From: a virus
Length of the DNA stretch: 64,000 nucleotides
Strand: one strand, 5' to 3'
IMG/VR virus record: IMGVR_UViG_3300010160_000036
Location: 1-64,000 of that record
Part shown: positions 1-64,000 of the stretch, piece after piece
Position numbering within the stretch: position 1 is the first letter of the stretch
Layout of the letters: every line of letters begins with the position of its first letter
The notes under the pieces: generated by a model
Seen by the model: only the letters and a program-made list of their open reading frames with translations
Told to the model about the DNA's origin: nothing
The model's database searches: none
Program-made: the position numbers and the translations under genes

Positions 1-2966
1 CCTAAGTTAGGGGTTGTAAAGTTTGCACTAGATTTAACAACAATGTTTCCACTAACAATAGCACTTTTTACATTATCAGTAGTTGCAGAAATAAGTGTAC
101 CGGTAATAGCAATACCATTACCTGCAGTATACGCGCCTGCTTGACTAAACTGACTGAATACTATATTATCTACACCAATTACTATTTCACCCGGTGGCGA
201 TGTTAATACATAAGATGCTCCTGCATATTGCGAACCCTGCATAATAAAGAAATATGAGCCTGCGCTCAATTGTGATTCGCTCTTAGGGGCATATGAATCA
301 CCATCACTTGCACGTGTAAGTATCCAATTAGTAGCACCGGTGCCAACTGTTGTTACAGCATAGATACCATTTTCAAATTGATTTGTTTGACCTTGTACAA
401 GAACTCTTGCCCCAACAGTCATCAAAATACTGTCAATGGTCAATGCTGCTTGTGCTCCTGCATTAGTAAGAGTTGCGCCAACTCCACCATTACCCAGTGC
501 CGCCTGTGTTAGACCAGTACCATTTGTAAGTGTTGTTACTTCAGCGCCAAAATAACCATCTTTTATAGTAATTTGATTTGGTGCTGGTACACTATATACA
601 AAATATGCCTCACCACCAATAATTCCGTTAAATGTGTTTGTAAATATAATATTATCATCAGCAACTAGTCCGTGATTTACACTGAATGTAATTGTTTTAT
701 TGCCAGCAATTGTAGTAGCAGATAATACAGTTCCGCCATTATCATATGTAGAATTTAAATTACTAATTGAAGTAACATTAGCAGCTGGGTGTATAAATAA
801 ACCCTGACTGATATTATCAACATATTCTTTTGTTGCCGCATCGTTAGGATTTACCGGTGCTCCTAATTGAGTAACTCTGTGTAGTCCAGTATCTACTGTA
901 CCGTTGCCAGTAGGAGCAAGAATAATATTGTTATCAGATCCGGCAGCACTGATTGTAATATTACCGGATGGTGCAGTAATATTTGAAGTTAATACACTAC
1001 CAAGTTCAGCTTGTCCGGTTACATTAGCGTTTGCGCTATTTAAGAAAAGATTTGCAGTAATGTTACCATTTGATAACATGTTACCTGCAGTAGTGTTAAT
1101 TTGCCCAACAACATATAGACCGGTAGAAGCAAATGTAGCGGTATTTGCACTACCACCAACTGTAATTTCTACGTTAGCATCTTGATATACTTTTACATTA
1201 CTATTACCGTTTGCCAATGATCCAATGAAGTTTGCCGCAATTACATTACCTGTAAAGTTAGCTGTATTACCGGCTAGTTCTAAGTTAACTGTTAAGTTAG
1301 GGGTGATTACATTACCACTAAAGTTAGCAGTGTTACCGCTTAACTCTAAATTGACTGTTAAATTACTAGTAGTTGTATTACTTGCTACATTGACAAAATT
1401 AGCCGTTGCTAAGTTGCCAAGATCAGCATTTAATGAAGTAATATTTCCAGTAAAATTAGCAGTGTTACCATCTAATTGAGTAGTAAAGTTTGCATTATTA
1501 GCAGTTACTAAGTTACCTAAGTTAGCATTTTGTACAGTGAGATTACCACTTGCATCCAAGTTTCCATTAACATTTGCACCAAGACCTGTTACAACAAATA
1601 CGTTAGCATTGCCATTTACTGAAGTATTGACATTGCCATTAGTATCTGGAATTGATACATTACTGGTGCCATTAGTAATACTAGTTGTACTTGCTGTAGC
1701 AGTCCAAGACAATCCACCTGAGCCGTCTGTTGTTAGTAAGTAACCATTTGTACCGCCATTAATATGAACATTACTAACGTCACCTAATTGTACGTTGGGA
1801 TTGTTTGTAGAAAAGTCTACTACACCACCATTACTTGTGAATGAGTTAGCGATTACAACGTTTGCACCAACTACATTACCACCAGTTAGTGTAATGTCGC
1901 CACCACTACCGTTTGTACTAAAGTTATTAGCGGTAGCTAAATTACCAAGATTTGCATTACCTGAAGTTAAATTACCAGTTACGTTTGCTGTATTACTTGT
2001 AATATTATTTGTAACACTAATATTATTTGCGTTAGCAATATTACCCTGAACAACTACGTCATTAGCAAAGTTTGCATAATTAGCAGTTACTAAATTACCA
2101 AGATTAGCATTTAATGTAGTAATATTGCCACTGAAATTAGCTGTATTACCTTCTAAGTTATTTGTAATACTGATGTTATTTGCATTTGCAATATTACCTT
2201 GAACGACTAAATTACCTACTATGTTAGCATTTCCACCTGCATACAAATCATTGTAGAAGTTAGCAAAGTTAGCAGTTACCAAGTTACCTAAGTTAGCAGT
2301 ACCAACATTAGGTGCTGTTAAGTTTCCGTCTACATCAAAAATCCAACGATATCCAATACCACTAGTATCTGGTTGACCATCATCAGTACCGATAACCATA
2401 GAACCGTCGGCGCGAGTACGAATATACTGAGTATCGTTACCTAAGAAAATACTAGTTGAACTTAAATTGCCACTAGTTAAATGTATGTGGTCACCTTCGC
2501 CTACACCTGTAGGATAAATCACCAACTGTTGATTAGTATTACTTCCACCTGATGGTGTTAAAGTAATTGTATTACCAAGACCTGAAGGACTTGAACCCTC
2601 TGTTATAATACCACCTAGTGGTAATACTAAATTGCCGCTAGTAGTAAAGTTCCATTGTTGGTCTGTACCGCTATTGGAATTGATGTAGACGTTACCATTC
2701 AAGTTGGGGATAGTTACATTACTATTGCCATTGTGAATTTGATTGACGTTAGCAGATGATGTCCATGACAAATTACCTGATCCATCTGTCTGTAATACTT
2801 GACCATTACTTCCACCAAAGATGTGAACGTTAGCAACATTGCCTAAATTTGCTGATCCATTAGATGTAAAATTAATAGTTGTTATATCGCCATTGGCTAA
2901 TATAATAGGAACCGGAACTTCTCCTACTGAAAATCCTGCTACTGAGTTTAACGCTTTAATTGCCAT
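1..2966 (-). CDS. Long tail/baseplate fibre-like virion protein, truncated by the left window edge (absent from the ORF track)
   Basis: ATG at 2966 (MAIKALNSVAGFSVGEVPVPIILANG...), N-terminus similar to the 3007..4626 protein. Contains GQVLQTDGSGNLSW motifs, many GN/AN-x-T/S beta-repeats, a DAATKEYVD motif and an RVLVQGQTNQFENGIY motif typical of phage fibres. AAGGA RBS and ATAAATA box upstream. Confidence 0.8.
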   Translation of the reverse strand, partial: MAIKALNSVAGFSVGEVPVPIILANGDITTINFTSNGSANLGNVANVHIFGGSNGQVLQTDGSGNLSWTSSANVNQIHNGNSNVTIPNLNGNVYINSNSGTDQQWNFTTSGNLVLPLGGIITEGSSPSGLGNTITLTPSGGSNTNQQLVIYPTGVGEGDHIHLTSGNLSSTSIFLGNDTQYIRTRADGSMVIGTDDGQPDTSGIGYRWIFDVDGNLTAPNVGTANLGNLVTANFANFYNDLYAGGNANIVGNLVVQGNIANANNISITNNLEGNTANFSGNITTLNANLGNLVTANYANFANDVVVQGNIANANNISVTNNITSNTANVTGNLTSGNANLGNLATANNFSTNGSGGDITLTGGNVVGANVVIANSFTSNGGVVDFSTNNPNVQLGDVSNVHINGGTNGYLLTTDGSGGLSWTATASTTSITNGTSNVSIPDTNGNVNTSVNGNANVFVVTGLGANVNGNLDASGNLTVQNANLGNLVTANNANFTTQLDGNTANFTGNITSLNADLGNLATANFVNVASNTTTSNLTVNLELSGNTANFSGNVITPNLTVNLELAGNTANFTGNVIAANFIGSLANGNSNVKVYQDANVEITVGGSANTATFASTGLYVVGQINTTAGNMLSNGNITANLFLNSANANVTGQAELGSVLTSNITAPSGNITISAAGSDNNIILAPTGNGTVDTGLHRVTQLGAPVNPNDAATKEYVDNISQGLFIHPAANVTSISNLNSTYDNGGTVLSATTIAGNKTITFSVNHGLVADDNIIFTNTFNGIIGGEAYFVYSVPAPNQITIKDGYFGAEVTTLTNGTGLTQAALGNGGVGATLTNAGAQAALTIDSILMTVGARVLVQGQTNQFENGIYAVTTVGTGATNWILTRASDGDSYAPKSESQLSAGSYFFIMQGSQYAGASYVLTSPPGEIVIGVDNIVFSQFSQAGAYTAGNGIAITGTLISATTDNVKSAIVSGNIVVKSSANFTTPNL

Positions 2967-2990
2967 GATTCTGATCCTTGCTTATAGTTG

Positions 2991-2997
2991 TATTTAT
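2991..2997 (-). promoter_or_regulatory. Late promoter box ATAAATA
   Basis: TATTTAT on + strand, ~25 nt upstream of the 2966 ATG; recurrent motif resembling the T4 gp55 late promoter TATAAATA. Confidence 0.65.
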
Positions 2998-3006
2998 CAT
3001 TTTTGG

Positions 3007-4626
3007 TCACTCTTGATACGATGTAACTTGTATTTTGTAAGTGGTCATGTTGCTTGTTGTTGGAAAAACATACAATGAAGCTGTTGCCGGAATTGATATA
3101 TTACCCGGCTCATATGTTATTGCAAAATTGCCAACTGGTCCATTTACTTGAATAGTGTTATATTCACTATAATGTACTGTATTTGCATAGTACACTGCTT
3201 CTAATTTACATATCTGCCTGTTGCCTGCACTAGCATCTGTTGAAATAATAGTAACATCTAATCCAGCAGTATCTGATGTTGGAAAGGTCATTAATAATGT
3301 TTCTGATGTTGTTACTGATGTAGCAAAGTATACGCTTGTTCTAGAGAACTTATATGCTCCTGAACCTATTGTTAATGAGTTTGCTACTAAATCTCCAGTA
3401 ACAGTAACTGTGTTTGTACTAGTGTTATAAGTGAAGTTTGCATCTGCTGCAAAATTTCCATTGTTATTATATTGTATTTGTGTGTTACTACCACCAATGC
3501 CACTAGATCCAGATGCCCATGACAAGTTACCCGATCCATCAGTAGACAACACATAACCATTTGATCCACCGGTTATTTTTACATTGCCTACATTTCCTAA
3601 GGTACTGATACCATTTACTGTCAATACAGTTAATGTGCCGGTACTTGTAATGTTCGGTTGATAGTTGGCAGTAACATAAGTTGCGGTAACAGATGCCGGA
3701 GCATTCTCCCAAGTTAAATTACCACTACCATTTGTAGTTAAAACTTGTCCGGAGTTTCCACCATAAACATGCACATTACTTACATTACCTAATATAACAT
3801 TTCCTGATACTGTTAAGTTAACTAATGTACCCAATGATCTGATATTTGGTTGAGCATTTGTTAATACTGTTCCAGTATATAACGACTCAAATACTTGACC
3901 AACAACATTAGAACCATTAATATTAGATAATGATGTACCTGACCCAATAAATCTAGCTGCCGTAACATTACCTGATACATTCAATGATGTTAATGTACCA
4001 ACGCTAGTGATATTTGCTTGGCCAGCAATTGTTACATTACCTGCATAATTTGCATAATTAGCTGTGTTAGAAGATGCAGATATAACACCTGATAACATGT
4101 ATCCGTTACCAGCATAGAAGTTAGCAGTAACATAATTACCTAAATTAGCGTTCCCGGCTGATATATTTCCAGTAGCTGTTATTTTTGTTACATTTAAGTT
4201 ACCACCTGATATGTTACCTGAGGCAACAACATTAGTAGCTGATACATTACCTGAGGCAACAACATTAGTTGATACTATGTTACCAGATATACTTAATTGA
4301 TTAGTTACATTGTTATAAGTGAAACCGGGATCGCCACCAAAGTTACCATCATTATTAAACTGTACTTCACTGTTGCTACCTCCAGGTACTCCGTTGCCAC
4401 CTCCACCATTGCCAGCCGGTGCCCATGTTAATCCACCTTCACCATTGGTTTGAAGATAGTATCCGTCTACCCCGCCCAATATAATAACATTGTTTATAGA
4501 GCCTAAATTTGATATCCCGGATACTTGCAGTCCAGGAAGAGTAGCTATACCGTTTGCATTGATAACTGGTGTTGGCGGAATACCTACTGAGTATCCACCT
4601 ACCGAGTTAAAAGCTTCAAATGCCAT
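3007..4626 (-). CDS. Fibre-like virion protein, 539 aa
   Basis: Repeated G(Q/Y)VL(T/S)T(N/D)GSGNL(T/S)W and GGSN(S/T)xVQFNNxGNF motifs, QPNITSxGTL repeats; paralogous N-terminus to 1..2966. Confidence 0.75.
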   Translation of the reverse strand: MAFEAFNSVGGYSVGIPPTPVINANGIATLPGLQVSGISNLGSINNVIILGGVDGYYLQTNGEGGLTWAPAGNGGGGNGVPGGSNSEVQFNNDGNFGGDPGFTYNNVTNQLSISGNIVSTNVVASGNVSATNVVASGNISGGNLNVTKITATGNISAGNANLGNYVTANFYAGNGYMLSGVISASSNTANYANYAGNVTIAGQANITSVGTLTSLNVSGNVTAARFIGSGTSLSNINGSNVVGQVFESLYTGTVLTNAQPNIRSLGTLVNLTVSGNVILGNVSNVHVYGGNSGQVLTTNGSGNLTWENAPASVTATYVTANYQPNITSTGTLTVLTVNGISTLGNVGNVKITGGSNGYVLSTDGSGNLSWASGSSGIGGSNTQIQYNNNGNFAADANFTYNTSTNTVTVTGDLVANSLTIGSGAYKFSRTSVYFATSVTTSETLLMTFPTSDTAGLDVTIISTDASAGNRQICKLEAVYYANTVHYSEYNTIQVNGPVGNFAITYEPGNISIPATASLYVFPTTSNMTTYKIQVTSYQE

Positions 4627-4650
4627 AGAAAATCCATTATACTTATAGTA

Positions 4651-4657
4651 TATTTAT
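4651..4657 (-). promoter_or_regulatory. Late promoter box ATAAATA
   Basis: TATTTAT on +, ~25 nt upstream of the 4626 ATG. Confidence 0.65.
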
Positions 4658-4706
4658 GATTTTTTACGTATTAGTACCATAGAAAAAAGCACTCTGGATA
4701 TCTTTA

Positions 4707-4713
4707 ATAAATA
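4707..4713 (+). promoter_or_regulatory. Late promoter box ATAAATA (probably leaderless transcript)
   Basis: ATAAATA-GTTAT-ATG(4719); no Shine-Dalgarno. Confidence 0.6.
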
Positions 4714-4718
4714 GTTAT

Positions 4719-5084
4719 ATGCTAACTAGACAAAGTACAAGACCATTATGCGAAAATTGTAAAGTATCATTGGCAAAACCCAATGGTGTGAGTAAGCACG
4801 GTTTTAAACAATGGCACAAATACTGTGCAAGCTGTGCTAAGGCAGCATACAATAATAAATTTGGCTACTTGCTATACAAGAAAAACAAATGTGAGAAATG
4901 TAGTTTTGTACCAGAAGACAAATGCCAACTTGATGTAGTATACAAAGATGGTAATCAAAAGAACAAAGATAAAAGTAACTTAAAGACTCTTTGCGCTAAT
5001 TGCAACAGAATATATTCAAAAAAAATGAGAGAAAAGAAAAAATCTATACTAGATATTACAGTTGATACTGACTTTACACTTTAA
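4719..5084 (+). CDS. Zinc-binding HNH-like protein with degenerate active site
   Basis: Four CxxC pairs (CENC, CASC, CEKC, CANC); QLDVVYKDGN...NLKTLCANCNR matches the HNH pattern LDVDHIDGN...NLxTLCANCH with both His replaced. Confidence 0.65.
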   Translation: MLTRQSTRPLCENCKVSLAKPNGVSKHGFKQWHKYCASCAKAAYNNKFGYLLYKKNKCEKCSFVPEDKCQLDVVYKDGNQKNKDKSNLKTLCANCNRIYSKKMREKKKSILDITVDTDFTL

Positions 5085-5464
5085 TAACTTTTTTCTTCAA
5101 TAATATCACTACCAACTATTAGATTAATATCACGTTTAATCTTAGCACGTAAATCATTTTTTAAATAAACTTGTCTAGCAAGTTGAACAAATTCTTCAGT
5201 GAAGTTTTGTTCTTTTTCATGTTTACGTTTTGAATCTTCTATGTCCCATAATTGATTGTTAACATGATATAATTGATGAAACAATGGAGCAGTAAATGCT
5301 AATTGTGTTTCATTTAATGTGTTTGAATGTATCTCAATTAGTTGATATAATTCTTTAAGAATATTTTTCAGTTTAACACTATCTTGAATACGTTCTTGTT
5401 TAATTTGTAGTATGGTAATTTTGTCAATCAGTTCACCTACTGAGATTGGGGCTAAGACGATCAT
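5081..5464 (-). CDS. DUF6165-like protein
   Basis: APISVGELIDKITILQIK...VNxxLWDIEDxxR...ARxVYxxNDxRAxIKxxIN...SxIxEEKSY pattern recalled as the DUF6165 family. Confidence 0.7.
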   Translation of the reverse strand: MIVLAPISVGELIDKITILQIKQERIQDSVKLKNILKELYQLIEIHSNTLNETQLAFTAPLFHQLYHVNNQLWDIEDSKRKHEKEQNFTEEFVQLARQVYLKNDLRAKIKRDINLIVGSDIIEEKSY

Positions 5465-5496
5465 ACATTTATATAGTCTACAAAATTATACCCAAC

Positions 5497-5518
5497 AAAA
5501 AAGCACTACGAATAGTGC
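5497..5518 (-). terminator. Intrinsic terminator
   Basis: Minus strand GCACUA-UUCG-UAGUGC followed by UUUUUU. Confidence 0.75.
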
Positions 5519-5547
5519 CTTAGTGTTTCTTCCCATCCCGTTGAGAT
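5497..5547 (-). ncRNA. Candidate ~50-nt late small RNA
   Basis: Late box ATAAATA at 5552-5558 (minus) followed ~35 nt later by a terminator stem, downstream of the capsid terminator. Confidence 0.35.
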
Positions 5548-5551
5548 ATTG

Positions 5552-5558
5552 TATTTAT
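5552..5558 (-). promoter_or_regulatory. Late promoter box ATAAATA
   Basis: TATTTAT on +, between two terminators. Confidence 0.5.
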
Positions 5559-5604
5559 GCTATCTTACGCTTTTTGCCACCAAGTTGCCAACCATCCCTT
5601 AAAC

Positions 5605-5630
5605 AAAAAAGGGCACTTTCGTGCCCCTTT
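5605..5630 (-). terminator. Intrinsic terminator of the capsid operon
   Basis: Minus strand GGGCAC-GAAA-GUGCCC followed by UUUUUU, ~45 nt after the MCP stop. Confidence 0.85.
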
Positions 5631-5671
5631 GTGTTGATAATATCTGTAAAGATATTAAAATGTAGTGAATT

Positions 5672-6868
5672 TCACTGGAAGGTGAGATTTTGTACGGCAA
5701 TTTCACCAACATAATCAGCCGCATTACCGAAAGATGATGCAGTGTTAGTCAATTCGATATAACCATAACGTGTCATAAATGACACGACTGGTTCGAATGT
5801 TGATGGATCTAGAACAACTCCACTGCTCATCAATGGGATGTATGGGCAATAGAATGCCGCTGCATCTGTTTCGCTTGAACCTTTGTAACCAACCAATACT
5901 GGTGTAGTGTCTGGAGCATAAGAATCAACGAAAACACGCATTGCGCCGTTTAGTGTACCAACAAACTTAGTGTTTGTAGGAGCTTCGAAAGTACCTTCTG
6001 TTGTACGTGCAAATGCACTAGTAGTTGCAGATTGCAATACTGTCAATGCAGCAGATGATACAACAGCCCAATTACCGGCACCGCGACGTGTGCGTTGTGC
6101 TATCAAGTTAGCAACACGGTTGATAAGAACAGCTAGAGCAGCGTGTTCGTCACCAACGTAAGTAGCTGTACCAGATACAGTAGCTTGGTTATATGTATAC
6201 TCTGTTGTTGCTAGAGTACGTAGACTTAACAAGATTTCTTGGTCGATCTCAGCAGTAATTTCTTGTGCTAGAGCAGCCATGATTTCTGCTTCAACGTCAA
6301 TACCATGTTGGCTTTGAGCGTCTTGAGCCGCTTCAAATGTCCAACGTGCTTGCAATTTACGTGACTTAGCTTCAACAGCTTGACGTAAGATTTGTACGCT
6401 GATTTGTTTACCGCCGTTACCTTCAAGAGCCGCTGTATTGTTACCGGTATAACCAGTAGCAGTAGCATCAGCTTGAGGAGTACGTGAATATGCTTGAGCG
6501 ATAGTGAATGGGCTCAATGCTTCTTGACCAGCAGTAACGCTAGTTTGAGCAGCACTGTTGTCCACTAGGCTTTGTGCATAGCGTACACGTAGTGTATGAA
6601 TTTGACCTACTGGGCCAGTCATTGGCTGAACGCCAACCAACTCGTTAGCGATAACTGTTGGCATAACACGACGGATAACTGGAAGAATCACACGGTTTAA
6701 TGTAGCGATGTTACCAGCTGTAGTTGTTCCTGCTGTAGATTCAGCAAGTAGTTGTTTCTTAGTATTTTCTAAGATAACACCCATAGTTGAGCGGCGAGTG
6801 CCTTTTAGACCTTCTAACAGGGCATCCTTGGTCTCGTCCCAACGGCTTTCTAATAGAACTTTTGACAT
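5672..6868 (-). CDS. gp23: Major capsid protein (T4 gp23 family)
   Basis: LVGVQPMTGPVGQIHTLR, VEAKSRKLQARWTFEAAQD, AFYCPYIPL, FEPVVSFMTRYG motifs; GGAG RBS; last gene of a T4-ordered head module. Confidence 0.95.
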   Translation of the reverse strand: MSKVLLESRWDETKDALLEGLKGTRRSTMGVILENTKKQLLAESTAGTTTAGNIATLNRVILPVIRRVMPTVIANELVGVQPMTGPVGQIHTLRVRYAQSLVDNSAAQTSVTAGQEALSPFTIAQAYSRTPQADATATGYTGNNTAALEGNGGKQISVQILRQAVEAKSRKLQARWTFEAAQDAQSQHGIDVEAEIMAALAQEITAEIDQEILLSLRTLATTEYTYNQATVSGTATYVGDEHAALAVLINRVANLIAQRTRRGAGNWAVVSSAALTVLQSATTSAFARTTEGTFEAPTNTKFVGTLNGAMRVFVDSYAPDTTPVLVGYKGSSETDAAAFYCPYIPLMSSGVVLDPSTFEPVVSFMTRYGYIELTNTASSFGNAADYVGEIAVQNLTFQ

Positions 6869-6898
6869 TATTATTTCTCCTAAACTTATGTCTTTGAT

Positions 6899-7996
6899 TT
6901 AAAGCCCTGCCAGACGTTTGATATCGATAACGTTATCACGTTGTTCCATATCAATTTCTTGCTTGGCAGCTTGTTTATCCCCGGTTACTTCCTTACTTTC
7001 GCTGATTAAAGACTTTGCAGCCTTTTTTTCTGCGCCAGTATTAAGTACTGCTGGTAGATACTTATCGAATGCGGCTTTCAACTTAGTTGTCTGCACACTT
7101 TCTAGTAAGTTTTGCATTGTCGTTGCTTTTTCTTCATTAAGATTTCCAAGCAATAGAGCCATAGTTTTCTCACGAATGTTAGACTCTTTGATAATGCGAA
7201 CTTCACGTTCTTTTGACTCTACTAATTTCTTAGCGTTGTCGATTTGTTTTTGTGATTCAGCTAATTGTTGTTCTTTACTAGCTAATGCGGACATTAGCTT
7301 ACGTGTTTCTTGTTTCTCACTTAGGTGAGTAACACTGAATTCACTTGCAAAACTTTCAAAGATACGGCGACCAAAGTTATTTTCTTTAGCAACTTTAATA
7401 TCTTCTTTCAATTGGCTCATTTCACCCTTTAACTGTCCAGCTACAGCAACACTCAATTTCTTAGCAGATTCAGACACGAAACGTGCTTTCAATCTTTCTA
7501 ATTGCTTGCGACCTTCTGCAACTAACTTAACCTTAGCTTCAACAACTGCTTGTTTGTCTTGTGCGAATTCTTTAATTTCACGTGCTAGAGCATGAACAAT
7601 AAATTGTTCTAGCTTTTGCTGACTTTCTTTAGCAATAATACGATCACTACGCAATTCTTTAATTTCTTCGGCTAGTTTAGTAACCATAAAGTTATTGAAT
7701 TTTGTTGCGTTTTCACGTAGTTTTAGTTGACCCTGTACGCGGTCTTCGTTCATTGCAGCCTTTTCAGCACGAAATTCTTCAATTTCATCTGATAAGCTGT
7801 CTGTAACCATTTTGTCAAGGGCTTCAACCATCACGATTCTGTCATGTTCATAACGTTGTGCAAACTCCTCATGAAGTTCTGCACGAACTTGTTGGCGAGC
7901 TTCGTTTAATTTTGATTCCCATGCTTCATTTAACTGAGCACCAACTTCATCATTAATAAGTCCACTTTCAAGTAATGGCTTGATAGCATCAAACAT
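6899..7996 (-). CDS. Prohead core/scaffolding protein (gp22 position)
   Basis: Charged coiled-coil protein with GRRIFESF motif and C-terminal IKRLAGL; lies between protease and MCP. Confidence 0.75.
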   Translation of the reverse strand: MFDAIKPLLESGLINDEVGAQLNEAWESKLNEARQQVRAELHEEFAQRYEHDRIVMVEALDKMVTDSLSDEIEEFRAEKAAMNEDRVQGQLKLRENATKFNNFMVTKLAEEIKELRSDRIIAKESQQKLEQFIVHALAREIKEFAQDKQAVVEAKVKLVAEGRKQLERLKARFVSESAKKLSVAVAGQLKGEMSQLKEDIKVAKENNFGRRIFESFASEFSVTHLSEKQETRKLMSALASKEQQLAESQKQIDNAKKLVESKEREVRIIKESNIREKTMALLLGNLNEEKATTMQNLLESVQTTKLKAAFDKYLPAVLNTGAEKKAAKSLISESKEVTGDKQAAKQEIDMEQRDNVIDIKRLAGL

Positions 7997-8008
7997 GCTG
8001 TTTCCCCT

Positions 8009-8644
8009 TTATTTGATTTTGAGATCCTTGATGAGGCGCATTACTTCCTCTTTCAAGTATTTCTCTACTTTTTTGTTACCCTGTGCGTCTTTTGCAATAT
8101 CCAACAATGTATGACCATGACGCATATTCATCATGCCTTCATATATTGCTTTAGGATACGCATTTGGTGCGCTTGGTTGGGCGACAATATCCACAGTGAC
8201 AATTTCAAAGTCACTAACTTTGCCATCATAGTCATTCACGTTTCCGCTACCACGACTAGATACGCCTAGTTTCACACCACTCTCCAACATAGTCTTAACT
8301 AAGTCTCCCATTGGAGTTGGTAAAATCTTTAACTTACCGAAACCGTTAGCACCGTCCATCCACATGCTTGTAATCATATGTGACACACGGTCTAAGTTAA
8401 TTTTTAAGTCATCTGGGTGATCTACTTCACCAAGAACTGAATAGCCACTTGTGATTTGTTCATTTAGAGTACCAACGGCAGTTTCAATTTCAGACACGGG
8501 GTAAACACGCTCGTTTGCGTTTTTAACCCCGCCCTGAATAAAGATACCTTTCATATAAAGGTTCTTCTTGTCGCCTTCACTGACTGATTCAACAACCATA
8601 CCGGCTCGGTCAAATGTCAGATGCTCTTTAAGATACAAAGCCAT
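8009..8644 (-). CDS. gp21: Prohead core protease (T4 gp21 family)
   Basis: GIFIQGGVKNANERVYP, LGEVDHP, GVSSRGSG, DIVAQPSAPNA motifs; start moved to ATG 8644 with AAGGA upstream. Confidence 0.92.
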   Translation of the reverse strand: MALYLKEHLTFDRAGMVVESVSEGDKKNLYMKGIFIQGGVKNANERVYPVSEIETAVGTLNEQITSGYSVLGEVDHPDDLKINLDRVSHMITSMWMDGANGFGKLKILPTPMGDLVKTMLESGVKLGVSSRGSGNVNDYDGKVSDFEIVTVDIVAQPSAPNAYPKAIYEGMMNMRHGHTLLDIAKDAQGNKKVEKYLKEEVMRLIKDLKIK

Positions 8645-8658
8645 TGCTCTCAAATTCC

Positions 8659-9522
8659 TTATACTCTACGCTTAGTAGAATTACGTGACTCAGCTACAGG
8701 GCTCTTTGTGTTTACACCACTAGCTTGTGTCTTAGTTGGGGCCGGTGCCTTTTCTAAGCTTTGTTTAGCTTGTGCAGGTGCATTCTTAAATGATCCAGCG
8801 CCTTTTACTTGTGTTTCGCCCTTAGTACCATAGTTAGTAGGAGCTTTTGGACTTGTTGGAACTGACTCAGCCGCACCAGAGAATTTAACTGGACGACTGT
8901 CCATACCAGCTTGTCCGCTGTTTGCTAAACTTGTGCTCTTTGTTTGAACTCCGTTGTCGCCACCAATCTTAGAACCATATAGTCCTGGAACGTTTTTCAA
9001 TGTAATAGCTTCCATTACTGATTCATCAGTGTCATCTTCGTCCATATCATCTTCCATCATGTCTTCGTCACCCATATTATCTGCATCATGGTCACTTGGT
9101 CCGCCCATGTTATCTGCATCTGGTTCTTCATGATCTCCGCCCATAATTTCTTCAAACTCAGCCATCAACTGATCTAGTTTGTCTTCTAAATCAACAACGC
9201 GGTCTTCTAGGCCTTCTTCTCCGCCTTCTTCATCATCCATGTCTAGATCGATTACTTCGTCATCACCGTCATCACCAAATTCTAAATCATCTTCTTCTTC
9301 TTCAGTCATGCCTTGTTCTTCAGCACCAATCTCGTCAAGTAGATCACCTACTTGACCGCCCATGCCGCCTTCCATTTGGCCGCCCATGCCGTCTTCGTCC
9401 ATCATTGATTCATAAATCTCGCGGCTTTTTTCAACTACGATATCATGAAATAATGCTTTAGCTTGTTCTTCATTCTCATTGATAATCAAATCAATAAGTT
9501 GTTCAAATTTTTTGTTGTCCAT
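8659..9522 (-). CDS. Highly acidic prohead core/internal protein (gp68 position)
   Basis: Asp/Glu/Met/Gly-rich, LEDRVVDLEDKLDQL coiled coil, DADNMG duplication; between portal and protease; AGGAG RBS. Confidence 0.6.
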   Translation of the reverse strand: MDNKKFEQLIDLIINENEEQAKALFHDIVVEKSREIYESMMDEDGMGGQMEGGMGGQVGDLLDEIGAEEQGMTEEEEDDLEFGDDGDDEVIDLDMDDEEGGEEGLEDRVVDLEDKLDQLMAEFEEIMGGDHEEPDADNMGGPSDHDADNMGDEDMMEDDMDEDDTDESVMEAITLKNVPGLYGSKIGGDNGVQTKSTSLANSGQAGMDSRPVKFSGAAESVPTSPKAPTNYGTKGETQVKGAGSFKNAPAQAKQSLEKAPAPTKTQASGVNTKSPVAESRNSTKRRV

Positions 9523-9556
9523 TGAATTTTCTCCTAGTAATGGCTTTGTGTAAAGT

Positions 9557-9563
9557 TATTTAG
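9557..9563 (-). promoter_or_regulatory. Late promoter box CTAAATA for the core-protease-scaffold-capsid operon
   Basis: TATTTAG on +, immediately downstream of a terminator and upstream of the 9522 ATG. Confidence 0.65.
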
Positions 9564-9571
9564 TGGGTATC

Positions 9572-9603
9572 AAAAAAAACAGCACATTAAGTGCTGATTT
9601 TTT
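9572..9603. terminator. Bidirectional intrinsic terminator
   Basis: A8 - CAGCAC-ATTAA-GTGCTG - A - T6. Confidence 0.7.
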
Positions 9604-9633
9604 ACGTTTTTGCCTAAGATAACTAGAATTTAT

Positions 9634-9870
9634 TTAAACAGTTGGTCCACCAGCTGCATCGGCATTTGCTTGAGGTCCATATTGTTCATGAACCTTCTTT
9701 AAATAATTAACTTTTTCATAGTTTCTAACATCATTCATCTTGCGTAATTTACGGATTTGTTTTAGTGTTAGTTTAGTTTTACGGCTTTCTCTCCATTTTG
9801 GGCTACTGTTGTCATCTTCAACATCTTGTAGACCTGGTATAGCCGGCTCGTACATTTCAAAAAGTTTCAT
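9634..9870 (-). CDS. Small basic head-assembly protein (gp67 position)
   Basis: 78 aa, RKTKLTLKQIRKLRKM; AGGA RBS and ATAAATA (9887-9893) upstream; directly after portal. Confidence 0.6.
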   Translation of the reverse strand: MKLFEMYEPAIPGLQDVEDDNSSPKWRESRKTKLTLKQIRKLRKMNDVRNYEKVNYLKKVHEQYGPQANADAAGGPTV

Positions 9871-9894
9871 TATTTTTCCTATAATGTATTTATC

Positions 9895-11697
9895 TTACAT
9901 TCCATTACCTGCGGGTGCTGGCATATTCTGTCCCGGTACTGCTTCACCTGGTTTTTGTACTTGTCCTGCAGCATCTAATTCTGGATTAACTTCATCATTT
10001 TCATCGCCGGCCAAAGCCTCTTCACCAGTTGTTGTGTCCGTTTCGATATCGCCTGCACTAATACCAATACTACGTAAGTCTTTACCTTGTGGATCAACTT
10101 CAATTTCTTTATTATTTTCTTCACGCCACATCTTCTCGTTCTTATTAATTTCGTCTTCTGTCAATCCCAAGAAGCGTTCTAGCGCAAATCGTTTAGATAT
10201 ATATGGGTACTGTTCTATACTTGTAAAAGTAGAAACACGTGCGGTATCTAGTTCTGTTTGACGATATGCGGCAAAGTTTTGTGGTGGATTAAACTCTAGT
10301 GTAAACAAGTTACTATCAATGTTTAAACCTCTCCAGCGTAAGAATAACTTGAATTCTTCATCAAGCTTTCTACCAATATAGTTTTGTAGTCGTTCACAAT
10401 ATTGATTGAAACGAAACTCTTGAATCATAGCAGTACCAACACGACCATCGCTTAAAGGTGTTGTATTATCATCAGGTCCAGTAGGTAAATAACTACTTGG
10501 AACACGTAGACCACGTGCTAAACGATTATTGAAATACTTCAAGTCATCAATCTCACCCAAATTTTGTCCACCGGGTAATAGTTCCACACTAGAACCACGA
10601 CCTTCAGCAGTAACTGGGAAGAAATAATCTTCGTTCATACTTAATGGATTATAAGTAGCATCAACAATTGCTTGTCCTCCACCTACACTAGGAATGCGTC
10701 TTTGATGAATCTCATTCTTAATACGTTCAACAAATGCCATGGCCATGTGACTTGGCATATTACCAACGTCAATTTTAAACACTCTACGTTCTGGCGCTCG
10801 TTGTACACGATAGATGAGAACTGCGTCTTCTAATAGTTCTTTTTGTTTATATACTTTAAAGATGTTCTCTAGTATTGACTGACCAAAGGGCCAAAATCTA
10901 TCAAGACCTTCTGTTAAGCTTAGATGCACTACGTGTTTAGCATCAACAGCGGCTTCATTAAATCCAAGACTGAATCGTGATCCAGTTGTGTTACTTCCAC
11001 TAGGAACTGTATATCCACCACTAGCACCTGATCCACCACCTGTACCGCCCATACCTGTAACAGGACTAGCGGCATAATCAGTATTTGTCTTTTCAGCCAC
11101 AGTCAAGTTTTCCAAGTTAATGTTCAAATCTTTTAAAACATATTGTTCTGGTTTCTTGCCTTCACTTTCGTTAACAATAACTTTGATAACTTTAATCATG
11201 TCAACCCAATATAACTTAAAGTTTTCCGGGTCGCGCACAAAAACTTGATCTCCATACTTTAAACAGTTTCTAAAGATTTTGAATAGTCGTGTGTTGAATT
11301 CGTTTAGTTTGCTCCATTGCTGAAGTTGAGTTTTTAGTAATTCAATTTCATGGGGAGTTGGATCATCTTTCCAATTTAAGTTAAAGGGAGTTTGATTGTG
11401 TTCATTTTTTTGTGTACTGAACTCAGCAATGATATCTAAACATGCGTTGATTTCAGCATCAACGTCCATCATCTCATATTGATTATATCGTTCAATACGG
11501 TTTGGGTGACCAGTATATACTTCTGGTAAACGACTGCGATAGTTTTTGTAACCAAAGTCATCATTGTTTGTGCCACCTGTTGGTGATCCATTTTGTCCTG
11601 AACTACCATTCCATGCACCATTGTTACTATTGCCACCGGCAATAGGACTCATTGTTCCAGCTGCATTAACTCTGGTAAATCGTTTCTTGTATGTCAT
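9895..11697 (-). CDS. gp20: Portal vertex protein (T4 gp20 family)
   Basis: LLEDAVLIYRVQRAPERRVFKIDVGNMP, EDYFFP...GRGSSVELLPGGQNLGEIDD, LRVPSSYL motifs; CTAAATA at 11716-11722 upstream. Confidence 0.95.
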   Translation of the reverse strand: MTYKKRFTRVNAAGTMSPIAGGNSNNGAWNGSSGQNGSPTGGTNNDDFGYKNYRSRLPEVYTGHPNRIERYNQYEMMDVDAEINACLDIIAEFSTQKNEHNQTPFNLNWKDDPTPHEIELLKTQLQQWSKLNEFNTRLFKIFRNCLKYGDQVFVRDPENFKLYWVDMIKVIKVIVNESEGKKPEQYVLKDLNINLENLTVAEKTNTDYAASPVTGMGGTGGGSGASGGYTVPSGSNTTGSRFSLGFNEAAVDAKHVVHLSLTEGLDRFWPFGQSILENIFKVYKQKELLEDAVLIYRVQRAPERRVFKIDVGNMPSHMAMAFVERIKNEIHQRRIPSVGGGQAIVDATYNPLSMNEDYFFPVTAEGRGSSVELLPGGQNLGEIDDLKYFNNRLARGLRVPSSYLPTGPDDNTTPLSDGRVGTAMIQEFRFNQYCERLQNYIGRKLDEEFKLFLRWRGLNIDSNLFTLEFNPPQNFAAYRQTELDTARVSTFTSIEQYPYISKRFALERFLGLTEDEINKNEKMWREENNKEIEVDPQGKDLRSIGISAGDIETDTTTGEEALAGDENDEVNPELDAAGQVQKPGEAVPGQNMPAPAGNGM

Positions 11698-11724
11698 ATA
11701 TTAGGGCCTATACACTATTTAGTA

Positions 11725-14700
11725 TTAAGCTTGTGAATACTGCAATATTTTACTAGATATATTATTACCATCTTCTAATGCAGCCAACATTGATCCAAAT
11801 TTATCTTCCATCATTTCAGACAATTGTTGCATCATATCTGTCATATCAGTATTTGGCATGGCGCTTGTTACCGAATCATTTAGTGCTGGTATTGACATTT
11901 CGGCTGGTTGTTTTTCTACTTGTGCTAATTTTTGATTTATATTGTCAGTTTGAATTCCATTAAGTACAGTTTCTCTAGGGTGTAACATTATCGGGAAACC
12001 AGATGTTGGTCCATCAAAAAATCCCCCAGTAGCCGCGCCGGCTACATATGAAGGTGTTTCATTTTCTGACGAGAAAGTAGGCACAGTAACTGGATTTTTA
12101 GCTTTGTCTTTGCTTACAGGTTCTGCGCTTGCTACGTTAGTTGCTTTGGCTTTGTCTTTGCTTACAGGTTCTGCGCTTGCTACGTTAGTTGCTTTGGCTT
12201 TGTCTTTGCTTACAGGTTCTGCGCTTGCTACGTTAGTTGCTTTGTCTGCGGCAGCGCTAGCCATTTGATTTTCTCGGTCTATTTTGTTATAATCCCTCAT
12301 CCAACCAGCTTGATATCTCTCTGGTGTTAATCCTTTATTTACTGCCAAAGCTTCTTTGCTTATCTTACCTTGAAGATTACCCGTATACCAAGCATTAGGA
12401 ATTTTACTGACATCACCCTTAGATTGTCTTAGTAAATCTTCTACATAGTGTTTTGCAACTGCATCTTGCACTTCTTTTGGTGCATCCCTAGCATGTTTAT
12501 ATTCAGTGCCTATTCCTGCAGCTTTAGCTTGTTGTGCCCATGTACTGTCAATAAATTGATAGGCTCCGCTAGCAGATGACCCTTTAGCCTTTGCATTATA
12601 ATTATTACCAGATTCACGCTTACGAATCGTAGCCATTGCTTTGTCAACATCACTTGCATTTACTGGAAGATTACTCTGTTGTTCACGACCATATGTTGTT
12701 TTTTTAGAAGCCCCGAGTGTAGATGCATCCTTAGCTTTTCCTGTTGAACTTTCGTCTATAGGAGGTGCGGCTCCTGCCTTCCGCGCATCTTCCATAGTCT
12801 TGTAGACTTCTTTACCAATACTGCGTTGTTTCTTGTTTATTTCACGTAAATCATTTTGTTCTTTTAAGAAGGCTTCTCTTTTAGACGCCATTGCCTTCAT
12901 TGATTCTTTGTTAGCGTCATCTTCAGATTTTTGTGCAGATTCTTTTTGTGCTTTTGTTGCAGTTGGATCAGCTTGTATTTTTTTATTAGCATCCATCGCA
13001 GCCTGTTGTTTATTCAATGCTTCGGTATCTGCTTTTTTTGCTTTTTCTAATGGACTTACACCTGAAGGAGCTGTTGCTTTACCGGTACTACCTCCTGGGC
13101 CTGAACCTCCTGGGCCTGAACCTCCTGAGCCTGAACCGCCGGGCGCTTTGCCTTCAATTTTTAAGTCACCTTTAATGATTAAATCACCGGTGAATTCCAT
13201 ACTCTGATCTGATAGTGTTCCACTGGCATGGCCCGAACTACCCGGAGACGCACTACCCGGAGAACCTGCTTTATTTTTATAAGTTGATGGGAATAGATAC
13301 TCCCACCAATGAGTATCACCTCGAGGATTAGCCCAATTTCCATTGGGCCCATAATTGTTATTTGCAGAAACATCGGTGCTAGGCATACTACCTGAACCAT
13401 TAGATTTGTTACTATTACCGGGGCTAGATTTCCAAGGTGGTTCTTTAGATGTTAAACGTTTCCACCAGCTACCGTCACTTGCACCACCTGTTAAAAGTGA
13501 TCCGCCGCCGGTGTTCTTTCCAGGAGTTCCGCCAACCGGTCCCTTTGCACCTACAGTGTCTCCAAATACTTTAACTGCGTTTTCAAACGTTGTGGATGCA
13601 AATTTATTTAATTCTGCTGAATAATTAAATGACTTAACTACACTATCCATTGTCATAGCAGCCGCTTGTTGCGATCTGCCTGCATCAACCATGTTTTTAG
13701 TACTTTGATCTGGATTGTTTTCTTTTTCTTGTTGTAGTTTCTTTAATGCATCTGAAATACTCATTCCAGGATTCTTTTCTTGTAACTTTCGTGCTTGCTC
13801 AAATCTCTTACTTTCATCTACGGTAGAGCCTATTCCACCCAAGAATAATCCACTAGTGTCACCACTTATTTTAGCTAAAGGAGCAACACGGCGTGCCTGA
13901 TCTTTTGAACTTTTGTTTGCAGCATCTAGTATATCTTCAACGTTTCTATTGCCTTCACGTATTAAATCAAATCCTTTTCTGTATTGCTGACTTGCAATTG
14001 CGCCTTCTTGTGTAGTAAATCCACCTTTGTTTACACCTACGTCAACTATACCTTTTACACCTCTACTATTCCCCAACTCTTGTTCACGGGAAGCCAGTGC
14101 CATAACCATTTTTAATCGTTCAGATTCTTGAGTGTCACCTCTATCTTCAGCCATAAGCATTGCTGCTCGTAGCTGGTCTATTTTCATTACTGCTTCACGT
14201 GCTTCTTCTTGTTCTTTTTTAGTAGCTCCGGTTAACTGTGACAATCTATCTAATTGTTCAATGTATTCTTTAGCACCTCTAATTTGCTCGGCTTGAGTTT
14301 TATTAAGATCCAGTCCCATGCGAGTTTGCATAGACATATATTTTAGTGTATGCTCACGTTGTTCATCAGCAGTTACACCTAATAATTCTAATTTTGCACC
14401 AAGATCACTTTTATATAATTTACCAGCTACTTCGGCAAATTGTCTAGCACCTTCTGCGGTCGTAGTGCCAAAAAGTTTTAAATCTTTTGAATTACTTTTT
14501 AATAACGCATTGAATTTTTCTATCTCTGATGCTGCCATTCCCAATGTTTGAAGTGTATCAAACACTCCATCCATTCCTCTAGCAGTAGATAGACCGGACT
14601 TACTTAATTCATTGAAAGATTTGAATAGTCTGTCTGTTTGTTCGGCAGCAACTTCATTAAATTCAGCTGCCTTTTTAACCCCATATCCAACAGCTTGTAA

Positions 14701-15561
14701 TCCTACAGAAAGTGCTCTAGCACCTATTTTAGCTGCTAGTCCCAATCCTGGAATAAACCATAATGCGGCACTTATAAAGTTTATTGCACTGTTTAAACCA
14801 TCGGCAAATTTAGTTACAGCTTTTGCCCCTACCATTGCACCTCGCTCACCTGCATAGATAGATTTGGTTAGTTGCATAGTAGCAGCCGATAATCCCCCAA
14901 ATACTGCTTGAGCTGCCGCAAAACCAACATTTAATCTAGCAGAGCCTCCAACCAATTCTGATAGTCCATTAGTTACCGAACCAAAAGCACCACCGGATTT
15001 TTCAAATTCAGCAGATAAATTTGCAATATCTTTAGCAGACCCTATTTGAAGTTTGGCTGCTATGTTAGCATTTGATACTTGCTTACTACTAACAGCGTTT
15101 TCTTTTTCTATTTTTGCATTTGATGCTGCATTTTCTATAGCTGCTTGTGTTCTTCTTTCCGCATTTAATCTATCACCTTGCTGTAGAAATTCTTTCTGTT
15201 GTTTAGTTAGCTCAACAATGGTGCTAATTACTTTGCCGTTTTCATCGATAGCAATGTTTCTATTTTTCTTTTCTCTTTCAAATAGTTCGGTTTGATCTTT
15301 GGCTCTATTTTTTTCTTCTTCGGTTTGTTTTCTAGTGGCAGAGGTATTAGCACCAACAGCAGCCGTATTTGCGTCCGAGGCTGCGGCTGCCGCAGCCGCA
15401 GCTTTTGCTGCTTCCTCAGCTTGTGCCTTTAACTTGTCAACCCCTAGTCTTTTACCTAACTTCTCTACTGCTTGATCAGTAAGCTGTATGTTGCCAATAA
15501 GAGCAGTAAGGGCTTCATTAAGGAGTCTCAGCTTTTCTTGTTCAATTTCTTTTTCGTCCAT
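11725..15561 (-). CDS. Tape-measure-like protein with lytic transglycosylase/lysozyme-like domain
   Basis: 1278 aa, helical and Ala-rich, hydrophobic segment (FISAALWFIPGLGLAA), IRKRESGNNYNA...SASGAYQFIDSTW catalytic-type motif, C-terminal ATGGFFDGPTSG...LHPRETVL. Confidence 0.75.
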   Translation of the reverse strand: MDEKEIEQEKLRLLNEALTALIGNIQLTDQAVEKLGKRLGVDKLKAQAEEAAKAAAAAAAASDANTAAVGANTSATRKQTEEEKNRAKDQTELFEREKKNRNIAIDENGKVISTIVELTKQQKEFLQQGDRLNAERRTQAAIENAASNAKIEKENAVSSKQVSNANIAAKLQIGSAKDIANLSAEFEKSGGAFGSVTNGLSELVGGSARLNVGFAAAQAVFGGLSAATMQLTKSIYAGERGAMVGAKAVTKFADGLNSAINFISAALWFIPGLGLAAKIGARALSVGLQAVGYGVKKAAEFNEVAAEQTDRLFKSFNELSKSGLSTARGMDGVFDTLQTLGMAASEIEKFNALLKSNSKDLKLFGTTTAEGARQFAEVAGKLYKSDLGAKLELLGVTADEQREHTLKYMSMQTRMGLDLNKTQAEQIRGAKEYIEQLDRLSQLTGATKKEQEEAREAVMKIDQLRAAMLMAEDRGDTQESERLKMVMALASREQELGNSRGVKGIVDVGVNKGGFTTQEGAIASQQYRKGFDLIREGNRNVEDILDAANKSSKDQARRVAPLAKISGDTSGLFLGGIGSTVDESKRFEQARKLQEKNPGMSISDALKKLQQEKENNPDQSTKNMVDAGRSQQAAAMTMDSVVKSFNYSAELNKFASTTFENAVKVFGDTVGAKGPVGGTPGKNTGGGSLLTGGASDGSWWKRLTSKEPPWKSSPGNSNKSNGSGSMPSTDVSANNNYGPNGNWANPRGDTHWWEYLFPSTYKNKAGSPGSASPGSSGHASGTLSDQSMEFTGDLIIKGDLKIEGKAPGGSGSGGSGPGGSGPGGSTGKATAPSGVSPLEKAKKADTEALNKQQAAMDANKKIQADPTATKAQKESAQKSEDDANKESMKAMASKREAFLKEQNDLREINKKQRSIGKEVYKTMEDARKAGAAPPIDESSTGKAKDASTLGASKKTTYGREQQSNLPVNASDVDKAMATIRKRESGNNYNAKAKGSSASGAYQFIDSTWAQQAKAAGIGTEYKHARDAPKEVQDAVAKHYVEDLLRQSKGDVSKIPNAWYTGNLQGKISKEALAVNKGLTPERYQAGWMRDYNKIDRENQMASAAADKATNVASAEPVSKDKAKATNVASAEPVSKDKAKATNVASAEPVSKDKAKNPVTVPTFSSENETPSYVAGAATGGFFDGPTSGFPIMLHPRETVLNGIQTDNINQKLAQVEKQPAEMSIPALNDSVTSAMPNTDMTDMMQQLSEMMEDKFGSMLAALEDGNNISSKILQYSQA
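12101..12244. repeat. Perfect 3 x 48-bp tandem repeat (ATNVASAEPVSKDKAK) inside the tape-measure gene
   Basis: Unit GCTTTGTCTTTGCTTACAGGTTCTGCGCTTGCTACGTTAGTTGCTTTG at 12101, 12149 and 12197. Confidence 0.95.
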
Positions 15562-15571
15562 ATTTTAACCA

Positions 15572-15594
15572 CTAAATAATTCAATAGTATTTAT
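15572..15594. promoter_or_regulatory. Face-to-face late promoter boxes (CTAAATA on +, ATAAATA on -)
   Basis: CTAAATA 15572-15578 and TATTTAT 15588-15594 in the short gap between divergent genes. Confidence 0.55.
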
Positions 15595-15629
15595 GATTTG
15601 AAAAAATACTAATTTTGGAGATTACAAAC

Positions 15630-16451
15630 ATGACAAACCCGCTAAAACAATACTTTCGCAGACCCGCAATATACATGAAACTTCCCAGTGAAGGTAAATT
15701 TTATTCAGAGGGGTCAATTGACCTACCGGATAACAAAGAACTGCCTATCTATCCCATGACAGCGATTGACGAGATTACTAGTAAAACACCGGATATGCTG
15801 TTTAATGGCTCGGCAATAGTTGAAATTATCAGAAGCTGTGTTCCTAACATTAAAAATCCATGGGAAATCCCACAGATTGATTTGGACCCTATACTAGTAG
15901 CCATCAGAGCAGCAACCAACGGTAATAGTTTGGATATCAACAGCACATGTCCATCATGTGAGGAAGAAGGAAAATACGGCATTAACCTTACGGGATTACT
16001 GACTTCACTTAAATCAGGTAACTATGATGAAGAAATTACTATCAATGAATTGAAATTCAAGTTTAAACCATTGTCATATAAACAAATTAATCAAGTTAAT
16101 AGTTCACAATTTGAAATACAAGCGGTGATGAATGGTCTAGAAAATATAGATGATGATGTAATTAGACAAGCTAAGACAACAGAATCTATGACAAAATTAA
16201 CTGAATTGAGTATGAGTTTTGTAGCTGAATCAATAGAGCATGTTACAAGCCCGTCAGCCTTTGTAGTTGAAAAAGAATATATTTTGGATTTCTTAAAAAA
16301 CTGTGATAAACAGACATTTGATGCACTAAGAAAATCTACCATTGATTTACGAGAATCAAGCGAAATTAAACCATTACGTATTAAATGCGTAAATTGCGCT
16401 AATGAATATGACCAAACATTAGTGTTAAATGCAACTGATTTTTTCGATTAA
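15630..16451 (+). CDS. gp26: Baseplate hub assembly chaperone (T4 gp26-like)
   Basis: NPLKQYFRRPAIYMKLPSEG, PMTAIDEI, DLDPILVAIRAAT, two CxxC pairs, C-terminal DFF; start ATG 15630 with GGAG RBS. Confidence 0.8.
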   Translation: MTNPLKQYFRRPAIYMKLPSEGKFYSEGSIDLPDNKELPIYPMTAIDEITSKTPDMLFNGSAIVEIIRSCVPNIKNPWEIPQIDLDPILVAIRAATNGNSLDINSTCPSCEEEGKYGINLTGLLTSLKSGNYDEEITINELKFKFKPLSYKQINQVNSSQFEIQAVMNGLENIDDDVIRQAKTTESMTKLTELSMSFVAESIEHVTSPSAFVVEKEYILDFLKNCDKQTFDALRKSTIDLRESSEIKPLRIKCVNCANEYDQTLVLNATDFFD

Positions 16452-16484
16452 GGCTTCTCACCCTAGACTCCAAGGGTGTGAGCC
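16439..16484 (+). promoter_or_regulatory. Putative programmed -1 ribosomal frameshift signal
   Basis: In-frame slippery heptamer T TTT TTC (16439-16445), 6-nt spacer, hairpin 16452-16484; the -1 frame is open into ORF 16478..16675. Confidence 0.7.
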
Positions 16485-16675
16485 AATTAATTGAAAACAT
16501 GGAGCAAGAGTCTAATGACATAAAGAAATCTGCATTGAAGCTATCATGGTTTATGCGTGGAGGAGCAACCTATGAGGATATACTTAATATGTCAGATATG
16601 GAAAGAACAGCTATGTCTGAATTGATTGAAGAAAATTTGGATACAACTAAAAAGTCGGGATTACCATTCTTCTAA
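16478..16675 (+). CDS. gp51-like baseplate assembly protein; probably the frameshifted C-terminal extension of 15630..16451
   Basis: LSWFMRGGATYEDILNMSDMER motif; no well-spaced RBS; in the -1 frame relative to the upstream gene. Confidence 0.65.
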   Translation: MSQLIENMEQESNDIKKSALKLSWFMRGGATYEDILNMSDMERTAMSELIEENLDTTKKSGLPFF

Positions 16676-16719
16676 CCATAGTAATTCATTTATCTAATTT
16701 ACGGGTTTCTTTACTTCTC

Positions 16720-17180
16720 ACTAAAAGATGAACTTCGTTCATCTAAGAACTTCACTTCGTTCGTTCTTATATTTGACGGTCTATAATTCTTTTTTACAGT
16801 AAGTAGTTAAAGAGTATATTGCCGATTAGAAGCCATGGTAGTGCTAATCAGCACTACCAATGGTTAAGGACATTTGCCATGACCGTCATCCGTTGTCATT
16901 TTTCTCCCGTTTAATTGCCTATTTGAGACACTAAACGCTACCGGTTGCTCTGTAAAGTTTATGGAGCTGTAGTCAGGTCTATCAATTTATTTCAATTGAC
17001 GCCTACGCAACGCACATTCTATGATTCAAAAATGAAGTCATCATAGACTTGTTGAGGGTTCGCTTTGCCGATTGCCCTCTCGGTATTCCATATGTATCAC
17101 TACATATGCTTACTCTAGATCCGTCAGCACAGCACAATCTGTACAAACTCAAAGAGGTCTCCCAACGGAGACAACAAATT
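16720..17180 (-). ncRNA. Candidate large structured non-coding RNA (~460 nt), family not recognised
   Basis: ~515-nt gap without a credible ORF; at least eight stems plus long-range helices; wobble pairs are G-U on the minus strand; ends in a hairpin with a short U tract. Confidence 0.6.
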
Positions 17181-17191
17181 TTTATTTTAAA

Positions 17192-17761
17192 TTATTGTAA
17201 TGGGGTGCTATCAAACGTGTTGATAAATTGTATGTTTGACTTGGTGTCTGTTGATGTTGAATATGTTTTTAATATATCGGTGTTGTGATTGAAGAAACTG
17301 TCAAACTCGAAAATTGTCCAGTCCCCTTGTTTTTTTGATGTGTAGTATATGAAGTTATCACTAACCCATGTTAGTTTGCTTTGACCAGCAACATAGCGAC
17401 CCTTACGATTAAACTTCATAAACAAAAGATTAATATCGCCTTCGTCAGCTACATCCATGAGTTGGTCTATCCAAGCATCTATTACTTTACAATCACCGGT
17501 AAGTAATAGATGAAAAGGAAAGTCAGCGTAGCTTTTCGCTTCAGCATTGAAATGCTTCCAATCATCAGGTGGAATGATATCACCTTTAAATGATTTAACT
17601 TGATTCTCACTTAGATATTCTTTTCGGTGATTGTTTGTTCCACCGATAAATGCACCGCTGTGTGCAGCCCTAACAAAAGATTCATTATAAGTTTTAGATA
17701 AAAAGTTAGCAACCTCACGTTCAAATGCGTTACCTTTATTTTTACTTTTTGATCCACTCAT
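17192..17761 (-). CDS. Holliday junction resolvase-like PD-(D/E)XK nuclease
   Basis: SKNKGNAFEREVA...SGAFIGG...GDIIPP...NAEAKSY pattern of Hjc-type resolvases. Confidence 0.8.
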   Translation of the reverse strand: MSGSKSKNKGNAFEREVANFLSKTYNESFVRAAHSGAFIGGTNNHRKEYLSENQVKSFKGDIIPPDDWKHFNAEAKSYADFPFHLLLTGDCKVIDAWIDQLMDVADEGDINLLFMKFNRKGRYVAGQSKLTWVSDNFIYYTSKKQGDWTIFEFDSFFNHNTDILKTYSTSTDTKSNIQFINTFDSTPLQ

Positions 17762-18371
17762 TCAATGCCTCTTTGTATAAATTAATATCTTTGTGTATTC
17801 TACTTATCAGTTCCTGATCGCAACCAAACTTTTTTGATAATGTAACATACAATCCATGTGTATATGAAACTTGTTCTAGTTCTTCTATAATTTTTACTTT
17901 TAAGTCAACATTGGTTCTACGTATACTAGCTAAGGTGTATTTACGCTTAGATTCATCTGATCGTTTCTTCCCGACAAGTTGAGCCCTTCTGGTTTCTATA
18001 TGGGTTTCTGTCTGGATAACACCCCTTCGTTGCGTAGACCATAGATGTTTTGTTTTTTCTGTATGACTATATCCGGTATTTCCTTGCTCACCGCCGTCAG
18101 CATAATTAGTAAGTGTTCCTGTTCCTTTAATGATTCTTCCATATTGCTCTATCAATATTTTTTCACGCAATAAAGCTGAATCTTCGGTTTCATGCTCACT
18201 ATCTACCGCAATCACGGGGGACATTCCTGCAAGTTTAATCTCTTTGATAAATTTATTTTTTAGTGGGTTGCCACCCTTCATAGTCACTTTTAACCTTCGC
18301 TTGGCACCCTTACCTACGTAGAATGGTGTATTGTTTCTCGGGTCATGTAAAATATAAACGTACCACATCAT
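17742..18371 (-). CDS. Free-standing GIY-YIG-type (LEM-3-like) homing endonuclease with NUMOD3-like repeats
   Basis: WYVYILHDPRNNTPFYVGKG...EKILIEQYG...LTN core; HTEKTK / RSDESKRK repeats; AAGGA RBS supports a start at 18371 or 18368; ATAAATA at 18398-18404. Confidence 0.75.
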   Translation of the reverse strand: MMWYVYILHDPRNNTPFYVGKGAKRRLKVTMKGGNPLKNKFIKEIKLAGMSPVIAVDSEHETEDSALLREKILIEQYGRIIKGTGTLTNYADGGEQGNTGYSHTEKTKHLWSTQRRGVIQTETHIETRRAQLVGKKRSDESKRKYTLASIRRTNVDLKVKIIEELEQVSYTHGLYVTLSKKFGCDQELISRIHKDINLYKEALNEWIKK

Positions 18372-18429
18372 AATATCCTTTGTAAAATATACACAATTAT
18401 TTATCATAATTTGTATATTTTAGACAGAT

Positions 18430-20502
18430 TTATTCTATATCTACCGCAGTGTTGTATTGCGTAAAACCGTTTTCTTTAATTACCTTAAGGACGCTCGGTA
18501 CACGACCAGCTAGTTCTTCACGATGTGAAACAAGCCAAATAGATTTCTGTCTACGACGGCTCATGTCTTTGAGAATTGCTAGACTGTTCTCAACACCCAT
18601 AGTGTCAAGACCACTGTCAATTAATTCGTCAATGAACAAAGTGTTGATTGGACTATACAATGATTCCCATACATCACGGAAAGCAAAACTTAGTCCAAGA
18701 ATCAGTCTGTTACGTTCTCCCCTCGAAAGGTTATCAAAATCAAGTTCACGACCCAACTCTGTAATTTCAACTTGCAAGTCATTCTTAAAGATAACCTGAT
18801 GTGGTAAACCAATCTTATCTAGGTAGTGAGTTAATCGTGCGTTTAGATAACTCAAGTTCTGGTCAATAATCTTCTTACGAACAAAACTATCTTTGCTAGT
18901 TAACAAATCTAACAAGAACTTCTGATGTTCCATTGTTCTAGTCAATCTGTTAATAGCATCAAAGTCAATTGCTTGTAGAGCCTGTGTCTCCATTTCAATC
19001 ACTTGTTCACTATATGGATCGGTCTCTTGTGATTTGTTATCAATTTGATTCAGTATGTTATCAACTCCACTTGAATGTTTTACCGCTTCTGCTTCTGTGT
19101 CATAATGAGTAACAGGCTGAGTTCCTAAAACAACAGGAGTAATCTCATTTAGTTGTTCACTGAAAGGATTGGACTCTTGTTTCTTGTCTTCATATACTTT
19201 CTTTAAGTTAGCTACATCGCCGCTGTGACGAATAGCTTCTGCTTCTGTTTTATACTTTGGGATAGGTTTGGAACCCAAGCTAGTAACCAATGACTGATTG
19301 CTTGACAATTTATTTTCAAGATCAGCTAACTCAGCACGGGCATTTTCAAGTAGGGTAGTCTTTTCTAATGTAACTTCTAAGTGCTTGTCATCATGGAAGT
19401 CTTGTCCACACGCATAGCACTTATGATCTTCAAGTTCTTTAACTTCCCGAACCAATTTATCAATTAATTTTTTTTCTTTTGTGATACTTTTATTTAGGGT
19501 ATCAATTATGGTTGCTATAGATTTTTGTTCAGCATCATCGTGTAGCCAATCTTTTAAGTTAGACCATGCTTGTAATTCAGCATCAATGTCATACTCATTT
19601 TTCAACAAATAGGCAGTATGTGCCACTGAAACATCACTGTTATGCTTTTGATGCCAAGCAGTAGAACGTGCAATTAATGCATCGTATGCATCTTGTGCTT
19701 CTTTCTGCTTAATCCAAATATTCAAATCTTTATGTGCTTGCAATTCTTTGGCAATATCAATCTTGCTTAGTTCATCGTATTGAAGTGCCAAACTAGTCAA
19801 ATCATCATCGTGTTTTCTCAACCACAATGTTTGTCTACGCTTCAATGCATCAATTTGTTCTTTAACACGTTTGTTAGCTTCTTCAATAGCTTTAACTCTA
19901 AATTCTTCACTTTGAATATCATCTTTGCTACGGCGAATCATCTCTTTGATGATTTCAGCCTTCTCGCTTAACAACGTAATACCCATCAATTGTTCAATGA
20001 TATCTTTCTGTTCATTATTCTTTAATGCTAAGAATGGTTCACTATATGTGTTTAGTACAACGATGTGCCGGAACATGTCTGCTGACATGTTAATAACTTT
20101 TTCAATTGCTAATTGAGTTTCTTTGTTCTCACCTTGTTGATCCTCAGTAGTTTTTGACTGAACATCATTAACGTAGAACTTGAGAATGTTTGGCTTACGG
20201 CCACGCTCAATCTTATAGTTAGTACCATTGACATTGAATGTCAATGTAACCAGCATACCCTTACCATTTGTACGATTAACTAAATTATCTTTACGAATAT
20301 TGTTAATGGGTGTACCAAACAATGCATAGGATAGTCCTTGAATTAATGTAGTCTTACCTGTACCATTTCTAGCACCATCACCACCTAAGTCTAGGTTCTC
20401 ACCTAGAATCAGTGTTAAGTCTTTCTTGTCAAAGTCTACTGCTTGTGTTACTGCGCCGATACTTAAAAAATTGCGTAATGTTATGTCTTGGAGGGTAATC
20501 AT
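18430..20502 (-). CDS. gp46: Recombination endonuclease ATPase subunit (gp46/SbcC/Rad50)
   Basis: Walker A NGTGKTT, zinc hook CYACG, signature LSRGE, Walker B FIDE, H-loop VSH. Confidence 0.93.
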   Translation of the reverse strand: MITLQDITLRNFLSIGAVTQAVDFDKKDLTLILGENLDLGGDGARNGTGKTTLIQGLSYALFGTPINNIRKDNLVNRTNGKGMLVTLTFNVNGTNYKIERGRKPNILKFYVNDVQSKTTEDQQGENKETQLAIEKVINMSADMFRHIVVLNTYSEPFLALKNNEQKDIIEQLMGITLLSEKAEIIKEMIRRSKDDIQSEEFRVKAIEEANKRVKEQIDALKRRQTLWLRKHDDDLTSLALQYDELSKIDIAKELQAHKDLNIWIKQKEAQDAYDALIARSTAWHQKHNSDVSVAHTAYLLKNEYDIDAELQAWSNLKDWLHDDAEQKSIATIIDTLNKSITKEKKLIDKLVREVKELEDHKCYACGQDFHDDKHLEVTLEKTTLLENARAELADLENKLSSNQSLVTSLGSKPIPKYKTEAEAIRHSGDVANLKKVYEDKKQESNPFSEQLNEITPVVLGTQPVTHYDTEAEAVKHSSGVDNILNQIDNKSQETDPYSEQVIEMETQALQAIDFDAINRLTRTMEHQKFLLDLLTSKDSFVRKKIIDQNLSYLNARLTHYLDKIGLPHQVIFKNDLQVEITELGRELDFDNLSRGERNRLILGLSFAFRDVWESLYSPINTLFIDELIDSGLDTMGVENSLAILKDMSRRRQKSIWLVSHREELAGRVPSVLKVIKENGFTQYNTAVDIE

Positions 20503-21515
20503 AGGTTATTATAAATGTCCAAAAGAATCTTCTTATCAAAATTATTTGATTCAATACTGTTAATTTGGTCAATGATGATTTGGTCTACACTTTCAAACTT
20601 TAACCCATCTGCTGTTTGACCATTTTCATTTGTTTCTAATTTCATTGGTATCAATGCCATCTCTCTTAGTTTATGTTCTGGTATCCATGTCTCACGTAAG
20701 AAGTTTGCTTCCTCATATGAGATTTCAATATCAAGATGTACTCTAACATATGAGTCAATCAATAGCAAGCCCTCAGGGTTTTCTAATATATCACTTAATC
20801 TATGAACACGAAACACAGGTTGTCGTGGCCATGTATGAAACACAGGTTCAGTTCCCCATTCTAATATCATCATGCCACGCGCATCATCACCTGCATCAGC
20901 ATAGTTATGTGGGAAAGCATTACCGATGTACCAGATGTTCTTTCGTGCTTGGCGTTTGTGAAAGTGACCACTGAATACTTTTTCAAAACCACTCAATTGA
21001 TTTTCATTAATCTCACCGTGATCGGGCATTTCTACCATAGCGTTCATGTGAAAATAAGGTAATTCAAAATGACCAAACATATATTTGCCACTCATCTTTT
21101 GTAGTTTCTTGTAATCATCTTGTACAAGCCAAGGGGCAATGACTACATCTCCTTTGCTAAAGAAGTTATTGATGATTTTAACGTTTGGTAAATGTTTAGC
21201 CCACTCAACACTATGAATGTCCCTGCGGTCACGATAATAAAGATCGTGGTTGCCTGGGATAAAATATACAGTATCAAAGTTAGCACTTAGTTTCTCCAAG
21301 GCCTGTAGCCCAAATTGTAATGTATGAATGTTAATACTTGCACGATGGTGATTGTAATCGCCCAAGAAGAAACAGGTTTCACAACCTTCACTCTTTGCTT
21401 TAGCAATAAACCAATCTACGAAATCGGCACAGTCTTGATTGTGTTGTAAGCTGTTTGACTTCAATCCAAAATGAATATCAGTGAACACAGCGGCTTTTTT
21501 GAATAGGTTACTCAT
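20499..21515 (-). CDS. gp47: Recombination endonuclease nuclease subunit (gp47/SbcD/Mre11)
   Basis: Metallophosphoesterase motifs DIHFG, GD, GNHD, GH, GHFH; ATGA overlap with gp46. Confidence 0.93.
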   Translation of the reverse strand: MSNLFKKAAVFTDIHFGLKSNSLQHNQDCADFVDWFIAKAKSEGCETCFFLGDYNHHRASINIHTLQFGLQALEKLSANFDTVYFIPGNHDLYYRDRRDIHSVEWAKHLPNVKIINNFFSKGDVVIAPWLVQDDYKKLQKMSGKYMFGHFELPYFHMNAMVEMPDHGEINENQLSGFEKVFSGHFHKRQARKNIWYIGNAFPHNYADAGDDARGMMILEWGTEPVFHTWPRQPVFRVHRLSDILENPEGLLLIDSYVRVHLDIEISYEEANFLRETWIPEHKLREMALIPMKLETNENGQTADGLKFESVDQIIIDQINSIESNNFDKKILLDIYNNL

Positions 21516-21521
21516 GTGCTT

Positions 21522-21550
21522 ATTATATAGATGTTATTTGATAAAAGCAA
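21522..21550 (-). promoter_or_regulatory. Sigma70-type promoter for gp47-gp46 (likely leaderless)
   Basis: Minus strand TTGCTT-17 nt-TATAAT, then 6 nt to the gp47 ATG. Confidence 0.7.
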
Positions 21551-21552
21551 TA

Positions 21553-22116
21553 TTATTGGTTAAATGTTTTATTAAAAAGATTAGTAGCGGTATCCCAATC
21601 ATAGTTATTTTTAAATCGCACACTTATGCATGTCCTACGACCGTTACCGGAAGAAATGGAATGTGGTATATCAGTTCTAACTAATGTCACGAAATCATTA
21701 ATTGAATGTTCAGCTTCTAATGATAGTTCTGCCATAGTAAAATTCATATATGGGGTATTCCCTGCACTAAGTAGAATTTTTTTTTCTAGCCACGGCAATC
21801 TACGAGTATACCATCGCATTGTACTAGGAACGTCAGTACTATCATCAAATACAATATTCAACCCATAATGAATATATACCAGTTCCTCATTAATTAATGC
21901 AACATCAACGTGTGCAAAATTATGGTTTAGATGATTAATTTTATTAAAAATCATCACTCCCAAAATTTCTGAAATGGTTGACAATTTGTCTACAAAAGCG
22001 GGAGTAAATATCTCAGTAAGATAATCACTACCTCTCCATTTAACTACATCTGTTGGTCTAACCCAAGATGGATTAATTACATCAAACTTTTTAAGATTTA
22101 ATGGTAAAAAGCACAT
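21553..22116 (-). CDS. Hypothetical protein, possible double-stranded beta-helix (2OG-Fe(II) oxygenase-like) fold
   Basis: AHVD (HxD) ... LVRTDIPHSI ... RTCISVRF spacing; start set at ATG 22116 after the gp55 stop. Confidence 0.45.
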   Translation of the reverse strand: MCFLPLNLKKFDVINPSWVRPTDVVKWRGSDYLTEIFTPAFVDKLSTISEILGVMIFNKINHLNHNFAHVDVALINEELVYIHYGLNIVFDDSTDVPSTMRWYTRRLPWLEKKILLSAGNTPYMNFTMAELSLEAEHSINDFVTLVRTDIPHSISSGNGRRTCISVRFKNNYDWDTATNLFNKTFNQ

Positions 22117-22123
22117 TGCAAAA

Positions 22124-23029
22124 TTATTCTTCGTATGTGACTGACACTCCACCAGAGCCTTGACGGCTCCAACTTGGGTTTAGTCCGTTGATTTCTAAGA
22201 TATCATCTCTAATGTTTTGATTGCGCTTTTCTGTGTTTAGTACACGACAGAAACTATTAGTGATAGCTGCTGTATAGTAGGCAAATGGATTAGCACTCTT
22301 TGCCTCATTGAACCTTAACCCAACATATGTAAGTTGTAAGATAGCACTGTTACGCATTTCATCATTGTATGTGTATCCACGCCAATTATATTTCATGGCA
22401 TATTTTTCACACATCATAATATACATACGGGCTAGTTTGTTTGTGACCTGACCATGATCTTTACTAAACTCACCGTTTTCTAGATCACCTCTCCAATGAC
22501 TTTTACCTACGCAATAGAATGTATTGTTACTATCAATTTTGTAATGCTGAAATGGGGGAAAATTAACCTTGACATGAACCATGTCATCAATCTCTGCTTT
22601 GGTTGTTTTATCTTCTAAGTCGGCAAAGATTTCATCTGGGTCAGGTTCTTCAAATTCAAAGATATCTTTTGCTGTTTTCTTTTTAACTGTCTTGCGGGGT
22701 TGTTTTGGCGCTACCGGTACATGATCCCAATTCATTACACGAAAAATTAAATCTGTAACTAATATAGAGTCTGGGCTAACTGCATCTTTAGAGCCCTGCT
22801 CTAAACTAAGACGCAATGCTCTGGTTTCTTTTGCTTGCTGAATGGATTCTGGACTAAAAGCATATTCTAAACTCTCGTTGATTGGGGCTTGAGGCATGTC
22901 TACTATAAAGTCGTAGCGATGATATTCCGGTTGTGAAAAGTGACAATAAGTAGTTTTGCTTTCGTGAATTTCTTTTAGAATGTCTTTATTATTTAGGTAA
23001 TTGACAGGTTTTCTTGATGGTAGGGACAT
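22124..23029 (-). CDS. gp55: Late-transcription sigma factor (T4 gp55 family)
   Basis: NYLNNKDILKEI, NWRGYTYNDEM, FNEAKSANPFAYYT...NSF motifs; next to gp47/46 as in T4. Confidence 0.88.
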   Translation of the reverse strand: MSLPSRKPVNYLNNKDILKEIHESKTTYCHFSQPEYHRYDFIVDMPQAPINESLEYAFSPESIQQAKETRALRLSLEQGSKDAVSPDSILVTDLIFRVMNWDHVPVAPKQPRKTVKKKTAKDIFEFEEPDPDEIFADLEDKTTKAEIDDMVHVKVNFPPFQHYKIDSNNTFYCVGKSHWRGDLENGEFSKDHGQVTNKLARMYIMMCEKYAMKYNWRGYTYNDEMRNSAILQLTYVGLRFNEAKSANPFAYYTAAITNSFCRVLNTEKRNQNIRDDILEINGLNPSWSRQGSGGVSVTYEE

Positions 23030-23053
23030 AGTTCTCCGTTATTATGTTGATTG

Positions 23054-23082
23054 ATTATAGCATGACTGTTGCAGAATAGCAA
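23054..23082 (-). promoter_or_regulatory. Sigma70-type extended -10 promoter for gp55
   Basis: Minus strand TTGCTA-17 nt-TATAAT with TGn before the -10; GGAG RBS downstream. Confidence 0.75.
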
Positions 23083-23119
23083 CTATTTTTTGAGATATAG
23101 GGTAAAAACAGCTCTTTTT

Positions 23120-23133
23120 TATTTAGCTAAATA
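23120..23133. promoter_or_regulatory. Palindromic back-to-back late boxes TATTTAGCTAAATA
   Basis: Perfect 14-bp palindrome giving CTAAATA on both strands, between gp55 and the baseplate operon. Confidence 0.6.
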
Positions 23134-23155
23134 TAAGTAAGGATAACAACATATT

Positions 23156-24094
23156 ATGGCAACACAACCAATAGACCCTACAATTGATGTTAATAACGGA
23201 GCAATTGGATTGGGAGTACCCACATCAGTAATTGAAAACGTCAACCCGTCGGGTAATGCCATTGGCATACAATTGGATTCAGCACGATCAACAGCTACAT
23301 ATCAAGACACTCAAAATTTTCAACAAGCAAAAGACTGGCGTGTTAGAATAAGTTTGGCACCAGGTGCAAATTATTTATACAGAGTAGCTGACAGAGCAAA
23401 TGCAGGTATACTTGGACCATTAATAGAAACCGATGGGGTAATTTTCCCCTACACACCAAACATATCAGTATCATATGTTGCAGGGTATGATTCTAGTGAG
23501 TTAGTCCATAGTAACTACAAAGTTTATCAGTATAAAGGTAGTAGTGTTGATTCTGTAACTATAACAGGTGATTTTACAGCACAAGATTCAAATGAAGCAG
23601 ATTATTTGTTAGCAGTTATTCATTTTTTCCGAAGCGTTACTAAAATGTTTTATGGTCAAGATGAAAATCCAAAGAACGGCGTTCCCCCACCATTATGCTA
23701 TCTGACAGGATTTGGTGCATATCAATTTGATAATCACCCAATGGTAATAACTAATTTTACTTATAACACACCAACTGATGTAGATTATATTCGCGCCGGT
23801 AGTCAAACTAATAATCCTGGACAAAATGTAGGGCAACAAGCCCCTGTAGTAAATAGTACATTAAGACTTAGTAGATTGAGTCAATCAGGGTTAATATCTC
23901 AACCCCCTAACTTCTCAACCCCAAATGTGTTAATTAATAGTGATGCAACATATGTGCCTACAAAAGTAAGTATATCTATTACTGCTACACCAATTGTATC
24001 ACGTGATGATATCAGTAATAACTTTAGTTTAAGAGATTATGCAACTGGTGGACTACTAAGAGGAAGTATAAACAATAGTGGAGGTATCTGGTAA
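23156..24094 (+). CDS. Baseplate tail-tube initiator/cap protein (gp48/gp54-like)
   Basis: GVIFPYTPNI, ITGDFTAQ, GVPPPLCYL, VITNFTY tube-fold-like motifs; first gene of the baseplate module. Confidence 0.6.
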   Translation: MATQPIDPTIDVNNGAIGLGVPTSVIENVNPSGNAIGIQLDSARSTATYQDTQNFQQAKDWRVRISLAPGANYLYRVADRANAGILGPLIETDGVIFPYTPNISVSYVAGYDSSELVHSNYKVYQYKGSSVDSVTITGDFTAQDSNEADYLLAVIHFFRSVTKMFYGQDENPKNGVPPPLCYLTGFGAYQFDNHPMVITNFTYNTPTDVDYIRAGSQTNNPGQNVGQQAPVVNSTLRLSRLSQSGLISQPPNFSTPNVLINSDATYVPTKVSISITATPIVSRDDISNNFSLRDYATGGLLRGSINNSGGIW

Positions 24095-24405
24095 TGTCAA
24101 ATAATATTTTATATCCGCAATCTAGCCCCTATAATAATACAGGAGTTGTCAATCAAAGCTTCTTAGATATCATGGTGAATAGACCAATACCTAAATTACC
24201 AGACGACAAATATTGGGAAATTACTTCTATCTACAATCTACGTCCTGATTTATTGGCATATGACTTATATGGTAATTCAAGACTATGGTGGGTTTTTGCA
24301 AATAGAAACCCAAATACATTATTAGATCCATTGTTTGATTTTGTCACAGGTACTGGTATCTATATACCGTTGAATAGTACATTAACACAATCATTGGGAG
24401 TATAA
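24094..24405 (+). CDS. gp53: Baseplate wedge LysM-like protein (gp53-like)
   Basis: RPDLLAYDLYGNSRLWWVFANRN motif. Confidence 0.75.
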   Translation: MSNNILYPQSSPYNNTGVVNQSFLDIMVNRPIPKLPDDKYWEITSIYNLRPDLLAYDLYGNSRLWWVFANRNPNTLLDPLFDFVTGTGIYIPLNSTLTQSLGV

Positions 24406-26916
24406 ATGCCAATCATTTATGATGCGTTAGGTAATGTAATATCATCTACACCTGATAATAATTTAGGTGGAACTTCAGCCGGCGGAGATCAAACCGGAGG
24501 AGGGTCTACTACTCAAGCCGGCTCCGGCAATAATGCATCCGGTCCCACTACCACTACTACCCAAGGCACTAGTGGTACACAAAACGCGACAAACAACACA
24601 GCCGATAATGTCAACACTAATTCCGCAGGGTCTACCTCACTACCCGGAGCAAGACCAACTAATCCACTTGCTCAGTTTTCATCATACGCATATCAGCTTA
24701 GTTGGTACATGATCTCACCTGAAGCATTTAATGCATATGTAGAAGGTGGAAGAAAAGACATAAACGAATTAAAAACTGCCGGCGGTACTAGTGGAGTTTT
24801 TCTTCTTGCTCAAAGTGGTGGTATAAACAACGATGGCCCAATCAAAAGAGCTAATGGATTTGATTTAGATTATTATATAGATAATTTAAAATTAATTTCT
24901 CAAGTAGCAACTACTATGACTGCAACCACATCTAATGTTACAGACATTTCATTTGATATACATGAACCATATGGATTTTCATTACCAACTAAACTTAGAC
25001 GGGCATATCAACATATGATCCCTGACAGTGAAATAAACAAAAAAGGGGGGACAAATTATAATTCTCTTAGACAATTTTTTGTTTTAGGAATTAGATTTCA
25101 AGGTTATGATAAAGATGGTAACATAGCTGACTCTAGTAAATATTTTAACAATAGTACTGAAATTATAAACAGTGATGGGGTATTTGAAACATTGTACCCA
25201 ATTATGTTAACCGAACTCAAATTTAAATTAAATGGTACTGCCACAACATATCATATAAAAGCTAAAATAGCACCTACTCAAGTTGCTATGACCATTGCTA
25301 GAGGCACAGTGGACAATAACATTGAAATAATAGCTGACACAGTAAAAAATGCATTGTCCAGTGAGGGTGGTACCGGCAACAGAGGCATGGTGAGCCTGTT
25401 TGGTACACTGAATGTCAATGAAGAAAAGGCTGCAAAGGCAAGAAAAGACAAAGACGGAAATCCGGGTATACCAAACGAGTATAAAGTTCGTTATATTGGA
25501 GACACAGCATTATTTCGTACTGCTACTTTTAATAGTCCGGCCGATGCGGACAAGAAAAAACAAAGTATGAATTCAGCTAGCAAGCAATCTCAAGTTAACG
25601 ATCATACCGCAGTAAAAGCTATATCAGATCCAATTATACGAAAAATTACAATTGAACAAGGTACTAGCACATTACAAGCAATTAATAACATAGTAAAAAA
25701 AAGTTCTTATTTAGAAGATGCTTTAAGATTAGTAAACAATAGCGTAGAATCTCCGTCAACCGAGACTAGTAGTCCAGAATCAACTGTTACACCTGGTGCA
25801 ACATCAAATACATTACGTTGGTACAATGTAACACCTGAAGTTAAAGTTAAAGGTTGGGATGGTTCAATAAATGATTATGCATACGAAATAACTTATGTTA
25901 TACAACCATATGATACTCCGGCTGCAACAACACCTTACGGAAAAGTTTCAAAATATACAGGCCCGTATAAAAGGTACGATTATTGGTTTACTGGAAAGAA
26001 TACTGAAATTACAGGATATTCTCAATCATTTGATTTAACTTATTTTCTAACAGGCAACCCACCAGACGGTAATCCAGCATCAAATCAAGGAAATGCTACA
26101 GTACCAAATTACGATAACAAACGTACAGGTCAAGATAAGACTGGAAAAATAGGTGATGGTAATGAATCGCAAAACACTTACATGACAAGTTTATATGATC
26201 CAGCAGCATATACAGATGTAAAAATTGACATATTAGGTGACCCTGACTACTTGATGACAGAAGCAGCTCCTAGTGTCAATGAGCCTTATAATCAATCTTA
26301 TAGCAATGAAAACTACACAATAAATCCAAATGGCGGCCAAATATTCATTGAAGTTAACTTTAATGAAGGTGTTGATTATGATAATCAAACTGGATTGTTA
26401 AAAGTCAATGAAAGTATTTTGTTTTATGATTTTGGTTATGCAGTTCCCGATAATATTGACGGTGTCTGTTATCAGGTAAAACAAGTTAATTCTTCATTCT
26501 CAAAGGGAAAATTTTCACAACAACTATTGTGTACGATAATGACATTTCCTAGAGCAGCCGATGATAATGCAGAGTCTGCTTCTCAAAATTCAGCAAATCA
26601 AACTGAAGCCACTGCTCAAGGGAGAGGAAACACAGGGCTCAACCAGTCTGTATTATCTACACCATCATCAGGTGCATCAACATCAACTAATAGTGGATTT
26701 ACACCGGACAAGGCAGTTACTAATTCAAATCAATATAGCCCACCTGCACCACCTGTAATTCCAGTAAGCACTCAAGAAAAATCAGCAGTACCTACTAATA
26801 ATGCAACTAACTTAATAGTATCTAGCGGAGAAAATGTAGCTAATACTGGATTAACACAAGCAGGTAAAGCAAACTTAATCGATCAAGGTGGAAGAGAAAC
26901 ACCACCTAACCCATAA
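24406..26916 (+). CDS. Baseplate hub protein (gp27-like) with low-complexity termini
   Basis: Between LysM and gp5-like genes; IDILGDPDY and YQVKQVNSSFSKGKFSQQL motifs typical of hub C-termini. Confidence 0.6.
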   Translation: MPIIYDALGNVISSTPDNNLGGTSAGGDQTGGGSTTQAGSGNNASGPTTTTTQGTSGTQNATNNTADNVNTNSAGSTSLPGARPTNPLAQFSSYAYQLSWYMISPEAFNAYVEGGRKDINELKTAGGTSGVFLLAQSGGINNDGPIKRANGFDLDYYIDNLKLISQVATTMTATTSNVTDISFDIHEPYGFSLPTKLRRAYQHMIPDSEINKKGGTNYNSLRQFFVLGIRFQGYDKDGNIADSSKYFNNSTEIINSDGVFETLYPIMLTELKFKLNGTATTYHIKAKIAPTQVAMTIARGTVDNNIEIIADTVKNALSSEGGTGNRGMVSLFGTLNVNEEKAAKARKDKDGNPGIPNEYKVRYIGDTALFRTATFNSPADADKKKQSMNSASKQSQVNDHTAVKAISDPIIRKITIEQGTSTLQAINNIVKKSSYLEDALRLVNNSVESPSTETSSPESTVTPGATSNTLRWYNVTPEVKVKGWDGSINDYAYEITYVIQPYDTPAATTPYGKVSKYTGPYKRYDYWFTGKNTEITGYSQSFDLTYFLTGNPPDGNPASNQGNATVPNYDNKRTGQDKTGKIGDGNESQNTYMTSLYDPAAYTDVKIDILGDPDYLMTEAAPSVNEPYNQSYSNENYTINPNGGQIFIEVNFNEGVDYDNQTGLLKVNESILFYDFGYAVPDNIDGVCYQVKQVNSSFSKGKFSQQLLCTIMTFPRAADDNAESASQNSANQTEATAQGRGNTGLNQSVLSTPSSGASTSTNSGFTPDKAVTNSNQYSPPAPPVIPVSTQEKSAVPTNNATNLIVSSGENVANTGLTQAGKANLIDQGGRETPPNP

Positions 26917-26929
26917 CTAGAAATTTAAT

Positions 26930-29900
26930 ATGCCACATAGTCTTTTTAAACCCAAAGGTCCTACTAAAGCATCTAGACCAGACGCCGGCGGAGCCGCACT
27001 ACGATCGGTGCCAGTACTAGGTGTAGTCAAAGATACAATTGATACCATCAGATGCGGTAGAATTCGTGTTTACATTGCTGATAAAAGCGGAAGAGATCCC
27101 AATGATTCAACTTCATGGACAACTGTTAATTACATGAGTCCATTCTATGGTACAACCATTGCTCAAGGTGCTAAAGATAATTACGGAACATATTTACAAA
27201 ACCCAAGTAGTTATGGTATGTGGAATGCACCACCTGATATAGGCAGTACTGTTATATGTATTTTTATTAACGGTGATCCTGACTATGGATATTGGATAGG
27301 TTGTGTACCCGAACCAGAATCATTGTATATGGTTCCTGCTATTGGTTCAGCAGAAACAGTTGTCACAAATGAAAATGAGGCAAAAAGTTACGGCGGGGCT
27401 ACACGATTGCCTGTGTCTAATATTAACACTAATAACACTGAGATAGATAAATCACCTACATTTTATAGTGAACCTAAACCAGTACATAGTTATGTAGCCG
27501 GTGTACTTGCACAGCAGGGATTGGTTCGTGATACTATCAGAGGTACTATAGGTACAAGCGCACAACGGGAGAGTCCGAGTAGAGTTGGTTGGGGTGTAAA
27601 CACACCCGGTCGACCTATCTACGACGGTGGTTTAACTGACGAAACTATTGCCGCAGCAGCCGACACCGGTACCAATGTTGCAGGATTGAAAGTTATATCA
27701 CGTAGAGTTGGTCATTCTATTGTAATGGATGATGGCGATTTAATTGGAAGAGACCAATTAATAAGATTGCGTACAAGCTTAGGGCATCAAATACTAATGA
27801 GTGATGATGGGCAAACGTTGTTCATCATCCATGCTAACGGACAAAGTTATATTGAGTTGGGTAAAGAAGGTACTATTGATATGTACGCTACTAATTCGGT
27901 TAACATAAGAACACAGGGTGATTTAAACCTACACGCTGATAATAACATCAACATCAATGCTAAAAAAGATTTGAATATGTATGGTGAAAATGTCAACATT
28001 CAGTCTGCTAAAAAGACTGACATGAGAGTTGGAACTAATTATTCTACACAAGTTCAAGGAAACTACACTGCCAAAACTAATGGTAAGATGAGTTTTAAAT
28101 CAGCCGGCGAAGCAAGTTTAGCAAGTTCTGCTACTACATACATTAATGGTAGTAAAATTAATTTAAATACAGGTGAATCAGCATTGACTCCGAGTGATGT
28201 AAAACCATTCACTACTGTATTACATACCGATACATTGTTTGATAAGGTAAAGGGTTGGGCAGCAGCACCGGCATCATTATTAAGTATTGTAAGCAGAGCA
28301 CCAGCACATGCGCCATGGGCCGGCGCAAATCAAGGAGTTGATGTTAAAGTAAATAATGACGCAGATGCAAAATTCCCATCAACACCAAATCCAGCCATTG
28401 CAGAATCAAACAACACAACCTCGTCAACACCTCCATCAACACCAGTATCTCCTTCTGTTTCAAGCACGGTTCCAATAACAAATCCAATCAGTGATAGCAT
28501 AGACACCAATGCAACTAATGCAATGGTAGCAGATATGTCTACTAGAGCACAATCTAATCCTGAAATTCAGGCAGCAATTGCAACAGGAGCAGGGGTAGTA
28601 AGACAAAATGGTATAAACACAGAAGCAATTGGATCTATGGCGCAGTCTTTCCAAACATTACAAGATTCCGGAGTTATTAAACCTGGTTTTGCAGCCTTGG
28701 CTGCATCTAATTTACAAAAAGGTATGACCATTCAACAAGTGCTACCCCCTAGTGCTTGGACAGGACAACCCGGAGCAACTAACTTGTCTAGTTATCTGAA
28801 TAATCCAGTGGCTCAAATACAAGCACAGGTTTCCGGTGGCTTTCAAGTTGCACAGAATAAAGCAACACAGGCTGGGTTAATTACAGGGTCAGAATCTTCT
28901 GGTCAACTTGCGGGTATAGTTTCAGCAGTAGCAACAGCTGGATTGAATGCCACAATAAATGCAGTCAGACAATCAGCAGGTAGATTGAGCGGGCTAATCT
29001 CTGGTAATGTTAGTGGTCCGGTTGGTGGAATTGTCAATCAATTATTTGCATCCGCTCAATCATCATTGACTTCGGGTAATTTTGCTGCCAATATGGCATC
29101 TACTCTGACCGGTGGGTTGAATTCAATCGCTAGCTCATTAAATGGATTATCAGCTAGTCAAGGTGGTGGAAGTTTGTTAAACACTGCTAAAGGAATTGCT
29201 GGGTCAGCGTTTGCTGCAATAATTAACTCGTTCCCTAATTTATTGCCCGGAGTTCCTCAAAACTTAAAACAGATCGCACTTAATGCTTTTAGGTTTGCAC
29301 AGAACACCGGAAATGAAACGACTGCTGGGGTAGGTGCCGGCGGCGCTATTTCAATATTACCAAATTCAATATCTACTGGTTTAGGGGCATTACCCGGTGC
29401 ACAAAAAGCAGTATCAACTATAGTTAATAATTCGTTAGCTGCATTGAATACTATTCCCGGTACTGCACAGTCATCTTCGGCAATAAGACAAATTACTGCA
29501 TCAGTCATTTCAGGACAGCCACTGGGAAATATCGCAGTTGGGTTATTAGCACAATTAAGATCTCCGGGAAATACGTTAACAGCAATTGCCTCTGCTGGAC
29601 TACAAGCAGGAGCTGCAGCCGCACTAAATTCTGCTATTAGTTCACTGAGTTCAGGAGGTTCTGTCCCCAATAAATTAGCAACAGTTGCAATAAACACTAT
29701 TAATCGTGCTAGTTTAACATCATTGGTAGGATCAGTGTTTGGTAATTCAAAAATACCAATTCCAAACTTTTCAGGTAATCCTGCAACAACGGGTGAAACT
29801 GCTGCAACAACTAATGTATCAGAAATACTAGCTAAATCAACCGCACAAAGCGTTGCAGCAATAGCATTGGGCAAAGCGGTTGATGCTGCTCGTGAAGCTC

Positions 29901-30034
29901 GATTAGCATATGAAAAAGCATCACAATCATTACCTGCAGGAGACCCGCAATTGGCTGTACTAAGAAATGTTTGGGATGAAAAACTTAAATTAAAAGATAT
30001 AGCTAGCGCAGTACTCAACAAATTTTTTGCATAA
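26930..30034 (+). CDS. gp5: Baseplate central spike (gp5/VgrG-like) with long C-terminal extension
   Basis: N-terminal OB fold (GVVKDTID...GRIRVYI...PDIGSTVICIF), GHSIVMDD/GHQILMSDD repeats, beta-helix repeats ending KINLN. Confidence 0.8.
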   Translation: MPHSLFKPKGPTKASRPDAGGAALRSVPVLGVVKDTIDTIRCGRIRVYIADKSGRDPNDSTSWTTVNYMSPFYGTTIAQGAKDNYGTYLQNPSSYGMWNAPPDIGSTVICIFINGDPDYGYWIGCVPEPESLYMVPAIGSAETVVTNENEAKSYGGATRLPVSNINTNNTEIDKSPTFYSEPKPVHSYVAGVLAQQGLVRDTIRGTIGTSAQRESPSRVGWGVNTPGRPIYDGGLTDETIAAAADTGTNVAGLKVISRRVGHSIVMDDGDLIGRDQLIRLRTSLGHQILMSDDGQTLFIIHANGQSYIELGKEGTIDMYATNSVNIRTQGDLNLHADNNININAKKDLNMYGENVNIQSAKKTDMRVGTNYSTQVQGNYTAKTNGKMSFKSAGEASLASSATTYINGSKINLNTGESALTPSDVKPFTTVLHTDTLFDKVKGWAAAPASLLSIVSRAPAHAPWAGANQGVDVKVNNDADAKFPSTPNPAIAESNNTTSSTPPSTPVSPSVSSTVPITNPISDSIDTNATNAMVADMSTRAQSNPEIQAAIATGAGVVRQNGINTEAIGSMAQSFQTLQDSGVIKPGFAALAASNLQKGMTIQQVLPPSAWTGQPGATNLSSYLNNPVAQIQAQVSGGFQVAQNKATQAGLITGSESSGQLAGIVSAVATAGLNATINAVRQSAGRLSGLISGNVSGPVGGIVNQLFASAQSSLTSGNFAANMASTLTGGLNSIASSLNGLSASQGGGSLLNTAKGIAGSAFAAIINSFPNLLPGVPQNLKQIALNAFRFAQNTGNETTAGVGAGGAISILPNSISTGLGALPGAQKAVSTIVNNSLAALNTIPGTAQSSSAIRQITASVISGQPLGNIAVGLLAQLRSPGNTLTAIASAGLQAGAAAALNSAISSLSSGGSVPNKLATVAINTINRASLTSLVGSVFGNSKIPIPNFSGNPATTGETAATTNVSEILAKSTAQSVAAIALGKAVDAAREARLAYEKASQSLPAGDPQLAVLRNVWDEKLKLKDIASAVLNKFFA

Positions 30035-30041
30035 ATACAGT

Positions 30042-30494
30042 ATGTCAACATATAACGGTTTTTCAACTATAAATGCTAACAAACCTAAAACTACCACAGC
30101 ATTACCAGGAGTAGACGGTGGCGTAGGTGGAATTGTGCAGCCTATTATTCTTGGTAAAAAGTTTAGATTAGTAGATGCCCCATTAGTTATACAAGATTTT
30201 ATAAATGCACTAAATATACCTAAAGGACAAAAAGTAGGTAATCCTGACTATGGAACAACTATTTGGTCTTATATATTTGAACCTAATAATACAAATACTC
30301 AGTTTAATATAGAAAACGAAATTAGAAAAATAGCAAAAAATGATCCTAGGCTTATTCTTAATAAAGTAAAATCGTTTGTGCAAGACAATGGTATACTACT
30401 TGAAGTAGAAATAGCAGTAGCGCCCTTTAATCAAGCTACTTTATTGAATGTATTTTTTAATAACCAAACTAATCAAGCAACAATCAGATCCTAA
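30042..30494 (+). CDS. gp25: Baseplate wedge/sheath initiator (gp25-like)
   Basis: YNGFST, KGQKVGNPDYGTTIWSYIFEP, DPRL motifs; start ATG 30042, 4 nt after ATAAATA (30031-30037). Confidence 0.88.
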   Translation: MSTYNGFSTINANKPKTTTALPGVDGGVGGIVQPIILGKKFRLVDAPLVIQDFINALNIPKGQKVGNPDYGTTIWSYIFEPNNTNTQFNIENEIRKIAKNDPRLILNKVKSFVQDNGILLEVEIAVAPFNQATLLNVFFNNQTNQATIRS

Positions 30495-30540
30495 AAAACC
30501 ATGGTTTTCAGTTAAGATAAATACTTAAAAGAGAAAAACT

Positions 30541-33500
30541 ATGGCTACAAGTTCAAGACAATCATCAATATTCGGTGTCAACGATTGGAAGGCAATATAC
30601 CAAACCTTCCGTGAGGCTGACTTCAGAAGTTACGATTATGAGACTTTACGTAAGAGTTTCATTGACTATCTGCGAGCATACTACCCAGAAACCTTTAACG
30701 ATTACATCGAATCTAGCGAATTTATTGCGTTGATGGATGTTATTGCATTTATGGGACAGGGTATTGCTTTCCGTAATGATTTAAACACCCGTGAAAACTT
30801 TATTGACACTGCTGAACGTAGAGACAGTGTTATCAAATTAGCCAACTTAGTCAGCTACAACCCAAAACGAAACATTACTGGTCAGGGATTTATCAAAGTT
30901 ACCAGTATAAGAACAACAGAACAATTAACTGACATTAATGGTATTAATTTGGGTAATCAAACAATTGTTTGGAACGATCCGGCTAATATTAGCTGGTTAG
31001 AACAGTTTAATACAATTGTTAATGCCACATTAATCAATAGTCAAAAAATTGGACGTCCGGGAAACATAGCAGAATTATTAGGTGTATTGACTAGTGAATA
31101 CGCTATAGAAATTCCACCAAACAGTTTACCTGTTATACCGTTCACCTCTACAGTTGATACAATGAATATGAATTTTGAATTGTGTAGTGTTACCAGCGTG
31201 AATGAAGATTATGTATATGAATTGCCGCCGGCACCAACTGGCAGATTTAATATGTTATATCGCAATGACAAATTAGGTTACGGTAGTCCAAACACAGGTT
31301 TTTTCTTTTATTTTAAACAAGGAAAATTACAAAGCTACGATTTTAATTTACCACAACAAATTTCAAATCAAGTAGTAAACATTAACATTCAAGGTGTTAA
31401 TAATACTGATACTTGGTTATATCAATTAAGCACCGCTAATGGTGGAAGAACTCTTTGGAAACAAGTTGAGAGTGTCTATGCAAATGCACAACTAAGTTCA
31501 ACCACATCAACTAAAAAAGTCTTCTCAGTTATTTCAGGTTTTAATGATTTAGTTAGTTATGCATTTGGAGATGGGGTATTTTCTGAAGCACCGGTTGGAT
31601 CTTTTAGAGCATATGTTCGTGCAGGTAATGCATTGACTTATACAATTGATCCAACTGAGATGCAAGGGATTCAAGTAACAATACAGTATATTAGCCGAGC
31701 AGGTCGAACAGAAGCACTTACATTAGGATTACAATTACAATTACCAGCATCAACTGCACAAGCAAGAGAAACAATAGCAAATATTAAACAACGTGCCCCT
31801 GCAAGATATTATACTCAAAACAGAATGGTTAATGGCGAAGATTATAACAATTTCCCATATACGTTATATAGTTCAATTATTAAAAGTAAAGCTATTAACC
31901 GAACTTCAGTTGGTGTGTCTAAAAATTTAGACTTACTTGACCCTACCGGAAAATACTCTAGCACTAATAGTTTTGCAAACGATGGTGCTTTATATCAAAA
32001 CAATGACAATGGTTGGTTGTTATTAACAATTAACAATACCGGTGACATCATTAAGTTTTTAACCGATGCATTGGCTAATGCATTGGCTGATACTAGAGCA
32101 AGACAGTATTACTTAGAAAATTACACACGGTATGATATCAATATTGCATCTGGTGACGGGACTGTATACTGGAATACCAGTACAGTAGATGCTAATAGTG
32201 TAACTGGTTATTTTTATAATATATCTGGATCAATAGATGTACCAATAGCTATCGGCACCTACTCAACGCATGATGTAAAATATATTACACCAGGAGCTAT
32301 GATTCGGGTGATTGCTCCAAGTGGTTATTACTTTGATCAAAATAACAGATTGATAGCAGGTATTGCAGGCCCAACCAATACCACATTCTTTTGGACAACA
32401 GTATTAAGTGTTATTGGTGATGGATATAATAACGGTACTGGTAATTTTAGTAACGGCATCGGTCCAGTTTCATTAAATGCGTATGTGCCAAATGGTGCCA
32501 TCGTTAATCAAGTTATACCTGCATTTCAAAACACATTACCTACTTTAGTAAGACAAGAAGCAATTACCAGAATGGAATTGAATCAAAGCTTTAGCTTGAT
32601 ATTTAATAATTCATTATTAGCATCACAGGATAGATGGTCTATAGGTGCATATAATCAAGATAATTGGTTTGTGAATTTTCAATCTACCGGTAACAATATG
32701 TACTCAGTGTATTACCGATCATTAAAGTATTACTTTGGATCAGTAGCTGACACACGATTCTGGTTTGAAATAGGTAAGTTAGTATATGATCCAGTAACTG
32801 GTAAGATTCTAGCAGATTATGTTAATATGTTATCAACTAATACCCAACCTGGAAATAACTATGCTTTAGCTAAACCAGTCAAAGTAAACATCGTTGGACA
32901 AACAATTGAAAGTGATGGTTATGTGAATGACTTTGAAGTAGAAGTTTCTAGTATTGATGTAAACAATAAAGAAATTATTTTAGATCCTGACTTCTTTACT
33001 ACTGTTACAGGCTATCAAGTTAACAATGCTAACATTGGTATATACGCATTTTTTGAACTAATTCAAGATGCGGTTAATTTATCACGTTATCAAGTGATAT
33101 CTTCAAGTGAAGTGGTATATCAGTATCCTAATTTAACTACCATCGAAGTTGTAAAATACGAATATCCATTAGGTCAGTTATTCTATGCATATAATGAAAA
33201 CAAGTTTTACATATCAGTGCAAGATACTACAGTGACAACACCATATTATATAATGACTCCGCAACCTCAATATCTAATGCAATCAGGACGCCAAGGATTG
33301 CAATTTCAGTATCGTCATAATAGTAATAACACTACACGTATTGATCCGGCAACTACAAACATCATTGATTTGTATTTGGTAACACAAGCTTACTATACAG
33401 CTTACCAAAATTATATACAAGATTCTACTGATACAGTACCAAAACCAGATATCCCTACAATTAGTGAATTGCAACAAGCTTATGGTCGTTTAGATGATTA

Positions 33501-33912
33501 CAAGATGCTGACTGATAACGTAGTACCAAATAGTGTTCGATTTGTTCCTTTATTTGGTCACAAGGCAACACCTCAATTACAAGGTACAGTTAAAGTTATC
33601 AAGTCACAAATGACAAATGCAAGTGATAGTGAAGTACGTAGTGCAACCCTAACTGCTATGAACAATTATTTTAATATCAATAATTGGAACTTTGGAGACA
33701 CATTCTACTTTTCAGAATTAAGTGCATATTTACATGCACAGTTAGGAGATTTAATGAGTTCAGTTGTATTAGTTCCAAATGATCCTACAATGAACTTTGG
33801 TGACTTGTACGAAATCAAATCAGCTCCTTATGAAATTTTTGTTAACGGTGCAACAGCAAATGACGTTGTAATCATCGCAGCTTTAACTCCAGTGCAATTA
33901 CAAATAAGATAA
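30541..33912 (+). CDS. gp6: Baseplate wedge subunit (gp6-like)
   Basis: RENFIDTAERRDSVIKLANLVSYNPKR, FGDGVF, ETIANIKQRAP..YTQNRMVNGEDY motifs; ATAAATA at 30517-30523. Confidence 0.88.
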   Translation: MATSSRQSSIFGVNDWKAIYQTFREADFRSYDYETLRKSFIDYLRAYYPETFNDYIESSEFIALMDVIAFMGQGIAFRNDLNTRENFIDTAERRDSVIKLANLVSYNPKRNITGQGFIKVTSIRTTEQLTDINGINLGNQTIVWNDPANISWLEQFNTIVNATLINSQKIGRPGNIAELLGVLTSEYAIEIPPNSLPVIPFTSTVDTMNMNFELCSVTSVNEDYVYELPPAPTGRFNMLYRNDKLGYGSPNTGFFFYFKQGKLQSYDFNLPQQISNQVVNINIQGVNNTDTWLYQLSTANGGRTLWKQVESVYANAQLSSTTSTKKVFSVISGFNDLVSYAFGDGVFSEAPVGSFRAYVRAGNALTYTIDPTEMQGIQVTIQYISRAGRTEALTLGLQLQLPASTAQARETIANIKQRAPARYYTQNRMVNGEDYNNFPYTLYSSIIKSKAINRTSVGVSKNLDLLDPTGKYSSTNSFANDGALYQNNDNGWLLLTINNTGDIIKFLTDALANALADTRARQYYLENYTRYDINIASGDGTVYWNTSTVDANSVTGYFYNISGSIDVPIAIGTYSTHDVKYITPGAMIRVIAPSGYYFDQNNRLIAGIAGPTNTTFFWTTVLSVIGDGYNNGTGNFSNGIGPVSLNAYVPNGAIVNQVIPAFQNTLPTLVRQEAITRMELNQSFSLIFNNSLLASQDRWSIGAYNQDNWFVNFQSTGNNMYSVYYRSLKYYFGSVADTRFWFEIGKLVYDPVTGKILADYVNMLSTNTQPGNNYALAKPVKVNIVGQTIESDGYVNDFEVEVSSIDVNNKEIILDPDFFTTVTGYQVNNANIGIYAFFELIQDAVNLSRYQVISSSEVVYQYPNLTTIEVVKYEYPLGQLFYAYNENKFYISVQDTTVTTPYYIMTPQPQYLMQSGRQGLQFQYRHNSNNTTRIDPATTNIIDLYLVTQAYYTAYQNYIQDSTDTVPKPDIPTISELQQAYGRLDDYKMLTDNVVPNSVRFVPLFGHKATPQLQGTVKVIKSQMTNASDSEVRSATLTAMNNYFNINNWNFGDTFYFSELSAYLHAQLGDLMSSVVLVPNDPTMNFGDLYEIKSAPYEIFVNGATANDVVIIAALTPVQLQIR

Positions 33913-33938
33913 GTATACAATAACAATTAGAGAGTTAT

Positions 33939-36900
33939 ATGGCAACAAGAATTAGAACACTAAACTTTTTACCTGAAGTATTTCAGACCCCTACTAACGC
34001 ACAATTTTTAGGAGCAACACTAGATCAAATTACGGATCAACCAAATACGATGCGTATTGAAGGTTATGTTGGTAGTAAGTTTGGATATGGTATTAATGCT
34101 AAAGACAAATATGTAATTGAACCTACAAAAACACGCACTGACTATCAATTAGATCCTGCTGTTGTATTTACAAAAACAAACACAGCAACAGCAGTCGATT
34201 TCATTAGTTATCCGGGCATAGTAGATGCTGTAAAATTAAACGGTGGCATCATTGATAATAACGACAGACTGTTTAACAGTCAATTTTATTCATGGGATCC
34301 GTTTGTTGATTTGGATAAAGTAATCAACTTTAATCAATATTACTGGTTGCCAACCGGTGCACCGGCAGTAACAGTTGCTACTGACATTGTTTATAATGTC
34401 AGTGATTATGTTGTAACAGATTTGCCAAATGGATACAACATTTCAAGTGACGTTAATCCAAGTGGCTCAACTAATCCATCATTGACTTTTATTCGTGGCG
34501 GTACATATACATTTACTGTAGATCAGAATACTGCATTTTGGTTACAAGGTAAACCGGGTGTAACCGGCTATGATCCAGCTCAACCTAATTTACAAACACG
34601 TAATATACTTGGTGTTGAAAACAACGGGGCCTCTAGAGGTGTAGTAACATTTAATGTACCTTATAAAAACGCACAGGATGAATATAATTTCCCAGGTAAC
34701 AACTTAGTTGATGTAGTATCAACTACGCCATTTGATGAAATCAATGGTCAGCTGTTAAGTTATGTTAAAAATATCGACGGTGTGACAGCATTAGGAGGTA
34801 GAACTGTACTGTTTTATAATACTGGCGTAGTTAATGAAACTGGATTTGTTGGCCCGTTTTATGATACAACACTGTATGATGAAAACGGTGGCAACGCCCC
34901 GTTCGTTTATCCGGGCACATCGATTGATAATAACAATTATAATGGTGGTTATTATACTGATCCTTCAGCTACATTTTATCTAATAACATATGTTGGTGAT
35001 CCTGACAACCCTACACTAAAATTAGTACCATATGCCCCTATCCCAACTGAAGAAAAGATAACAGCAGTTTACGGCACACAATGGAAAGCTAGAAATTTTT
35101 ATCGTAATATCGAAGGCGTAATTAACTTGATCCCGTATCTAAGCAGTTTGCTAGATACAATATATTATCAAGACGGTACTAGTCCAGACAAGGTTGGTGT
35201 TATTAAATTAATTAATAGCAACTCTGCAAATCAAATTAATGTCAATGATATTTTAGGTAAAAAGAATTACACTGCACCAAATGGTGTCGTGTTTACTAAC
35301 GGATTAAAAGTATCATTTGCAGGTAGTATCTATCCAACAACTTACAAGACAGGTGAATACTATGTTCAAGGTGTGGGTACTGCAATTGAATTATTAGACA
35401 TTGCTACACTAATTGCCCCAGAACCATTCACTGCAGGAACATATACACCATACGACACCTTACCGTATGACATTGGCAACTATGATAGTACATTATACGT
35501 TCCTGTATATCAAGATTATTTAACAATTGCAAGAAATAGTATTGACAGAAATGCATGGTCACGAAGCAATCGTTGGTTTCACATTGATGTTATTAATGCA
35601 ACTGCAGGTTATTTAAATGATCCTACAATCGTTACTACATATGCAACACAAAATAATAAAGCAAAACGCCCGGTCATAGAATTTTATCCTAACTTACAAT
35701 TATTTAATAACAACATTGTTGGCAAACAACCTATTGATTTCTTTGACACTAGAACAACAGATGCATTTACTCAAGTTGCCGGACAACTTGCTTACTACCC
35801 GGACGTAGAAGTATACACTGCATCAACCGCATCTATCGCATCAGCATCAAGCGCAACATCTACTACAATTACTGTATTGGCGTCAGACGTGGGTCCTGTA
35901 ACTAGTATTGGTGCCAGCATAGGTACATTTCAAGTAGGTCAATATATTACCGACAATGCTGGTAAACTACCACGTAATAGTCAAATCTCAGCTATTTCTG
36001 GTACAACAACATTGACATTGACGGTTACGTGGCCTTATGCATCATCATTTACATCAGCCACTAATGTGTCATTAATTGCAAACGGTTTACCAAATGATGA
36101 CTATGCATTGTATGACGGTGCAAAGATTGTATTCTCTGTAGATACAAATGTTGATGTTCGTAATAAAATTTATATTGTTCGTTTTTCAAGTATTGCCGGC
36201 TCAATCCCAGTTATTACATTGACTGAAGTTGAAGATGGTTTAGTATTACCAAACGAAGGTACATTTACATTCAAGGGCTATTACAATCAAGGTATGGATT
36301 TTTACTTTGATGGTTTAACATGGTTTGAAGCACAGCAAAAGACAACAATTAACCAAGCACCATTGTTTGATGTCTTTGACAATGATGGTGTAAGTTTTGG
36401 TAACAATAATGTTTATGTAGGTAGTTCATTCAAAGGTAACAAACTATTCAGTTATGGTATTGGTAGTGGAATCAATGATTTGATATTAGGCTTTCCGTTG
36501 CGCTATAGTTCCGTAAACAATGTAGGCGACATTAGCTTTGATGTACTAATAAACTCTGCGACATTTAATTATGTTAAGGGCATTGCACCAATAACACAAA
36601 AAGTAAACACTGGATATGTTCACAACTATAGTGACCTATCGACATTTAGTAGAGCATTAGGTTGGCAAACAGCAGTTGCTGAAAGTCGGCAGTACCAAGT
36701 GTTTAATTTTGATTATGTAGCATCTAACCCAGTAACAACATATACATGCGACATTGCGGCTGCAACAAACACTGCATGGCCTAACATTCAATTGTATGTA
36801 AATAATGATTTGCAAGCATCATCAACTTACACATATGAAATTACAGAAGATTCTACTGTAATTACATTTACACCACCTAATCCTTTAGTTGATACTGTAA

Positions 36901-39900
36901 TTGAAATTACTATACTAAGTGACCAAGTAAGTCCAACAGCTTACTATGAAATCCCTATCAACTTACAAAACAACCCATTCAATACTGATATCACAACAGC
37001 AAACGTTGGTGATATACGTGGTCAGTATCAAAGTATCTTTTACAACAATCCTGACACTACTGGCGTAGTATTTGGTTCAAACAACTATCGTGACTTGGGC
37101 AATCTTGTGCCATGGGGTAATAAGATTATTCAGAATAGTGCAAGTCTTGCACTTCCTGGCACATTCCTTCGCAAACAAAATCACAATTTAGTTGACTCGT
37201 TGCAGTATAATAGTCAACAGTATATTATATTTAAAAACTTGTTAGTAAATACAATTGATAGTACAGACTATACTTATTATCAGTTACCGGCAGTAATGCT
37301 AGATAACGCATTAGATCAAATTACCTCAGGTAAAATTGAATCTGGTCCATTCTTTTGGTCTGACATGCTACCTAACATGTCAGCATATGCTACCAACACA
37401 TATACTTTTGCTAACTCATTAGATGTAAGTATCTATCCATTGACTAGAATTTATGATTTTACTAAATCAAACTATTATGGTGTTCTTGTTTATCTAACAA
37501 GAACTGTTGATAACTTTACAACAACTACTCAGTTACTAATCAATATTGACTATACTGTCAGCACCGATACTCCTAGCTTAACAATTAGTACTGATTTGTT
37601 ACCAGGTGATATCGTAACAATTAAAGAATATAATCAAACATATGGTAGCTATGTTCCAAATACTCCTACTAAGTTAGGATTGTATCCAGCATTTGTACCT
37701 GAAGTTATCTTAGATAGTAACTACACACAACCTACATATTTTATTCGTGGACATGATGGATCATATAATCAATTGTACGGTGATTATATTGACGGGAATT
37801 TAGTAGACTTCAGAGATAAAGTATTGTTAGAATTTGAAACAAGAATCTATAACAATTTAAAACTAAGTGACATCATTCCAATTCGTGACTATGATGTTAT
37901 TCCTGGTTTCTTTAGAAATACTGGTTACTCATATGACGAAGTACTAAGCATATACTCGCAATACTTTTTAAATTGGATAGGTCAGAATCGTGTAGAATAT
38001 AAACCACAAGTAGGTTATAGTTCAATTGACCAGTTTACTTATAATTACAGTCAATCAGGAAATAAGATTGATGGTAGTCAAATATTACAAGGTTATTGGA
38101 GAGGTATATATCAATATTTCTATGACACCTCTGAACCTAATACAACACCATGGGAAATGCTTGGCTTCACTGCAATGCCATCATGGTGGACAGGACGTTA
38201 TGGTGCTGCCCCATATACAAGTGACAACTTAGTATTATGGAAAGATTTAGCACAGGGTATTAACTGGAACAACGGTGATCCCTACGTATTGAGTCAGTTT
38301 ATCAGACCGCAGTTGTTAGAAGTAATTCCTGTTGACAGTGCTGGTAATTTATTATCACCATTTGATGCTATTGTTGGTAACTATGTAGAACGTTCATTCA
38401 AACATGATTGGAAAGTTGGAGATGTAGCTGCAACTGAATTATCATATCGCAGAAGCAGTACATGGCCATTTGACTTGATGAAACTATTGTCATTGACAAA
38501 GCCAGCAGAATTTTACAACTTGGGTGTTGATGTTGACAATTACAAATACAACACAGAATTCAATCAATTCTTAGTTAACAACCGCAGCCACTTAGTAATT
38601 AGCGATGTACAAATTTATGGTAATGGCATAGCTAAAACTAGTTACATCAACTGGATTGTTGATTATGAAAAACAATTGGGCGTGGATGCAACAACCAACA
38701 TCACTAATTTGCTAGCTAATTTGGATGTTCGTTTAGCATACAGACTTGCTGGATTCAGTGACAAGACCCTATTGAATTTCTATGTTGAAAAAGGCACACC
38801 AAACAGTACAAATGCTTCATTATTGATTCCTAATGAAAGCTATCAAGTATTGTTATATGACAATGTGCCATTCGACAAAATTATATACAGTGGAGTTATT
38901 GTACAAAACGTAGGCACTGGATGGAAAGTATTTGGTAACTCACAGAACAACGCATATTTTAATATAAGTGTTCCAAAAATAAACGGAAATTATAATAAAG
39001 TATCAGTAGAAGGATTATCTGTACAAATTGCAAATGACTACTTTGACAATAAAAGTCAGTTAATCCCATATGGTACCGAATTCAATTCAATACATGATGT
39101 TGCACAATTTATAGGAAGCTATAATAATTATTTGCTCAACCAAGGCGTATTGTTTGACCAGATCGAATCTGGCTTAGCAGTAATTTGGAGTCAGATGGTT
39201 GCTGAATATTTATATTGGGTTCAATCAGGATGGGAAAAAGGAAGTTTGATTAACTTAAATCCAGCAGCCAATATTATGACTATTAACAAAGATAGTTACA
39301 TTGTTCAACCATTAACACTACAAAAACAAAACTTTGTATTGAATCAAAACTTATATCCAATTAAATCTACTGATTTAGCTGTGGTTCGTGAAGGTACTTT
39401 ATTCACAGCTACACCATTAAATCAAGGTGATACCGTTGCATATGGTCAGTTTAACATTAGTAATTTTGAACATGGTATTGTTTTCAACAACGTAACACTA
39501 TTTAATGATATCATCTACAATCTTATAACCGGTTTACGTCAAGCTCGTATCCTAACAAAGGGTGTTAAAACTGCCGATTGGAATGGTACAATCGATGCAC
39601 AGGGTTTTATATTAAACCAAGACAATATCTTAGAATGGGACAGTATCACAAAGTATACCAAAGGTTCTATTGTATTATACAAAAATAGATATTGGACTGC
39701 GTTACAAGTGATTAATGCTAGTGCGATTTTTGATACTAAGTTATGGAAAGAAACTAACTACAACGAAATTCAAAAGGGCTTACTACCTAACGGTTCAACA
39801 CGTTCGTATGAATCTACGTTGTTCTATAATACAAACATTAGTAACCTAGACAGAGATAGTGATATACTAAGCTGGTCATTAATTGGTTATCGTCCCCGTG

Positions 39901-42900
39901 ATTACCTAGCACTTGCCGACCTAACAGATATTACCCAAGTCAATGTTTATAAGAACATGATTAAACAAATGGGTACAAGAATCGCCGCTAATAACTTTAA
40001 GGGCGTAACTTTACTACAAGGTGGTATTGACTATGATATCAATGATAATTGGGCTATCAAGACAGGTGAGTTTGGTGGTGTGTTGGATAATAACTTTGTT
40101 GATTTTAGATTAAATCAAACTCAATTGACCGGCAACCCAAGCACAGTAGCATTGACTACAGGAGATTATACTGACGGAGTAGAACAAGAAGTTCCGTTGT
40201 ATTCTGTATTTAATTATAGTAGACCATTGACTAACCCTAATGTTCTACCTACATTACCAGTTGACACTCCCAACAGATTATATCCTGCAGCAGGTTATGT
40301 AAACTTTAACGATATTTCAGTTTACGGTTATTACTATAATGATTTAAACACTGCTCAGACTCCGTTGGAAAAATTATACGTAGGTGAATATGTTTGGATT
40401 GCTGATTATAACGGAACTTGGCAAGTATACACCCCTATCAGCAATGGTCAATTAATTGAAGTGGTTAATAACTTGAATGGAACAGTGACCTTGACTTTTG
40501 CTGAACCACACAACTTAACTAAGTATCAAACTATTGCTATTATTAATTTTAATGCAGGTGTCAATGGGTATAGAATCGTACAATCAATTATAGATAATAA
40601 CAGAGTTACAATTGCACTTAACTTGTTAGCATCAGTTACAAGACTTACCGGTACTGGCATAGTGATGAGATTTCAATCTCAACGTGTAAATCAACCTAGT
40701 GACATCAATTCATTACCGTTACTAAACACAGAATTTGTTAAGAATAAAGTATGGGTAGATACAAATACTGACGGTGATTGGGCTGTCTATCGCAAGAGTT
40801 TAAATTATGTTTATGATTTAGAATTATTAAGAACAGGTGCATTGAAATTTGGTAGTGCAGTAGCAACTACAAGTGACTTAGGCTATTTAATTGGTGACAG
40901 TGACTTGGGTGTAGCATACAGATATGTATATGACCCTGTATTTAAAGTATTCGTAATGCGCCAAAGTATAACTGGATCAGAAAGTTTTGGTTCTACTATT
41001 TCTTATAGTGGTAACAAATTTGCCATCAGTCAACCAACCGGTGCATTATTAGCTAACAGATTAGTTAAAGTATATGATTTGATTGTGTCTATCACACAAA
41101 ACATATTACAATTATCTCAAACAATTCAAGCACCAACAGGTGCAACAAACTGGGGTTCTGCTACAGCATTCTCCGGTGATGGTAACTGGTTGTATATCAG
41201 TGCATATGAACAAAACAGTGTATATGTATATCGCAAGTCACAAGTAACTGGATTGTATGAGTATTCAACTATTATCAATGTTTTAGGATTGGTAGCAGGG
41301 GATAACTTCTCTTACTCACTGTCAACTAATTATTACGGGGACACTGTAATTATTGGTGCACCTGATGTAGATACCACAGTAGACAATACAGGTTCAACTT
41401 ATATTTTTGAACGATTAGTTCAGAATTTTGAATCACAATACAACAGTCAGCCACTAGTTCCTCAAACATTCAAATTAGTATATACTCCCGGCACAACTAT
41501 TAGAACCGCATCGGCCATTGCAAGTAACGCAGTAACATTGAATAGTGTTGCAGGATTAACAGCAGGTGTAAATGGTACTGCAATCGTGTTTACTGGCACA
41601 GTATTTGGTAGCATTGCACTAAATCAAGTTTATTATGTTAAGTCTATTGTAGGTTCTACTGTTACGTTGTCTTTAACTCGTAACGGTACTACATTAACCT
41701 TGACTAATAGTTCAGGCACAATGTCTGCGGTAGTACAGACTCAACCATTGTTTGTAAGTGTTAACGGCACACTAATTACAGATAATAATTATGCTGTCAC
41801 GGGTACTACGTTAAATGTCTATCAAAGTTTGATCGCAGGTGATATCATAACATCTAGCAGTTCACAATTTGTATTGATTGAAACATTGGTATCTCCTGAT
41901 AATCTAACAATAGGTGAACAGTATGGTTACAGTTTAGATACTAACACATACGGTACTGAAATATTAGTTGGATCACCGTTTCAACTTAATTCACAAAATC
42001 AGGAAGGTGCTGTCTATCGATACACTGATGGCGGCGGCAAATACGGTATCATAACTGGTTTGCTTGACTGCCAAGTTTCAACACCTACAACTATATTAAT
42101 AAACGGTTATGTAGTTGATATACCATTAGGTAATGCAACTATAGTTGCTAATTCAATAGCTTCCGCTAATATCACCAATGTAACTGCTACTACACAAAAC
42201 GGTAAGTTGGTAATTTCTACTATTAGCAATGAATTAGCATATGTCAATGATAAATTAAACATTGTAACATTAAGCGCACATGACTTCTATCAATTGGGTA
42301 TTAGTAAGTATCAATTGACACAAACTATTAATGATCCACACAGTCAAGGTAGAACACAATTTGGTACTACTATTAAATTTAATGAAAGCAGCTCATTTGT
42401 AGTAAGCTCACCTGTATCAACACGGTATGAAGAAACAACCTTTGATGCTTCTGATGATGCCAACTATAACAATGACACATTGTTTGATAACAATACAACT
42501 CAATTTTTAGACACCTATACTAATGCTGGCGCAGTATACATGTTTGACTATGTAAGCAACTACGATGAAAATTTAAACAATGTGGGTCAATTTGTATATG
42601 CTCAAAATGTTAATGCGTTTGATTTAGACTACGGCGCACAACCATACTATGGCACAGCATTAGATTTTAATAACAATCAAGTTGTTGTTGGCACACCTAA
42701 CTTTAGACCAAATATTAATAACGGTCAAGTAATAATTTATCAAAACGCCACTGGTGTACAAGACTGGAGTGTATATCGTAATTCAACTCCTATCGTTGAT
42801 GTAAACGCAATTCAAAATGCCCAGTTATATAGTGCATCTACTAATAACACATTGATCAATCTAGATTACATTGATCCATTACAGGGTAAATTATTAGGTG

Positions 42901-45900
42901 CTGTTGCTGAAAATATTGATATCACGAGCAACCGTGATCCTGCTGCATACAATGGTCCAAATTCTACTAACACTAGTTCTATTGTTTGGGGAGCCAAACA
43001 TGTTGGTAAATTGTGGTTTGATACAAGCACTACTAAATTTGTAAACTATCATCAAAGTAATGATGTGGTATATAATAGCAAATGGTGGGGTCAAGTATTC
43101 CCTGGAAGCAGTCCTGTAGTTTGTAGTTGGATATCTAGTAACGTTTTACCTACAAATTATGCAGGCCCCGGTACTGTCAAAGACGTAAACGAATATACAA
43201 TCGAATACACATTGAACACTACTGGAGCTATTGTTCCGGTATACTTCTATTGGGTTCGTAACACAAACATTGTGTTTACACAATTAGGCAAAACACTGTC
43301 AGATACAATATGTGAATCATATATTGCAAATCCACTGACAACTGGTATTTCTTACTTTGCACCACTATTACCAAATGCGTTTGGTTTGTATAACACTATG
43401 GACTATGTAAACAATACAGACACTGTAATGCATGTTGGTTTTGCTACTGGAACAAATGATGATGTTTCACACAGTGCATACTCATTGATACGTGAGAACA
43501 CGGATGATTTCTTGCCTGGTTTGCCAGGAACCCCGGGTGTAACATACCCCAAATCATTGTACAATAGAATGCTAGAAAGCATGAGTGGTGTAGATGAATC
43601 AGGAGCAGTTGTACCTGATCCAAATCTACCAAAACCAGTACAAAGTGGTATACTAGTACGTCCTCGCCAAAGCTTCTTCTACGATAGATTTGGTGCATTA
43701 AAGAACTATTTGACAACTGCTAATGAAATACTAGCAAAGTATCCATATAACGAAACAAGTTATAGTACATTCTTAAATACATCAGGCGCTGTCAATCCAT
43801 CTACTGTTGGTAATCCAAATTGGTCTGGTGCTGAAGAACTATTCTACAACACACAAGATTATTGGACACCAATTAATTGGTGGGCAATTGGATACAATGA
43901 CAACACACGTCCAGCAATGATGGTTCAATCATATTATGATTTGGCTACGTTGAATGCACAAAATGGATTAATCGTTACTGTTGCTAAGAACGGTCAAGGT
44001 CTACAAGAGACATATAAATATGACATTATAATCAATGATTGGGTTCGTATTGGATTACAAAATGGTACAATACAGTTTAAGAGTTCATTGTGGGACTATG
44101 CTACTGCTCGTTTAGGATTTGGTGATAATTTCTTTGACACCACTCCATTCGACACCTACCCAAGTGAGGAGACTCGTTATATTGTTCGTGCATTGAACGA
44201 AGAAATGCCTACAGAATTAGGATTCTTTAAGAATGAGGGCTTGATATTGTTGTTCAACTACATTATTAGTGAGACAATCGAAAGTCAAAATTACTTGCCG
44301 TGGTTGAACAAAACATCATTTGTTGATGTGTCACACACTATTCGTGAGTTACTTCCATTAAAAATATTCCAATCAGACAATCAAGATTTCTTGAGTGGTT
44401 ATATCAATGAAGTTAAGCCATATCATGTAGTCATTAAAGACTTCTTGTTTAGATATACTGGTCTTGATTTATGGCGCGGTAATGTCACCGACTTTGATTT
44501 GCCCGCAACATATAATACAAACTTACAAAAGTATATTACTCCTGAATTGGTATATACTAATCCAAGTCAAGATAATCAATATTTGCCCACAGATCCTATC
44601 TGGCAAACACCGCCCTATGTTGAATGGTTTAACAATCATGGGTTGAGCATCACCGGAGTAAACAATTACCCAATTACTACACTAGCATCATATCTAACAT
44701 TAAATTCTATTGACATGGTAGTAGATAACGTCTATGGTTTCCCAGTAGACAGTGTTATTCAAATAGGTGAAGAACAAATTGCTTATTCAGGTGTTGACAG
44801 AGCATATGGATTATTAACTGGATTAACTCGCGGTGTTAATGGGACTCCTGTGACAAATCATATTCCAGGAGAGCAAATCATTACAGATTTGCCTGCCGTA
44901 TTGTTACTAAACGGTGGTCGTGGTTATACCGAACCTCCTAAGGTAACAGCATACATAGATACAACCGTGTTCCCGGCGCCAACACGCGCCGCTATATTAC
45001 AACCCGTAATGAACTTGGATACGATCTTACGCATTGATGTAGTTGATCCAGGTGAAGGATATGTTGAATTACCACAAATCTTAATTGAACCAAGTGCTAT
45101 AATTACGTTCCCAAGTTCATATGTAGATTTGAGTAATGACACAGTTATCATTCAAAGTCAGTTGCTACGAACTGGAGATTTAATTCGTTACAGTGTGGGT
45201 GCAAATACAACTCCAATAGGTGGCCTAAAACAAGGAGAATATTATTATATTTCAGTATTGGAAACTATACCTAATTTTGTTATTTCTTTCTATACAACTT
45301 ATGTAGGTGCATTAAAGGATCAGGACAGAGTTAATTTATTAAATGGTGGATCAGGATCAAACAACTATATTGCTATTAGTGCAAGAGCAAGTTGTGTTTC
45401 TACTGCAATACCAATTCGTGAAAATCAAATTACACTAAGATTTGATAGAACATCATACACCTCACAAGTACAAGATTGGGCTCCTAATAATTTTTACGGC
45501 TCGTTCTATGCAGGTGTATTTAGAAATACAACTCAAGTTGCTAGTTCCGGATTGACATTGGAATCTAGCGCACCTCCTATTGATTCTATACTAGCTAGTG
45601 CTCAAGGTGCTCCGTTCTACTTACAGGATGTGTCTAATAATCATGTAGTTGATTGGTCATCACGTACTAGAATTGTAACTAACACCTCTAATACTGGTTA
45701 TATTACTATTGCCCCTAGTGAAGGCGGTACTCCTTTAGAGGGCTATGTTGGACCAACAACTGGCTTCTATATTGGAATGCCAATAAAATTCACTGGTGCA
45801 AAATTTGGTGGATTAGTTGTTGGGACTGTATATTATATTAGTGCTATCAACGGATTAACTCAATTTAAATTGGTTGATGGTGTTGGCAACCCCGTAGTAT

Positions 45901-48900
45901 TAACAACAGAAACTGCCCCAGTGGCCGGCCTAACTGCAATGATTGGTGAAGTATCAAACACTGCTGTAGTAACAATTGACTATCCTGGTATTTTACCAGT
46001 AACTACAACACAATCAGCAACTAATTATGTAATATCTCCATTGTTGTCAGGTAGCCAAGGTGGTACAGCAGGATTCTATCAAGGTATCTCATTGTTCTTT
46101 ACAACTAATTCTACTGGAAATTATCAAACATTTGGTAATATCGTAGAAAACGAAACATATTATGTCACTACTGTGATTAATTCTACGACATTCACTATGT
46201 CAACTAGCAACAATCCTATTAATTTAACTGCTACACAAGTATATGGTACCGGTGATTATGTGAAACTAAGTACAGTCTCATCATTAAGCATCAATGATCC
46301 AATCATCTTTACTGCCATGTACATAGTTGGATCAAGTGTTTCTAACTTTGGTGGCATCATTGCTGGACAAGTTTACTATGTTGCATCTATTGATTATAGC
46401 ACTAACAGAATTACTATATCTAATACTGTTAACGGAGGCAACGTAAATCTATCAGATGTAGCAGCCGCAACCAATACATACTGTACAATGACTGACCAAA
46501 AGGATACAGTTAAATTAACAACAGCCACTGGTAATATAACAATGAATGTTGGATTACCAATCAGTCCCGGCCAAATTACAGGTCAGAAGTTTACATTCTA
46601 TAAAACATCAGGTAACTACATAAACGGCGGTGCCGGATATACTGGAACAGTAAGTAATCTAGTTACAAGAATAACAGTAGCTACAACAGCAACATCAAAC
46701 TATCTATATTTAAATCAGTTGTATGGTGGTACAACACATATGTATGTAAACATGCCATTCAAAGTTACTGCTAATATTGGTAACTTGATTGCAGGAACTA
46801 CATATTATGTTAAATCATTAGGTACAATTAGTGTTGATATTTCAAGTAGTTCTTCATCTACTAATTTGTATACCGCAGCAAATACAACCGGCTTCTATGT
46901 AGGTATGCCAATAATATTCACCGGGGGTATATTTGGTAATGTCAAACCATTGGTCACTTATTATATTAAATCATTACCTGATTCTACTCACTTTTCTATT
47001 AGTGAGTATTTAGGTGGACCTACATTTATACTGTCAGGTAACAACGGATTAATGACTGTTTCTGCTAACGATCCATATATTACAGTAAGTAGTAGTTTAG
47101 GTGGAAGTACATTTGCTCTTGCTAATAGTACAACAGTTACTACCCTAACTCAATATGTAACTTCAACTCCAACTTTCTATGTAAGTTACAAGCTAGGTGG
47201 TTATAGTGTGACCACTCATACTGCTGGTTCTGGATTTGCATATAACAACAATATAACGCTTCTTGGAACAAACTTTGGTGGTACAACACCATTAAATGAT
47301 GTAATAATTAATGTCTCTGGAATCGGCACAACCGGAGAAATAACTTCTACTATTATTTCTGGTACACCCGCAGAATTAGCAAAACAATACTACTTGAAGG
47401 TTATAAGTGACACCCAATTAGAAGTGTATGAAAATGCATTGATGACTATCCCAGTAGATGGAACTATTCTTGCCATTGAATATGCAGCAGGTGATTATGT
47501 GTTCTTACCTGAACCATTTTACTTCAATCAAAGTATTGTAAAATACAACAACAAAGTATGGCAATGTATTGTCAGTAATAGTGACGCAGAATTCATTCTA
47601 GGTAAATGGGAGCTAATGGATAGTGGAAGTCGTAGACTAAATGCATTGGATCGTATCGTTGGTTACTATCAACCAACAGTCAACATGCCTGGTTTAGATT
47701 TAACTCAGCTAGTTTCCGGAATTATATATCCAAATAATACTTATTTGGATAATGCTTTCCCTCCGGCAGACGAGTATCCATTAGATACATTATTATCAGA
47801 TCAACCATTCTATCCTACTAGCATAAACAACATGGCTATTACTTGGGACGGAGTAAAATATGTAGGTGGTGCAAATAGCCCTACATATTCATCTGCTATT
47901 ATAAGTGAAAACTCAATTAATTGGGCAATTGACAAGATTGCTGATTCACCGGTTAGTATTACTAGTATTAAATATGTAAGTGGTTTATATGGTAGTGGAT
48001 TGTATGTAATAACAACTGCGAATTCGGCCACCCCAATTTATATCAGCCAAGATGGTATACAATATGCAACATCCGGCGGAGCATACATACCGTATGATTC
48101 AACAGCATACAGTATTACACCATATGATTTCAGCTCATTAAAAGTAGAATCAACATTACTAAACAGTGTTGATTATTTTAACAACATATGGGTAGCAGTT
48201 GGAGAAAATATCGTAGCAAGTACAGATTCATATTTCTGGGGCGAAGTATACAAATTGCCTTATCCAGGTGTACTGCGTTCAGTACATTATGTAAATAATC
48301 CAGGCTTTACTGGATGGCTAGCAGTAGGTAACTGGACAATTGGTAATACAACTAGTTCTGTTATATTATCAAGTGATGATGGATTTGTTTGGACACAAAT
48401 CAATGAAGGCATTACTACAATCATTACTAGCGCAACATTAAATGTTGTTTATAGTAGCAACGATTTAATTATTTTTGCAGGAGCAAATGGTAAACTATTC
48501 TCTAATGCATCACCTGCATCATATACACAACAAACAACTAATGTAGTAACTGGGTTGAACGATGTGATATATGCGGATGGTGTATATGTTGTAGTAGGTG
48601 ACAACGGAACTATCATTACAAGCACAGACACAATCACATGGACAACAAGAGTATCAACTACTACAAATAATTTAAATGGAATTACATATGATGTAGTCAA
48701 CAATAGATTTGTAGTAGTAGGGGATAATAATACAATATTGACAAGTATTAATGCAGGTGTTACATGGATACTATCAAGTGTATACACAGTTGATCCTACT
48801 GTTTATACTGTACAAGGTGATGCATTTACATCTGGTTATGGACCGGAAGAATTAGTTCCCGGTGTTGTATCTGACAATTTGACTATGATTGTTAACACAC

Positions 48901-51900
48901 GTCCAGGAACTAACTGGAATGTGGGTGAATATGGTCATACTGGTTTTAATGTAGTATCAACTCAAATCACACCAAACACATTGACTCAGACTCAATATTC
49001 ATTCTTAAATATTGTTCAGAACCCTGCTACTATAGCAATATATGATTTAGACTTGTCTACCGGATTGAGTGTAAGAACATTTAATTTTACAGTTGATTGG
49101 GTCAACAAGATTATCACGTTGACCAATTATCTGGCGGTTAACCATCAATTAGTAATTGATTTGTATGAAGTTGGTAACGGAGATCAATTAGAAAAATCAA
49201 ATTCTCAAGTTGTACCATTCATTGATGATGTTGGTACTGGCTTTACTGAGATTCCATTGAACTGTAACTACTCTGCTAGTCGATTTAATGGATCAGGTGT
49301 GATACGTCCTGGCACCGGCCCAACAGAAATACTATGTACTAGTACCCGAGCATTAGATAATTCAATATTGTGTGCTAGTACAACTGACTTTGTATTGAAT
49401 CAATCAATAATGTTCCAAGGTGATGTTTTAGGTGGATTGGAATTGGATACTGATTATTATGTAAAAACTATCAGTCTTATTACTAATAGAATAACAGTAT
49501 CTGCATCTACCGTCGATGGCTTAGCAGGACCCGCATATGTATTAACTGACGACACTGGTTCTATGGAGGCAATTATCATATCTGCAATTGATTTAGCTTG
49601 GACAGATCCAATTGTATTACATAACGGTAATATATTAAACTTTGGCCATCAAACTATTGCAACTCAGACAAAGAGTTTAACAAACTCAATTGTATGTAAC
49701 ACAACCGGAGAATTCTATCCCGGAGATATTGTTACATTTAGTGATGAAATTGCAGTAATACCAGTTGGTAACTTCTTATACACTACTGGATTGACACCTC
49801 AATATCAATATACAATTCTATCTATAATTGACGACAATGAGTTTACAGTTGAAGATCCTGCAAACTTAGGCAATGCTTTAACACTATCAGATTCAACTGG
49901 TATTGCAATTTGTATTGTAGGTGATTATGCATTTGCTGAAGAAACTAATGGCATAACTGCAAAACTAGTATTTGCAACTCAATACAACCAAAACGATGAT
50001 TTTGTACAATTTACTGTGTTTGGTGAAACACAACCACAACAATATGGTTATAGTATCCCGCTAACTCAATTATATACTGCACAGGGTGGTGAAACTCAAC
50101 TTGCACTAGAAAACTATGTAGGCGGGGATAACGCAGACAATGCAATTGTAGAGAAAAATGGCCTACGTTTAATTAACATAAGCGATTACACAATCAGTTA
50201 TGCTACTGGTTTCATATACTTGAATTCAAGTTTGGCTCCAAACGATGTATTAGCTATCACTACGTATAATCTAACTGATCGTCAATATTTGAACACAACA
50301 TATGGCGGTACATTTGCGGGTTCTTCAACCGCAATTCTAAACATTGTTGCTACGACACACCAATCTGCGTTTGACGAATTAGTAGTTGCTGGACATTTCT
50401 TAACAGGAGTACAATATCAGATTGTATCTGTTGGCACAACTGACTTTACCTCAATTGGTGCATCAAGTAATACAGTTGGGGTAATATTTACTGCTACTGG
50501 TTTAGGTACAGGTACTGGTACTGCTGGCGTTGGTTGGGGAGATCATTTCTCACCTAGCCCAGACTACTTAACATTAGGTTCAGGAGATACTAGCGCATTA
50601 GTTACAAACTTAGCAGTTGTGTTTTCTGCCCCGACAATAGGTGGAATTGTTGCTAACAAGTATTATTATATCTCGACTATCATTGACAGTACAACATTCT
50701 CTATATCTGAAACTGTCAGTGGTCCTACATTCTCGTTGATAACAGATTTTGGCTCAATGTCTGGATATATTAACCCTGCTATTGTTGCTAATATTACTAA
50801 TATTGAAAACACAATTACAGCACCTGCCCAAGTTACAACATGTTCTCAGACATATTTTGGTACAAATGTAATTGATTGTGCTAATATACCATTAGGCTCA
50901 GCAGGATTAAATGTAATATTTAAAGGTACTAGTTTTGGTAATATAGCAACTGATGGTACAGTATACATTGTTGATACTGTTGTAAGTGCAACTTCATTCA
51001 CTATCAAAGATGAATATGGGGATCCAGTAGTATTGTCAGATGACACAGGATCAATAGTTGCGTACATAGGTGGCACTCCAGCCGTGACAGTGTACACTGG
51101 AATCCCTCACGGCTTACAAGAAAATAATATTGTACGAATTAACGGTGTAACTGGATCTGTTCAATTAAACAACAATACATATTATGCTAAGATAGTAAAC
51201 ATTACAACGATTGAATTATATTATGCACCGTATGACCCTACGTTAAACTATACAAACTCGCCTGTAACAGGAGTTGGTGCTTATACAGGTGGCGGTTATG
51301 TATGGTTAGATAAGACATTCACATTAACTATAACTAACGGTACATCAACTAGTTCGACTGGAAATAAAATTACAGTTAATAGTACACGTAATTTAGAATT
51401 AAACACTCCTGTATACTTCACAGGTAATGTGACTGGAACTAATTTAGTAATAGGTACCAAATATTACATCAAAGAAATTTCTAGCTTAACAGAATTCACT
51501 GTCTCTACTACATATGACGGAGCTGTGTTTGTATTAGCTAATGCTACTGTATCATTTGGTGTAAGTGAGTGGGAACAATCAAATGTAGATAGAATTTGGG
51601 TAACTGTAAACGGATATAGAATTCCATCAAGTTCTTTGTATATTAACCCTAACAATAACTTGAGTATTTTACATACAATTAGTCCGGGTGATGCAGTTAT
51701 CATTACAAACATGATTCCAACATCAACTCCTAACGAATTGACTTATATATTGAACGTGACAAAAGATAGTATTCCATCTGTGTTCCGTGCTAATTCACTA
51801 ACTACAACTTGGCTAACACGAACACTACAATATACCGATTCTATAATTTATGTTGAGGATGTATCAAAATTGACTAATACTATTGTTCAAATTGATACAG

Positions 51901-52376
51901 TTCCCGCACTAGTTAATGGTATAGCGACTATTGGTTTAGAAGCTGACAAGAGAACAATTGCTCAAGTCATTGTTAAAAATGGTAATATAACGTTATCATC
52001 CAGTGACTACAATATAGATATTGTTGATACTGCTCCCGTACTGAAAATAACTTCAGGAGTTGCTGAAGGCGATACTGTAACTATTACATTGATTTTGGGT
52101 AATATAATATACTTGGCCGGAGAACAAATTCGTTTTACTACCATTGACTTTGATACTAATACTATCACAGGATTACAACGCGGAGCTAATGGAACTGGTA
52201 CACGAAGCTTTATTCCTGTTTACCAAAAGGTCTATAGCGCATTGTCTCAGGACAGACTACCTGACACTTACTACAATCAAACATGGAATTCATATGTTTA
52301 TAACACTGTATTGGGTGATCCGTTACAGATTAGTAACACTTTCAGCGCAAATTTCTTAAATCAGGACTATGCCTAA
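33939..52376 (+). CDS. Giant (6145 aa) baseplate wedge/receptor-binding protein (gp7 position)
   Basis: Uninterrupted 18.4-kb ORF after gp6; DKVINFNQYYW and YINEVKPYH wedge motifs, FG-GAP-like and BNR-like propeller repeats, at least 10 small beta-domain repeats; ATAAGTA at 33909-33915. Confidence 0.75.
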   Translation: MATRIRTLNFLPEVFQTPTNAQFLGATLDQITDQPNTMRIEGYVGSKFGYGINAKDKYVIEPTKTRTDYQLDPAVVFTKTNTATAVDFISYPGIVDAVKLNGGIIDNNDRLFNSQFYSWDPFVDLDKVINFNQYYWLPTGAPAVTVATDIVYNVSDYVVTDLPNGYNISSDVNPSGSTNPSLTFIRGGTYTFTVDQNTAFWLQGKPGVTGYDPAQPNLQTRNILGVENNGASRGVVTFNVPYKNAQDEYNFPGNNLVDVVSTTPFDEINGQLLSYVKNIDGVTALGGRTVLFYNTGVVNETGFVGPFYDTTLYDENGGNAPFVYPGTSIDNNNYNGGYYTDPSATFYLITYVGDPDNPTLKLVPYAPIPTEEKITAVYGTQWKARNFYRNIEGVINLIPYLSSLLDTIYYQDGTSPDKVGVIKLINSNSANQINVNDILGKKNYTAPNGVVFTNGLKVSFAGSIYPTTYKTGEYYVQGVGTAIELLDIATLIAPEPFTAGTYTPYDTLPYDIGNYDSTLYVPVYQDYLTIARNSIDRNAWSRSNRWFHIDVINATAGYLNDPTIVTTYATQNNKAKRPVIEFYPNLQLFNNNIVGKQPIDFFDTRTTDAFTQVAGQLAYYPDVEVYTASTASIASASSATSTTITVLASDVGPVTSIGASIGTFQVGQYITDNAGKLPRNSQISAISGTTTLTLTVTWPYASSFTSATNVSLIANGLPNDDYALYDGAKIVFSVDTNVDVRNKIYIVRFSSIAGSIPVITLTEVEDGLVLPNEGTFTFKGYYNQGMDFYFDGLTWFEAQQKTTINQAPLFDVFDNDGVSFGNNNVYVGSSFKGNKLFSYGIGSGINDLILGFPLRYSSVNNVGDISFDVLINSATFNYVKGIAPITQKVNTGYVHNYSDLSTFSRALGWQTAVAESRQYQVFNFDYVASNPVTTYTCDIAAATNTAWPNIQLYVNNDLQASSTYTYEITEDSTVITFTPPNPLVDTVIEITILSDQVSPTAYYEIPINLQNNPFNTDITTANVGDIRGQYQSIFYNNPDTTGVVFGSNNYRDLGNLVPWGNKIIQNSASLALPGTFLRKQNHNLVDSLQYNSQQYIIFKNLLVNTIDSTDYTYYQLPAVMLDNALDQITSGKIESGPFFWSDMLPNMSAYATNTYTFANSLDVSIYPLTRIYDFTKSNYYGVLVYLTRTVDNFTTTTQLLINIDYTVSTDTPSLTISTDLLPGDIVTIKEYNQTYGSYVPNTPTKLGLYPAFVPEVILDSNYTQPTYFIRGHDGSYNQLYGDYIDGNLVDFRDKVLLEFETRIYNNLKLSDIIPIRDYDVIPGFFRNTGYSYDEVLSIYSQYFLNWIGQNRVEYKPQVGYSSIDQFTYNYSQSGNKIDGSQILQGYWRGIYQYFYDTSEPNTTPWEMLGFTAMPSWWTGRYGAAPYTSDNLVLWKDLAQGINWNNGDPYVLSQFIRPQLLEVIPVDSAGNLLSPFDAIVGNYVERSFKHDWKVGDVAATELSYRRSSTWPFDLMKLLSLTKPAEFYNLGVDVDNYKYNTEFNQFLVNNRSHLVISDVQIYGNGIAKTSYINWIVDYEKQLGVDATTNITNLLANLDVRLAYRLAGFSDKTLLNFYVEKGTPNSTNASLLIPNESYQVLLYDNVPFDKIIYSGVIVQNVGTGWKVFGNSQNNAYFNISVPKINGNYNKVSVEGLSVQIANDYFDNKSQLIPYGTEFNSIHDVAQFIGSYNNYLLNQGVLFDQIESGLAVIWSQMVAEYLYWVQSGWEKGSLINLNPAANIMTINKDSYIVQPLTLQKQNFVLNQNLYPIKSTDLAVVREGTLFTATPLNQGDTVAYGQFNISNFEHGIVFNNVTLFNDIIYNLITGLRQARILTKGVKTADWNGTIDAQGFILNQDNILEWDSITKYTKGSIVLYKNRYWTALQVINASAIFDTKLWKETNYNEIQKGLLPNGSTRSYESTLFYNTNISNLDRDSDILSWSLIGYRPRDYLALADLTDITQVNVYKNMIKQMGTRIAANNFKGVTLLQGGIDYDINDNWAIKTGEFGGVLDNNFVDFRLNQTQLTGNPSTVALTTGDYTDGVEQEVPLYSVFNYSRPLTNPNVLPTLPVDTPNRLYPAAGYVNFNDISVYGYYYNDLNTAQTPLEKLYVGEYVWIADYNGTWQVYTPISNGQLIEVVNNLNGTVTLTFAEPHNLTKYQTIAIINFNAGVNGYRIVQSIIDNNRVTIALNLLASVTRLTGTGIVMRFQSQRVNQPSDINSLPLLNTEFVKNKVWVDTNTDGDWAVYRKSLNYVYDLELLRTGALKFGSAVATTSDLGYLIGDSDLGVAYRYVYDPVFKVFVMRQSITGSESFGSTISYSGNKFAISQPTGALLANRLVKVYDLIVSITQNILQLSQTIQAPTGATNWGSATAFSGDGNWLYISAYEQNSVYVYRKSQVTGLYEYSTIINVLGLVAGDNFSYSLSTNYYGDTVIIGAPDVDTTVDNTGSTYIFERLVQNFESQYNSQPLVPQTFKLVYTPGTTIRTASAIASNAVTLNSVAGLTAGVNGTAIVFTGTVFGSIALNQVYYVKSIVGSTVTLSLTRNGTTLTLTNSSGTMSAVVQTQPLFVSVNGTLITDNNYAVTGTTLNVYQSLIAGDIITSSSSQFVLIETLVSPDNLTIGEQYGYSLDTNTYGTEILVGSPFQLNSQNQEGAVYRYTDGGGKYGIITGLLDCQVSTPTTILINGYVVDIPLGNATIVANSIASANITNVTATTQNGKLVISTISNELAYVNDKLNIVTLSAHDFYQLGISKYQLTQTINDPHSQGRTQFGTTIKFNESSSFVVSSPVSTRYEETTFDASDDANYNNDTLFDNNTTQFLDTYTNAGAVYMFDYVSNYDENLNNVGQFVYAQNVNAFDLDYGAQPYYGTALDFNNNQVVVGTPNFRPNINNGQVIIYQNATGVQDWSVYRNSTPIVDVNAIQNAQLYSASTNNTLINLDYIDPLQGKLLGAVAENIDITSNRDPAAYNGPNSTNTSSIVWGAKHVGKLWFDTSTTKFVNYHQSNDVVYNSKWWGQVFPGSSPVVCSWISSNVLPTNYAGPGTVKDVNEYTIEYTLNTTGAIVPVYFYWVRNTNIVFTQLGKTLSDTICESYIANPLTTGISYFAPLLPNAFGLYNTMDYVNNTDTVMHVGFATGTNDDVSHSAYSLIRENTDDFLPGLPGTPGVTYPKSLYNRMLESMSGVDESGAVVPDPNLPKPVQSGILVRPRQSFFYDRFGALKNYLTTANEILAKYPYNETSYSTFLNTSGAVNPSTVGNPNWSGAEELFYNTQDYWTPINWWAIGYNDNTRPAMMVQSYYDLATLNAQNGLIVTVAKNGQGLQETYKYDIIINDWVRIGLQNGTIQFKSSLWDYATARLGFGDNFFDTTPFDTYPSEETRYIVRALNEEMPTELGFFKNEGLILLFNYIISETIESQNYLPWLNKTSFVDVSHTIRELLPLKIFQSDNQDFLSGYINEVKPYHVVIKDFLFRYTGLDLWRGNVTDFDLPATYNTNLQKYITPELVYTNPSQDNQYLPTDPIWQTPPYVEWFNNHGLSITGVNNYPITTLASYLTLNSIDMVVDNVYGFPVDSVIQIGEEQIAYSGVDRAYGLLTGLTRGVNGTPVTNHIPGEQIITDLPAVLLLNGGRGYTEPPKVTAYIDTTVFPAPTRAAILQPVMNLDTILRIDVVDPGEGYVELPQILIEPSAIITFPSSYVDLSNDTVIIQSQLLRTGDLIRYSVGANTTPIGGLKQGEYYYISVLETIPNFVISFYTTYVGALKDQDRVNLLNGGSGSNNYIAISARASCVSTAIPIRENQITLRFDRTSYTSQVQDWAPNNFYGSFYAGVFRNTTQVASSGLTLESSAPPIDSILASAQGAPFYLQDVSNNHVVDWSSRTRIVTNTSNTGYITIAPSEGGTPLEGYVGPTTGFYIGMPIKFTGAKFGGLVVGTVYYISAINGLTQFKLVDGVGNPVVLTTETAPVAGLTAMIGEVSNTAVVTIDYPGILPVTTTQSATNYVISPLLSGSQGGTAGFYQGISLFFTTNSTGNYQTFGNIVENETYYVTTVINSTTFTMSTSNNPINLTATQVYGTGDYVKLSTVSSLSINDPIIFTAMYIVGSSVSNFGGIIAGQVYYVASIDYSTNRITISNTVNGGNVNLSDVAAATNTYCTMTDQKDTVKLTTATGNITMNVGLPISPGQITGQKFTFYKTSGNYINGGAGYTGTVSNLVTRITVATTATSNYLYLNQLYGGTTHMYVNMPFKVTANIGNLIAGTTYYVKSLGTISVDISSSSSSTNLYTAANTTGFYVGMPIIFTGGIFGNVKPLVTYYIKSLPDSTHFSISEYLGGPTFILSGNNGLMTVSANDPYITVSSSLGGSTFALANSTTVTTLTQYVTSTPTFYVSYKLGGYSVTTHTAGSGFAYNNNITLLGTNFGGTTPLNDVIINVSGIGTTGEITSTIISGTPAELAKQYYLKVISDTQLEVYENALMTIPVDGTILAIEYAAGDYVFLPEPFYFNQSIVKYNNKVWQCIVSNSDAEFILGKWELMDSGSRRLNALDRIVGYYQPTVNMPGLDLTQLVSGIIYPNNTYLDNAFPPADEYPLDTLLSDQPFYPTSINNMAITWDGVKYVGGANSPTYSSAIISENSINWAIDKIADSPVSITSIKYVSGLYGSGLYVITTANSATPIYISQDGIQYATSGGAYIPYDSTAYSITPYDFSSLKVESTLLNSVDYFNNIWVAVGENIVASTDSYFWGEVYKLPYPGVLRSVHYVNNPGFTGWLAVGNWTIGNTTSSVILSSDDGFVWTQINEGITTIITSATLNVVYSSNDLIIFAGANGKLFSNASPASYTQQTTNVVTGLNDVIYADGVYVVVGDNGTIITSTDTITWTTRVSTTTNNLNGITYDVVNNRFVVVGDNNTILTSINAGVTWILSSVYTVDPTVYTVQGDAFTSGYGPEELVPGVVSDNLTMIVNTRPGTNWNVGEYGHTGFNVVSTQITPNTLTQTQYSFLNIVQNPATIAIYDLDLSTGLSVRTFNFTVDWVNKIITLTNYLAVNHQLVIDLYEVGNGDQLEKSNSQVVPFIDDVGTGFTEIPLNCNYSASRFNGSGVIRPGTGPTEILCTSTRALDNSILCASTTDFVLNQSIMFQGDVLGGLELDTDYYVKTISLITNRITVSASTVDGLAGPAYVLTDDTGSMEAIIISAIDLAWTDPIVLHNGNILNFGHQTIATQTKSLTNSIVCNTTGEFYPGDIVTFSDEIAVIPVGNFLYTTGLTPQYQYTILSIIDDNEFTVEDPANLGNALTLSDSTGIAICIVGDYAFAEETNGITAKLVFATQYNQNDDFVQFTVFGETQPQQYGYSIPLTQLYTAQGGETQLALENYVGGDNADNAIVEKNGLRLINISDYTISYATGFIYLNSSLAPNDVLAITTYNLTDRQYLNTTYGGTFAGSSTAILNIVATTHQSAFDELVVAGHFLTGVQYQIVSVGTTDFTSIGASSNTVGVIFTATGLGTGTGTAGVGWGDHFSPSPDYLTLGSGDTSALVTNLAVVFSAPTIGGIVANKYYYISTIIDSTTFSISETVSGPTFSLITDFGSMSGYINPAIVANITNIENTITAPAQVTTCSQTYFGTNVIDCANIPLGSAGLNVIFKGTSFGNIATDGTVYIVDTVVSATSFTIKDEYGDPVVLSDDTGSIVAYIGGTPAVTVYTGIPHGLQENNIVRINGVTGSVQLNNNTYYAKIVNITTIELYYAPYDPTLNYTNSPVTGVGAYTGGGYVWLDKTFTLTITNGTSTSSTGNKITVNSTRNLELNTPVYFTGNVTGTNLVIGTKYYIKEISSLTEFTVSTTYDGAVFVLANATVSFGVSEWEQSNVDRIWVTVNGYRIPSSSLYINPNNNLSILHTISPGDAVIITNMIPTSTPNELTYILNVTKDSIPSVFRANSLTTTWLTRTLQYTDSIIYVEDVSKLTNTIVQIDTVPALVNGIATIGLEADKRTIAQVIVKNGNITLSSSDYNIDIVDTAPVLKITSGVAEGDTVTITLILGNIIYLAGEQIRFTTIDFDTNTITGLQRGANGTGTRSFIPVYQKVYSALSQDRLPDTYYNQTWNSYVYNTVLGDPLQISNTFSANFLNQDYA

Positions 52377-52388
52377 AAGATAAATAAT

Positions 52389-52532
52389 ATGATGAGTGAA
52401 CAAAAACCAGTTGAAAATAAGACAGAAGTAGGACCTAAACCAGATGAACATGGTGGGTTTTACTTCAGCTCATTTTTAAAGATTATAGATCCGGAAACAC
52501 AAGAAGTTCTGGTTCAAACAAGAGGCGATTAA
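52389..52532 (+). CDS. 47-aa protein missing from the ORF track
   Basis: MMSEQKPVENKTEVGPKPDEHGGFYFSSFLKIIDPETQEVLVQTRGD*; ATAAATA at 52380-52386; stop abuts the next ATG (TAAATG). Confidence 0.7.
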   Translation: MMSEQKPVENKTEVGPKPDEHGGFYFSSFLKIIDPETQEVLVQTRGD

Positions 52533-53153
52533 ATGTCAGGAATACAATTAACATATAAAATTGAGGGTTTTATTAAAATCCACGATCCCAACACAGGGGA
52601 AGTTCTAGTGGACAAAAAGAACGCTATCAATTATGAAAATATGTCAGAAGCTATTGCTGACACACTAAGCAGTCGTGGTTACGGAGAAATTTATCAAATG
52701 GCGTTTGGGAACGGTGGTGCAAGCGTAGATGAAACAGGCGTTATCACATATCTACCCCCAAACACAACTGGTCAAAATGCTGCACTATACAATGAAACCT
52801 ACGCTAAAATCGTTGACGATACTAGCGTTTTCAACTTAGATCCTACACGTAACAAAATGACGGTTTCACACACTGTTGGTACTGTGTATACAGACATTTT
52901 AGTACAGTGTTTGTTAGATTACGGTGAGCCAGCAGGGCAGGCAGCGTTTGACAATAGCACTCAAACTGATTCTAGCTATATCTTTGATGAACTAGGATTA
53001 TTAGCAAATTACGGAACAGACAACGCAGGAAATGTCATCACACGACTATTAACTCATGTTATTTTCCACCCAGTTCAAAAAAGCTTGAACAGACAGATTC
53101 AAATTGATTACACCGTCAGAATTCAGGCGCTAACAAACTTAGTTACAATCTAA
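52533..53153 (+). CDS. Baseplate structural protein (gp8 position)
   Basis: MAFGNGG and FDELGL...LLTHVIFHPVQKSLNRQIQIDYTVRI motifs; synteny after the giant wedge gene. Confidence 0.55.
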   Translation: MSGIQLTYKIEGFIKIHDPNTGEVLVDKKNAINYENMSEAIADTLSSRGYGEIYQMAFGNGGASVDETGVITYLPPNTTGQNAALYNETYAKIVDDTSVFNLDPTRNKMTVSHTVGTVYTDILVQCLLDYGEPAGQAAFDNSTQTDSSYIFDELGLLANYGTDNAGNVITRLLTHVIFHPVQKSLNRQIQIDYTVRIQALTNLVTI

Positions 53154-53183
53154 GATAAATAAGATATAATCGGAGTTATATAA

Positions 53184-54401
53184 ATGGCATATACAATAGT
53201 TAAAAGTGATGGAACAGTATTAACTACTATCGCTGATGGAACAATTAATACTACTAGCACCTCTTTAGGGTTGCCTGGTAGAAACTACGCAGGGTATGGT
53301 CAGCAATTAGATACTAACTTTGTGCACCAAATAGAAAATTTTGCGTCAACAACCCCGCCAGCAAACCCTCTAAGAGGTCAGTTATGGTATGATATCAACA
53401 ATACCTTGTTGAAATTATGCCCAACTGACGGGACTTCAAACGCTAATGCCTGGATAACTATTGCAGTTAGTTCTGGAACATCAACCACAACATTTGGTTC
53501 TGTCAACGTAACCGGTAATTTGACTGCAAATAACGTTATTGCTGTTAATGGTTTATACGGAGACACAATCACTGTTCGTTTAGCTACAGTAACATCACTT
53601 GCAACTATTGCAAACGCTAACATTACTACAGCAAACATTGGTACATTAAACACAGCAGTTATTAACGCTGGAGTAGCAAACACAACGACAGGTACATTGA
53701 CTGGTACATGGACAGCAAACGGTGGCGCATCCGGTAACACATTCATTGTTACTAACGGTAACTTAGTCGCTATCACCGGTATCAAAACAGATAACTATTA
53801 CTATGCTAATGGTGGCCCGTTCAATCCAACCGGTACATACACAAACGGTAACGTTTTTGACTATCTAACTGGTGCAAATGCAATCGTTCAATTTACTGGA
53901 AACATTGCCCCTACAAAAATTACAACAACTAATATTACTACAGGAAGTAATGTTACTAGTGGTACAATGACAGGCAACTTCACATTGACAGCAGGTTCAC
54001 GATTTAACGCAACATATGCTGACTTGGCAGAACGATTTGAAGCAGATGCATATTATGATGCAGGAACTGTAGTTGAAATGGGCGGAGACAAAGAAATTAC
54101 TGCGGTGCAATACGAACTGTCAGACGATGTATTTGGTGTTGTATCTGATACAGCAGCCTACTTGATGAATGCCGGCGCCGGTGACGACAGTACACACCCG
54201 CCAATCGCAGTTGGTGGCCGTGTTAAAGTTAAAGTAACTGGTAAAGTTAAAAAAGGTCAACGTTTAGTTTCTGCTGGTAATGGCATCGCACGTGCAGCCA
54301 AACTAGGGGAAGCAACAGCATTCAACATCATTGGTCGTGCATTGGAACACAAAACAACAGATGATTTGGGTATTGTGGAAGCATTCGTTAAAATAAATTA
54401 A
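53184..54401 (+). CDS. Short fibre/spike with C-terminal peptidase-G2-like autoproteolytic chaperone
   Basis: N-terminal GRNYAGYG...ENFA...GQLWYD attachment motif; YADLAE...GTVV...GVVS...GRVKVKV.G.VKKG..LV pattern; ATAAATA at 53155-53161. Confidence 0.7.
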   Translation: MAYTIVKSDGTVLTTIADGTINTTSTSLGLPGRNYAGYGQQLDTNFVHQIENFASTTPPANPLRGQLWYDINNTLLKLCPTDGTSNANAWITIAVSSGTSTTTFGSVNVTGNLTANNVIAVNGLYGDTITVRLATVTSLATIANANITTANIGTLNTAVINAGVANTTTGTLTGTWTANGGASGNTFIVTNGNLVAITGIKTDNYYYANGGPFNPTGTYTNGNVFDYLTGANAIVQFTGNIAPTKITTTNITTGSNVTSGTMTGNFTLTAGSRFNATYADLAERFEADAYYDAGTVVEMGGDKEITAVQYELSDDVFGVVSDTAAYLMNAGAGDDSTHPPIAVGGRVKVKVTGKVKKGQRLVSAGNGIARAAKLGEATAFNIIGRALEHKTTDDLGIVEAFVKIN

Positions 54402-54411
54402 GGGATAATAG

Positions 54412-55365
54412 ATGAGCTACGCACAATTTCAAACAATAGCAGCCGCAGACTTTAACGGTCTAGTTGGTGCAAACCCCGGAAGTACGGCAAACGTGTTAAA
54501 CACTGTTTGGGCAACAGGTTCTGTAGCAGCCGGGTATGGACAAACTGCTGAGGGAAATGTTGCAGTGGGTGATACCATTACTGCTATCAAGTGGGCTAAC
54601 TTAGTTAATAAAACTGCAAGCGCAGCAACACACCAAGGGTCAAGTATTACTGCTGTTAGTGCCCCGGTTACAGGTGGAACAATTACATACCTGTCAGCTA
54701 TCCCAACTAACTTAACTACAATTTATTCTAATAAGGCAAATGCTTCACCTGCACACAGTACAACAACTGCTAACACAGCTACTACAGTAGCTACTTGGAC
54801 TGACATTGCAACATTTACTCATACCGTTACATTCGCTAACGGTGATGCTACTCGTTATTTCTTCAACTCAGGTGGACAATTAGCAGTTACTGTTGCACAT
54901 CCTTCAGGAACTGGTATCAATTTGCTTTTAAACAATTTATGTTCAAATGTTGGTACAGTGGTATTAAGCTCACCTGTATCTGGTACAGCAAGTATTGCAG
55001 GTACGTCTTACAACGGTGTGACACGTATAGGTGGAGGTGGCAATGCTCCAACTATTGCTACTAACACTGGATATTATGCATTGACAACAGCCAATGCAAA
55101 CGTTTATTATCAAACTGCATCAACTGGCCCGGCTGGTTACCTATCAACTAACATTAATATCTTTATTAAAACTAATGGTACAGTTGGGTCAAACGGTGAC
55201 GTAGGTAACATTGTGACCATCACTACGGTTTGGGATGAAATTCCAAACGGGTTAATAGTCGCATCTGGTTCTACTACTACTGTTACAGCTAGGGTCCCGG
55301 AAACAACCAACTTAGCCAACAGTTGGGGAACTATTTCCCTAGCAGGCTCTGTAACACAATCTTAA
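54412..55365 (+). CDS. Thr/Ala-rich virion structural protein
   Basis: GYGQ and TRYFFNSGGQ motifs; AAGGGA RBS; in the fibre module. Confidence 0.55.
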   Translation: MSYAQFQTIAAADFNGLVGANPGSTANVLNTVWATGSVAAGYGQTAEGNVAVGDTITAIKWANLVNKTASAATHQGSSITAVSAPVTGGTITYLSAIPTNLTTIYSNKANASPAHSTTTANTATTVATWTDIATFTHTVTFANGDATRYFFNSGGQLAVTVAHPSGTGINLLLNNLCSNVGTVVLSSPVSGTASIAGTSYNGVTRIGGGGNAPTIATNTGYYALTTANANVYYQTASTGPAGYLSTNINIFIKTNGTVGSNGDVGNIVTITTVWDEIPNGLIVASGSTTTVTARVPETTNLANSWGTISLAGSVTQS

Positions 55366-55390
55366 TTTTTATCAACGTCTTGGTATCTAT

Positions 55391-55397
55391 CTAAATA
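55391..55397 (+). promoter_or_regulatory. Late promoter box CTAAATA for the modification operon
   Basis: CTAAATA, then AGGAG RBS and ATG 55415. Confidence 0.65.
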
Positions 55398-55414
55398 CTC
55401 TTAGGAGTACACAG

Positions 55415-55720
55415 ATGGATACCAAGACCTTAATTGCTGATGCAAAAGCCAGATTTAATCACAACAGTGCCAAAGCACAATTAAAAGACAAATATGATGG
55501 TAAGTTTATTGTTGCCGATCAAGGAGGACTATGGAAAGCCAATTTAGAAATCATTACTATCCTTAGTTCTTATGATGAAGATGATATTATATTAATAGAC
55601 AATTTTGATAATCCGGTTAAAGTTAACCGCATTGAGTTACTAACTAAATTAAAAATTACATATAAATCTGTAATGGAAACATGGTATACTGAATGGAAAG
55701 AAATAGAGTCTAATCGATGA
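55415..55720 (+). CDS. Hypothetical protein, first gene of the modification operon
   Basis: 101 aa, AGGAG RBS, ATGA overlap with the next gene. Confidence 0.6.
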   Translation: MDTKTLIADAKARFNHNSAKAQLKDKYDGKFIVADQGGLWKANLEIITILSSYDEDDIILIDNFDNPVKVNRIELLTKLKITYKSVMETWYTEWKEIESNR

Positions 55721-56517
55721 ACAGAGGCGCAATATTATTTGCGTTCAACTCGCCAAAGTTTGATTACTATAAAATGGCAGTTGCTACTGCAAAAAGAATC
55801 AATCACTTTTTAAATATTCCTGTTACTGTGGTGACAGATGAAAAGTCCATCACGGACCAAACATATGTATTTGATAAAGTAATTACGATGACACCTGATC
55901 TTAATAACATACGTGAGGGATCTATTTGGATTAATAAAGGTCGTTATCAAGCATATGATTATTCACCGTATGATGAAACATTATTATTAGATACAGACTA
56001 TATGGTCAACTCAAATAAGCTGTTACAAGTATTTAATTATTATGATGATTTTTGTTGTCATGATACAACTAGTTTTCTAATGCAGCCCGGAGTACCACAA
56101 GAGATTCTTAGTGCATATAGTTTTAAAACATTATGGGCTACTATTGTTGCATTTAAAAAAACAAATAGAGCTAAACAAATATTTGAATGTTTAGAAATGA
56201 TTCAAAAAAACTATGATCACTATTGTAATCTACATAGTTTTGTAGGCGGTGTATATCGCAACGATTACGCATTGACATTGGCACTTAGAATTGCGAATGG
56301 GCATTCGGATAATAAACAAGATATTATTCCTTGGAATTTAATTCATGTGGGTAAAAACACAAGCATATATAAAAACTTCAATTATGAGTTTAACACTGAA
56401 TACACAGTTATGTATGATAATTGGCAACGTGGTAAAATTCGTAAAGAATATATTACTATCAAAGACATGGACTTTCATGTAATGAATAAATTAAACTTTA
56501 TGGAGCTTATAACATGA
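55717..56517 (+). CDS. GT-A fold glycosyltransferase-like protein
   Basis: RGAILFA N-terminal strand, SPYDETLLLDTDY with DxD, RND motif, C-terminal FHVMNK. Confidence 0.7.
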   Translation: MNRGAILFAFNSPKFDYYKMAVATAKRINHFLNIPVTVVTDEKSITDQTYVFDKVITMTPDLNNIREGSIWINKGRYQAYDYSPYDETLLLDTDYMVNSNKLLQVFNYYDDFCCHDTTSFLMQPGVPQEILSAYSFKTLWATIVAFKKTNRAKQIFECLEMIQKNYDHYCNLHSFVGGVYRNDYALTLALRIANGHSDNKQDIIPWNLIHVGKNTSIYKNFNYEFNTEYTVMYDNWQRGKIRKEYITIKDMDFHVMNKLNFMELIT

Positions 56518-57275
56518 CCAAAGGTTTTGTAATTATGGCACAGGATACTGAAAAAGTCAGTTATACGAAATGTGCTGAAATGTTAAAAAAATCTATATTA
56601 AGCGTGATGGCGGGGGCTAATGTAACTATCATCACAACTGATATGCTACCCCACGGCGATCAAGCACCTGGTAGTAATTGGAAATTAATCAATGATTGGC
56701 AAGTATATGAAGCTAGCCCATATGATGAAACAATTAAATTAGAAGCAGATATGTATCTACCGCGTAATATTGAACACTGGTGGAATATATTGTCAATTAA
56801 CGATGTAAATATTTGCACGACTATTAGAAACTTTAAAGGTGAGATTTCTCATAACAGAGGGTACAGAAAGTTCATTGATGATAACAACTTACCTGACACT
56901 TACAATGCTATCACTTACTTTAAAAAGTCAGATACCGCAGAACAGTTCTTTGGTATTGTTAGAGATGTGTTTGAAAATTGGGAAGATTATAAGACAATAA
57001 TGAAATGTAATCCACAGGAAGAAGCAACAACTGATTGGGTATATGCCATAGCAAGTCATATTGTTGGTGTAGAGAAAACCACTCTTCCCGGCTTTACCGA
57101 ATTTTGTATGACACACATGAAGCAATTCATTAATGACATGCCCACTGAGAATTGGACAGACACATTAGTATATGAATGTTTTCCTGATATGATACGCATC
57201 AACACTTGTCCACAGTCTTACCCACTTCACTATCATGTTAAGAGCTTTGTTGATATAATAGGAGAACAAGTCTAA
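56514..57275 (+). CDS. GT-A fold glycosyltransferase-like protein, paralogue of 55717..56517
   Basis: KGFVIMA, SPYDETIKLEADM (ExD), C-terminal LHYHVK. Confidence 0.65.
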   Translation: MTKGFVIMAQDTEKVSYTKCAEMLKKSILSVMAGANVTIITTDMLPHGDQAPGSNWKLINDWQVYEASPYDETIKLEADMYLPRNIEHWWNILSINDVNICTTIRNFKGEISHNRGYRKFIDDNNLPDTYNAITYFKKSDTAEQFFGIVRDVFENWEDYKTIMKCNPQEEATTDWVYAIASHIVGVEKTTLPGFTEFCMTHMKQFINDMPTENWTDTLVYECFPDMIRINTCPQSYPLHYHVKSFVDIIGEQV

Positions 57276-57610
57276 TGGAACACGTACTTATTTGGGAACC
57301 CAAACCAATACCTAAAGTTGAATTTAGATTATATTATGACGACAAGGGTAAAGTGATATGTTATTCCGGAGAGCAATTAGACGGTAATTATATCATTATA
57401 GATGCCGCAACATATGCAGAAGGTCGCCCTGATATAAGGATTATTGATGGTAAAATATCAAAAGCATCTACAAGTGCAATAGTTACTAAGTTAATTGCAA
57501 ATGATGTTGAAGGGATTGAGTGTGCATTTGAAGATGTAAGCATAGTGATTGATAGTAGTTATATTGGTAAAAAACAAAAATGGAAGTTAGATATACATGA
57601 GCTTGGATGA
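57275..57610 (+). CDS. Hypothetical protein
   Basis: 111 aa, TAATG-coupled within the operon. Confidence 0.6.
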   Translation: MEHVLIWEPKPIPKVEFRLYYDDKGKVICYSGEQLDGNYIIIDAATYAEGRPDIRIIDGKISKASTSAIVTKLIANDVEGIECAFEDVSIVIDSSYIGKKQKWKLDIHELG

Positions 57611-58550
57611 TATTATTGACGTAGCAGACTTGGACTGCATTTATCTAAGTTATGATGAGCCACAAAAAGAAGAATTTTGGCTTAAAGTAAAGAACATGGT
57701 GCCTTGGGCAAAGCGTGTTGATAATGTTAAAGGTAGTGACGCAGCACACAAGGCTGCAGGTGAAGCAAGTGATACAGAACGATTTATTCTAATTGATGGT
57801 GACAACATGCCAGAAGAAAGTTTCTTCAACATTCAGTTAGACTTTACAACTAAAGACGAAACATTTAGAAAAGCACAGTTTAGATGGAAAGCAATTAACA
57901 GTATCAATGGCTTGCGCTATGGTAATGGTGGTATGAGCAGTTGGACAAAGACTTACGTGCGTGAAATGCAAACGCATGAGCATCAAACGGAGGGTGATGT
58001 TTCACGTATAGCTGACTTTTGTTTAGACAGCAAAGATAATCTATATTGGGCGATGCATGATTGTTACAGTACAACATATCCTAACTATACAAGTTTTCAA
58101 GCATGGCGTGCAGGTTTCCGTGAAGGTGTTAAAATGAGTTTGAATCGAGGCGTGCGCCCAACGGTAGATGAATTCAAAGAAACAGTTGCAAGCAGAAATT
58201 TAAATAATTTGACCATCTGGCAGAACGTGGGAATAGATGTAGAGAACGGTGAGTGGGCGATCATGGGAGCACGTATGGGAACTCATATGACTATGCTAAC
58301 TGATTGGGACGTACATAATGTTCAATGGTTTGATAACTATCCTGCAATGTGGGAAACAGTTAAAGATGAAGACCCACTAGAACTATCAGAATCATATGGT
58401 GTTGAACTAAGTACCAAACTAGGACTACCTATGTGTGTGTTAGATAGAGAACAAAGTAAATTCTTTAAACGTCATTATGGATCAAACTTTCATAACAAAG
58501 GTCCATTAGTAACTGAGATGGAAGTGATTCGTAAGATTGAAGGTTGGTAA
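57597..58550 (+). CDS. Glycosyltransferase-like (GT-A/nucleotide-diphospho-sugar) protein
   Basis: IYLSYDEP...RVDNVKGSDAAHKAA...FILIDGDN (DxD), YGNGG, AWRAGFREGVK motifs. Confidence 0.6.
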   Translation: MSLDDIIDVADLDCIYLSYDEPQKEEFWLKVKNMVPWAKRVDNVKGSDAAHKAAGEASDTERFILIDGDNMPEESFFNIQLDFTTKDETFRKAQFRWKAINSINGLRYGNGGMSSWTKTYVREMQTHEHQTEGDVSRIADFCLDSKDNLYWAMHDCYSTTYPNYTSFQAWRAGFREGVKMSLNRGVRPTVDEFKETVASRNLNNLTIWQNVGIDVENGEWAIMGARMGTHMTMLTDWDVHNVQWFDNYPAMWETVKDEDPLELSESYGVELSTKLGLPMCVLDREQSKFFKRHYGSNFHNKGPLVTEMEVIRKIEGW

Positions 58551-59212
58551 TGCAATTATATGATCCATCTAAGAAAGGTACAATCGTAGTTGGACATATG
58601 CGTTCAGGTTCTCAATATTTATTGAGTCTAGTTAAACTAGAATTGCAAAAAAATAATGTTGAATTTGATGACAACGGAGAATACTTTAAAGATATATTCA
58701 GTGCCATTAGATATACTGATAATAGTTACTCATTCTTAAATGTTATTGACAAAATAAAAGAACAGGACATTGGTACTAATTATAGTGTGGGTACTATTGT
58801 CTATCCTAATAGCTTAGATATGATTAGTCAGCATAAGTCAAATTATAATTATTTTTCTAATAATTATCATCTTATTAAAATGATTAGAAAAGATGTTATG
58901 GCACAATTTATGTCATACATGATATTTATTGAATCAAAGGCACTACATAGCGGTATAAAATCAATAGACGAAGTTAAAATAAATACTCCTTATACAGCAG
59001 GCAGAATTCATATAATATATTATTTAAATAAACTATTAGAATTGGACAGATTTAAGACTGATACAACTATATACTATGAAGATTTACCGCACTTACCCAC
59101 ACCAGGTCTAACAAAAAATAATTATAATATGACTCCTAAAGAATTTTTTAAAAATTACGATGATATTGCAAATCAAATTAACGAATTAAATATAACACAT
59201 TATGAGCGGTGA
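58550..59212 (+). CDS. Sulfotransferase-like (Stf0/P-loop type) protein
   Basis: HMRSGSQYL (5'-PSB-like), RKDVMAQFMS (3'-PB-like), YYEDL; start ATG 58550 (TAATG). Confidence 0.55.
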   Translation: MQLYDPSKKGTIVVGHMRSGSQYLLSLVKLELQKNNVEFDDNGEYFKDIFSAIRYTDNSYSFLNVIDKIKEQDIGTNYSVGTIVYPNSLDMISQHKSNYNYFSNNYHLIKMIRKDVMAQFMSYMIFIESKALHSGIKSIDEVKINTPYTAGRIHIIYYLNKLLELDRFKTDTTIYYEDLPHLPTPGLTKNNYNMTPKEFFKNYDDIANQINELNITHYER

Positions 59213-60767
59213 ATACGATCAATTCGCTAGAGATATGCGTGACCGCTTGAATGCGGTAAGTCCATCACTATGTCTTGCTAAGTGGCAACAAGTTTCTATA
59301 CACTTACCTAGTGGATTGACACAGAGTTGCTATCACCCACCTACTCATAAAATACCTCTAGAGTTATTGAAAGATAAGCCTAGCGTATTACACAACACCC
59401 CAATTAAAATACATGAACGTAAGCAAATGCTTGAGGGAAAAAGACCTGAAGGTTGTAGTTATTGCTGGAAAGTAGAAGATGCTAAGAGTGATGATCCTAA
59501 AGGTCATATGAGTGACAGACATTATCGTAGCAGTGAATGGTGGAATGCACCCACATTTGAAGAAGTAACTCAAAACAAGTTTGATTATGATGTTGTCCCT
59601 CGATATGTAGAAGTTAACTTTAATCAAGCATGTAACTTTAAGTGTATGTATTGTAGTCCTCATCTTTCTAGTAGTTGGGAAGAAGAGGTTAAAAAGCACG
59701 GTGGTTATCAATTAACCGGTATGATACATAATAACTTAGAAGCATTAGAACAAAAAGGAATGATGCCACTCAAGGTTGCAAATAAAGACAACCCCTATGT
59801 TGAAGCATTCTGGCAATGGTTTCCTGAAATCTATCGCAAATTACGGGTGTTCAGAATGACAGGTGGCGAGCCACTTATGGACAAAAACACATTCAAAGTG
59901 TTAGATTATGTAAATGAAAATCCTCATGGTCAACTTGAAGTAAGTATAACAAGTAATATGTGTCCGCCGGATCAAAAATTGTTTGATAGGTTTGTGGATA
60001 AAGTCAAAGCACTAGAAGAACTACGTACCTACGAAGATAAAGAAAACTTCAATGTACATAGCGGTAACAACTGGTATGTAGACAAAGGATTCAAGCACTT
60101 TTGGTTGTTTGTATCATTAGACGGCTTTGGTGAGCAAGCAGAATATATGAGAACTGGATTAGAGTTCGAACGCATGTTGAATAACGTTAGAACTTTCTTA
60201 CGTGAAACAAAATATTCTACTGTGAGTTTTATTAACACATTCAATATCATGTCTATACCAAGTCTGCACAATTTCCTAGCTATGGTTTTAGAATTACGGG
60301 CAGAGTTTGGTGGAAGAAGCCAAGTTGAGTTTGAGATTAGTCCTGATCAAACTGAGACTGAAAAAGAGAACAACATTGTTCACAAAGTTTATACCCAAAA
60401 AAAATATCAACGTGTATTCTTTGATATTCCAATACTAAGATATCCACCTTGGTTCAACATTCAGAATGCAGGACTATATGGTATCGATGAAGTAGAACGT
60501 TGTCTAAAGTATATGGAAGACAACGTACAAGGTGATGACTATCTGGAAACATTTGAGGGATTTAAACCGTATGAGATATTGAAAATTAAACGAGACCTTG
60601 CTATAATGAAAGAATCTCTACCTCAAGATCAATTACTACTAAATAAAAAGAACTTCTATATGTTCATCACTGAATATGATAGACGCAGGCAGACTAATTT
60701 TATGGAAACGTTTCCGGAACTAAAAAGTTACTGGAGAGAATGTATCAAAGCACACACCAAACATTAA
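59202..60767 (+). CDS. Radical SAM enzyme with N-terminal twitch/SPASM-like domain
   Basis: CNFKCMYC, TGGEPL, VSLDG; N-terminal CLAKW...SCYH...CSYCW. Confidence 0.9.
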   Translation: MSGEYDQFARDMRDRLNAVSPSLCLAKWQQVSIHLPSGLTQSCYHPPTHKIPLELLKDKPSVLHNTPIKIHERKQMLEGKRPEGCSYCWKVEDAKSDDPKGHMSDRHYRSSEWWNAPTFEEVTQNKFDYDVVPRYVEVNFNQACNFKCMYCSPHLSSSWEEEVKKHGGYQLTGMIHNNLEALEQKGMMPLKVANKDNPYVEAFWQWFPEIYRKLRVFRMTGGEPLMDKNTFKVLDYVNENPHGQLEVSITSNMCPPDQKLFDRFVDKVKALEELRTYEDKENFNVHSGNNWYVDKGFKHFWLFVSLDGFGEQAEYMRTGLEFERMLNNVRTFLRETKYSTVSFINTFNIMSIPSLHNFLAMVLELRAEFGGRSQVEFEISPDQTETEKENNIVHKVYTQKKYQRVFFDIPILRYPPWFNIQNAGLYGIDEVERCLKYMEDNVQGDDYLETFEGFKPYEILKIKRDLAIMKESLPQDQLLLNKKNFYMFITEYDRRRQTNFMETFPELKSYWRECIKAHTKH

Positions 60768-60775
60768 GGAATAAA

Positions 60776-62299
60776 ATGGCAGGCAAGAAACACGAAGAAT
60801 CATTTGCACAATATAAATCACGACTTATTGACCCAATTAGTGACAGTTATTGTGCCGCTAAATGGTTGAATGCTACAATTTGGCTAGGTAACGGACAAAC
60901 TACTAGTTGTCATCACCCATTAGGTCATCAAATTGACGCAAAAGAATTACTCACAAATCCGTCTGCAATTCACAATACGCCGCACAAGAAACTAATGCGT
61001 AAGATGATGCAGGAAGGTCAGCGCCCTCAAGAATGTGAATATTGCTGGAAGATTGAAGACATTGGTCGGGATAACATGAGTGACCGTGTTTATAAAACTG
61101 CTGTATTCGAAGAATCAGATATTCTTAAAACTGCTACCGCTGATTGGCAAGAGAATACGATGTTAAAAACATTAGAGATTTCTTTTGATCGTACTTGTAA
61201 TTTTGCTTGTTCATATTGCAACCCTTCGTTTAGTACAACATGGGTTAAAGACATTCACAAATTTGGCCCATATCGTAACATTGACGGTGATGCACGTAGT
61301 CACTTTATTAATGAAGCTGACCATGCTAAACCACTACCGGAAGATATTAACCCATACAGTCAAGCGTTCTGGCGTTGGTGGGAAGAAGGTCTTGCAGACA
61401 ATTTAGAAGAAATTCGCATTACGGGTGGTGAACCACTTATGGCTCCCGGTGTTTGGAAGTTGTTTGAGTGGTTTCGTAATAACCAAGAACGGGCGATAAA
61501 TCGTCCAGATGGTAAGGTATTGCGCTATGCTATCAATAGTAACTTAGTTCCTAAAGATGATATTATGGACAAATTGATAGAGTACAGTCAGTTTGTTCCT
61601 TACATGGAAGTCTATACAAGTTGTGAATCATTTGGTGCTCATGCTGAATACATTCGTGATGGACTTGATTGTAACAAATGGATTCATAACTTAGGTAGAT
61701 TACACACTGAAGGTAATATTAAAAAGACACACATGATGATGACTATCAACAGCTTGTGTTTGGCTAGCATTGTACAATTTATGGACCAGATGATGGAATT
61801 TAAAAAGATTCATAATACAGTTTATCCCACAATGAGTTTGAACATCTTGCGTTTCCCTAGCTTTCAAAGTTGTGCTATGCTGCCAACAGAGATTCGTCAG
61901 AAATATAAAGACCTGCTACAAGTATGGTTAGACAATCAGATTGCTATGGATTTCCGCACTACTGATGGTAAACAAATGTTTATGAGCATTGAACGTGAAC
62001 AAACACAACGATTGATTGACTACCTTGACGTTATCAAGACACCACACAAGAATGTTAAAGACATTGAACAGAATCGTAGAGACTTTAAGCAGTTCTATGC
62101 TCAGTATGATGTCCGTCGTGGTAAAAGCTTCCGTAATACTTTCCCACCAGAGTTTGTTGCATTCTACGATAGTATTCAAACAGAGTTACCAACGGCGGAT
62201 GAAATCATCACACAGAATTATCGTCAAGGGGTTGATTTAATCCCTGATCATCCACCGGAAGATCCTAGTAAAGATGTATTCTTTAACCCAGATTTATAA
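60776..62299 (+). CDS. Radical SAM enzyme with N-terminal twitch/SPASM-like domain
   Basis: CNFACSYC, TGGEPL; CAAKW...SCHH...CEYCW; start ATG 60776 with AAGGA. Confidence 0.9.
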   Translation: MAGKKHEESFAQYKSRLIDPISDSYCAAKWLNATIWLGNGQTTSCHHPLGHQIDAKELLTNPSAIHNTPHKKLMRKMMQEGQRPQECEYCWKIEDIGRDNMSDRVYKTAVFEESDILKTATADWQENTMLKTLEISFDRTCNFACSYCNPSFSTTWVKDIHKFGPYRNIDGDARSHFINEADHAKPLPEDINPYSQAFWRWWEEGLADNLEEIRITGGEPLMAPGVWKLFEWFRNNQERAINRPDGKVLRYAINSNLVPKDDIMDKLIEYSQFVPYMEVYTSCESFGAHAEYIRDGLDCNKWIHNLGRLHTEGNIKKTHMMMTINSLCLASIVQFMDQMMEFKKIHNTVYPTMSLNILRFPSFQSCAMLPTEIRQKYKDLLQVWLDNQIAMDFRTTDGKQMFMSIEREQTQRLIDYLDVIKTPHKNVKDIEQNRRDFKQFYAQYDVRRGKSFRNTFPPEFVAFYDSIQTELPTADEIITQNYRQGVDLIPDHPPEDPSKDVFFNPDL

Positions 62300-63696
62300 T
62301 GACAAACAAAATAATCCCTGTATGGGAACACGCTAAGCCGCACAAAGATAGTAAGAACAAGGTGTTCTGTATGGCACCTTGGACTCATACTTATATCAGT
62401 CCGCAATCTGAAAGACGATTGTGCTGTGCCTCACGTGAAGAACACTCATTTCAAAAACAATATATTGATAGTAGTAACGATTCAAAGTATGGAACTGTTA
62501 CTGAAAGTAAGACAGCACTAGATGACTACCAACCAGTAAGTTTAAAAGAACACTGGAATAGTGAATACATGAAAGACATTCGTGTGAAGCTAATGCGCGG
62601 CGAAGAGATTCCTCAATGTGATGTATGCAACAAGAACTTGTTGATGGAAGGTTATAGTTATCGTGGCTGGTTTACCGGCACCCTATTCAAAGATAAGATA
62701 GAAGAAGCTTTTGATAAGACAGATGACACTGGTTATACAACAATGGAACCAATAAGTTTTGATTATCGCTTTAGTAATCTATGTAACTTTAAGTGCCGTA
62801 TGTGCGGTGAGCAATTATCTAGTTCATGGGAAACTGAAAAGAAAGTAAATAATCTTTGGAACGAAAAGAATCAACCATTCATGATTCCTGAAATCAAATC
62901 AGCAATGAAAACTTTCCAAGAAGAAGTTGTTGAAGTTGAATTTCGTGATGCAGTAAGTCGTGGCATTGTAGAAGAAATGTATTGGGTCGGTGGTGAGCCA
63001 TTAATGTACGATATTCACTGGTGGACACTAGAAGAAATGTTAAAAAATGGTTCTTCTAAGAATTGCTACATGCGTTATAATAGTAATTTAAGTCGTGTTC
63101 AATTTGGTCAAAAGAATCTGTATGATTATCTTCCATTGTACAAAGATTGGATGATGTGTGCTAGCATTGATGGTACAGGCGAGATTGTAGAATACATTCG
63201 CACGGGTATCAAGTGGGACAAATGGCTTGAAAATTTTAAGAAAGGTCTAGAACTACCCAATGGCAAAGACAAGATGATACTTGACTTGACATTAACCGCA
63301 CCCGGTATGTTCTCGCTTAAAGAGTTGTTTGACTTGAGTATTGAGTTAGATGTTAAAATTGAAACTAAAACGACATTTGGCTTTCATGCTGATATTATGT
63401 GGACCCCATTAAGTTGGCCACGTGAAATATTAGACGAAGTGATTGATGATATCCTTGCATATATTACACCACGCGCTACTTGGAAGCAAGCAACATTAAT
63501 TGGTAACTTAGAAGCACTAAAGAATACACGTAAGACACATGAAGAAGAATGGCCTGATACTTATAAGCAAGCCGCATTGAACGGCAAGAATTGGGTCAAG
63601 AGATTAGAAAGTATCCGTGGAGATACAGATGTTACAATGCGTAGTATATACAGTCGCAATTCAAAACTATTGCAATGGTGGGACAACATAGGATGA
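62299..63696 (+). CDS. Radical SAM enzyme with N-terminal twitch/SPASM-like domain
   Basis: CNFKCRMC, VGGEPL, ASIDG; CMAPW...LCC...CDVC. Confidence 0.9.
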   Translation: MTNKIIPVWEHAKPHKDSKNKVFCMAPWTHTYISPQSERRLCCASREEHSFQKQYIDSSNDSKYGTVTESKTALDDYQPVSLKEHWNSEYMKDIRVKLMRGEEIPQCDVCNKNLLMEGYSYRGWFTGTLFKDKIEEAFDKTDDTGYTTMEPISFDYRFSNLCNFKCRMCGEQLSSSWETEKKVNNLWNEKNQPFMIPEIKSAMKTFQEEVVEVEFRDAVSRGIVEEMYWVGGEPLMYDIHWWTLEEMLKNGSSKNCYMRYNSNLSRVQFGQKNLYDYLPLYKDWMMCASIDGTGEIVEYIRTGIKWDKWLENFKKGLELPNGKDKMILDLTLTAPGMFSLKELFDLSIELDVKIETKTTFGFHADIMWTPLSWPREILDEVIDDILAYITPRATWKQATLIGNLEALKNTRKTHEEEWPDTYKQAALNGKNWVKRLESIRGDTDVTMRSIYSRNSKLLQWWDNIG

Positions 63697-64000
63697 GTAA
63701 TACATTATGCGTATTACCCTGGATGCATCTAGCAACACATCCAAACGGGGGCGCAAGCCTCTGTTGCCGTAGCAACCACACAGACGCAGTTAGTTGGGCA
63801 AAAAAATCTAACACACATAATCTTGTTATGTTAGATAACGATAGTGTGGAAGATATAATGAACAGCGAGAAGTTCGTTGAAGTTAGACAAGCAATGATTG
63901 ATGGTAAACGACCTGTTGAATGTGAAGGTTGTTGGAAAGATGAAGATGCTGGCATTAAAAGTAAACGCCAGTACGAGAATGAGCGTTGGGCACACATTAT
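63693..64000 (+). CDS. Fourth radical SAM paralogue, N-terminal part only (truncated by the window edge; absent from the ORF track)
   Basis: MSNTLCVLPWMHLATHPNGGASLCC...VRQAMIDGKRPVECEGCWKDE; same Cys pattern as the three upstream genes; ATGA overlap. Confidence 0.8.
   Translation, partial: MSNTLCVLPWMHLATHPNGGASLCCRSNHTDAVSWAKKSNTHNLVMLDNDSVEDIMNSEKFVEVRQAMIDGKRPVECEGCWKDEDAGIKSKRQYENERWAHI

What the first reader, a model, noticed from the sequence alone, without database searches (positions are those of the whole stretch)
16720..17180. Unrecognised ~460-nt ornate structured RNA downstream of the Holliday junction resolvase
Seen: the largest non-coding gap in a gene-dense window, packed with stems: 17157-17172 (GTCTCC/GGAGAC), 17089-17108 (8 bp perfect), 17054-17079, 17018-17047, ~16975-17005, 16908-16937, 16836-16859 (10 bp perfect), 16726-16744. 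Long-range helices: 17143-17156 with 16948-16962, a nested GCUGUG/UACAGC pair, and 16774-16781 with 16881-16888. UCCGUUG of the 5' hairpin is complementary to CAACGGA at 16889-16895 (alternative fold or pseudoknot), and AAUCGGCAA is repeated (17065-17073, 16819-16827). Imperfect pairs are G-U on the minus strand, which argues for an RNA co-oriented with the gp47-gp46-endonuclease-resolvase operon. I find no tmRNA, RNase P, SRP, or group I/II intron hallmarks. Inference: a novel large phage ncRNA, possibly a nuclease partner or scaffold, a ribozyme, a replication primer, or a packaging RNA.
Basis: partly seen in the sequence, partly recalled or inferred. Interest (0 to 1): 0.82.

Follow-up and report, generated by a model that had tools for sequence, protein, structure and literature searches.

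The report
New knotted twin-box jumbo-phage RNA
The gene-free gap behind a small DNA-cutting enzyme gene of this uncultured giant T4-like phage encodes a real, intricately folded, doubly knotted RNA of about 360 bases (450 with its hairpin tail) that well over a hundred related phages keep, that no RNA catalogue recognises, and whose job is unknown, although two short boxes that always stay identical to each other suggest that it grips two copies of one partner.

Summary
Window 16726-17174 (minus strand) is a genuine structured non-coding RNA, not chance hairpins.

- **Conservation:** more than 140 loci in IMG/VR carry it, and 83 of them are less than 95% identical to each other. None has a conserved ORF.
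- **Structure:** 78 base pairs are 97% canonical, and 58 of them show compensatory changes. Slid controls give 33-43% pairing.
- **Strand:** G-U outnumbers A-C 211:33, which fixes the strand.
- **Fold:** a four-way junction, two pseudoknots, and an invariant hairpin (GGUAGUGC/GCACUACC), followed by two tail hairpins.
- **Context:** an Hjc-like PD-(D/E)XK nuclease gene always ends 11-50 nt upstream.
- **Known families:** Rfam 15 gives nothing, even at E<=10. The GenBank phage collection gives no match, and scans of about 185,000 cellular genomes confirmed no copy.
the local stems are right, but the three long-range pairings are not kept in relatives. The real long-range pairings are different.
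- **Twin boxes:** two 4-5 nt boxes (GGCAA here) flank the invariant hairpin, one in a hairpin loop and one single-stranded. They change between lineages but stay identical to each other, and no complementary partner exists in cis.

I infer a trans-acting RNA that presents two identical sites to one partner. That partner could be a nucleic acid such as a tRNA anticodon loop, or a dimeric protein. Function is unproven.

Earlier agents of this scan found the same family, including the twin boxes, on other genomes.

The parts
16815..17174 (-). Core of the RNA, about 360 nt. It runs from the 5' hairpin to the second twin box. The conserved lead-in AAAAAUUUGUUG starts at about 17180.
   Evidence: nhmmer finds full-length matches in more than 140 loci. 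An 83-sequence alignment gives 78 pairs at 97% canonical, 58 of them with compensatory changes.
17157..17172 (-). H1, the 5' hairpin (GUCUCC/GGAGAC).
   Evidence: Relatives show CUCC/GGAG, CCUG/CAGG, CUGA/UCAG and CUGU/ACAG.
17113..17156 (-). H2 (CUCU 17156-17153 with AGAG 17116-17113). It encloses the variable hairpin H3 and the conserved GACGGA.
   Evidence: CUCU/AGAG occurs in 2 sequences and CUCC/GGAG in 80. Pairing is 99%.
17089..17108 (-). H4 hairpin.
   Evidence: All 7 pairs show changes on both sides.
16939..17085 (-). Four-way junction domain. H5 (UACCG 17085-17081 with CGGUA 16943-16939) closes H6 (17079-17054), H7 (17052-17014) and H8 (17011-17006 with 16949-16944; inner hairpin 17005-16974).
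   Evidence: Pairing is 96-100% in each helix. H5, H6, H7/H7b and H8 have 3, 4, 11 and 4 compensatory pairs. Position 16956 varies in parallel with the 17085:16939 pair, which may be a base triple; this is not significant on the tree.
16908..16937 (-). H9 hairpin.
   Evidence: All 11 pairs are compensatory in alignment A2. None of 500 shuffles reaches the observed covariation score.
17030..17035 (-). Pseudoknot 1, 5' strand (loop of H7). It pairs with 16901-16896.
   Evidence: Six pairs are 95% canonical, 5 with compensatory changes (105 cells, against 1-20 when slid).
16896..16907 (-). 3' strands of both pseudoknots: GGAG at 16907-16904 (pairs with CUCC at 16966-16963) and AAAUGA at 16901-16896.
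   Evidence: PK2 has 4 pairs, 92% canonical, all with compensatory changes. Its register is ambiguous by one position, since a slide of -1 also gives 91%.
16862..16891 (-). Three-part hairpin carrying twin box 1 in its apical loop (GGCAA at 16878-16874).
   Evidence: Single-sequence folds recover the same hairpin in most members. Support in the MAFFT alignment is weaker, at 74% paired.
16833..16863 (-). H10. The 8-bp core GGUAGUGC/GCACUACC (16858-16851 with 16844-16837) is invariant in this family.
   Evidence: It is invariant in the 20 loci found through the nuclease protein alone. Members found with another pattern show only G-U wobbles on this strand or stem extensions.
16815..16832 (-). 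Single-stranded 3' segment CUUCUAAUCGGCAAUAUA carrying twin box 2 (GGCAA at 16823-16819).
   Evidence: The box stays identical to box 1 across lineage variants. Positions 16882 and 16825 switch together between U/U and G/G in 7 of 8 independent pairs, p = 0.016.
16726..16768 (-). Tail of two tandem hairpins (H11 16768-16745, H12 16744-16726) with CGAAG-type loops. They follow an A/U-rich variable linker (16814-16769) and probably act as a two-way terminator or 3' end protection.
   Evidence: H12 has 8 of 8 compensatory pairs. The consensus scan calls no canonical terminator here.
17192..17761 (-). Upstream neighbour: a 189-aa PD-(D/E)XK nuclease (Pfam PDDEXK_15), Hjc/RecU-like. It is not part of the RNA but always sits directly 5' of it.
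   Evidence: Pfam E = 4e-23 and PHROG 244. Model pLDDT is 76, and the best PDB folds are archaeal Hjc (E ~0.01). In all 77 loci with enough flank, an ORF of 144-228 aa (all but one 178-228 aa) ends 11-50 nt before CCUCC.

Best explanation
This is the gene of a stand-alone, trans-acting structured RNA of uncultured jumbo T4-like phages.

**Shown**
- It is an RNA on the minus strand.
- It is about 360 nt long, plus a tail of about 90 nt with two hairpins.
- It folds into a four-way junction locked by two pseudoknots.
- It always lies directly behind an Hjc-like nuclease gene, so it is transcribed either with that gene or from a promoter inside it.
- It carries two exposed 4-5 nt boxes that flank a rigid, invariant hairpin. 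These boxes change between lineages but remain identical to each other.

**Inferred**
- The knotted core is a scaffold that presents the two boxes, one in a hairpin loop and one single-stranded, about 55 nt apart.
- The boxes are presented to two copies, or two equivalent sites, of one lineage-specific partner supplied in trans.
- The boxes change freely, including to unrelated words. Where they differ at position 1 or 3 the difference is usually C versus U. They have no complement in cis. For these reasons the partner is more likely a nucleic acid read by base pairing than a protein.
- The RNA would then hold, sequester or bridge that partner during infection.
For: **Real RNA**
- 22 loci found through the nuclease protein keep the gap at 70-86% nucleotide identity with no shared ORF.
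- A pattern scan gave at least 120 further loci, all full-length by nhmmer.
- 78 pairs are 97.3% canonical, 58 of them with changes on both sides, against 33-43% when partners are slid.
- H9 has 11 of 11 compensatory pairs, and 0 of 500 shuffles reach the observed score.
- G-U:A-C is 211:33.
- Both pseudoknots were found by covariation alone.

**Twin boxes**
- The two copies share GGCAA, GGUAA, AGUAA, GAUAA, AGCAA, GGCAU, GUUGAA, AAGCAG, CUGCAUGU or GCAAGUA, depending on lineage.
- In 13 of 21 variant sequences the variant 4-mer is also in the sequence's own box-1 window. The figure is 8.4% for windows of other box classes and 1 of 14 elsewhere in the same RNA.
- Flanking positions 16882 and 16825 co-switch in 7 of 8 independent pairs.
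- No complement is found in cis or within 2.5 kb upstream or 1.5 kb downstream.

**Other support**
- The syntenic gaps of more distant phages (subfamilies B and C) show the same design with AGAUGAA or ACAUGAA in both copies.
- Relatives' copies occur in contigs of four freshwater metatranscriptome studies (weak).
- It is phage-only: 0 hits to the hairpin pattern in about 185,000 cellular genomes.
Against: - No partner has been identified.
- No transcript ends are known. The RNA-library contigs may contain DNA and also cover the neighbouring genes.
- The box identity is imperfect. In one clade box 1 has lost a G (UGCA against GGCA), and position 5 of the box often differs between the copies.
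- Homology of subfamilies B and C to this family could not be shown by a covariance model. It rests on synteny and shared layout.
- An invariant 8-bp hairpin could equally be a protein-binding site, which would favour a protein partner.
- Many conserved unpaired junction nucleotides would also fit a ribozyme or a ligand binder.
Confidence: 0.5

Rival explanations
1. The RNA is a partner of the neighbouring Hjc-like nuclease. The enzyme is presumed to be a homodimer, like Hjc and RecU, and would bind the two identical boxes, or the invariant hairpin. The RNA would then regulate, sequester or direct the enzyme.
For: - Adjacency is strict in all 77 loci with enough flank.
- The fold resembles Hjc and RecU, which are dimeric resolvases (dimer state is from established knowledge of those families).
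- Two identical sites fit a two-fold symmetric protein.
- The A-family nucleases have a C-terminal tail with a DT(K/T)S motif. The tail is absent from PA5oct, whose nuclease gene has no gap behind it.
Against: - No nuclease residue tracks the U/G switch next to the boxes.
- A protein would have to change specificity each time the boxes change to unrelated words such as GUUGAA or AAGCAG.
- The B and C nucleases lack the tail but still have a structured gap.
- Adjacency may only mean co-transcription.
Confidence: 0.15
2. The RNA is a ribozyme or ligand-sensing RNA. The pseudoknotted core forms an active site or binding pocket, and the boxes are substrate or recognition sites.
For: - It has a double pseudoknot and a four-way junction.
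- It has many invariant unpaired nucleotides: GGAAUACCGAG, CACUACAG, ACUUUACAG and AUGCGUUGC. This is typical of catalytic and ligand-binding RNAs (general knowledge).
Against: - It matches no ribozyme or riboswitch model in Rfam.
- No gene lies downstream on the same strand that it could regulate, because the next genes are convergent.
- No cleavage or ligation junction appears in the read laying (contigs only).
Confidence: 0.12
3. It is a cis-acting 3' untranslated element of the recombination operon. It would be a stabiliser and two-way terminator that insulates the convergent early and late operons, with no trans function.
For: - It starts within about 20 nt of the nuclease stop codon.
- It ends in tandem hairpins that sit between convergent genes.
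Against: - Insulation or 3' protection does not need 360 nt of pseudoknotted, sequence-invariant core or co-evolving twin boxes.
- No canonical terminator is called.
Confidence: 0.08
4. It is a DNA-level element, such as a replication origin or a cruciform site for the resolvase, rather than an RNA.
For: - Both strands fold better than shuffles.
- The invariant hairpin is a perfect inverted repeat next to a junction-resolvase gene.
Against: - Wobble pairs are strongly strand-biased (211 G-U against 33 A-C), including the G-U variants of the invariant hairpin itself.
- Pseudoknots are maintained by compensatory change.
Confidence: 0.03

Closest known systems
GOLLD (RF01998) and ROOL (RF03087) RNAs
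   Same: They are large, ornate, pseudoknotted non-coding RNAs of unknown function. They are often carried by phages or prophages, were found by comparative genomics of metagenomes, and are not cis-regulatory (PMC2864571; cryo-EM in PMC12286853).
   Different: - There is no sequence or structure match.
- This RNA is about half their size.
- It sits at one fixed locus behind a nuclease gene rather than near tRNA genes.
- Oligomer formation is untested.
- Twin boxes are not, to my knowledge, described for them.
T-box leader RNAs (tRNA-sensing riboswitches)
   Same: A structured RNA exposes a codon-like triplet followed by a conserved purine to a tRNA anticodon. The boxes here have the form NNN-A-R, and GGCAA is the exact complement of UUGCC, positions 32-36 of the phage-encoded tRNA-Gly(GCC) loop. 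This resemblance is in logic only.
   Different: - No T-box model matches.
- There is no downstream gene and no antiterminator or T-box sequence.
- There are two boxes instead of one.
- Box position 1 differs between the copies in one clade.
- tRNA binding is untested.
Dual-site sponge RNAs for dimeric proteins (CsrB/RsmZ with CsrA)
   Same: One short motif appears both in a hairpin loop and in a single-stranded stretch tens of nucleotides away, which suits a two-fold symmetric binder (my knowledge of the CsrA literature).
   Different: - There are only two sites.
- The motif is not GGA and changes between lineages.
- The sites are embedded in a large knotted core.
Polynucleobacter-1 motif (RF01718)
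   Same: It is an orphan motif from freshwater metagenomes (PMC2864571). Earlier notes of this scan call it a catalogued fragment of a sister branch of this family.
   Different: This was not reproduced here. RF01718 gives no hit in the window, in 24 related loci at E<=10, or in five whole jumbo-phage genomes that carry this RNA at E<=1.

Membership tests
Any Rfam 15 family (including GOLLD, ROOL, HEARO, OLE, raiA, RNase P, tmRNA, group I/II introns, T-box, 6S, SRP) | A covariance-model score at or near the family's gathering threshold. | tested here: not met
   There are 0 hits at gathering score in the 64-kb window. Only three noise hits at E 2.8-6 appear in 16500-17400. There are 0 relevant hits at E<=10 in 16 related loci.
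Polynucleobacter-1 (RF01718) | A match to the 141-position model. | tested here: not met
   There is no match at E<=1 in five whole genomes that carry the RNA, and none in the loci scanned.
tmRNA | A tRNA-like domain, plus a tag reading frame that starts at a resume codon. | tested here: not met
   ARAGORN finds no tmRNA. The short frame from AUG-GCA in box 1 to the UAG in the hairpin is in frame in only 36 of 66 sequences.
Bacterial RNase P RNA | A conserved P4 core (CR-I/CR-V) detected by the RNase P models, with the 5' and 3' ends paired (P1). | tested here: not met
   No RNase P model hits at E<=10. The supported helices do not pair the two ends. The resemblance of GGAAUACCG/ACAGAGCAACCGGUA to CR-I/CR-V is from memory only.
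Group I intron | The element interrupts a gene, has a P3-P7 core recognised by the intron models, and has an internal guide that pairs with exon ends. | tested here: not met
   It lies between convergent complete genes. No model hits. No cis complement to the boxes exists.
T-box riboswitch | A specifier codon in Stem I, the T-box antiterminator sequence, and a regulated gene downstream. | tested here: not met
   No model hits. No gene lies downstream on the same strand. The only shared feature is codon-like boxes followed by A.
Translational bypass site (T4 gene 60 type) | Matched take-off and landing codons about 50 nt apart around a hairpin, inside one continuous coding frame. | tested here: not met
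   The matched boxes are 53-60 nt apart around a hairpin. However, no ORF enters or leaves the region in any relative.
omega-RNA / HEARO-type guide RNAs of IscB/TnpB | An adjacent IscB or TnpB gene, plus a scaffold matching HEARO or related models. | tested here: not met
   The neighbours are an Hjc-like PD-(D/E)XK nuclease and baseplate genes. No model hits.
Large structured phage ncRNA of unknown function (descriptive class, not a homology family) | More than 300 nt, non-coding, with multi-helix covariation including pseudoknots, encoded by a phage, and not a leader of a gene. | tested here: met
   Whole relatives are 303-524 kb phage records with 86-100% estimated completeness.

The most novel reading that the evidence does not exclude
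The RNA is a tRNA-binding scaffold. Each twin box would be a codon-like triplet plus an invariant A (NNN-A-R) that pairs with positions 36-33 (and 32) of the anticodon loop of one particular tRNA, so the RNA would hold two molecules of the same tRNA.

- Most members would bind tRNA-Gly(GCC), whose phage-encoded loop is UUGCCAA.
- Variant lineages would bind Ser, Asp, Leu or Met tRNAs.

In phages that carry 28-53 tRNA genes of their own, such an RNA could sense, sequester, protect or hand over a chosen tRNA. That would be a ribosome-free, T-box-like reader of tRNA identity that is not a riboswitch.
Probability: 0.12. Interest if true: 0.93.

Novelty: categorically new. Interest (0 to 1): 0.82.

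Why it matters
Large RNAs with complex, conserved tertiary folds are rare, and nearly all those understood so far do fundamental jobs: ribosome, RNase P, tmRNA, introns and riboswitches. This one is widespread in giant freshwater and marine phages. It sits at a fixed place in the recombination module, and its two pseudoknots are supported unusually well by covariation.

It also has a built-in handle for experiments. The twin boxes must stay identical, which predicts a partner that can be fished out and tested by compensatory mutation. Finding that partner would show what a giant phage needs a 360-nt knotted RNA for. It would also add a new RNA class to the few, such as GOLLD and ROOL, whose roles in phage biology remain open.

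Tried and rejected
- **GenBank phages:** blastn of the region, and of the B and C versions, against 50,697 phage records gave no match.
- **Cultured relatives:** the closest cultured phages with the nuclease (PA5oct at 55% identity, SCTP-2) have no gap behind the gene and no model hit.
- **Subfamilies B and C:** a covariance model of the 3' domain did not detect them even with filters off, so their homology stays unproven.
- **Metagenome scan:** the B/C tail pattern returned mostly chance matches. Only 3 of 120 were real.
- **Cellular genomes, central core pattern:** 120 chance matches, none real.
- **GACACCAAGUC upstream of the RNA:** it looked like a promoter or operator. It is in frame in the nuclease gene (DT[K/T]S) and unique in the window, so it is coding.
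- **H8 strand UUGCC as an alternative partner of the boxes:** it does not co-vary with them.
- **Possible third pseudoknot GGAA/UUC:** no clean covariation.
- **Base triple 17085:16939 with 16956:** suggestive counts, but too few independent events.
- **Mini-ORF or tmRNA-like tag starting in box 1:** the frame is not conserved.
- **Nuclease residue co-evolving with the box-flanking U/G switch:** nothing beyond phylogeny.
- **Matching phage tRNA sets to box variants:** uninformative, because these phages carry nearly every tRNA.
- **T4 late promoter TATAAATA:** depleted in the window (4 found against 10.5 expected), so the promoter of the RNA was not identified.
- **Metatranscriptome contigs:** they cover relatives' copies and also the neighbouring genes. 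They show presence in RNA libraries only, not ends, strand or level.
- **One script used a wrong anchor and gave nothing usable.**

Full report
**Setting.** The window is part of a 76-kb IMG/VR record, estimated 22% complete, of a T4-like phage. Around the finding lie, on the minus strand:
- a late sigma factor gene,
- SbcD- and SbcC-like gp47/gp46 genes,
- a homing-endonuclease-like ORF,
- a 189-aa PD-(D/E)XK nuclease (Pfam PDDEXK_15, PHROG 'RusA-like resolvase').

On the plus strand, converging on them, lie a T4_baseplate-family hub gene and a 65-aa ORF. The nuclease model (pLDDT 76) most resembles archaeal Hjc and RecU junction resolvases, but weakly. The gap 16676-17191 has no ORF that is kept in relatives.

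- The gap folds much better than dinucleotide shuffles on both strands (z = -4.8 and -5.6).
- More telling, 22 loci fetched through the nuclease protein keep the roughly 500 nt at 70-86% nucleotide identity. That is as conserved as the protein itself.
- A scan for the invariant hairpin gave at least 120 more loci. All of them match the whole element by nhmmer.
- After removing near-duplicates, 83 sequences remain, with a mean identity of 65%.

**Structure.** RNAalifold on the first 20 sequences already gave 45 pairs with compensatory change. An APC-corrected covariation scan on the 83 sequences recovered the local stems and, without any prior, two pseudoknots. In RNA sense (window minus strand) the layout is:
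- H1: 17172-17157.
- H2: 17156-17153 with 17116-17113, around a variable hairpin.
- H4: 17108-17089.
- A four-way junction closed by H5 (17085-17081 with 16943-16939), containing H6, H7 and H8.
- H9: 16937-16908.
- PK1: the loop of H7 (17035-17030) with 16901-16896.
- PK2: 16966-16963 with 16907-16904.
- A three-part hairpin at 16891-16862.
- The invariant hairpin H10: 16863-16833.
- A single-stranded segment, an A/U-rich linker, and two tail hairpins: 16768-16726.

Over 78 pairs, 97.3% of cells are canonical, and 58 pairs have changes on both sides (1064 cells). Sliding the partners by 1-3 columns gives 33-43% pairing and 106-161 such cells. The session's pair-counting tool on a 50-sequence alignment of the 3' domain gave the same verdict: H9 has 11 of 11 compensatory pairs, and 0 of 500 shuffles reach the observed score. 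G-U pairs outnumber A-C 211 to 33, so the folded molecule is an RNA of the minus strand. The rare variants of H10 are also G-U wobbles on that strand.

All eight local stems are correct. The three long-range proposals are not kept in relatives. The true long-range contacts are H5, H8 and the two pseudoknots.

**Is it known?**
- Rfam 15 gives no hit at gathering score in the window. It gives only noise at E<=10 in the region, and nothing relevant in 16 related loci.
- ARAGORN finds nothing.
- No GenBank phage has it.
- The hairpin pattern is absent from one genome each of about 185,000 prokaryote species.
- The library of papers holds a catalogue of about 10,000 candidate viral RNAs from IMG/VR (PMC10690425). 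It names no such element in its text, and its tables are not held, so prior listing as an unnamed candidate cannot be excluded.
- Earlier agents of this scan reached the same family on other genomes and called it new. Some link it to Rfam's Polynucleobacter-1 motif as a fragment of a sister branch. I could not reproduce that link: RF01718 finds nothing in 24 loci or in five whole genomes that carry the RNA.

**Context.**
- In all 77 loci with enough upstream sequence, an ORF of 144-228 aa (all but one 178-228 aa) ends 11-50 nt before the conserved CCUCC. In some loci it ends inside H1.
- Whole relatives are jumbo phages of 303-524 kb. One has direct terminal repeats.
- Two of them hold 28 and 53 tRNA genes.
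- Phages whose nuclease is only 45-53% identical still have a gap of about 430-650 nt at the same place. The gap has a different sequence but the same layout: a hairpin followed by UGGCUC, twin boxes, and tail hairpins with CGAAG loops. A covariance model of the 3' domain does not reach them, so I treat them as probable, unproven relatives.
- PA5oct-like phages, whose nuclease is 55% identical to the window's over its first 140 residues and lacks its C-terminal tail, have no gap.

**The twin boxes.** Two short segments flank H10.
- Box 1 lies in the apical loop of the hairpin at 16891-16862 (GGCAA, 16878-16874).
- Box 2 lies in the single strand 3' of H10 (GGCAA, 16823-16819).
- The boxes are 53-60 nt apart in every member.
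- Most members have GGCAA in both. Lineage variants carry the same variant in both: GGUAA, AGUAA, GAUAA, AGCAA, GGCAU, GUUGAA, AAGCAG, CUGCAUGU or GCAAGUA. Subfamilies B and C have AGAUGAA or ACAUGAA twice.
- By an automatic call, 13 of 21 variant sequences have the box-2 variant in their own box-1 window. The figure is 8.4% for windows of other classes and 1 of 14 elsewhere in the same RNA. Most of the misses are one-letter differences or mis-registered calls.
- The positions just 5' of the boxes (16882 and 16825) switch together between U/U and G/G in 7 of 8 phylogenetically independent pairs, and never in opposite ways (p = 0.016).
- No complementary segment exists in the RNA or within 2.5 kb upstream or 1.5 kb downstream. 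The similar-looking H8 strand does not co-vary.
- The common form is NNN-A-R, and the fourth letter is always A. Where the copies differ at position 1 or 3, the difference is C versus U in two lineages (L132, L037) and U versus G in one clade.

**What this suggests.** Identity, rather than complementarity, between two exposed segments is what one expects if both are read by the same outside partner. A nucleic-acid partner explains the free drift of the boxes best.

One concrete candidate is a tRNA anticodon loop. GGCAA is the exact complement of positions 32-36 (UUGCC) of the tRNA-Gly(GCC) that these phages themselves encode, and the invariant A would face the universal U33. This remains a hypothesis for three reasons:
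- The phages carry nearly all tRNAs, so no discriminating test was possible.
- One clade breaks the triplet at its first letter.
- An alternative reading frame (GCA, GUA, AUA, UGA) fits about as well.

A two-fold symmetric protein, such as the neighbouring resolvase-like nuclease, is the main alternative. I found no nuclease residue that tracks the RNA change.

I rejected a tmRNA-like tag or mini-ORF and a gene-60-type bypass (no ORF).

**Expression.** Contigs from four freshwater metatranscriptome studies contain relatives' copies. In one run depth is highest over the RNA. However, contigs also span the neighbouring genes and may include DNA. This shows presence in RNA libraries, no more.

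**Verdict.** This is a real, new class of large pseudoknotted phage RNA of unknown function, with an unusual and testable feature. The structural claims are strong. The mechanism (a scaffold presenting two identical sites to one trans partner) is inferred at about even odds. The tRNA reading is a long shot worth testing.

Noticed in passing
window 17237-17249 (-), and the same place in about 65 of 77 related loci: GACAC(C/A)A(A/C)GUC lies near the 3' end of the nuclease gene. It is in frame and encodes a conserved DT(K/T)S motif in a C-terminal tail. The nucleases of subfamilies B and C and of PA5oct lack this tail. The motif is duplicated in a few loci (L046, L093, L105).
   Followed up: partly
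window 17742-18407 (-): A 221-aa homing-endonuclease-like ORF (PHROG 314/5356) sits between the gp46-like gene and the nuclease gene. In several relatives (L008, L011, L012) the 690-aa gp46-like ORF directly precedes the nuclease. The ORF therefore looks like a mobile insertion.
   Followed up: no
L022 3510-3545, L024 3517-3585, L025 3495-3525: In the distant subfamilies the stretch between the nuclease stop codon and the structured gap holds 2-5 direct copies of (U)AGGCA, spaced about 10-12 nt apart. They may be a promoter or a protein-binding array.
   Followed up: no
window 16726-16768 (-); L024 about 4000-4040; L025 about 4020-4060: Both tail hairpins carry CGAAG-type loops (GAACGAAGU twice here; GGCGAAGC and UACGAAGUA in the distant subfamilies). 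This resembles the very stable GCGAAGC mini-hairpin. The loops are conserved even where the rest of the RNA differs.
   Followed up: partly
relatives' whole records G005 (524 kb) and G002 (191 kb), loci L333-L362: Jumbo relatives carry 53 and 28 tRNA genes. In the 524-kb record the tRNAs form two mirrored clusters (about 115-126 kb on the minus strand and 417-426 kb on the plus strand) with the same gene order. This suggests an inverted duplication or an assembly artefact.
   Followed up: no
whole window: The T4 late-promoter word TATAAATA is depleted (4 found, 10.5 expected from shuffles). This phage therefore uses a different late promoter consensus.
   Followed up: no
window 16439-16675 (+): The hub gene ends GAUUUUUUCGAUUAA, and a 65-aa ORF without an obvious ribosome-binding site follows. 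Another first-stage note proposes a -1 frameshift here. Relatives keep a 62-75-aa ORF at this place.
   Followed up: no
window 33939-52376 (+): A single 6145-aa ORF takes up 29% of the window.
   Followed up: no

Follow-up and report, generated by a model that had tools for sequence, protein, structure and literature searches.

What does an uncultured freshwater giant (jumbo) phage, from a lineage of ~350 kb, make with the run of glycosyltransferase and radical SAM genes that lies directly behind its fibre-type genes, and on what is the product placed? The window (the 64,000-nt stretch of DNA analysed here) holds ten co-directional plus-strand open reading frames from 55415 onward, s1 to R4, whose consecutive stops and starts overlap by 1–28 nt, in agreement with the initial annotation. 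The right-hand limit that it gave at 64000 is an artefact of the window, because the operon, which we traced on the 76-kb contig, goes on to the contig end at 76352. It spans at least 21 kb on this contig and ~30 kb in one complete relative. The possible acceptors are a virion protein, the surface of the host and DNA, and the product might also be a free metabolite. Our preferred answer, with a probability of roughly 0.55, is a late, translationally coupled, soluble operon whose enzymes build a glycan and subsequently modify it through radical reactions, probably on virion proteins. The features are as follows.

52533..53153, plus strand: f1, 206-aa conserved protein of the fibre-type gene set (phrog_11259 at 8e-68)
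53184..54401, plus strand: f2, fibre/spike-type protein
54412..55365, plus strand: f3, Thr/Ser/Gly/Ala-rich fibre-like protein
55391..55397, plus strand: late-promoter-like box CTAAATA, read directly in the sequence
55403..55407, plus strand: Shine-Dalgarno AGGAG, 7 nt ahead of the s1 ATG at 55415
55415..55720, plus strand: s1, 101-aa conserved protein, function not assigned
55717..56517, plus strand: A, GT8-like retaining-type GT-A glycosyltransferase
56514..57275, plus strand: B, A paralogue with E77-A-D79 replacing the DxD motif
57275..57610, plus strand: s2, 111-aa conserved protein, function not assigned
57597..58550, plus strand: C, GT-A domain (residues ~3–179) and helical C-terminal domain
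58544..59212, plus strand: S, 220-aa accessory protein, possible sulfotransferase
59202..60767, plus strand: R1, N-terminal-twitch radical SAM, subfamily I
60740..62299, plus strand: R2, N-terminal-twitch radical SAM, subfamily I
62299..63696, plus strand: R3, N-terminal-twitch radical SAM, subfamily II
63675..64000, plus strand: R4, 5' part (the whole gene ends at contig position 64871)
past R4 to 76352: R5–R9, R10 (SPASM type), x1, x2, R11, x3 and the 5' end of an O-carbamoyltransferase gene

The late box and ribosome-binding site claimed for this operon are present, and the box exceeds chance. A (C/A/G)TAAATA box, mostly CTAAATA, together with a mostly AGGAG site, lies upstream of s1 in 79/79 related loci, in a spacer that otherwise varies among them. 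Counting both strands, the 76-kb contig has only 13 copies of CTAAATA. Five of these are intergenic, 24–43 nt before gene starts that include the portal gene and the first baseplate-cluster gene; the motif stands 25–43 nt ahead of the portal gene, the 8659–9522 gene and two further genes, which start at 15615 and 23156. The T4 late-promoter consensus is TATAAATA, and it is from this consensus that we read CTAAATA as a late promoter. Judged by this motif, the operon would be transcribed late.

All three GT-A-like proteins were borne out, A and C by fold and B as a paralogue of A; none of A, B, C and S reaches any curated family threshold. The AlphaFold model of A (pLDDT 90.3) matched glycogenin first in Foldseek (2e-7), followed by GlyE, Skp1 alpha-GalT and UGGT, and aligned with glycogenin over the whole chain (VIA Z 17.0, 202 residues at 3.7 Å). 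Its closest named Atlas clusters have PF03407 or PF01501, and its D92-T-D94 motif is invariant (n = 43 sequences). B aligned with A in hhalign (98.2%, E 4e-14, 199 columns), and its residues E77 and D79 are likewise invariant. For C (pLDDT 92.3), the top Foldseek PDB match was the capsid glycosyltransferase A64R of PBCV-1 (3.5e-4), with BcsA, TarP and SunS next; the GT-A domain aligned with B4GALNT1 at VIA Z 10.1, and C aligned with a Leptospira glycosyltransferase, WrtF, ThuS/SunS and STIV A197 at VIA Z 8.9–9.8. No other enzyme of the operon is as well conserved as C; both Asp of its D67-x-D69 are kept in at least 90% of 80 sequences, and its family numbers 1100 clusters at 50% identity. The C domain is joined to a GT-B EryCIII/GT28/UDPGT domain in ~740-aa forms, and a second C-type domain terminates the operon in one complete relative. 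The two small unknowns are conserved as well (s1 in 79 related loci at 48–72% identity, s2 in 80 loci at 42–76%) and had no match in family-profile searches.

The description of S as an Stf0-like sulfotransferase was not confirmed, as S had no match in Pfam, NCBIfam or PDB profiles. The support for this label consists of its nearest Atlas neighbour cluster, where 12% of members carry PF09037, and a conserved loop, GTIxxGxxRSG(S/T) (invariant KKGTIxxGxxRSG, R115 and S124), which make sulfotransferase identity a possible lead. With 14 homologues among 5.8 billion proteins, S is found in 3 of 80 related loci as a clean indel of ~650 bp separating C and R1; its translation probably begins at the ATG at 58550.

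The four radical SAM paralogues in the window are part of a longer array, which on the contig comprises ten N-terminal-twitch radical SAMs (R1–R9 and R11), one SPASM-type enzyme, three unknowns and the start of the O-carbamoyltransferase. All ten lie above the 170-bit cut-off of NCBIfam NF033640 (N_Twi_rSAM) at 171–360 bits; in the window this holds for R1 (283 bits), R2 (290 bits) and R3 (300 bits), the window-truncated piece of R4 excepted. The ten tandem copies keep their CxxxCxxC, GGEP and N-terminal Cys motifs and have diverged to 14–34% identity in two subfamilies, which are old. R1 has four N-terminal Cys and CNFKCMYC, the cysteine motifs of R2 are intact, and R3 has five N-terminal Cys, two of them adjacent (CC), with Pfam SPASM at residues 24–111 upstream of the Radical_SAM core at 157–315. 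Like the NF033640 family, they have an N-terminal Cys-rich auxiliary-cluster domain followed by a CxxxCxxC core. That family is listed in NCBIfam without an assigned function, and our literature search found no paper on it; here it occurs as ten tandem copies inside a phage glycosyltransferase operon.

Two comparisons bear on the substrate. The N-terminal region of the N_Twi profile (positions 6–77) aligns with the homologous twitch domain of the butirosin 2-deoxy-scyllo-inosamine dehydrogenase BtrN (181–258, E 2.6e-5), and a carbohydrate-like substrate is plausible; the domain is C-terminal in BtrN and N-terminal here, and similarity in the core is low. Bacterial homologues are mostly in Bdellovibrionota (up to 47% identity to R1) and often within polysaccharide loci; in at least 28 of the 78 loci, the R1-type gene has GT2, GT4, GT7, DegT aminotransferase, carbamoyltransferase and ABC-2 exporter genes for neighbours. 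The O-carbamoyltransferase at the contig end resembles NovN, GdmN and TobZ (7e-52).

Related phages divide the operon into a fixed and a variable part. The order fibre genes–s1–A–B–s2–C is invariant in 80 related phage contigs, and collinearity ends exactly at the stop codon of C. Downstream, cassettes of radical SAM, NDP-sugar epimerase and methyltransferase genes differ gene by gene, with arrays of 11–14 radical SAM genes in this lineage and the R1 type next after C in most relatives. An SDR NDP-sugar epimerase is present in 22 loci of relatives, and FkbM methyltransferase, O-carbamoyltransferase and B12 radical SAM genes also occur in their operons. The cultured Ralstonia jumbo phage RsoM2USA has the same core behind structural genes: its ORF350 is 41% identical to C, its single radical SAM (34% identical to R1) likewise follows the C homologue, and a small ORF occupies the s1 position. 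Taken with the GT-A folds, the GT-B fusions of C, the carbamoyltransferases and the bacterial polysaccharide loci, these tailoring genes support the proposal that the operon builds and tailors a glycan, and we are fairly confident that it is a glycan pathway.

What the glycan is attached to is less certain. The operon does sit directly behind fibre-type genes, as had been proposed. Every related locus that extends as far as f1 has it at 83–99% identity. f2 ends in a Peptidase_G2 IMC autoproteolytic (intramolecular-chaperone) domain (PF11962, 26.0 bits, cut-off 25), and its N-terminus matches a PHROG 'virion structural protein' and is 41% identical to RsoM2USA ORF355. f3, with 26% Ser+Thr, had no family match in Pfam-type and PHROG profile searches and is syntenic in all related loci reaching it. 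We tentatively favour, at somewhat short of even odds, virion proteins made concurrently as the acceptor, either the adjacent fibre-type proteins or a giant 6145-aa protein. Sequon richness was not seen: NxS/T counts in the fibre and giant proteins do not exceed composition expectation (z <= 1.3). Array type does not follow fibre sequence type among related loci; in one locus R1 is 92% identical, yet f2 is 63% and f3 54% identical. The fibre-gene neighbourhood may reflect just a recombination-prone 'host recognition' region (PMC7029224).

The glycan could instead be destined for the host surface. The soluble enzymes would then modify the host's LPS-core, O-unit or capsule intermediates from the cytoplasmic side, and the altered surface might prevent superinfection, for instance, or keep progeny off debris. 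We consider this unlikely, if worth weighing. Peripheral GT8 enzymes require no membrane segment, and no operon protein has one; the fold of A is closest to GT8, to which the LOS galactosyltransferase LgtC (VIA Z 14.8) belongs, and the bacterial radical SAM homologues lie in exported-polysaccharide loci with ABC-2 transporters. However, the GT8 enzymes that A matches best by fold glycosylate proteins, the ~30-kb operon of the complete relative has no flippase, polymerase, exporter or polyprenyl-phosphate transferase, and a late-type promoter common to virion genes would leave scant time in which export could have an effect. A close published parallel comes from pelagimyophages and cyanomyophages, whose fibre region contains a 'host recognition cluster' (Zaragoza-Solas et al. 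2020, PMC7029224). It is likewise a hypervariable island in the structural region of T4-like aquatic phages, and it carries tail fibres together with GT8-type glycosyltransferase and radical SAM gene cassettes that vary from one close relative to the next. That study read the GT8 genes as host O-chain modifiers, in 150–200-kb marine phages and without gene-level analysis, whereas the present locus belongs to a ~350-kb freshwater jumbo lineage and has an invariant core, a late box and an 11–14-gene radical SAM array.

There is a slim chance that the glycosyltransferases act on a modified DNA base, with tailoring enzymes diversifying the glycan against restriction. The pathway is soluble, hypervariability would be expected under an arms race, and work on clusters from metagenomic phages (Pyle et al., bioRxiv 10.1101/2023.12.21.572611) has shown that phage GT-A/GT-B enzymes do make diverse glycans together with sugar epimerases, the GT-A enzymes with their partner epimerases attaching mono- or disaccharides to 5hmC. 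Those clusters adjoin 5mYOX or ThyS and replication genes, whereas this cassette stands among fibre genes behind a late box, away from any of these. In four relatives at least 95% complete and one 86% complete, no Tet/JBP dioxygenase scored above threshold and the single ThyA-family gene reaches the equivalog cut-off of canonical thymidylate synthase; no hydroxymethyl-pyrimidine route was seen in complete relatives. In addition, A, B and C are net acidic, and 11–14 radical SAMs are out of scale with known base glycans.

We give equally little credence to RiPP- or glycocin-like maturation, in which the radical SAMs would cross-link, epimerise or otherwise modify s1, s2, a fibre or the giant protein and the sugars would be a side decoration. 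SPASM/twitch enzymes often act on peptides, the operon holds two conserved small ORFs, and C is structurally similar to SunS and ThuS, the S-glycosyltransferases of glycocins (Z ~9). The closest solved radical SAMs by sequence are the peptide maturases SkfB and 8vpo (from a cyclopropylglycine-synthase study, PMC10878394), but that similarity is limited to the radical SAM core (profile positions 114–333). The recognised bacterial contexts are polysaccharide loci and not precursor-peptide loci, and s1 and s2 stay constant while arrays swap; sugar-nucleotide enzymes and the O-carbamoyltransferase vary together with the arrays. An unattached soluble product made late in infection, pseudo-oligosaccharide or aminoglycoside-like (an antibiotic, signal or compatible solute), is very improbable. 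In its favour, the parts have antibiotic-sugar enzymes as their characterised relatives (the BtrN twitch domain, BlsE, and the carbamoyltransferases TobZ, NovN and GdmN), and no element specific for an acceptor was identified. Against it, distant phages share one invariant order behind the fibre genes, the genes that could be scanned yielded no scaffold-forming enzyme such as a cyclitol synthase, and the GT8-type folds are nearest to protein glycosyltransferases.

Virion glycosylation itself has precedents. To call such a pathway largely uncharacterised for tailed phages is reasonable but not without exception, given the pelagimyophage cassettes above and the virion glycosylation published for mycobacteriophages Che8, Corndog and Myrna (Freeman et al. 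2023, PMC10527164, cited in PMC12619734). As described there, those soluble glycosyltransferases were shown to decorate virion proteins, and the systems have one to few of them, without radical SAM, carbamoyl or sulfo tailoring; the present operon is known from its genes. The Che8 enzyme is a weak match of C (Foldseek 3.8e-3, probability 1.0), a similarity at the level of the fold. Chlorovirus A64R is a virus-encoded cytoplasmic GT-A enzyme acting on a structural protein (VIA Z 8.0 with C), although it comes from a eukaryotic virus, is 10% identical and has the GT-A core alone in common.

In the proposed mechanism, A, B and C would move sugars from nucleotide sugars to a cytoplasmic acceptor, with A and B as a retaining GT8-type pair, possibly a heterodimer in which the ExD paralogue B is non-standard or regulatory. 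Each radical SAM would then use a 5'-deoxyadenosyl radical to remove hydrogen from one sugar C–H, and its N-terminal auxiliary [4Fe-4S] cluster would accept or give back an electron, as in BtrN. The expected products are keto, epimerised, deoxy or C–C/C-branched sugars. Carbamoyl groups and perhaps sulfate would be added to these, as would methyl groups in the relatives. If virion proteins are indeed the acceptor, related phages would differ in their surface glycans.

The window covers bases 1-64000 of a 76,352-bp contig from a T4-like jumbo phage that is uncultured. On the contig are genes for a major head protein, a portal, SbcCD-like nucleases and proteins of the baseplate hub and wedge, together with a 6145-aa ORF; several freshwater metagenome runs contain its DNA nearly complete. 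The 6145-aa single ORF (window 33939-52376) lies directly 3' of the baseplate wedge gene; in the equivalent place, a cultured jumbo phage of Ralstonia, RsoM2USA, encodes a 2541-aa virion protein that was confirmed by mass spectrometry (PMC8504454). On the contig, the giant ORF is followed by three fibre-type genes (f1, f2 and f3) and then by the operon. The f1 product matches phrog_11259, f2 has an N-terminus of the "virion structural protein" type and a Peptidase_G2 intramolecular-chaperone C-terminus, and Thr, Ser, Gly and Ala are abundant in f3. The operon starts 49 bases past the f3 stop codon, with the following features read in the sequence:

55391-55397, + strand, CTAAATA box
55403-55407, + strand, AGGAG site
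55415, + strand, ATG start codon of the small ORF s1

All operon genes lie on the + strand, and neighbours abut or share 1-28 nt. Within the window, their products are the small protein s1 (101 aa), the GT-A-like proteins A (266 aa) and B (253 aa), the small protein s2 (111 aa), the third GT-A-like protein C (317 aa), an accessory protein S (222 aa; probably 220 aa when counted from the ATG at 58550) and the radical SAM proteins R1-R4. The window edge splits R4, and the contig continues with R5-R9, R10, the genes x1 and x2, R11 and x3, and breaks off in a carbamoyltransferase gene after its first 66 codons. The start of this O-carbamoyltransferase (contig 76155-76352; 14155-14352 of locus L001), whose ATG overlaps the x3 stop codon, encodes an N-terminus ~90% identical to that of a 501-aa NovN/GdmN/TobZ-like enzyme in the complete 352-kb relative phage, G001. 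The x2 gene (contig 73112-73936) gave a weak, sub-threshold match to GDSL/SGNH hydrolases (Pfam E 0.003); a real match would make x2 a tailoring enzyme of the esterase or acyltransferase type. A set of 50,697 phage records contained no megablast match to the region, and the sole match in distant mode was 398 bp in RsoM2USA.

The radical SAM array supplies the main enzyme family of the operon, NCBIfam NF033640 ("twitch domain-containing radical SAM protein", N_Twi_rSAM). Ten array members, R1-R9 and R11, exceeded its curated cut-off of 170 bits, with scores of 283 (R1), 290 (R2), 300 (R3), 345 (R4), 287 (R5), 175.5 (R6), 346 (R7), 360 (R8), 241 (R9) and 224 bits (R11). The initial annotation had called four radical SAM paralogues in the window, and all four are thus members (R4 scored whole). 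R10 scored 46.7 bits and is not a member; it is a different radical SAM type with a SPASM region at its C-terminus. None of 14 control genomes contained a protein above the cut-off. The CxxxCxxC motif, GGEP and the N-terminal Cys set are intact in all ten members, which fall into subfamily I (R1, R2, R5, R9 and R11; four N-terminal Cys) and subfamily II (R3, R4, R6, R7 and R8; five N-terminal Cys, including a CC pair). Their N-terminal domain aligns to the twitch domain of BtrN, where, in contrast to the array enzymes, it is C-terminal, and their radical SAM core is nearest to 8vpo, SkfB, GDGT-MAS, viperin and BlsE. Recent tandem duplication was rejected as the origin of the array: the paralogues are mutually 14-34% identical, whereas their orthologues in other phages are up to 80-97% identical, which argues for an old assembly. 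A literature search found no paper on the NF033640 family, nothing on "N-terminal twitch" with radical SAM and nothing on jumbo phage, radical SAM and glycosyltransferase in combination; papers with the phrase "twitch domain-containing radical SAM" treat other enzymes, and the single radical SAM gene in a cyanophage paper (PMC12801897) is unrelated.

A, B and C had no Pfam or NCBIfam match and no useful PHROGs match, and PDB sequences yielded no significant match to C, S or A, whether the query was a single sequence or a profile. Structure-based comparison bore out the assignment of A and C as GT-A-like proteins, and paralogy with A did the same for B. The model of A (pLDDT 90) resembles glycogenin-1 over its entire chain (model range 1-266; VIA Z 17.0, 202 residues, 3.7 A) and LgtC (VIA Z 14.8), with a best Foldseek E of 2e-7, and also superposes on LARGE1, Skp1 alpha-galactosyltransferase, GlyE and UGGT. 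Its LLLD92-T-D94 motif is invariant among 43 sequences. The Atlas clusters near A carry PF03407 in 30-51% of members or PF01501 in 20%, and A itself did not match PF01501 (Glyco_transf_8) at E <= 0.1. The model suggests that A works like a GT8 enzyme; Pfam does not support its membership of the sequence family. B is a paralogue of A (hhalign 98.2%, E 4e-14) and has at the DxD position an invariant KLE77-A-D79 that departs from the canonical motif.

C was modelled (pLDDT 92) as a GT-A domain (residues 3-179) followed by a helical domain. In Foldseek, the PBCV-1 capsid glycosyltransferase A64R matched it best, and C aligns with B4GALNT1 (VIA Z 10.1, 145 residues at 3.2 A), with WrtF, SunS/ThuS and STIV A197 (VIA Z ~9) and with dozens of GT-A enzymes at Z 8-10. 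D67 and D69 are kept in at least 90% of sequences. Because nucleotidyltransferases of the same fold score similarly (Z ~8-9), we infer the transferase chemistry of C from its DxD motif and from fusions to GT-B domains. Such fusions are found in ~740-aa proteins (P0183, P0184, P0203 and P0209) that join an N-terminal GT-B domain (EryCIII/GT28/UDPGT) to a C-type domain, and they provide independent evidence for a role in glycosylation; other family members (500-880 aa) contain two C-type stretches each. The family is large: it forms 1100 clusters when grouped at 50% identity, and close relatives number more than 8000. A match of C to GmaR was discounted (E 0.15), and paralogy of C with A and B is not claimed, since hhalign of A against C was not significant (4.5% probability). 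The radical SAM enzymes of the operon belong to a catalogued, unstudied family, and its glycosyltransferases work like GT8/GT-A enzymes without reaching sequence-family thresholds.

The label of S as an Stf0-like sulfotransferase was not confirmed: S matched nothing in Pfam (including PF09037) or NCBIfam, and neither the single sequence nor a 13-sequence profile matched the PDB. Only 14 homologues were found in 5.8 billion proteins, and the nearest Atlas cluster carries PF09037 in 12% of its members. Its invariant residues are KKGTIxxGxxRSG(S/T), R115 and S124, and we take the GxxRSG(S/T) loop and the Arg...Ser pair to resemble the 5'-phosphosulfate and 3'-phosphate loops that bind PAPS. A sulfotransferase function for S may be kept as a lead. 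The gene is present in 3 of 80 related loci and forms a clean indel of ~650 bp (window 58550-59202) between the C stop and the R1 start relative to loci L004 and L015. An unrelated 202-aa gene fills the S slot in L032 and L015.

A search of IMG/VR found relatives of C on 391 stretches. Among these, the 80 best loci show an invariant order f1-f2-f3-s1-A-B-s2-C and a C that is 75-96% identical, and DNA collinearity with the relatives ends exactly at the C stop codon (58550-58556). Single-gene insertions separate radical SAM genes among the relatives. Across the best 80 loci, the 10 kb 3' of C contain 265 genes for N_Twi radical SAM enzymes. A second type of radical SAM is present there in 44 loci and an SDR NDP-sugar epimerase/dehydratase in 22, and B12-radical SAM methyltransferase-like genes, FkbM methyltransferases and unknowns also occur. 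The operon of G001 has 14 radical SAM genes and, at ~30 kb, takes up near one tenth of the genome. There, x3 is followed by the 501-aa O-carbamoyltransferase (NovN 7e-52; GdmN, TobZ), a 1427-aa acidic protein and a 690-bp gap. The acidic protein (locus L164, 3629-7912) is the last of the operon and contains, at residues 1202-1371, a second GT-A domain of the C type (hmmsearch 6.5e-24); it had no match among PDB sequences. RsoM2USA has a minimal cassette behind its sheath and structural genes, in the order f2-like gene, small ORF, A', B', small ORF, C', one R1-type radical SAM and a C-like paralogue; C' is 41% and the radical SAM 34% identical to their counterparts, and all cassette genes are annotated as hypothetical.

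A sequence of the form (C/A/G)TAAATA, mostly CTAAATA, followed mostly by AGGAG, is kept 5' of s1 in all 79 of 79 related loci, while the remaining spacer around the box differs among them. CTAAATA occurs 13 times in the contig, counting both strands. Five of these copies are intergenic, 24-43 nt 5' of gene starts, and stand before the portal gene, the next head-region gene, two structural clusters and the s1 operon; ATAAATAC precedes the 1278-aa gene and the baseplate wedge gene. The T4 late-promoter consensus is TATAAATA, and the contig boxes agree with it. From this resemblance, we infer that the operon is expressed late. A perfect TATAAATA is also present at contig 73932-73939, 13 nt 5' of the R11 start and within the 8-nt gap after x2; because the ATG is too near, this site is unlike a T4-type late promoter with a leader, and it may reflect chance or an internal start.

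R1-type enzymes are also found in bacteria. We surveyed them with a profile from a three-member subfamily-I alignment, since the ten-paralogue alignment was too diverse, and the survey thus covers R1-type enzymes only. They are nearly confined to Bdellovibrionota, with identities up to 47%, and many are on contigs of 0.1-3 Mb. The genes (loci L083-L160) are concentrated in predatory Bdellovibrio, Bacteriovoracaceae and Halobacteriovorax, with up to nine copies (L104); this concentration is a separate lead. Recurrent neighbours are GT2, GT4, GT7-LamG, a DegT sugar aminotransferase, a carbamoyltransferase, a GLF-like flavoprotein and an ABC-2/ATPase exporter pair, and some loci also contain a C homologue. 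Polysaccharide-type neighbours occur in at least 28 of 78 bacterial loci, a lower bound because annotation covered recurrent clusters only. Three loci filed under Fischerella (L110), Legionellales (L148) and Neomarinimicrobiota (L089) MAGs hold A-B-C-R1, and L110 and L148 additionally contain f1-f3, s1 and s2; all three are probably phage DNA that was sorted into bacterial genome bins.

Judged from its predicted parts (three GT-A proteins, NDP-sugar enzymes, O-carbamoyl-, methyl- and possible sulfotransferases, and radical SAM enzymes with kin in polysaccharide loci), the operon most likely encodes a pathway for glycan assembly and tailoring. The initial annotation had placed this glycan on virion proteins or on the host surface, and virion proteins would be the most likely acceptor. 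The operon shares its late box with virion genes, it stands behind fibre genes even in RsoM2USA, A is near protein-glycosylating GT8 enzymes, and C is near viral capsid and glycocin glycosyltransferases. Two observations weaken a virion acceptor. The idea that the fibres are rich in sequons failed: f1-f3, the giant protein and other structural proteins have NxS/T counts that differ from those of shuffled sequences by no more than 1.3 SD; in addition, array type does not track fibre type among related loci. A host-surface acceptor has been proposed in pelagimyophages, whose fibre-region islands with GT8 and radical SAM cassettes were interpreted as modifiers of host O-chains (PMC7029224). The operon, though, was found to lack the polyprenyl-P transferase, flippase/polymerase and ABC-2 exporter steps of an O-antigen or capsule locus, and in its proteins from this contig and G001 no 19-residue window reaches 1.6 (Kyte-Doolittle). 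The absence of membrane segments, in contrast to the Bdellovibrionota loci with their ABC-2 exporters, suggests that the acceptor should be cytoplasmic. As for DNA, the known glycosylation route is not visible, because none of five related genomes (four of them at least 95% complete) has a Tet_JBP protein above cut-off and the sole PF00303 gene of the relatives is a canonical thymidylate synthase (equivalog NF002497, 343.8 bits against 327), and the linkage of DNA glycan hypermodification to 5mYOX/ThyS and replication genes was not found, the operon's neighbours being fibre genes.

We propose that the N-terminal-twitch radical SAM enzymes abstract hydrogen from C-H bonds of sugars while their auxiliary cluster at the N-terminus acts as a BtrN-like electron sink or source; each paralogue would perform a distinct edit. 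We give roughly one chance in four that these enzymes form a novel class of editors that act on glycans after glycosylation, each paralogue oxidising, epimerising, deoxygenating or C-C branching a sugar that a fibre or particle protein already bears, and that their swappable array writes a combinatorial virion glycan code; the array would then set host range or defence evasion in an abundant lineage of freshwater jumbo phages.

Virion glycosylation is established in chloroviruses. It is also known in mycobacteriophages (Freeman 2023, as cited in PMC12619734), and both systems, as described, differ from this operon in being without radical tailoring. If its product is a virion glycan, the operon would encode a more elaborate protein glycosylation system than any known so far from tailed phages and would link, on a large scale, radical SAM chemistry to carbohydrate editing. 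C is widespread, with thousands of near relatives in metagenomes, and the version with one radical SAM in RsoM2USA makes the question open to direct test in a cultured phage. Finally, tailoring cassettes are exchanged gene by gene while the core before them does not vary, a pattern that suggests diversifying selection on what the pathway makes and that bears on host range and phage-host recognition in lakes.
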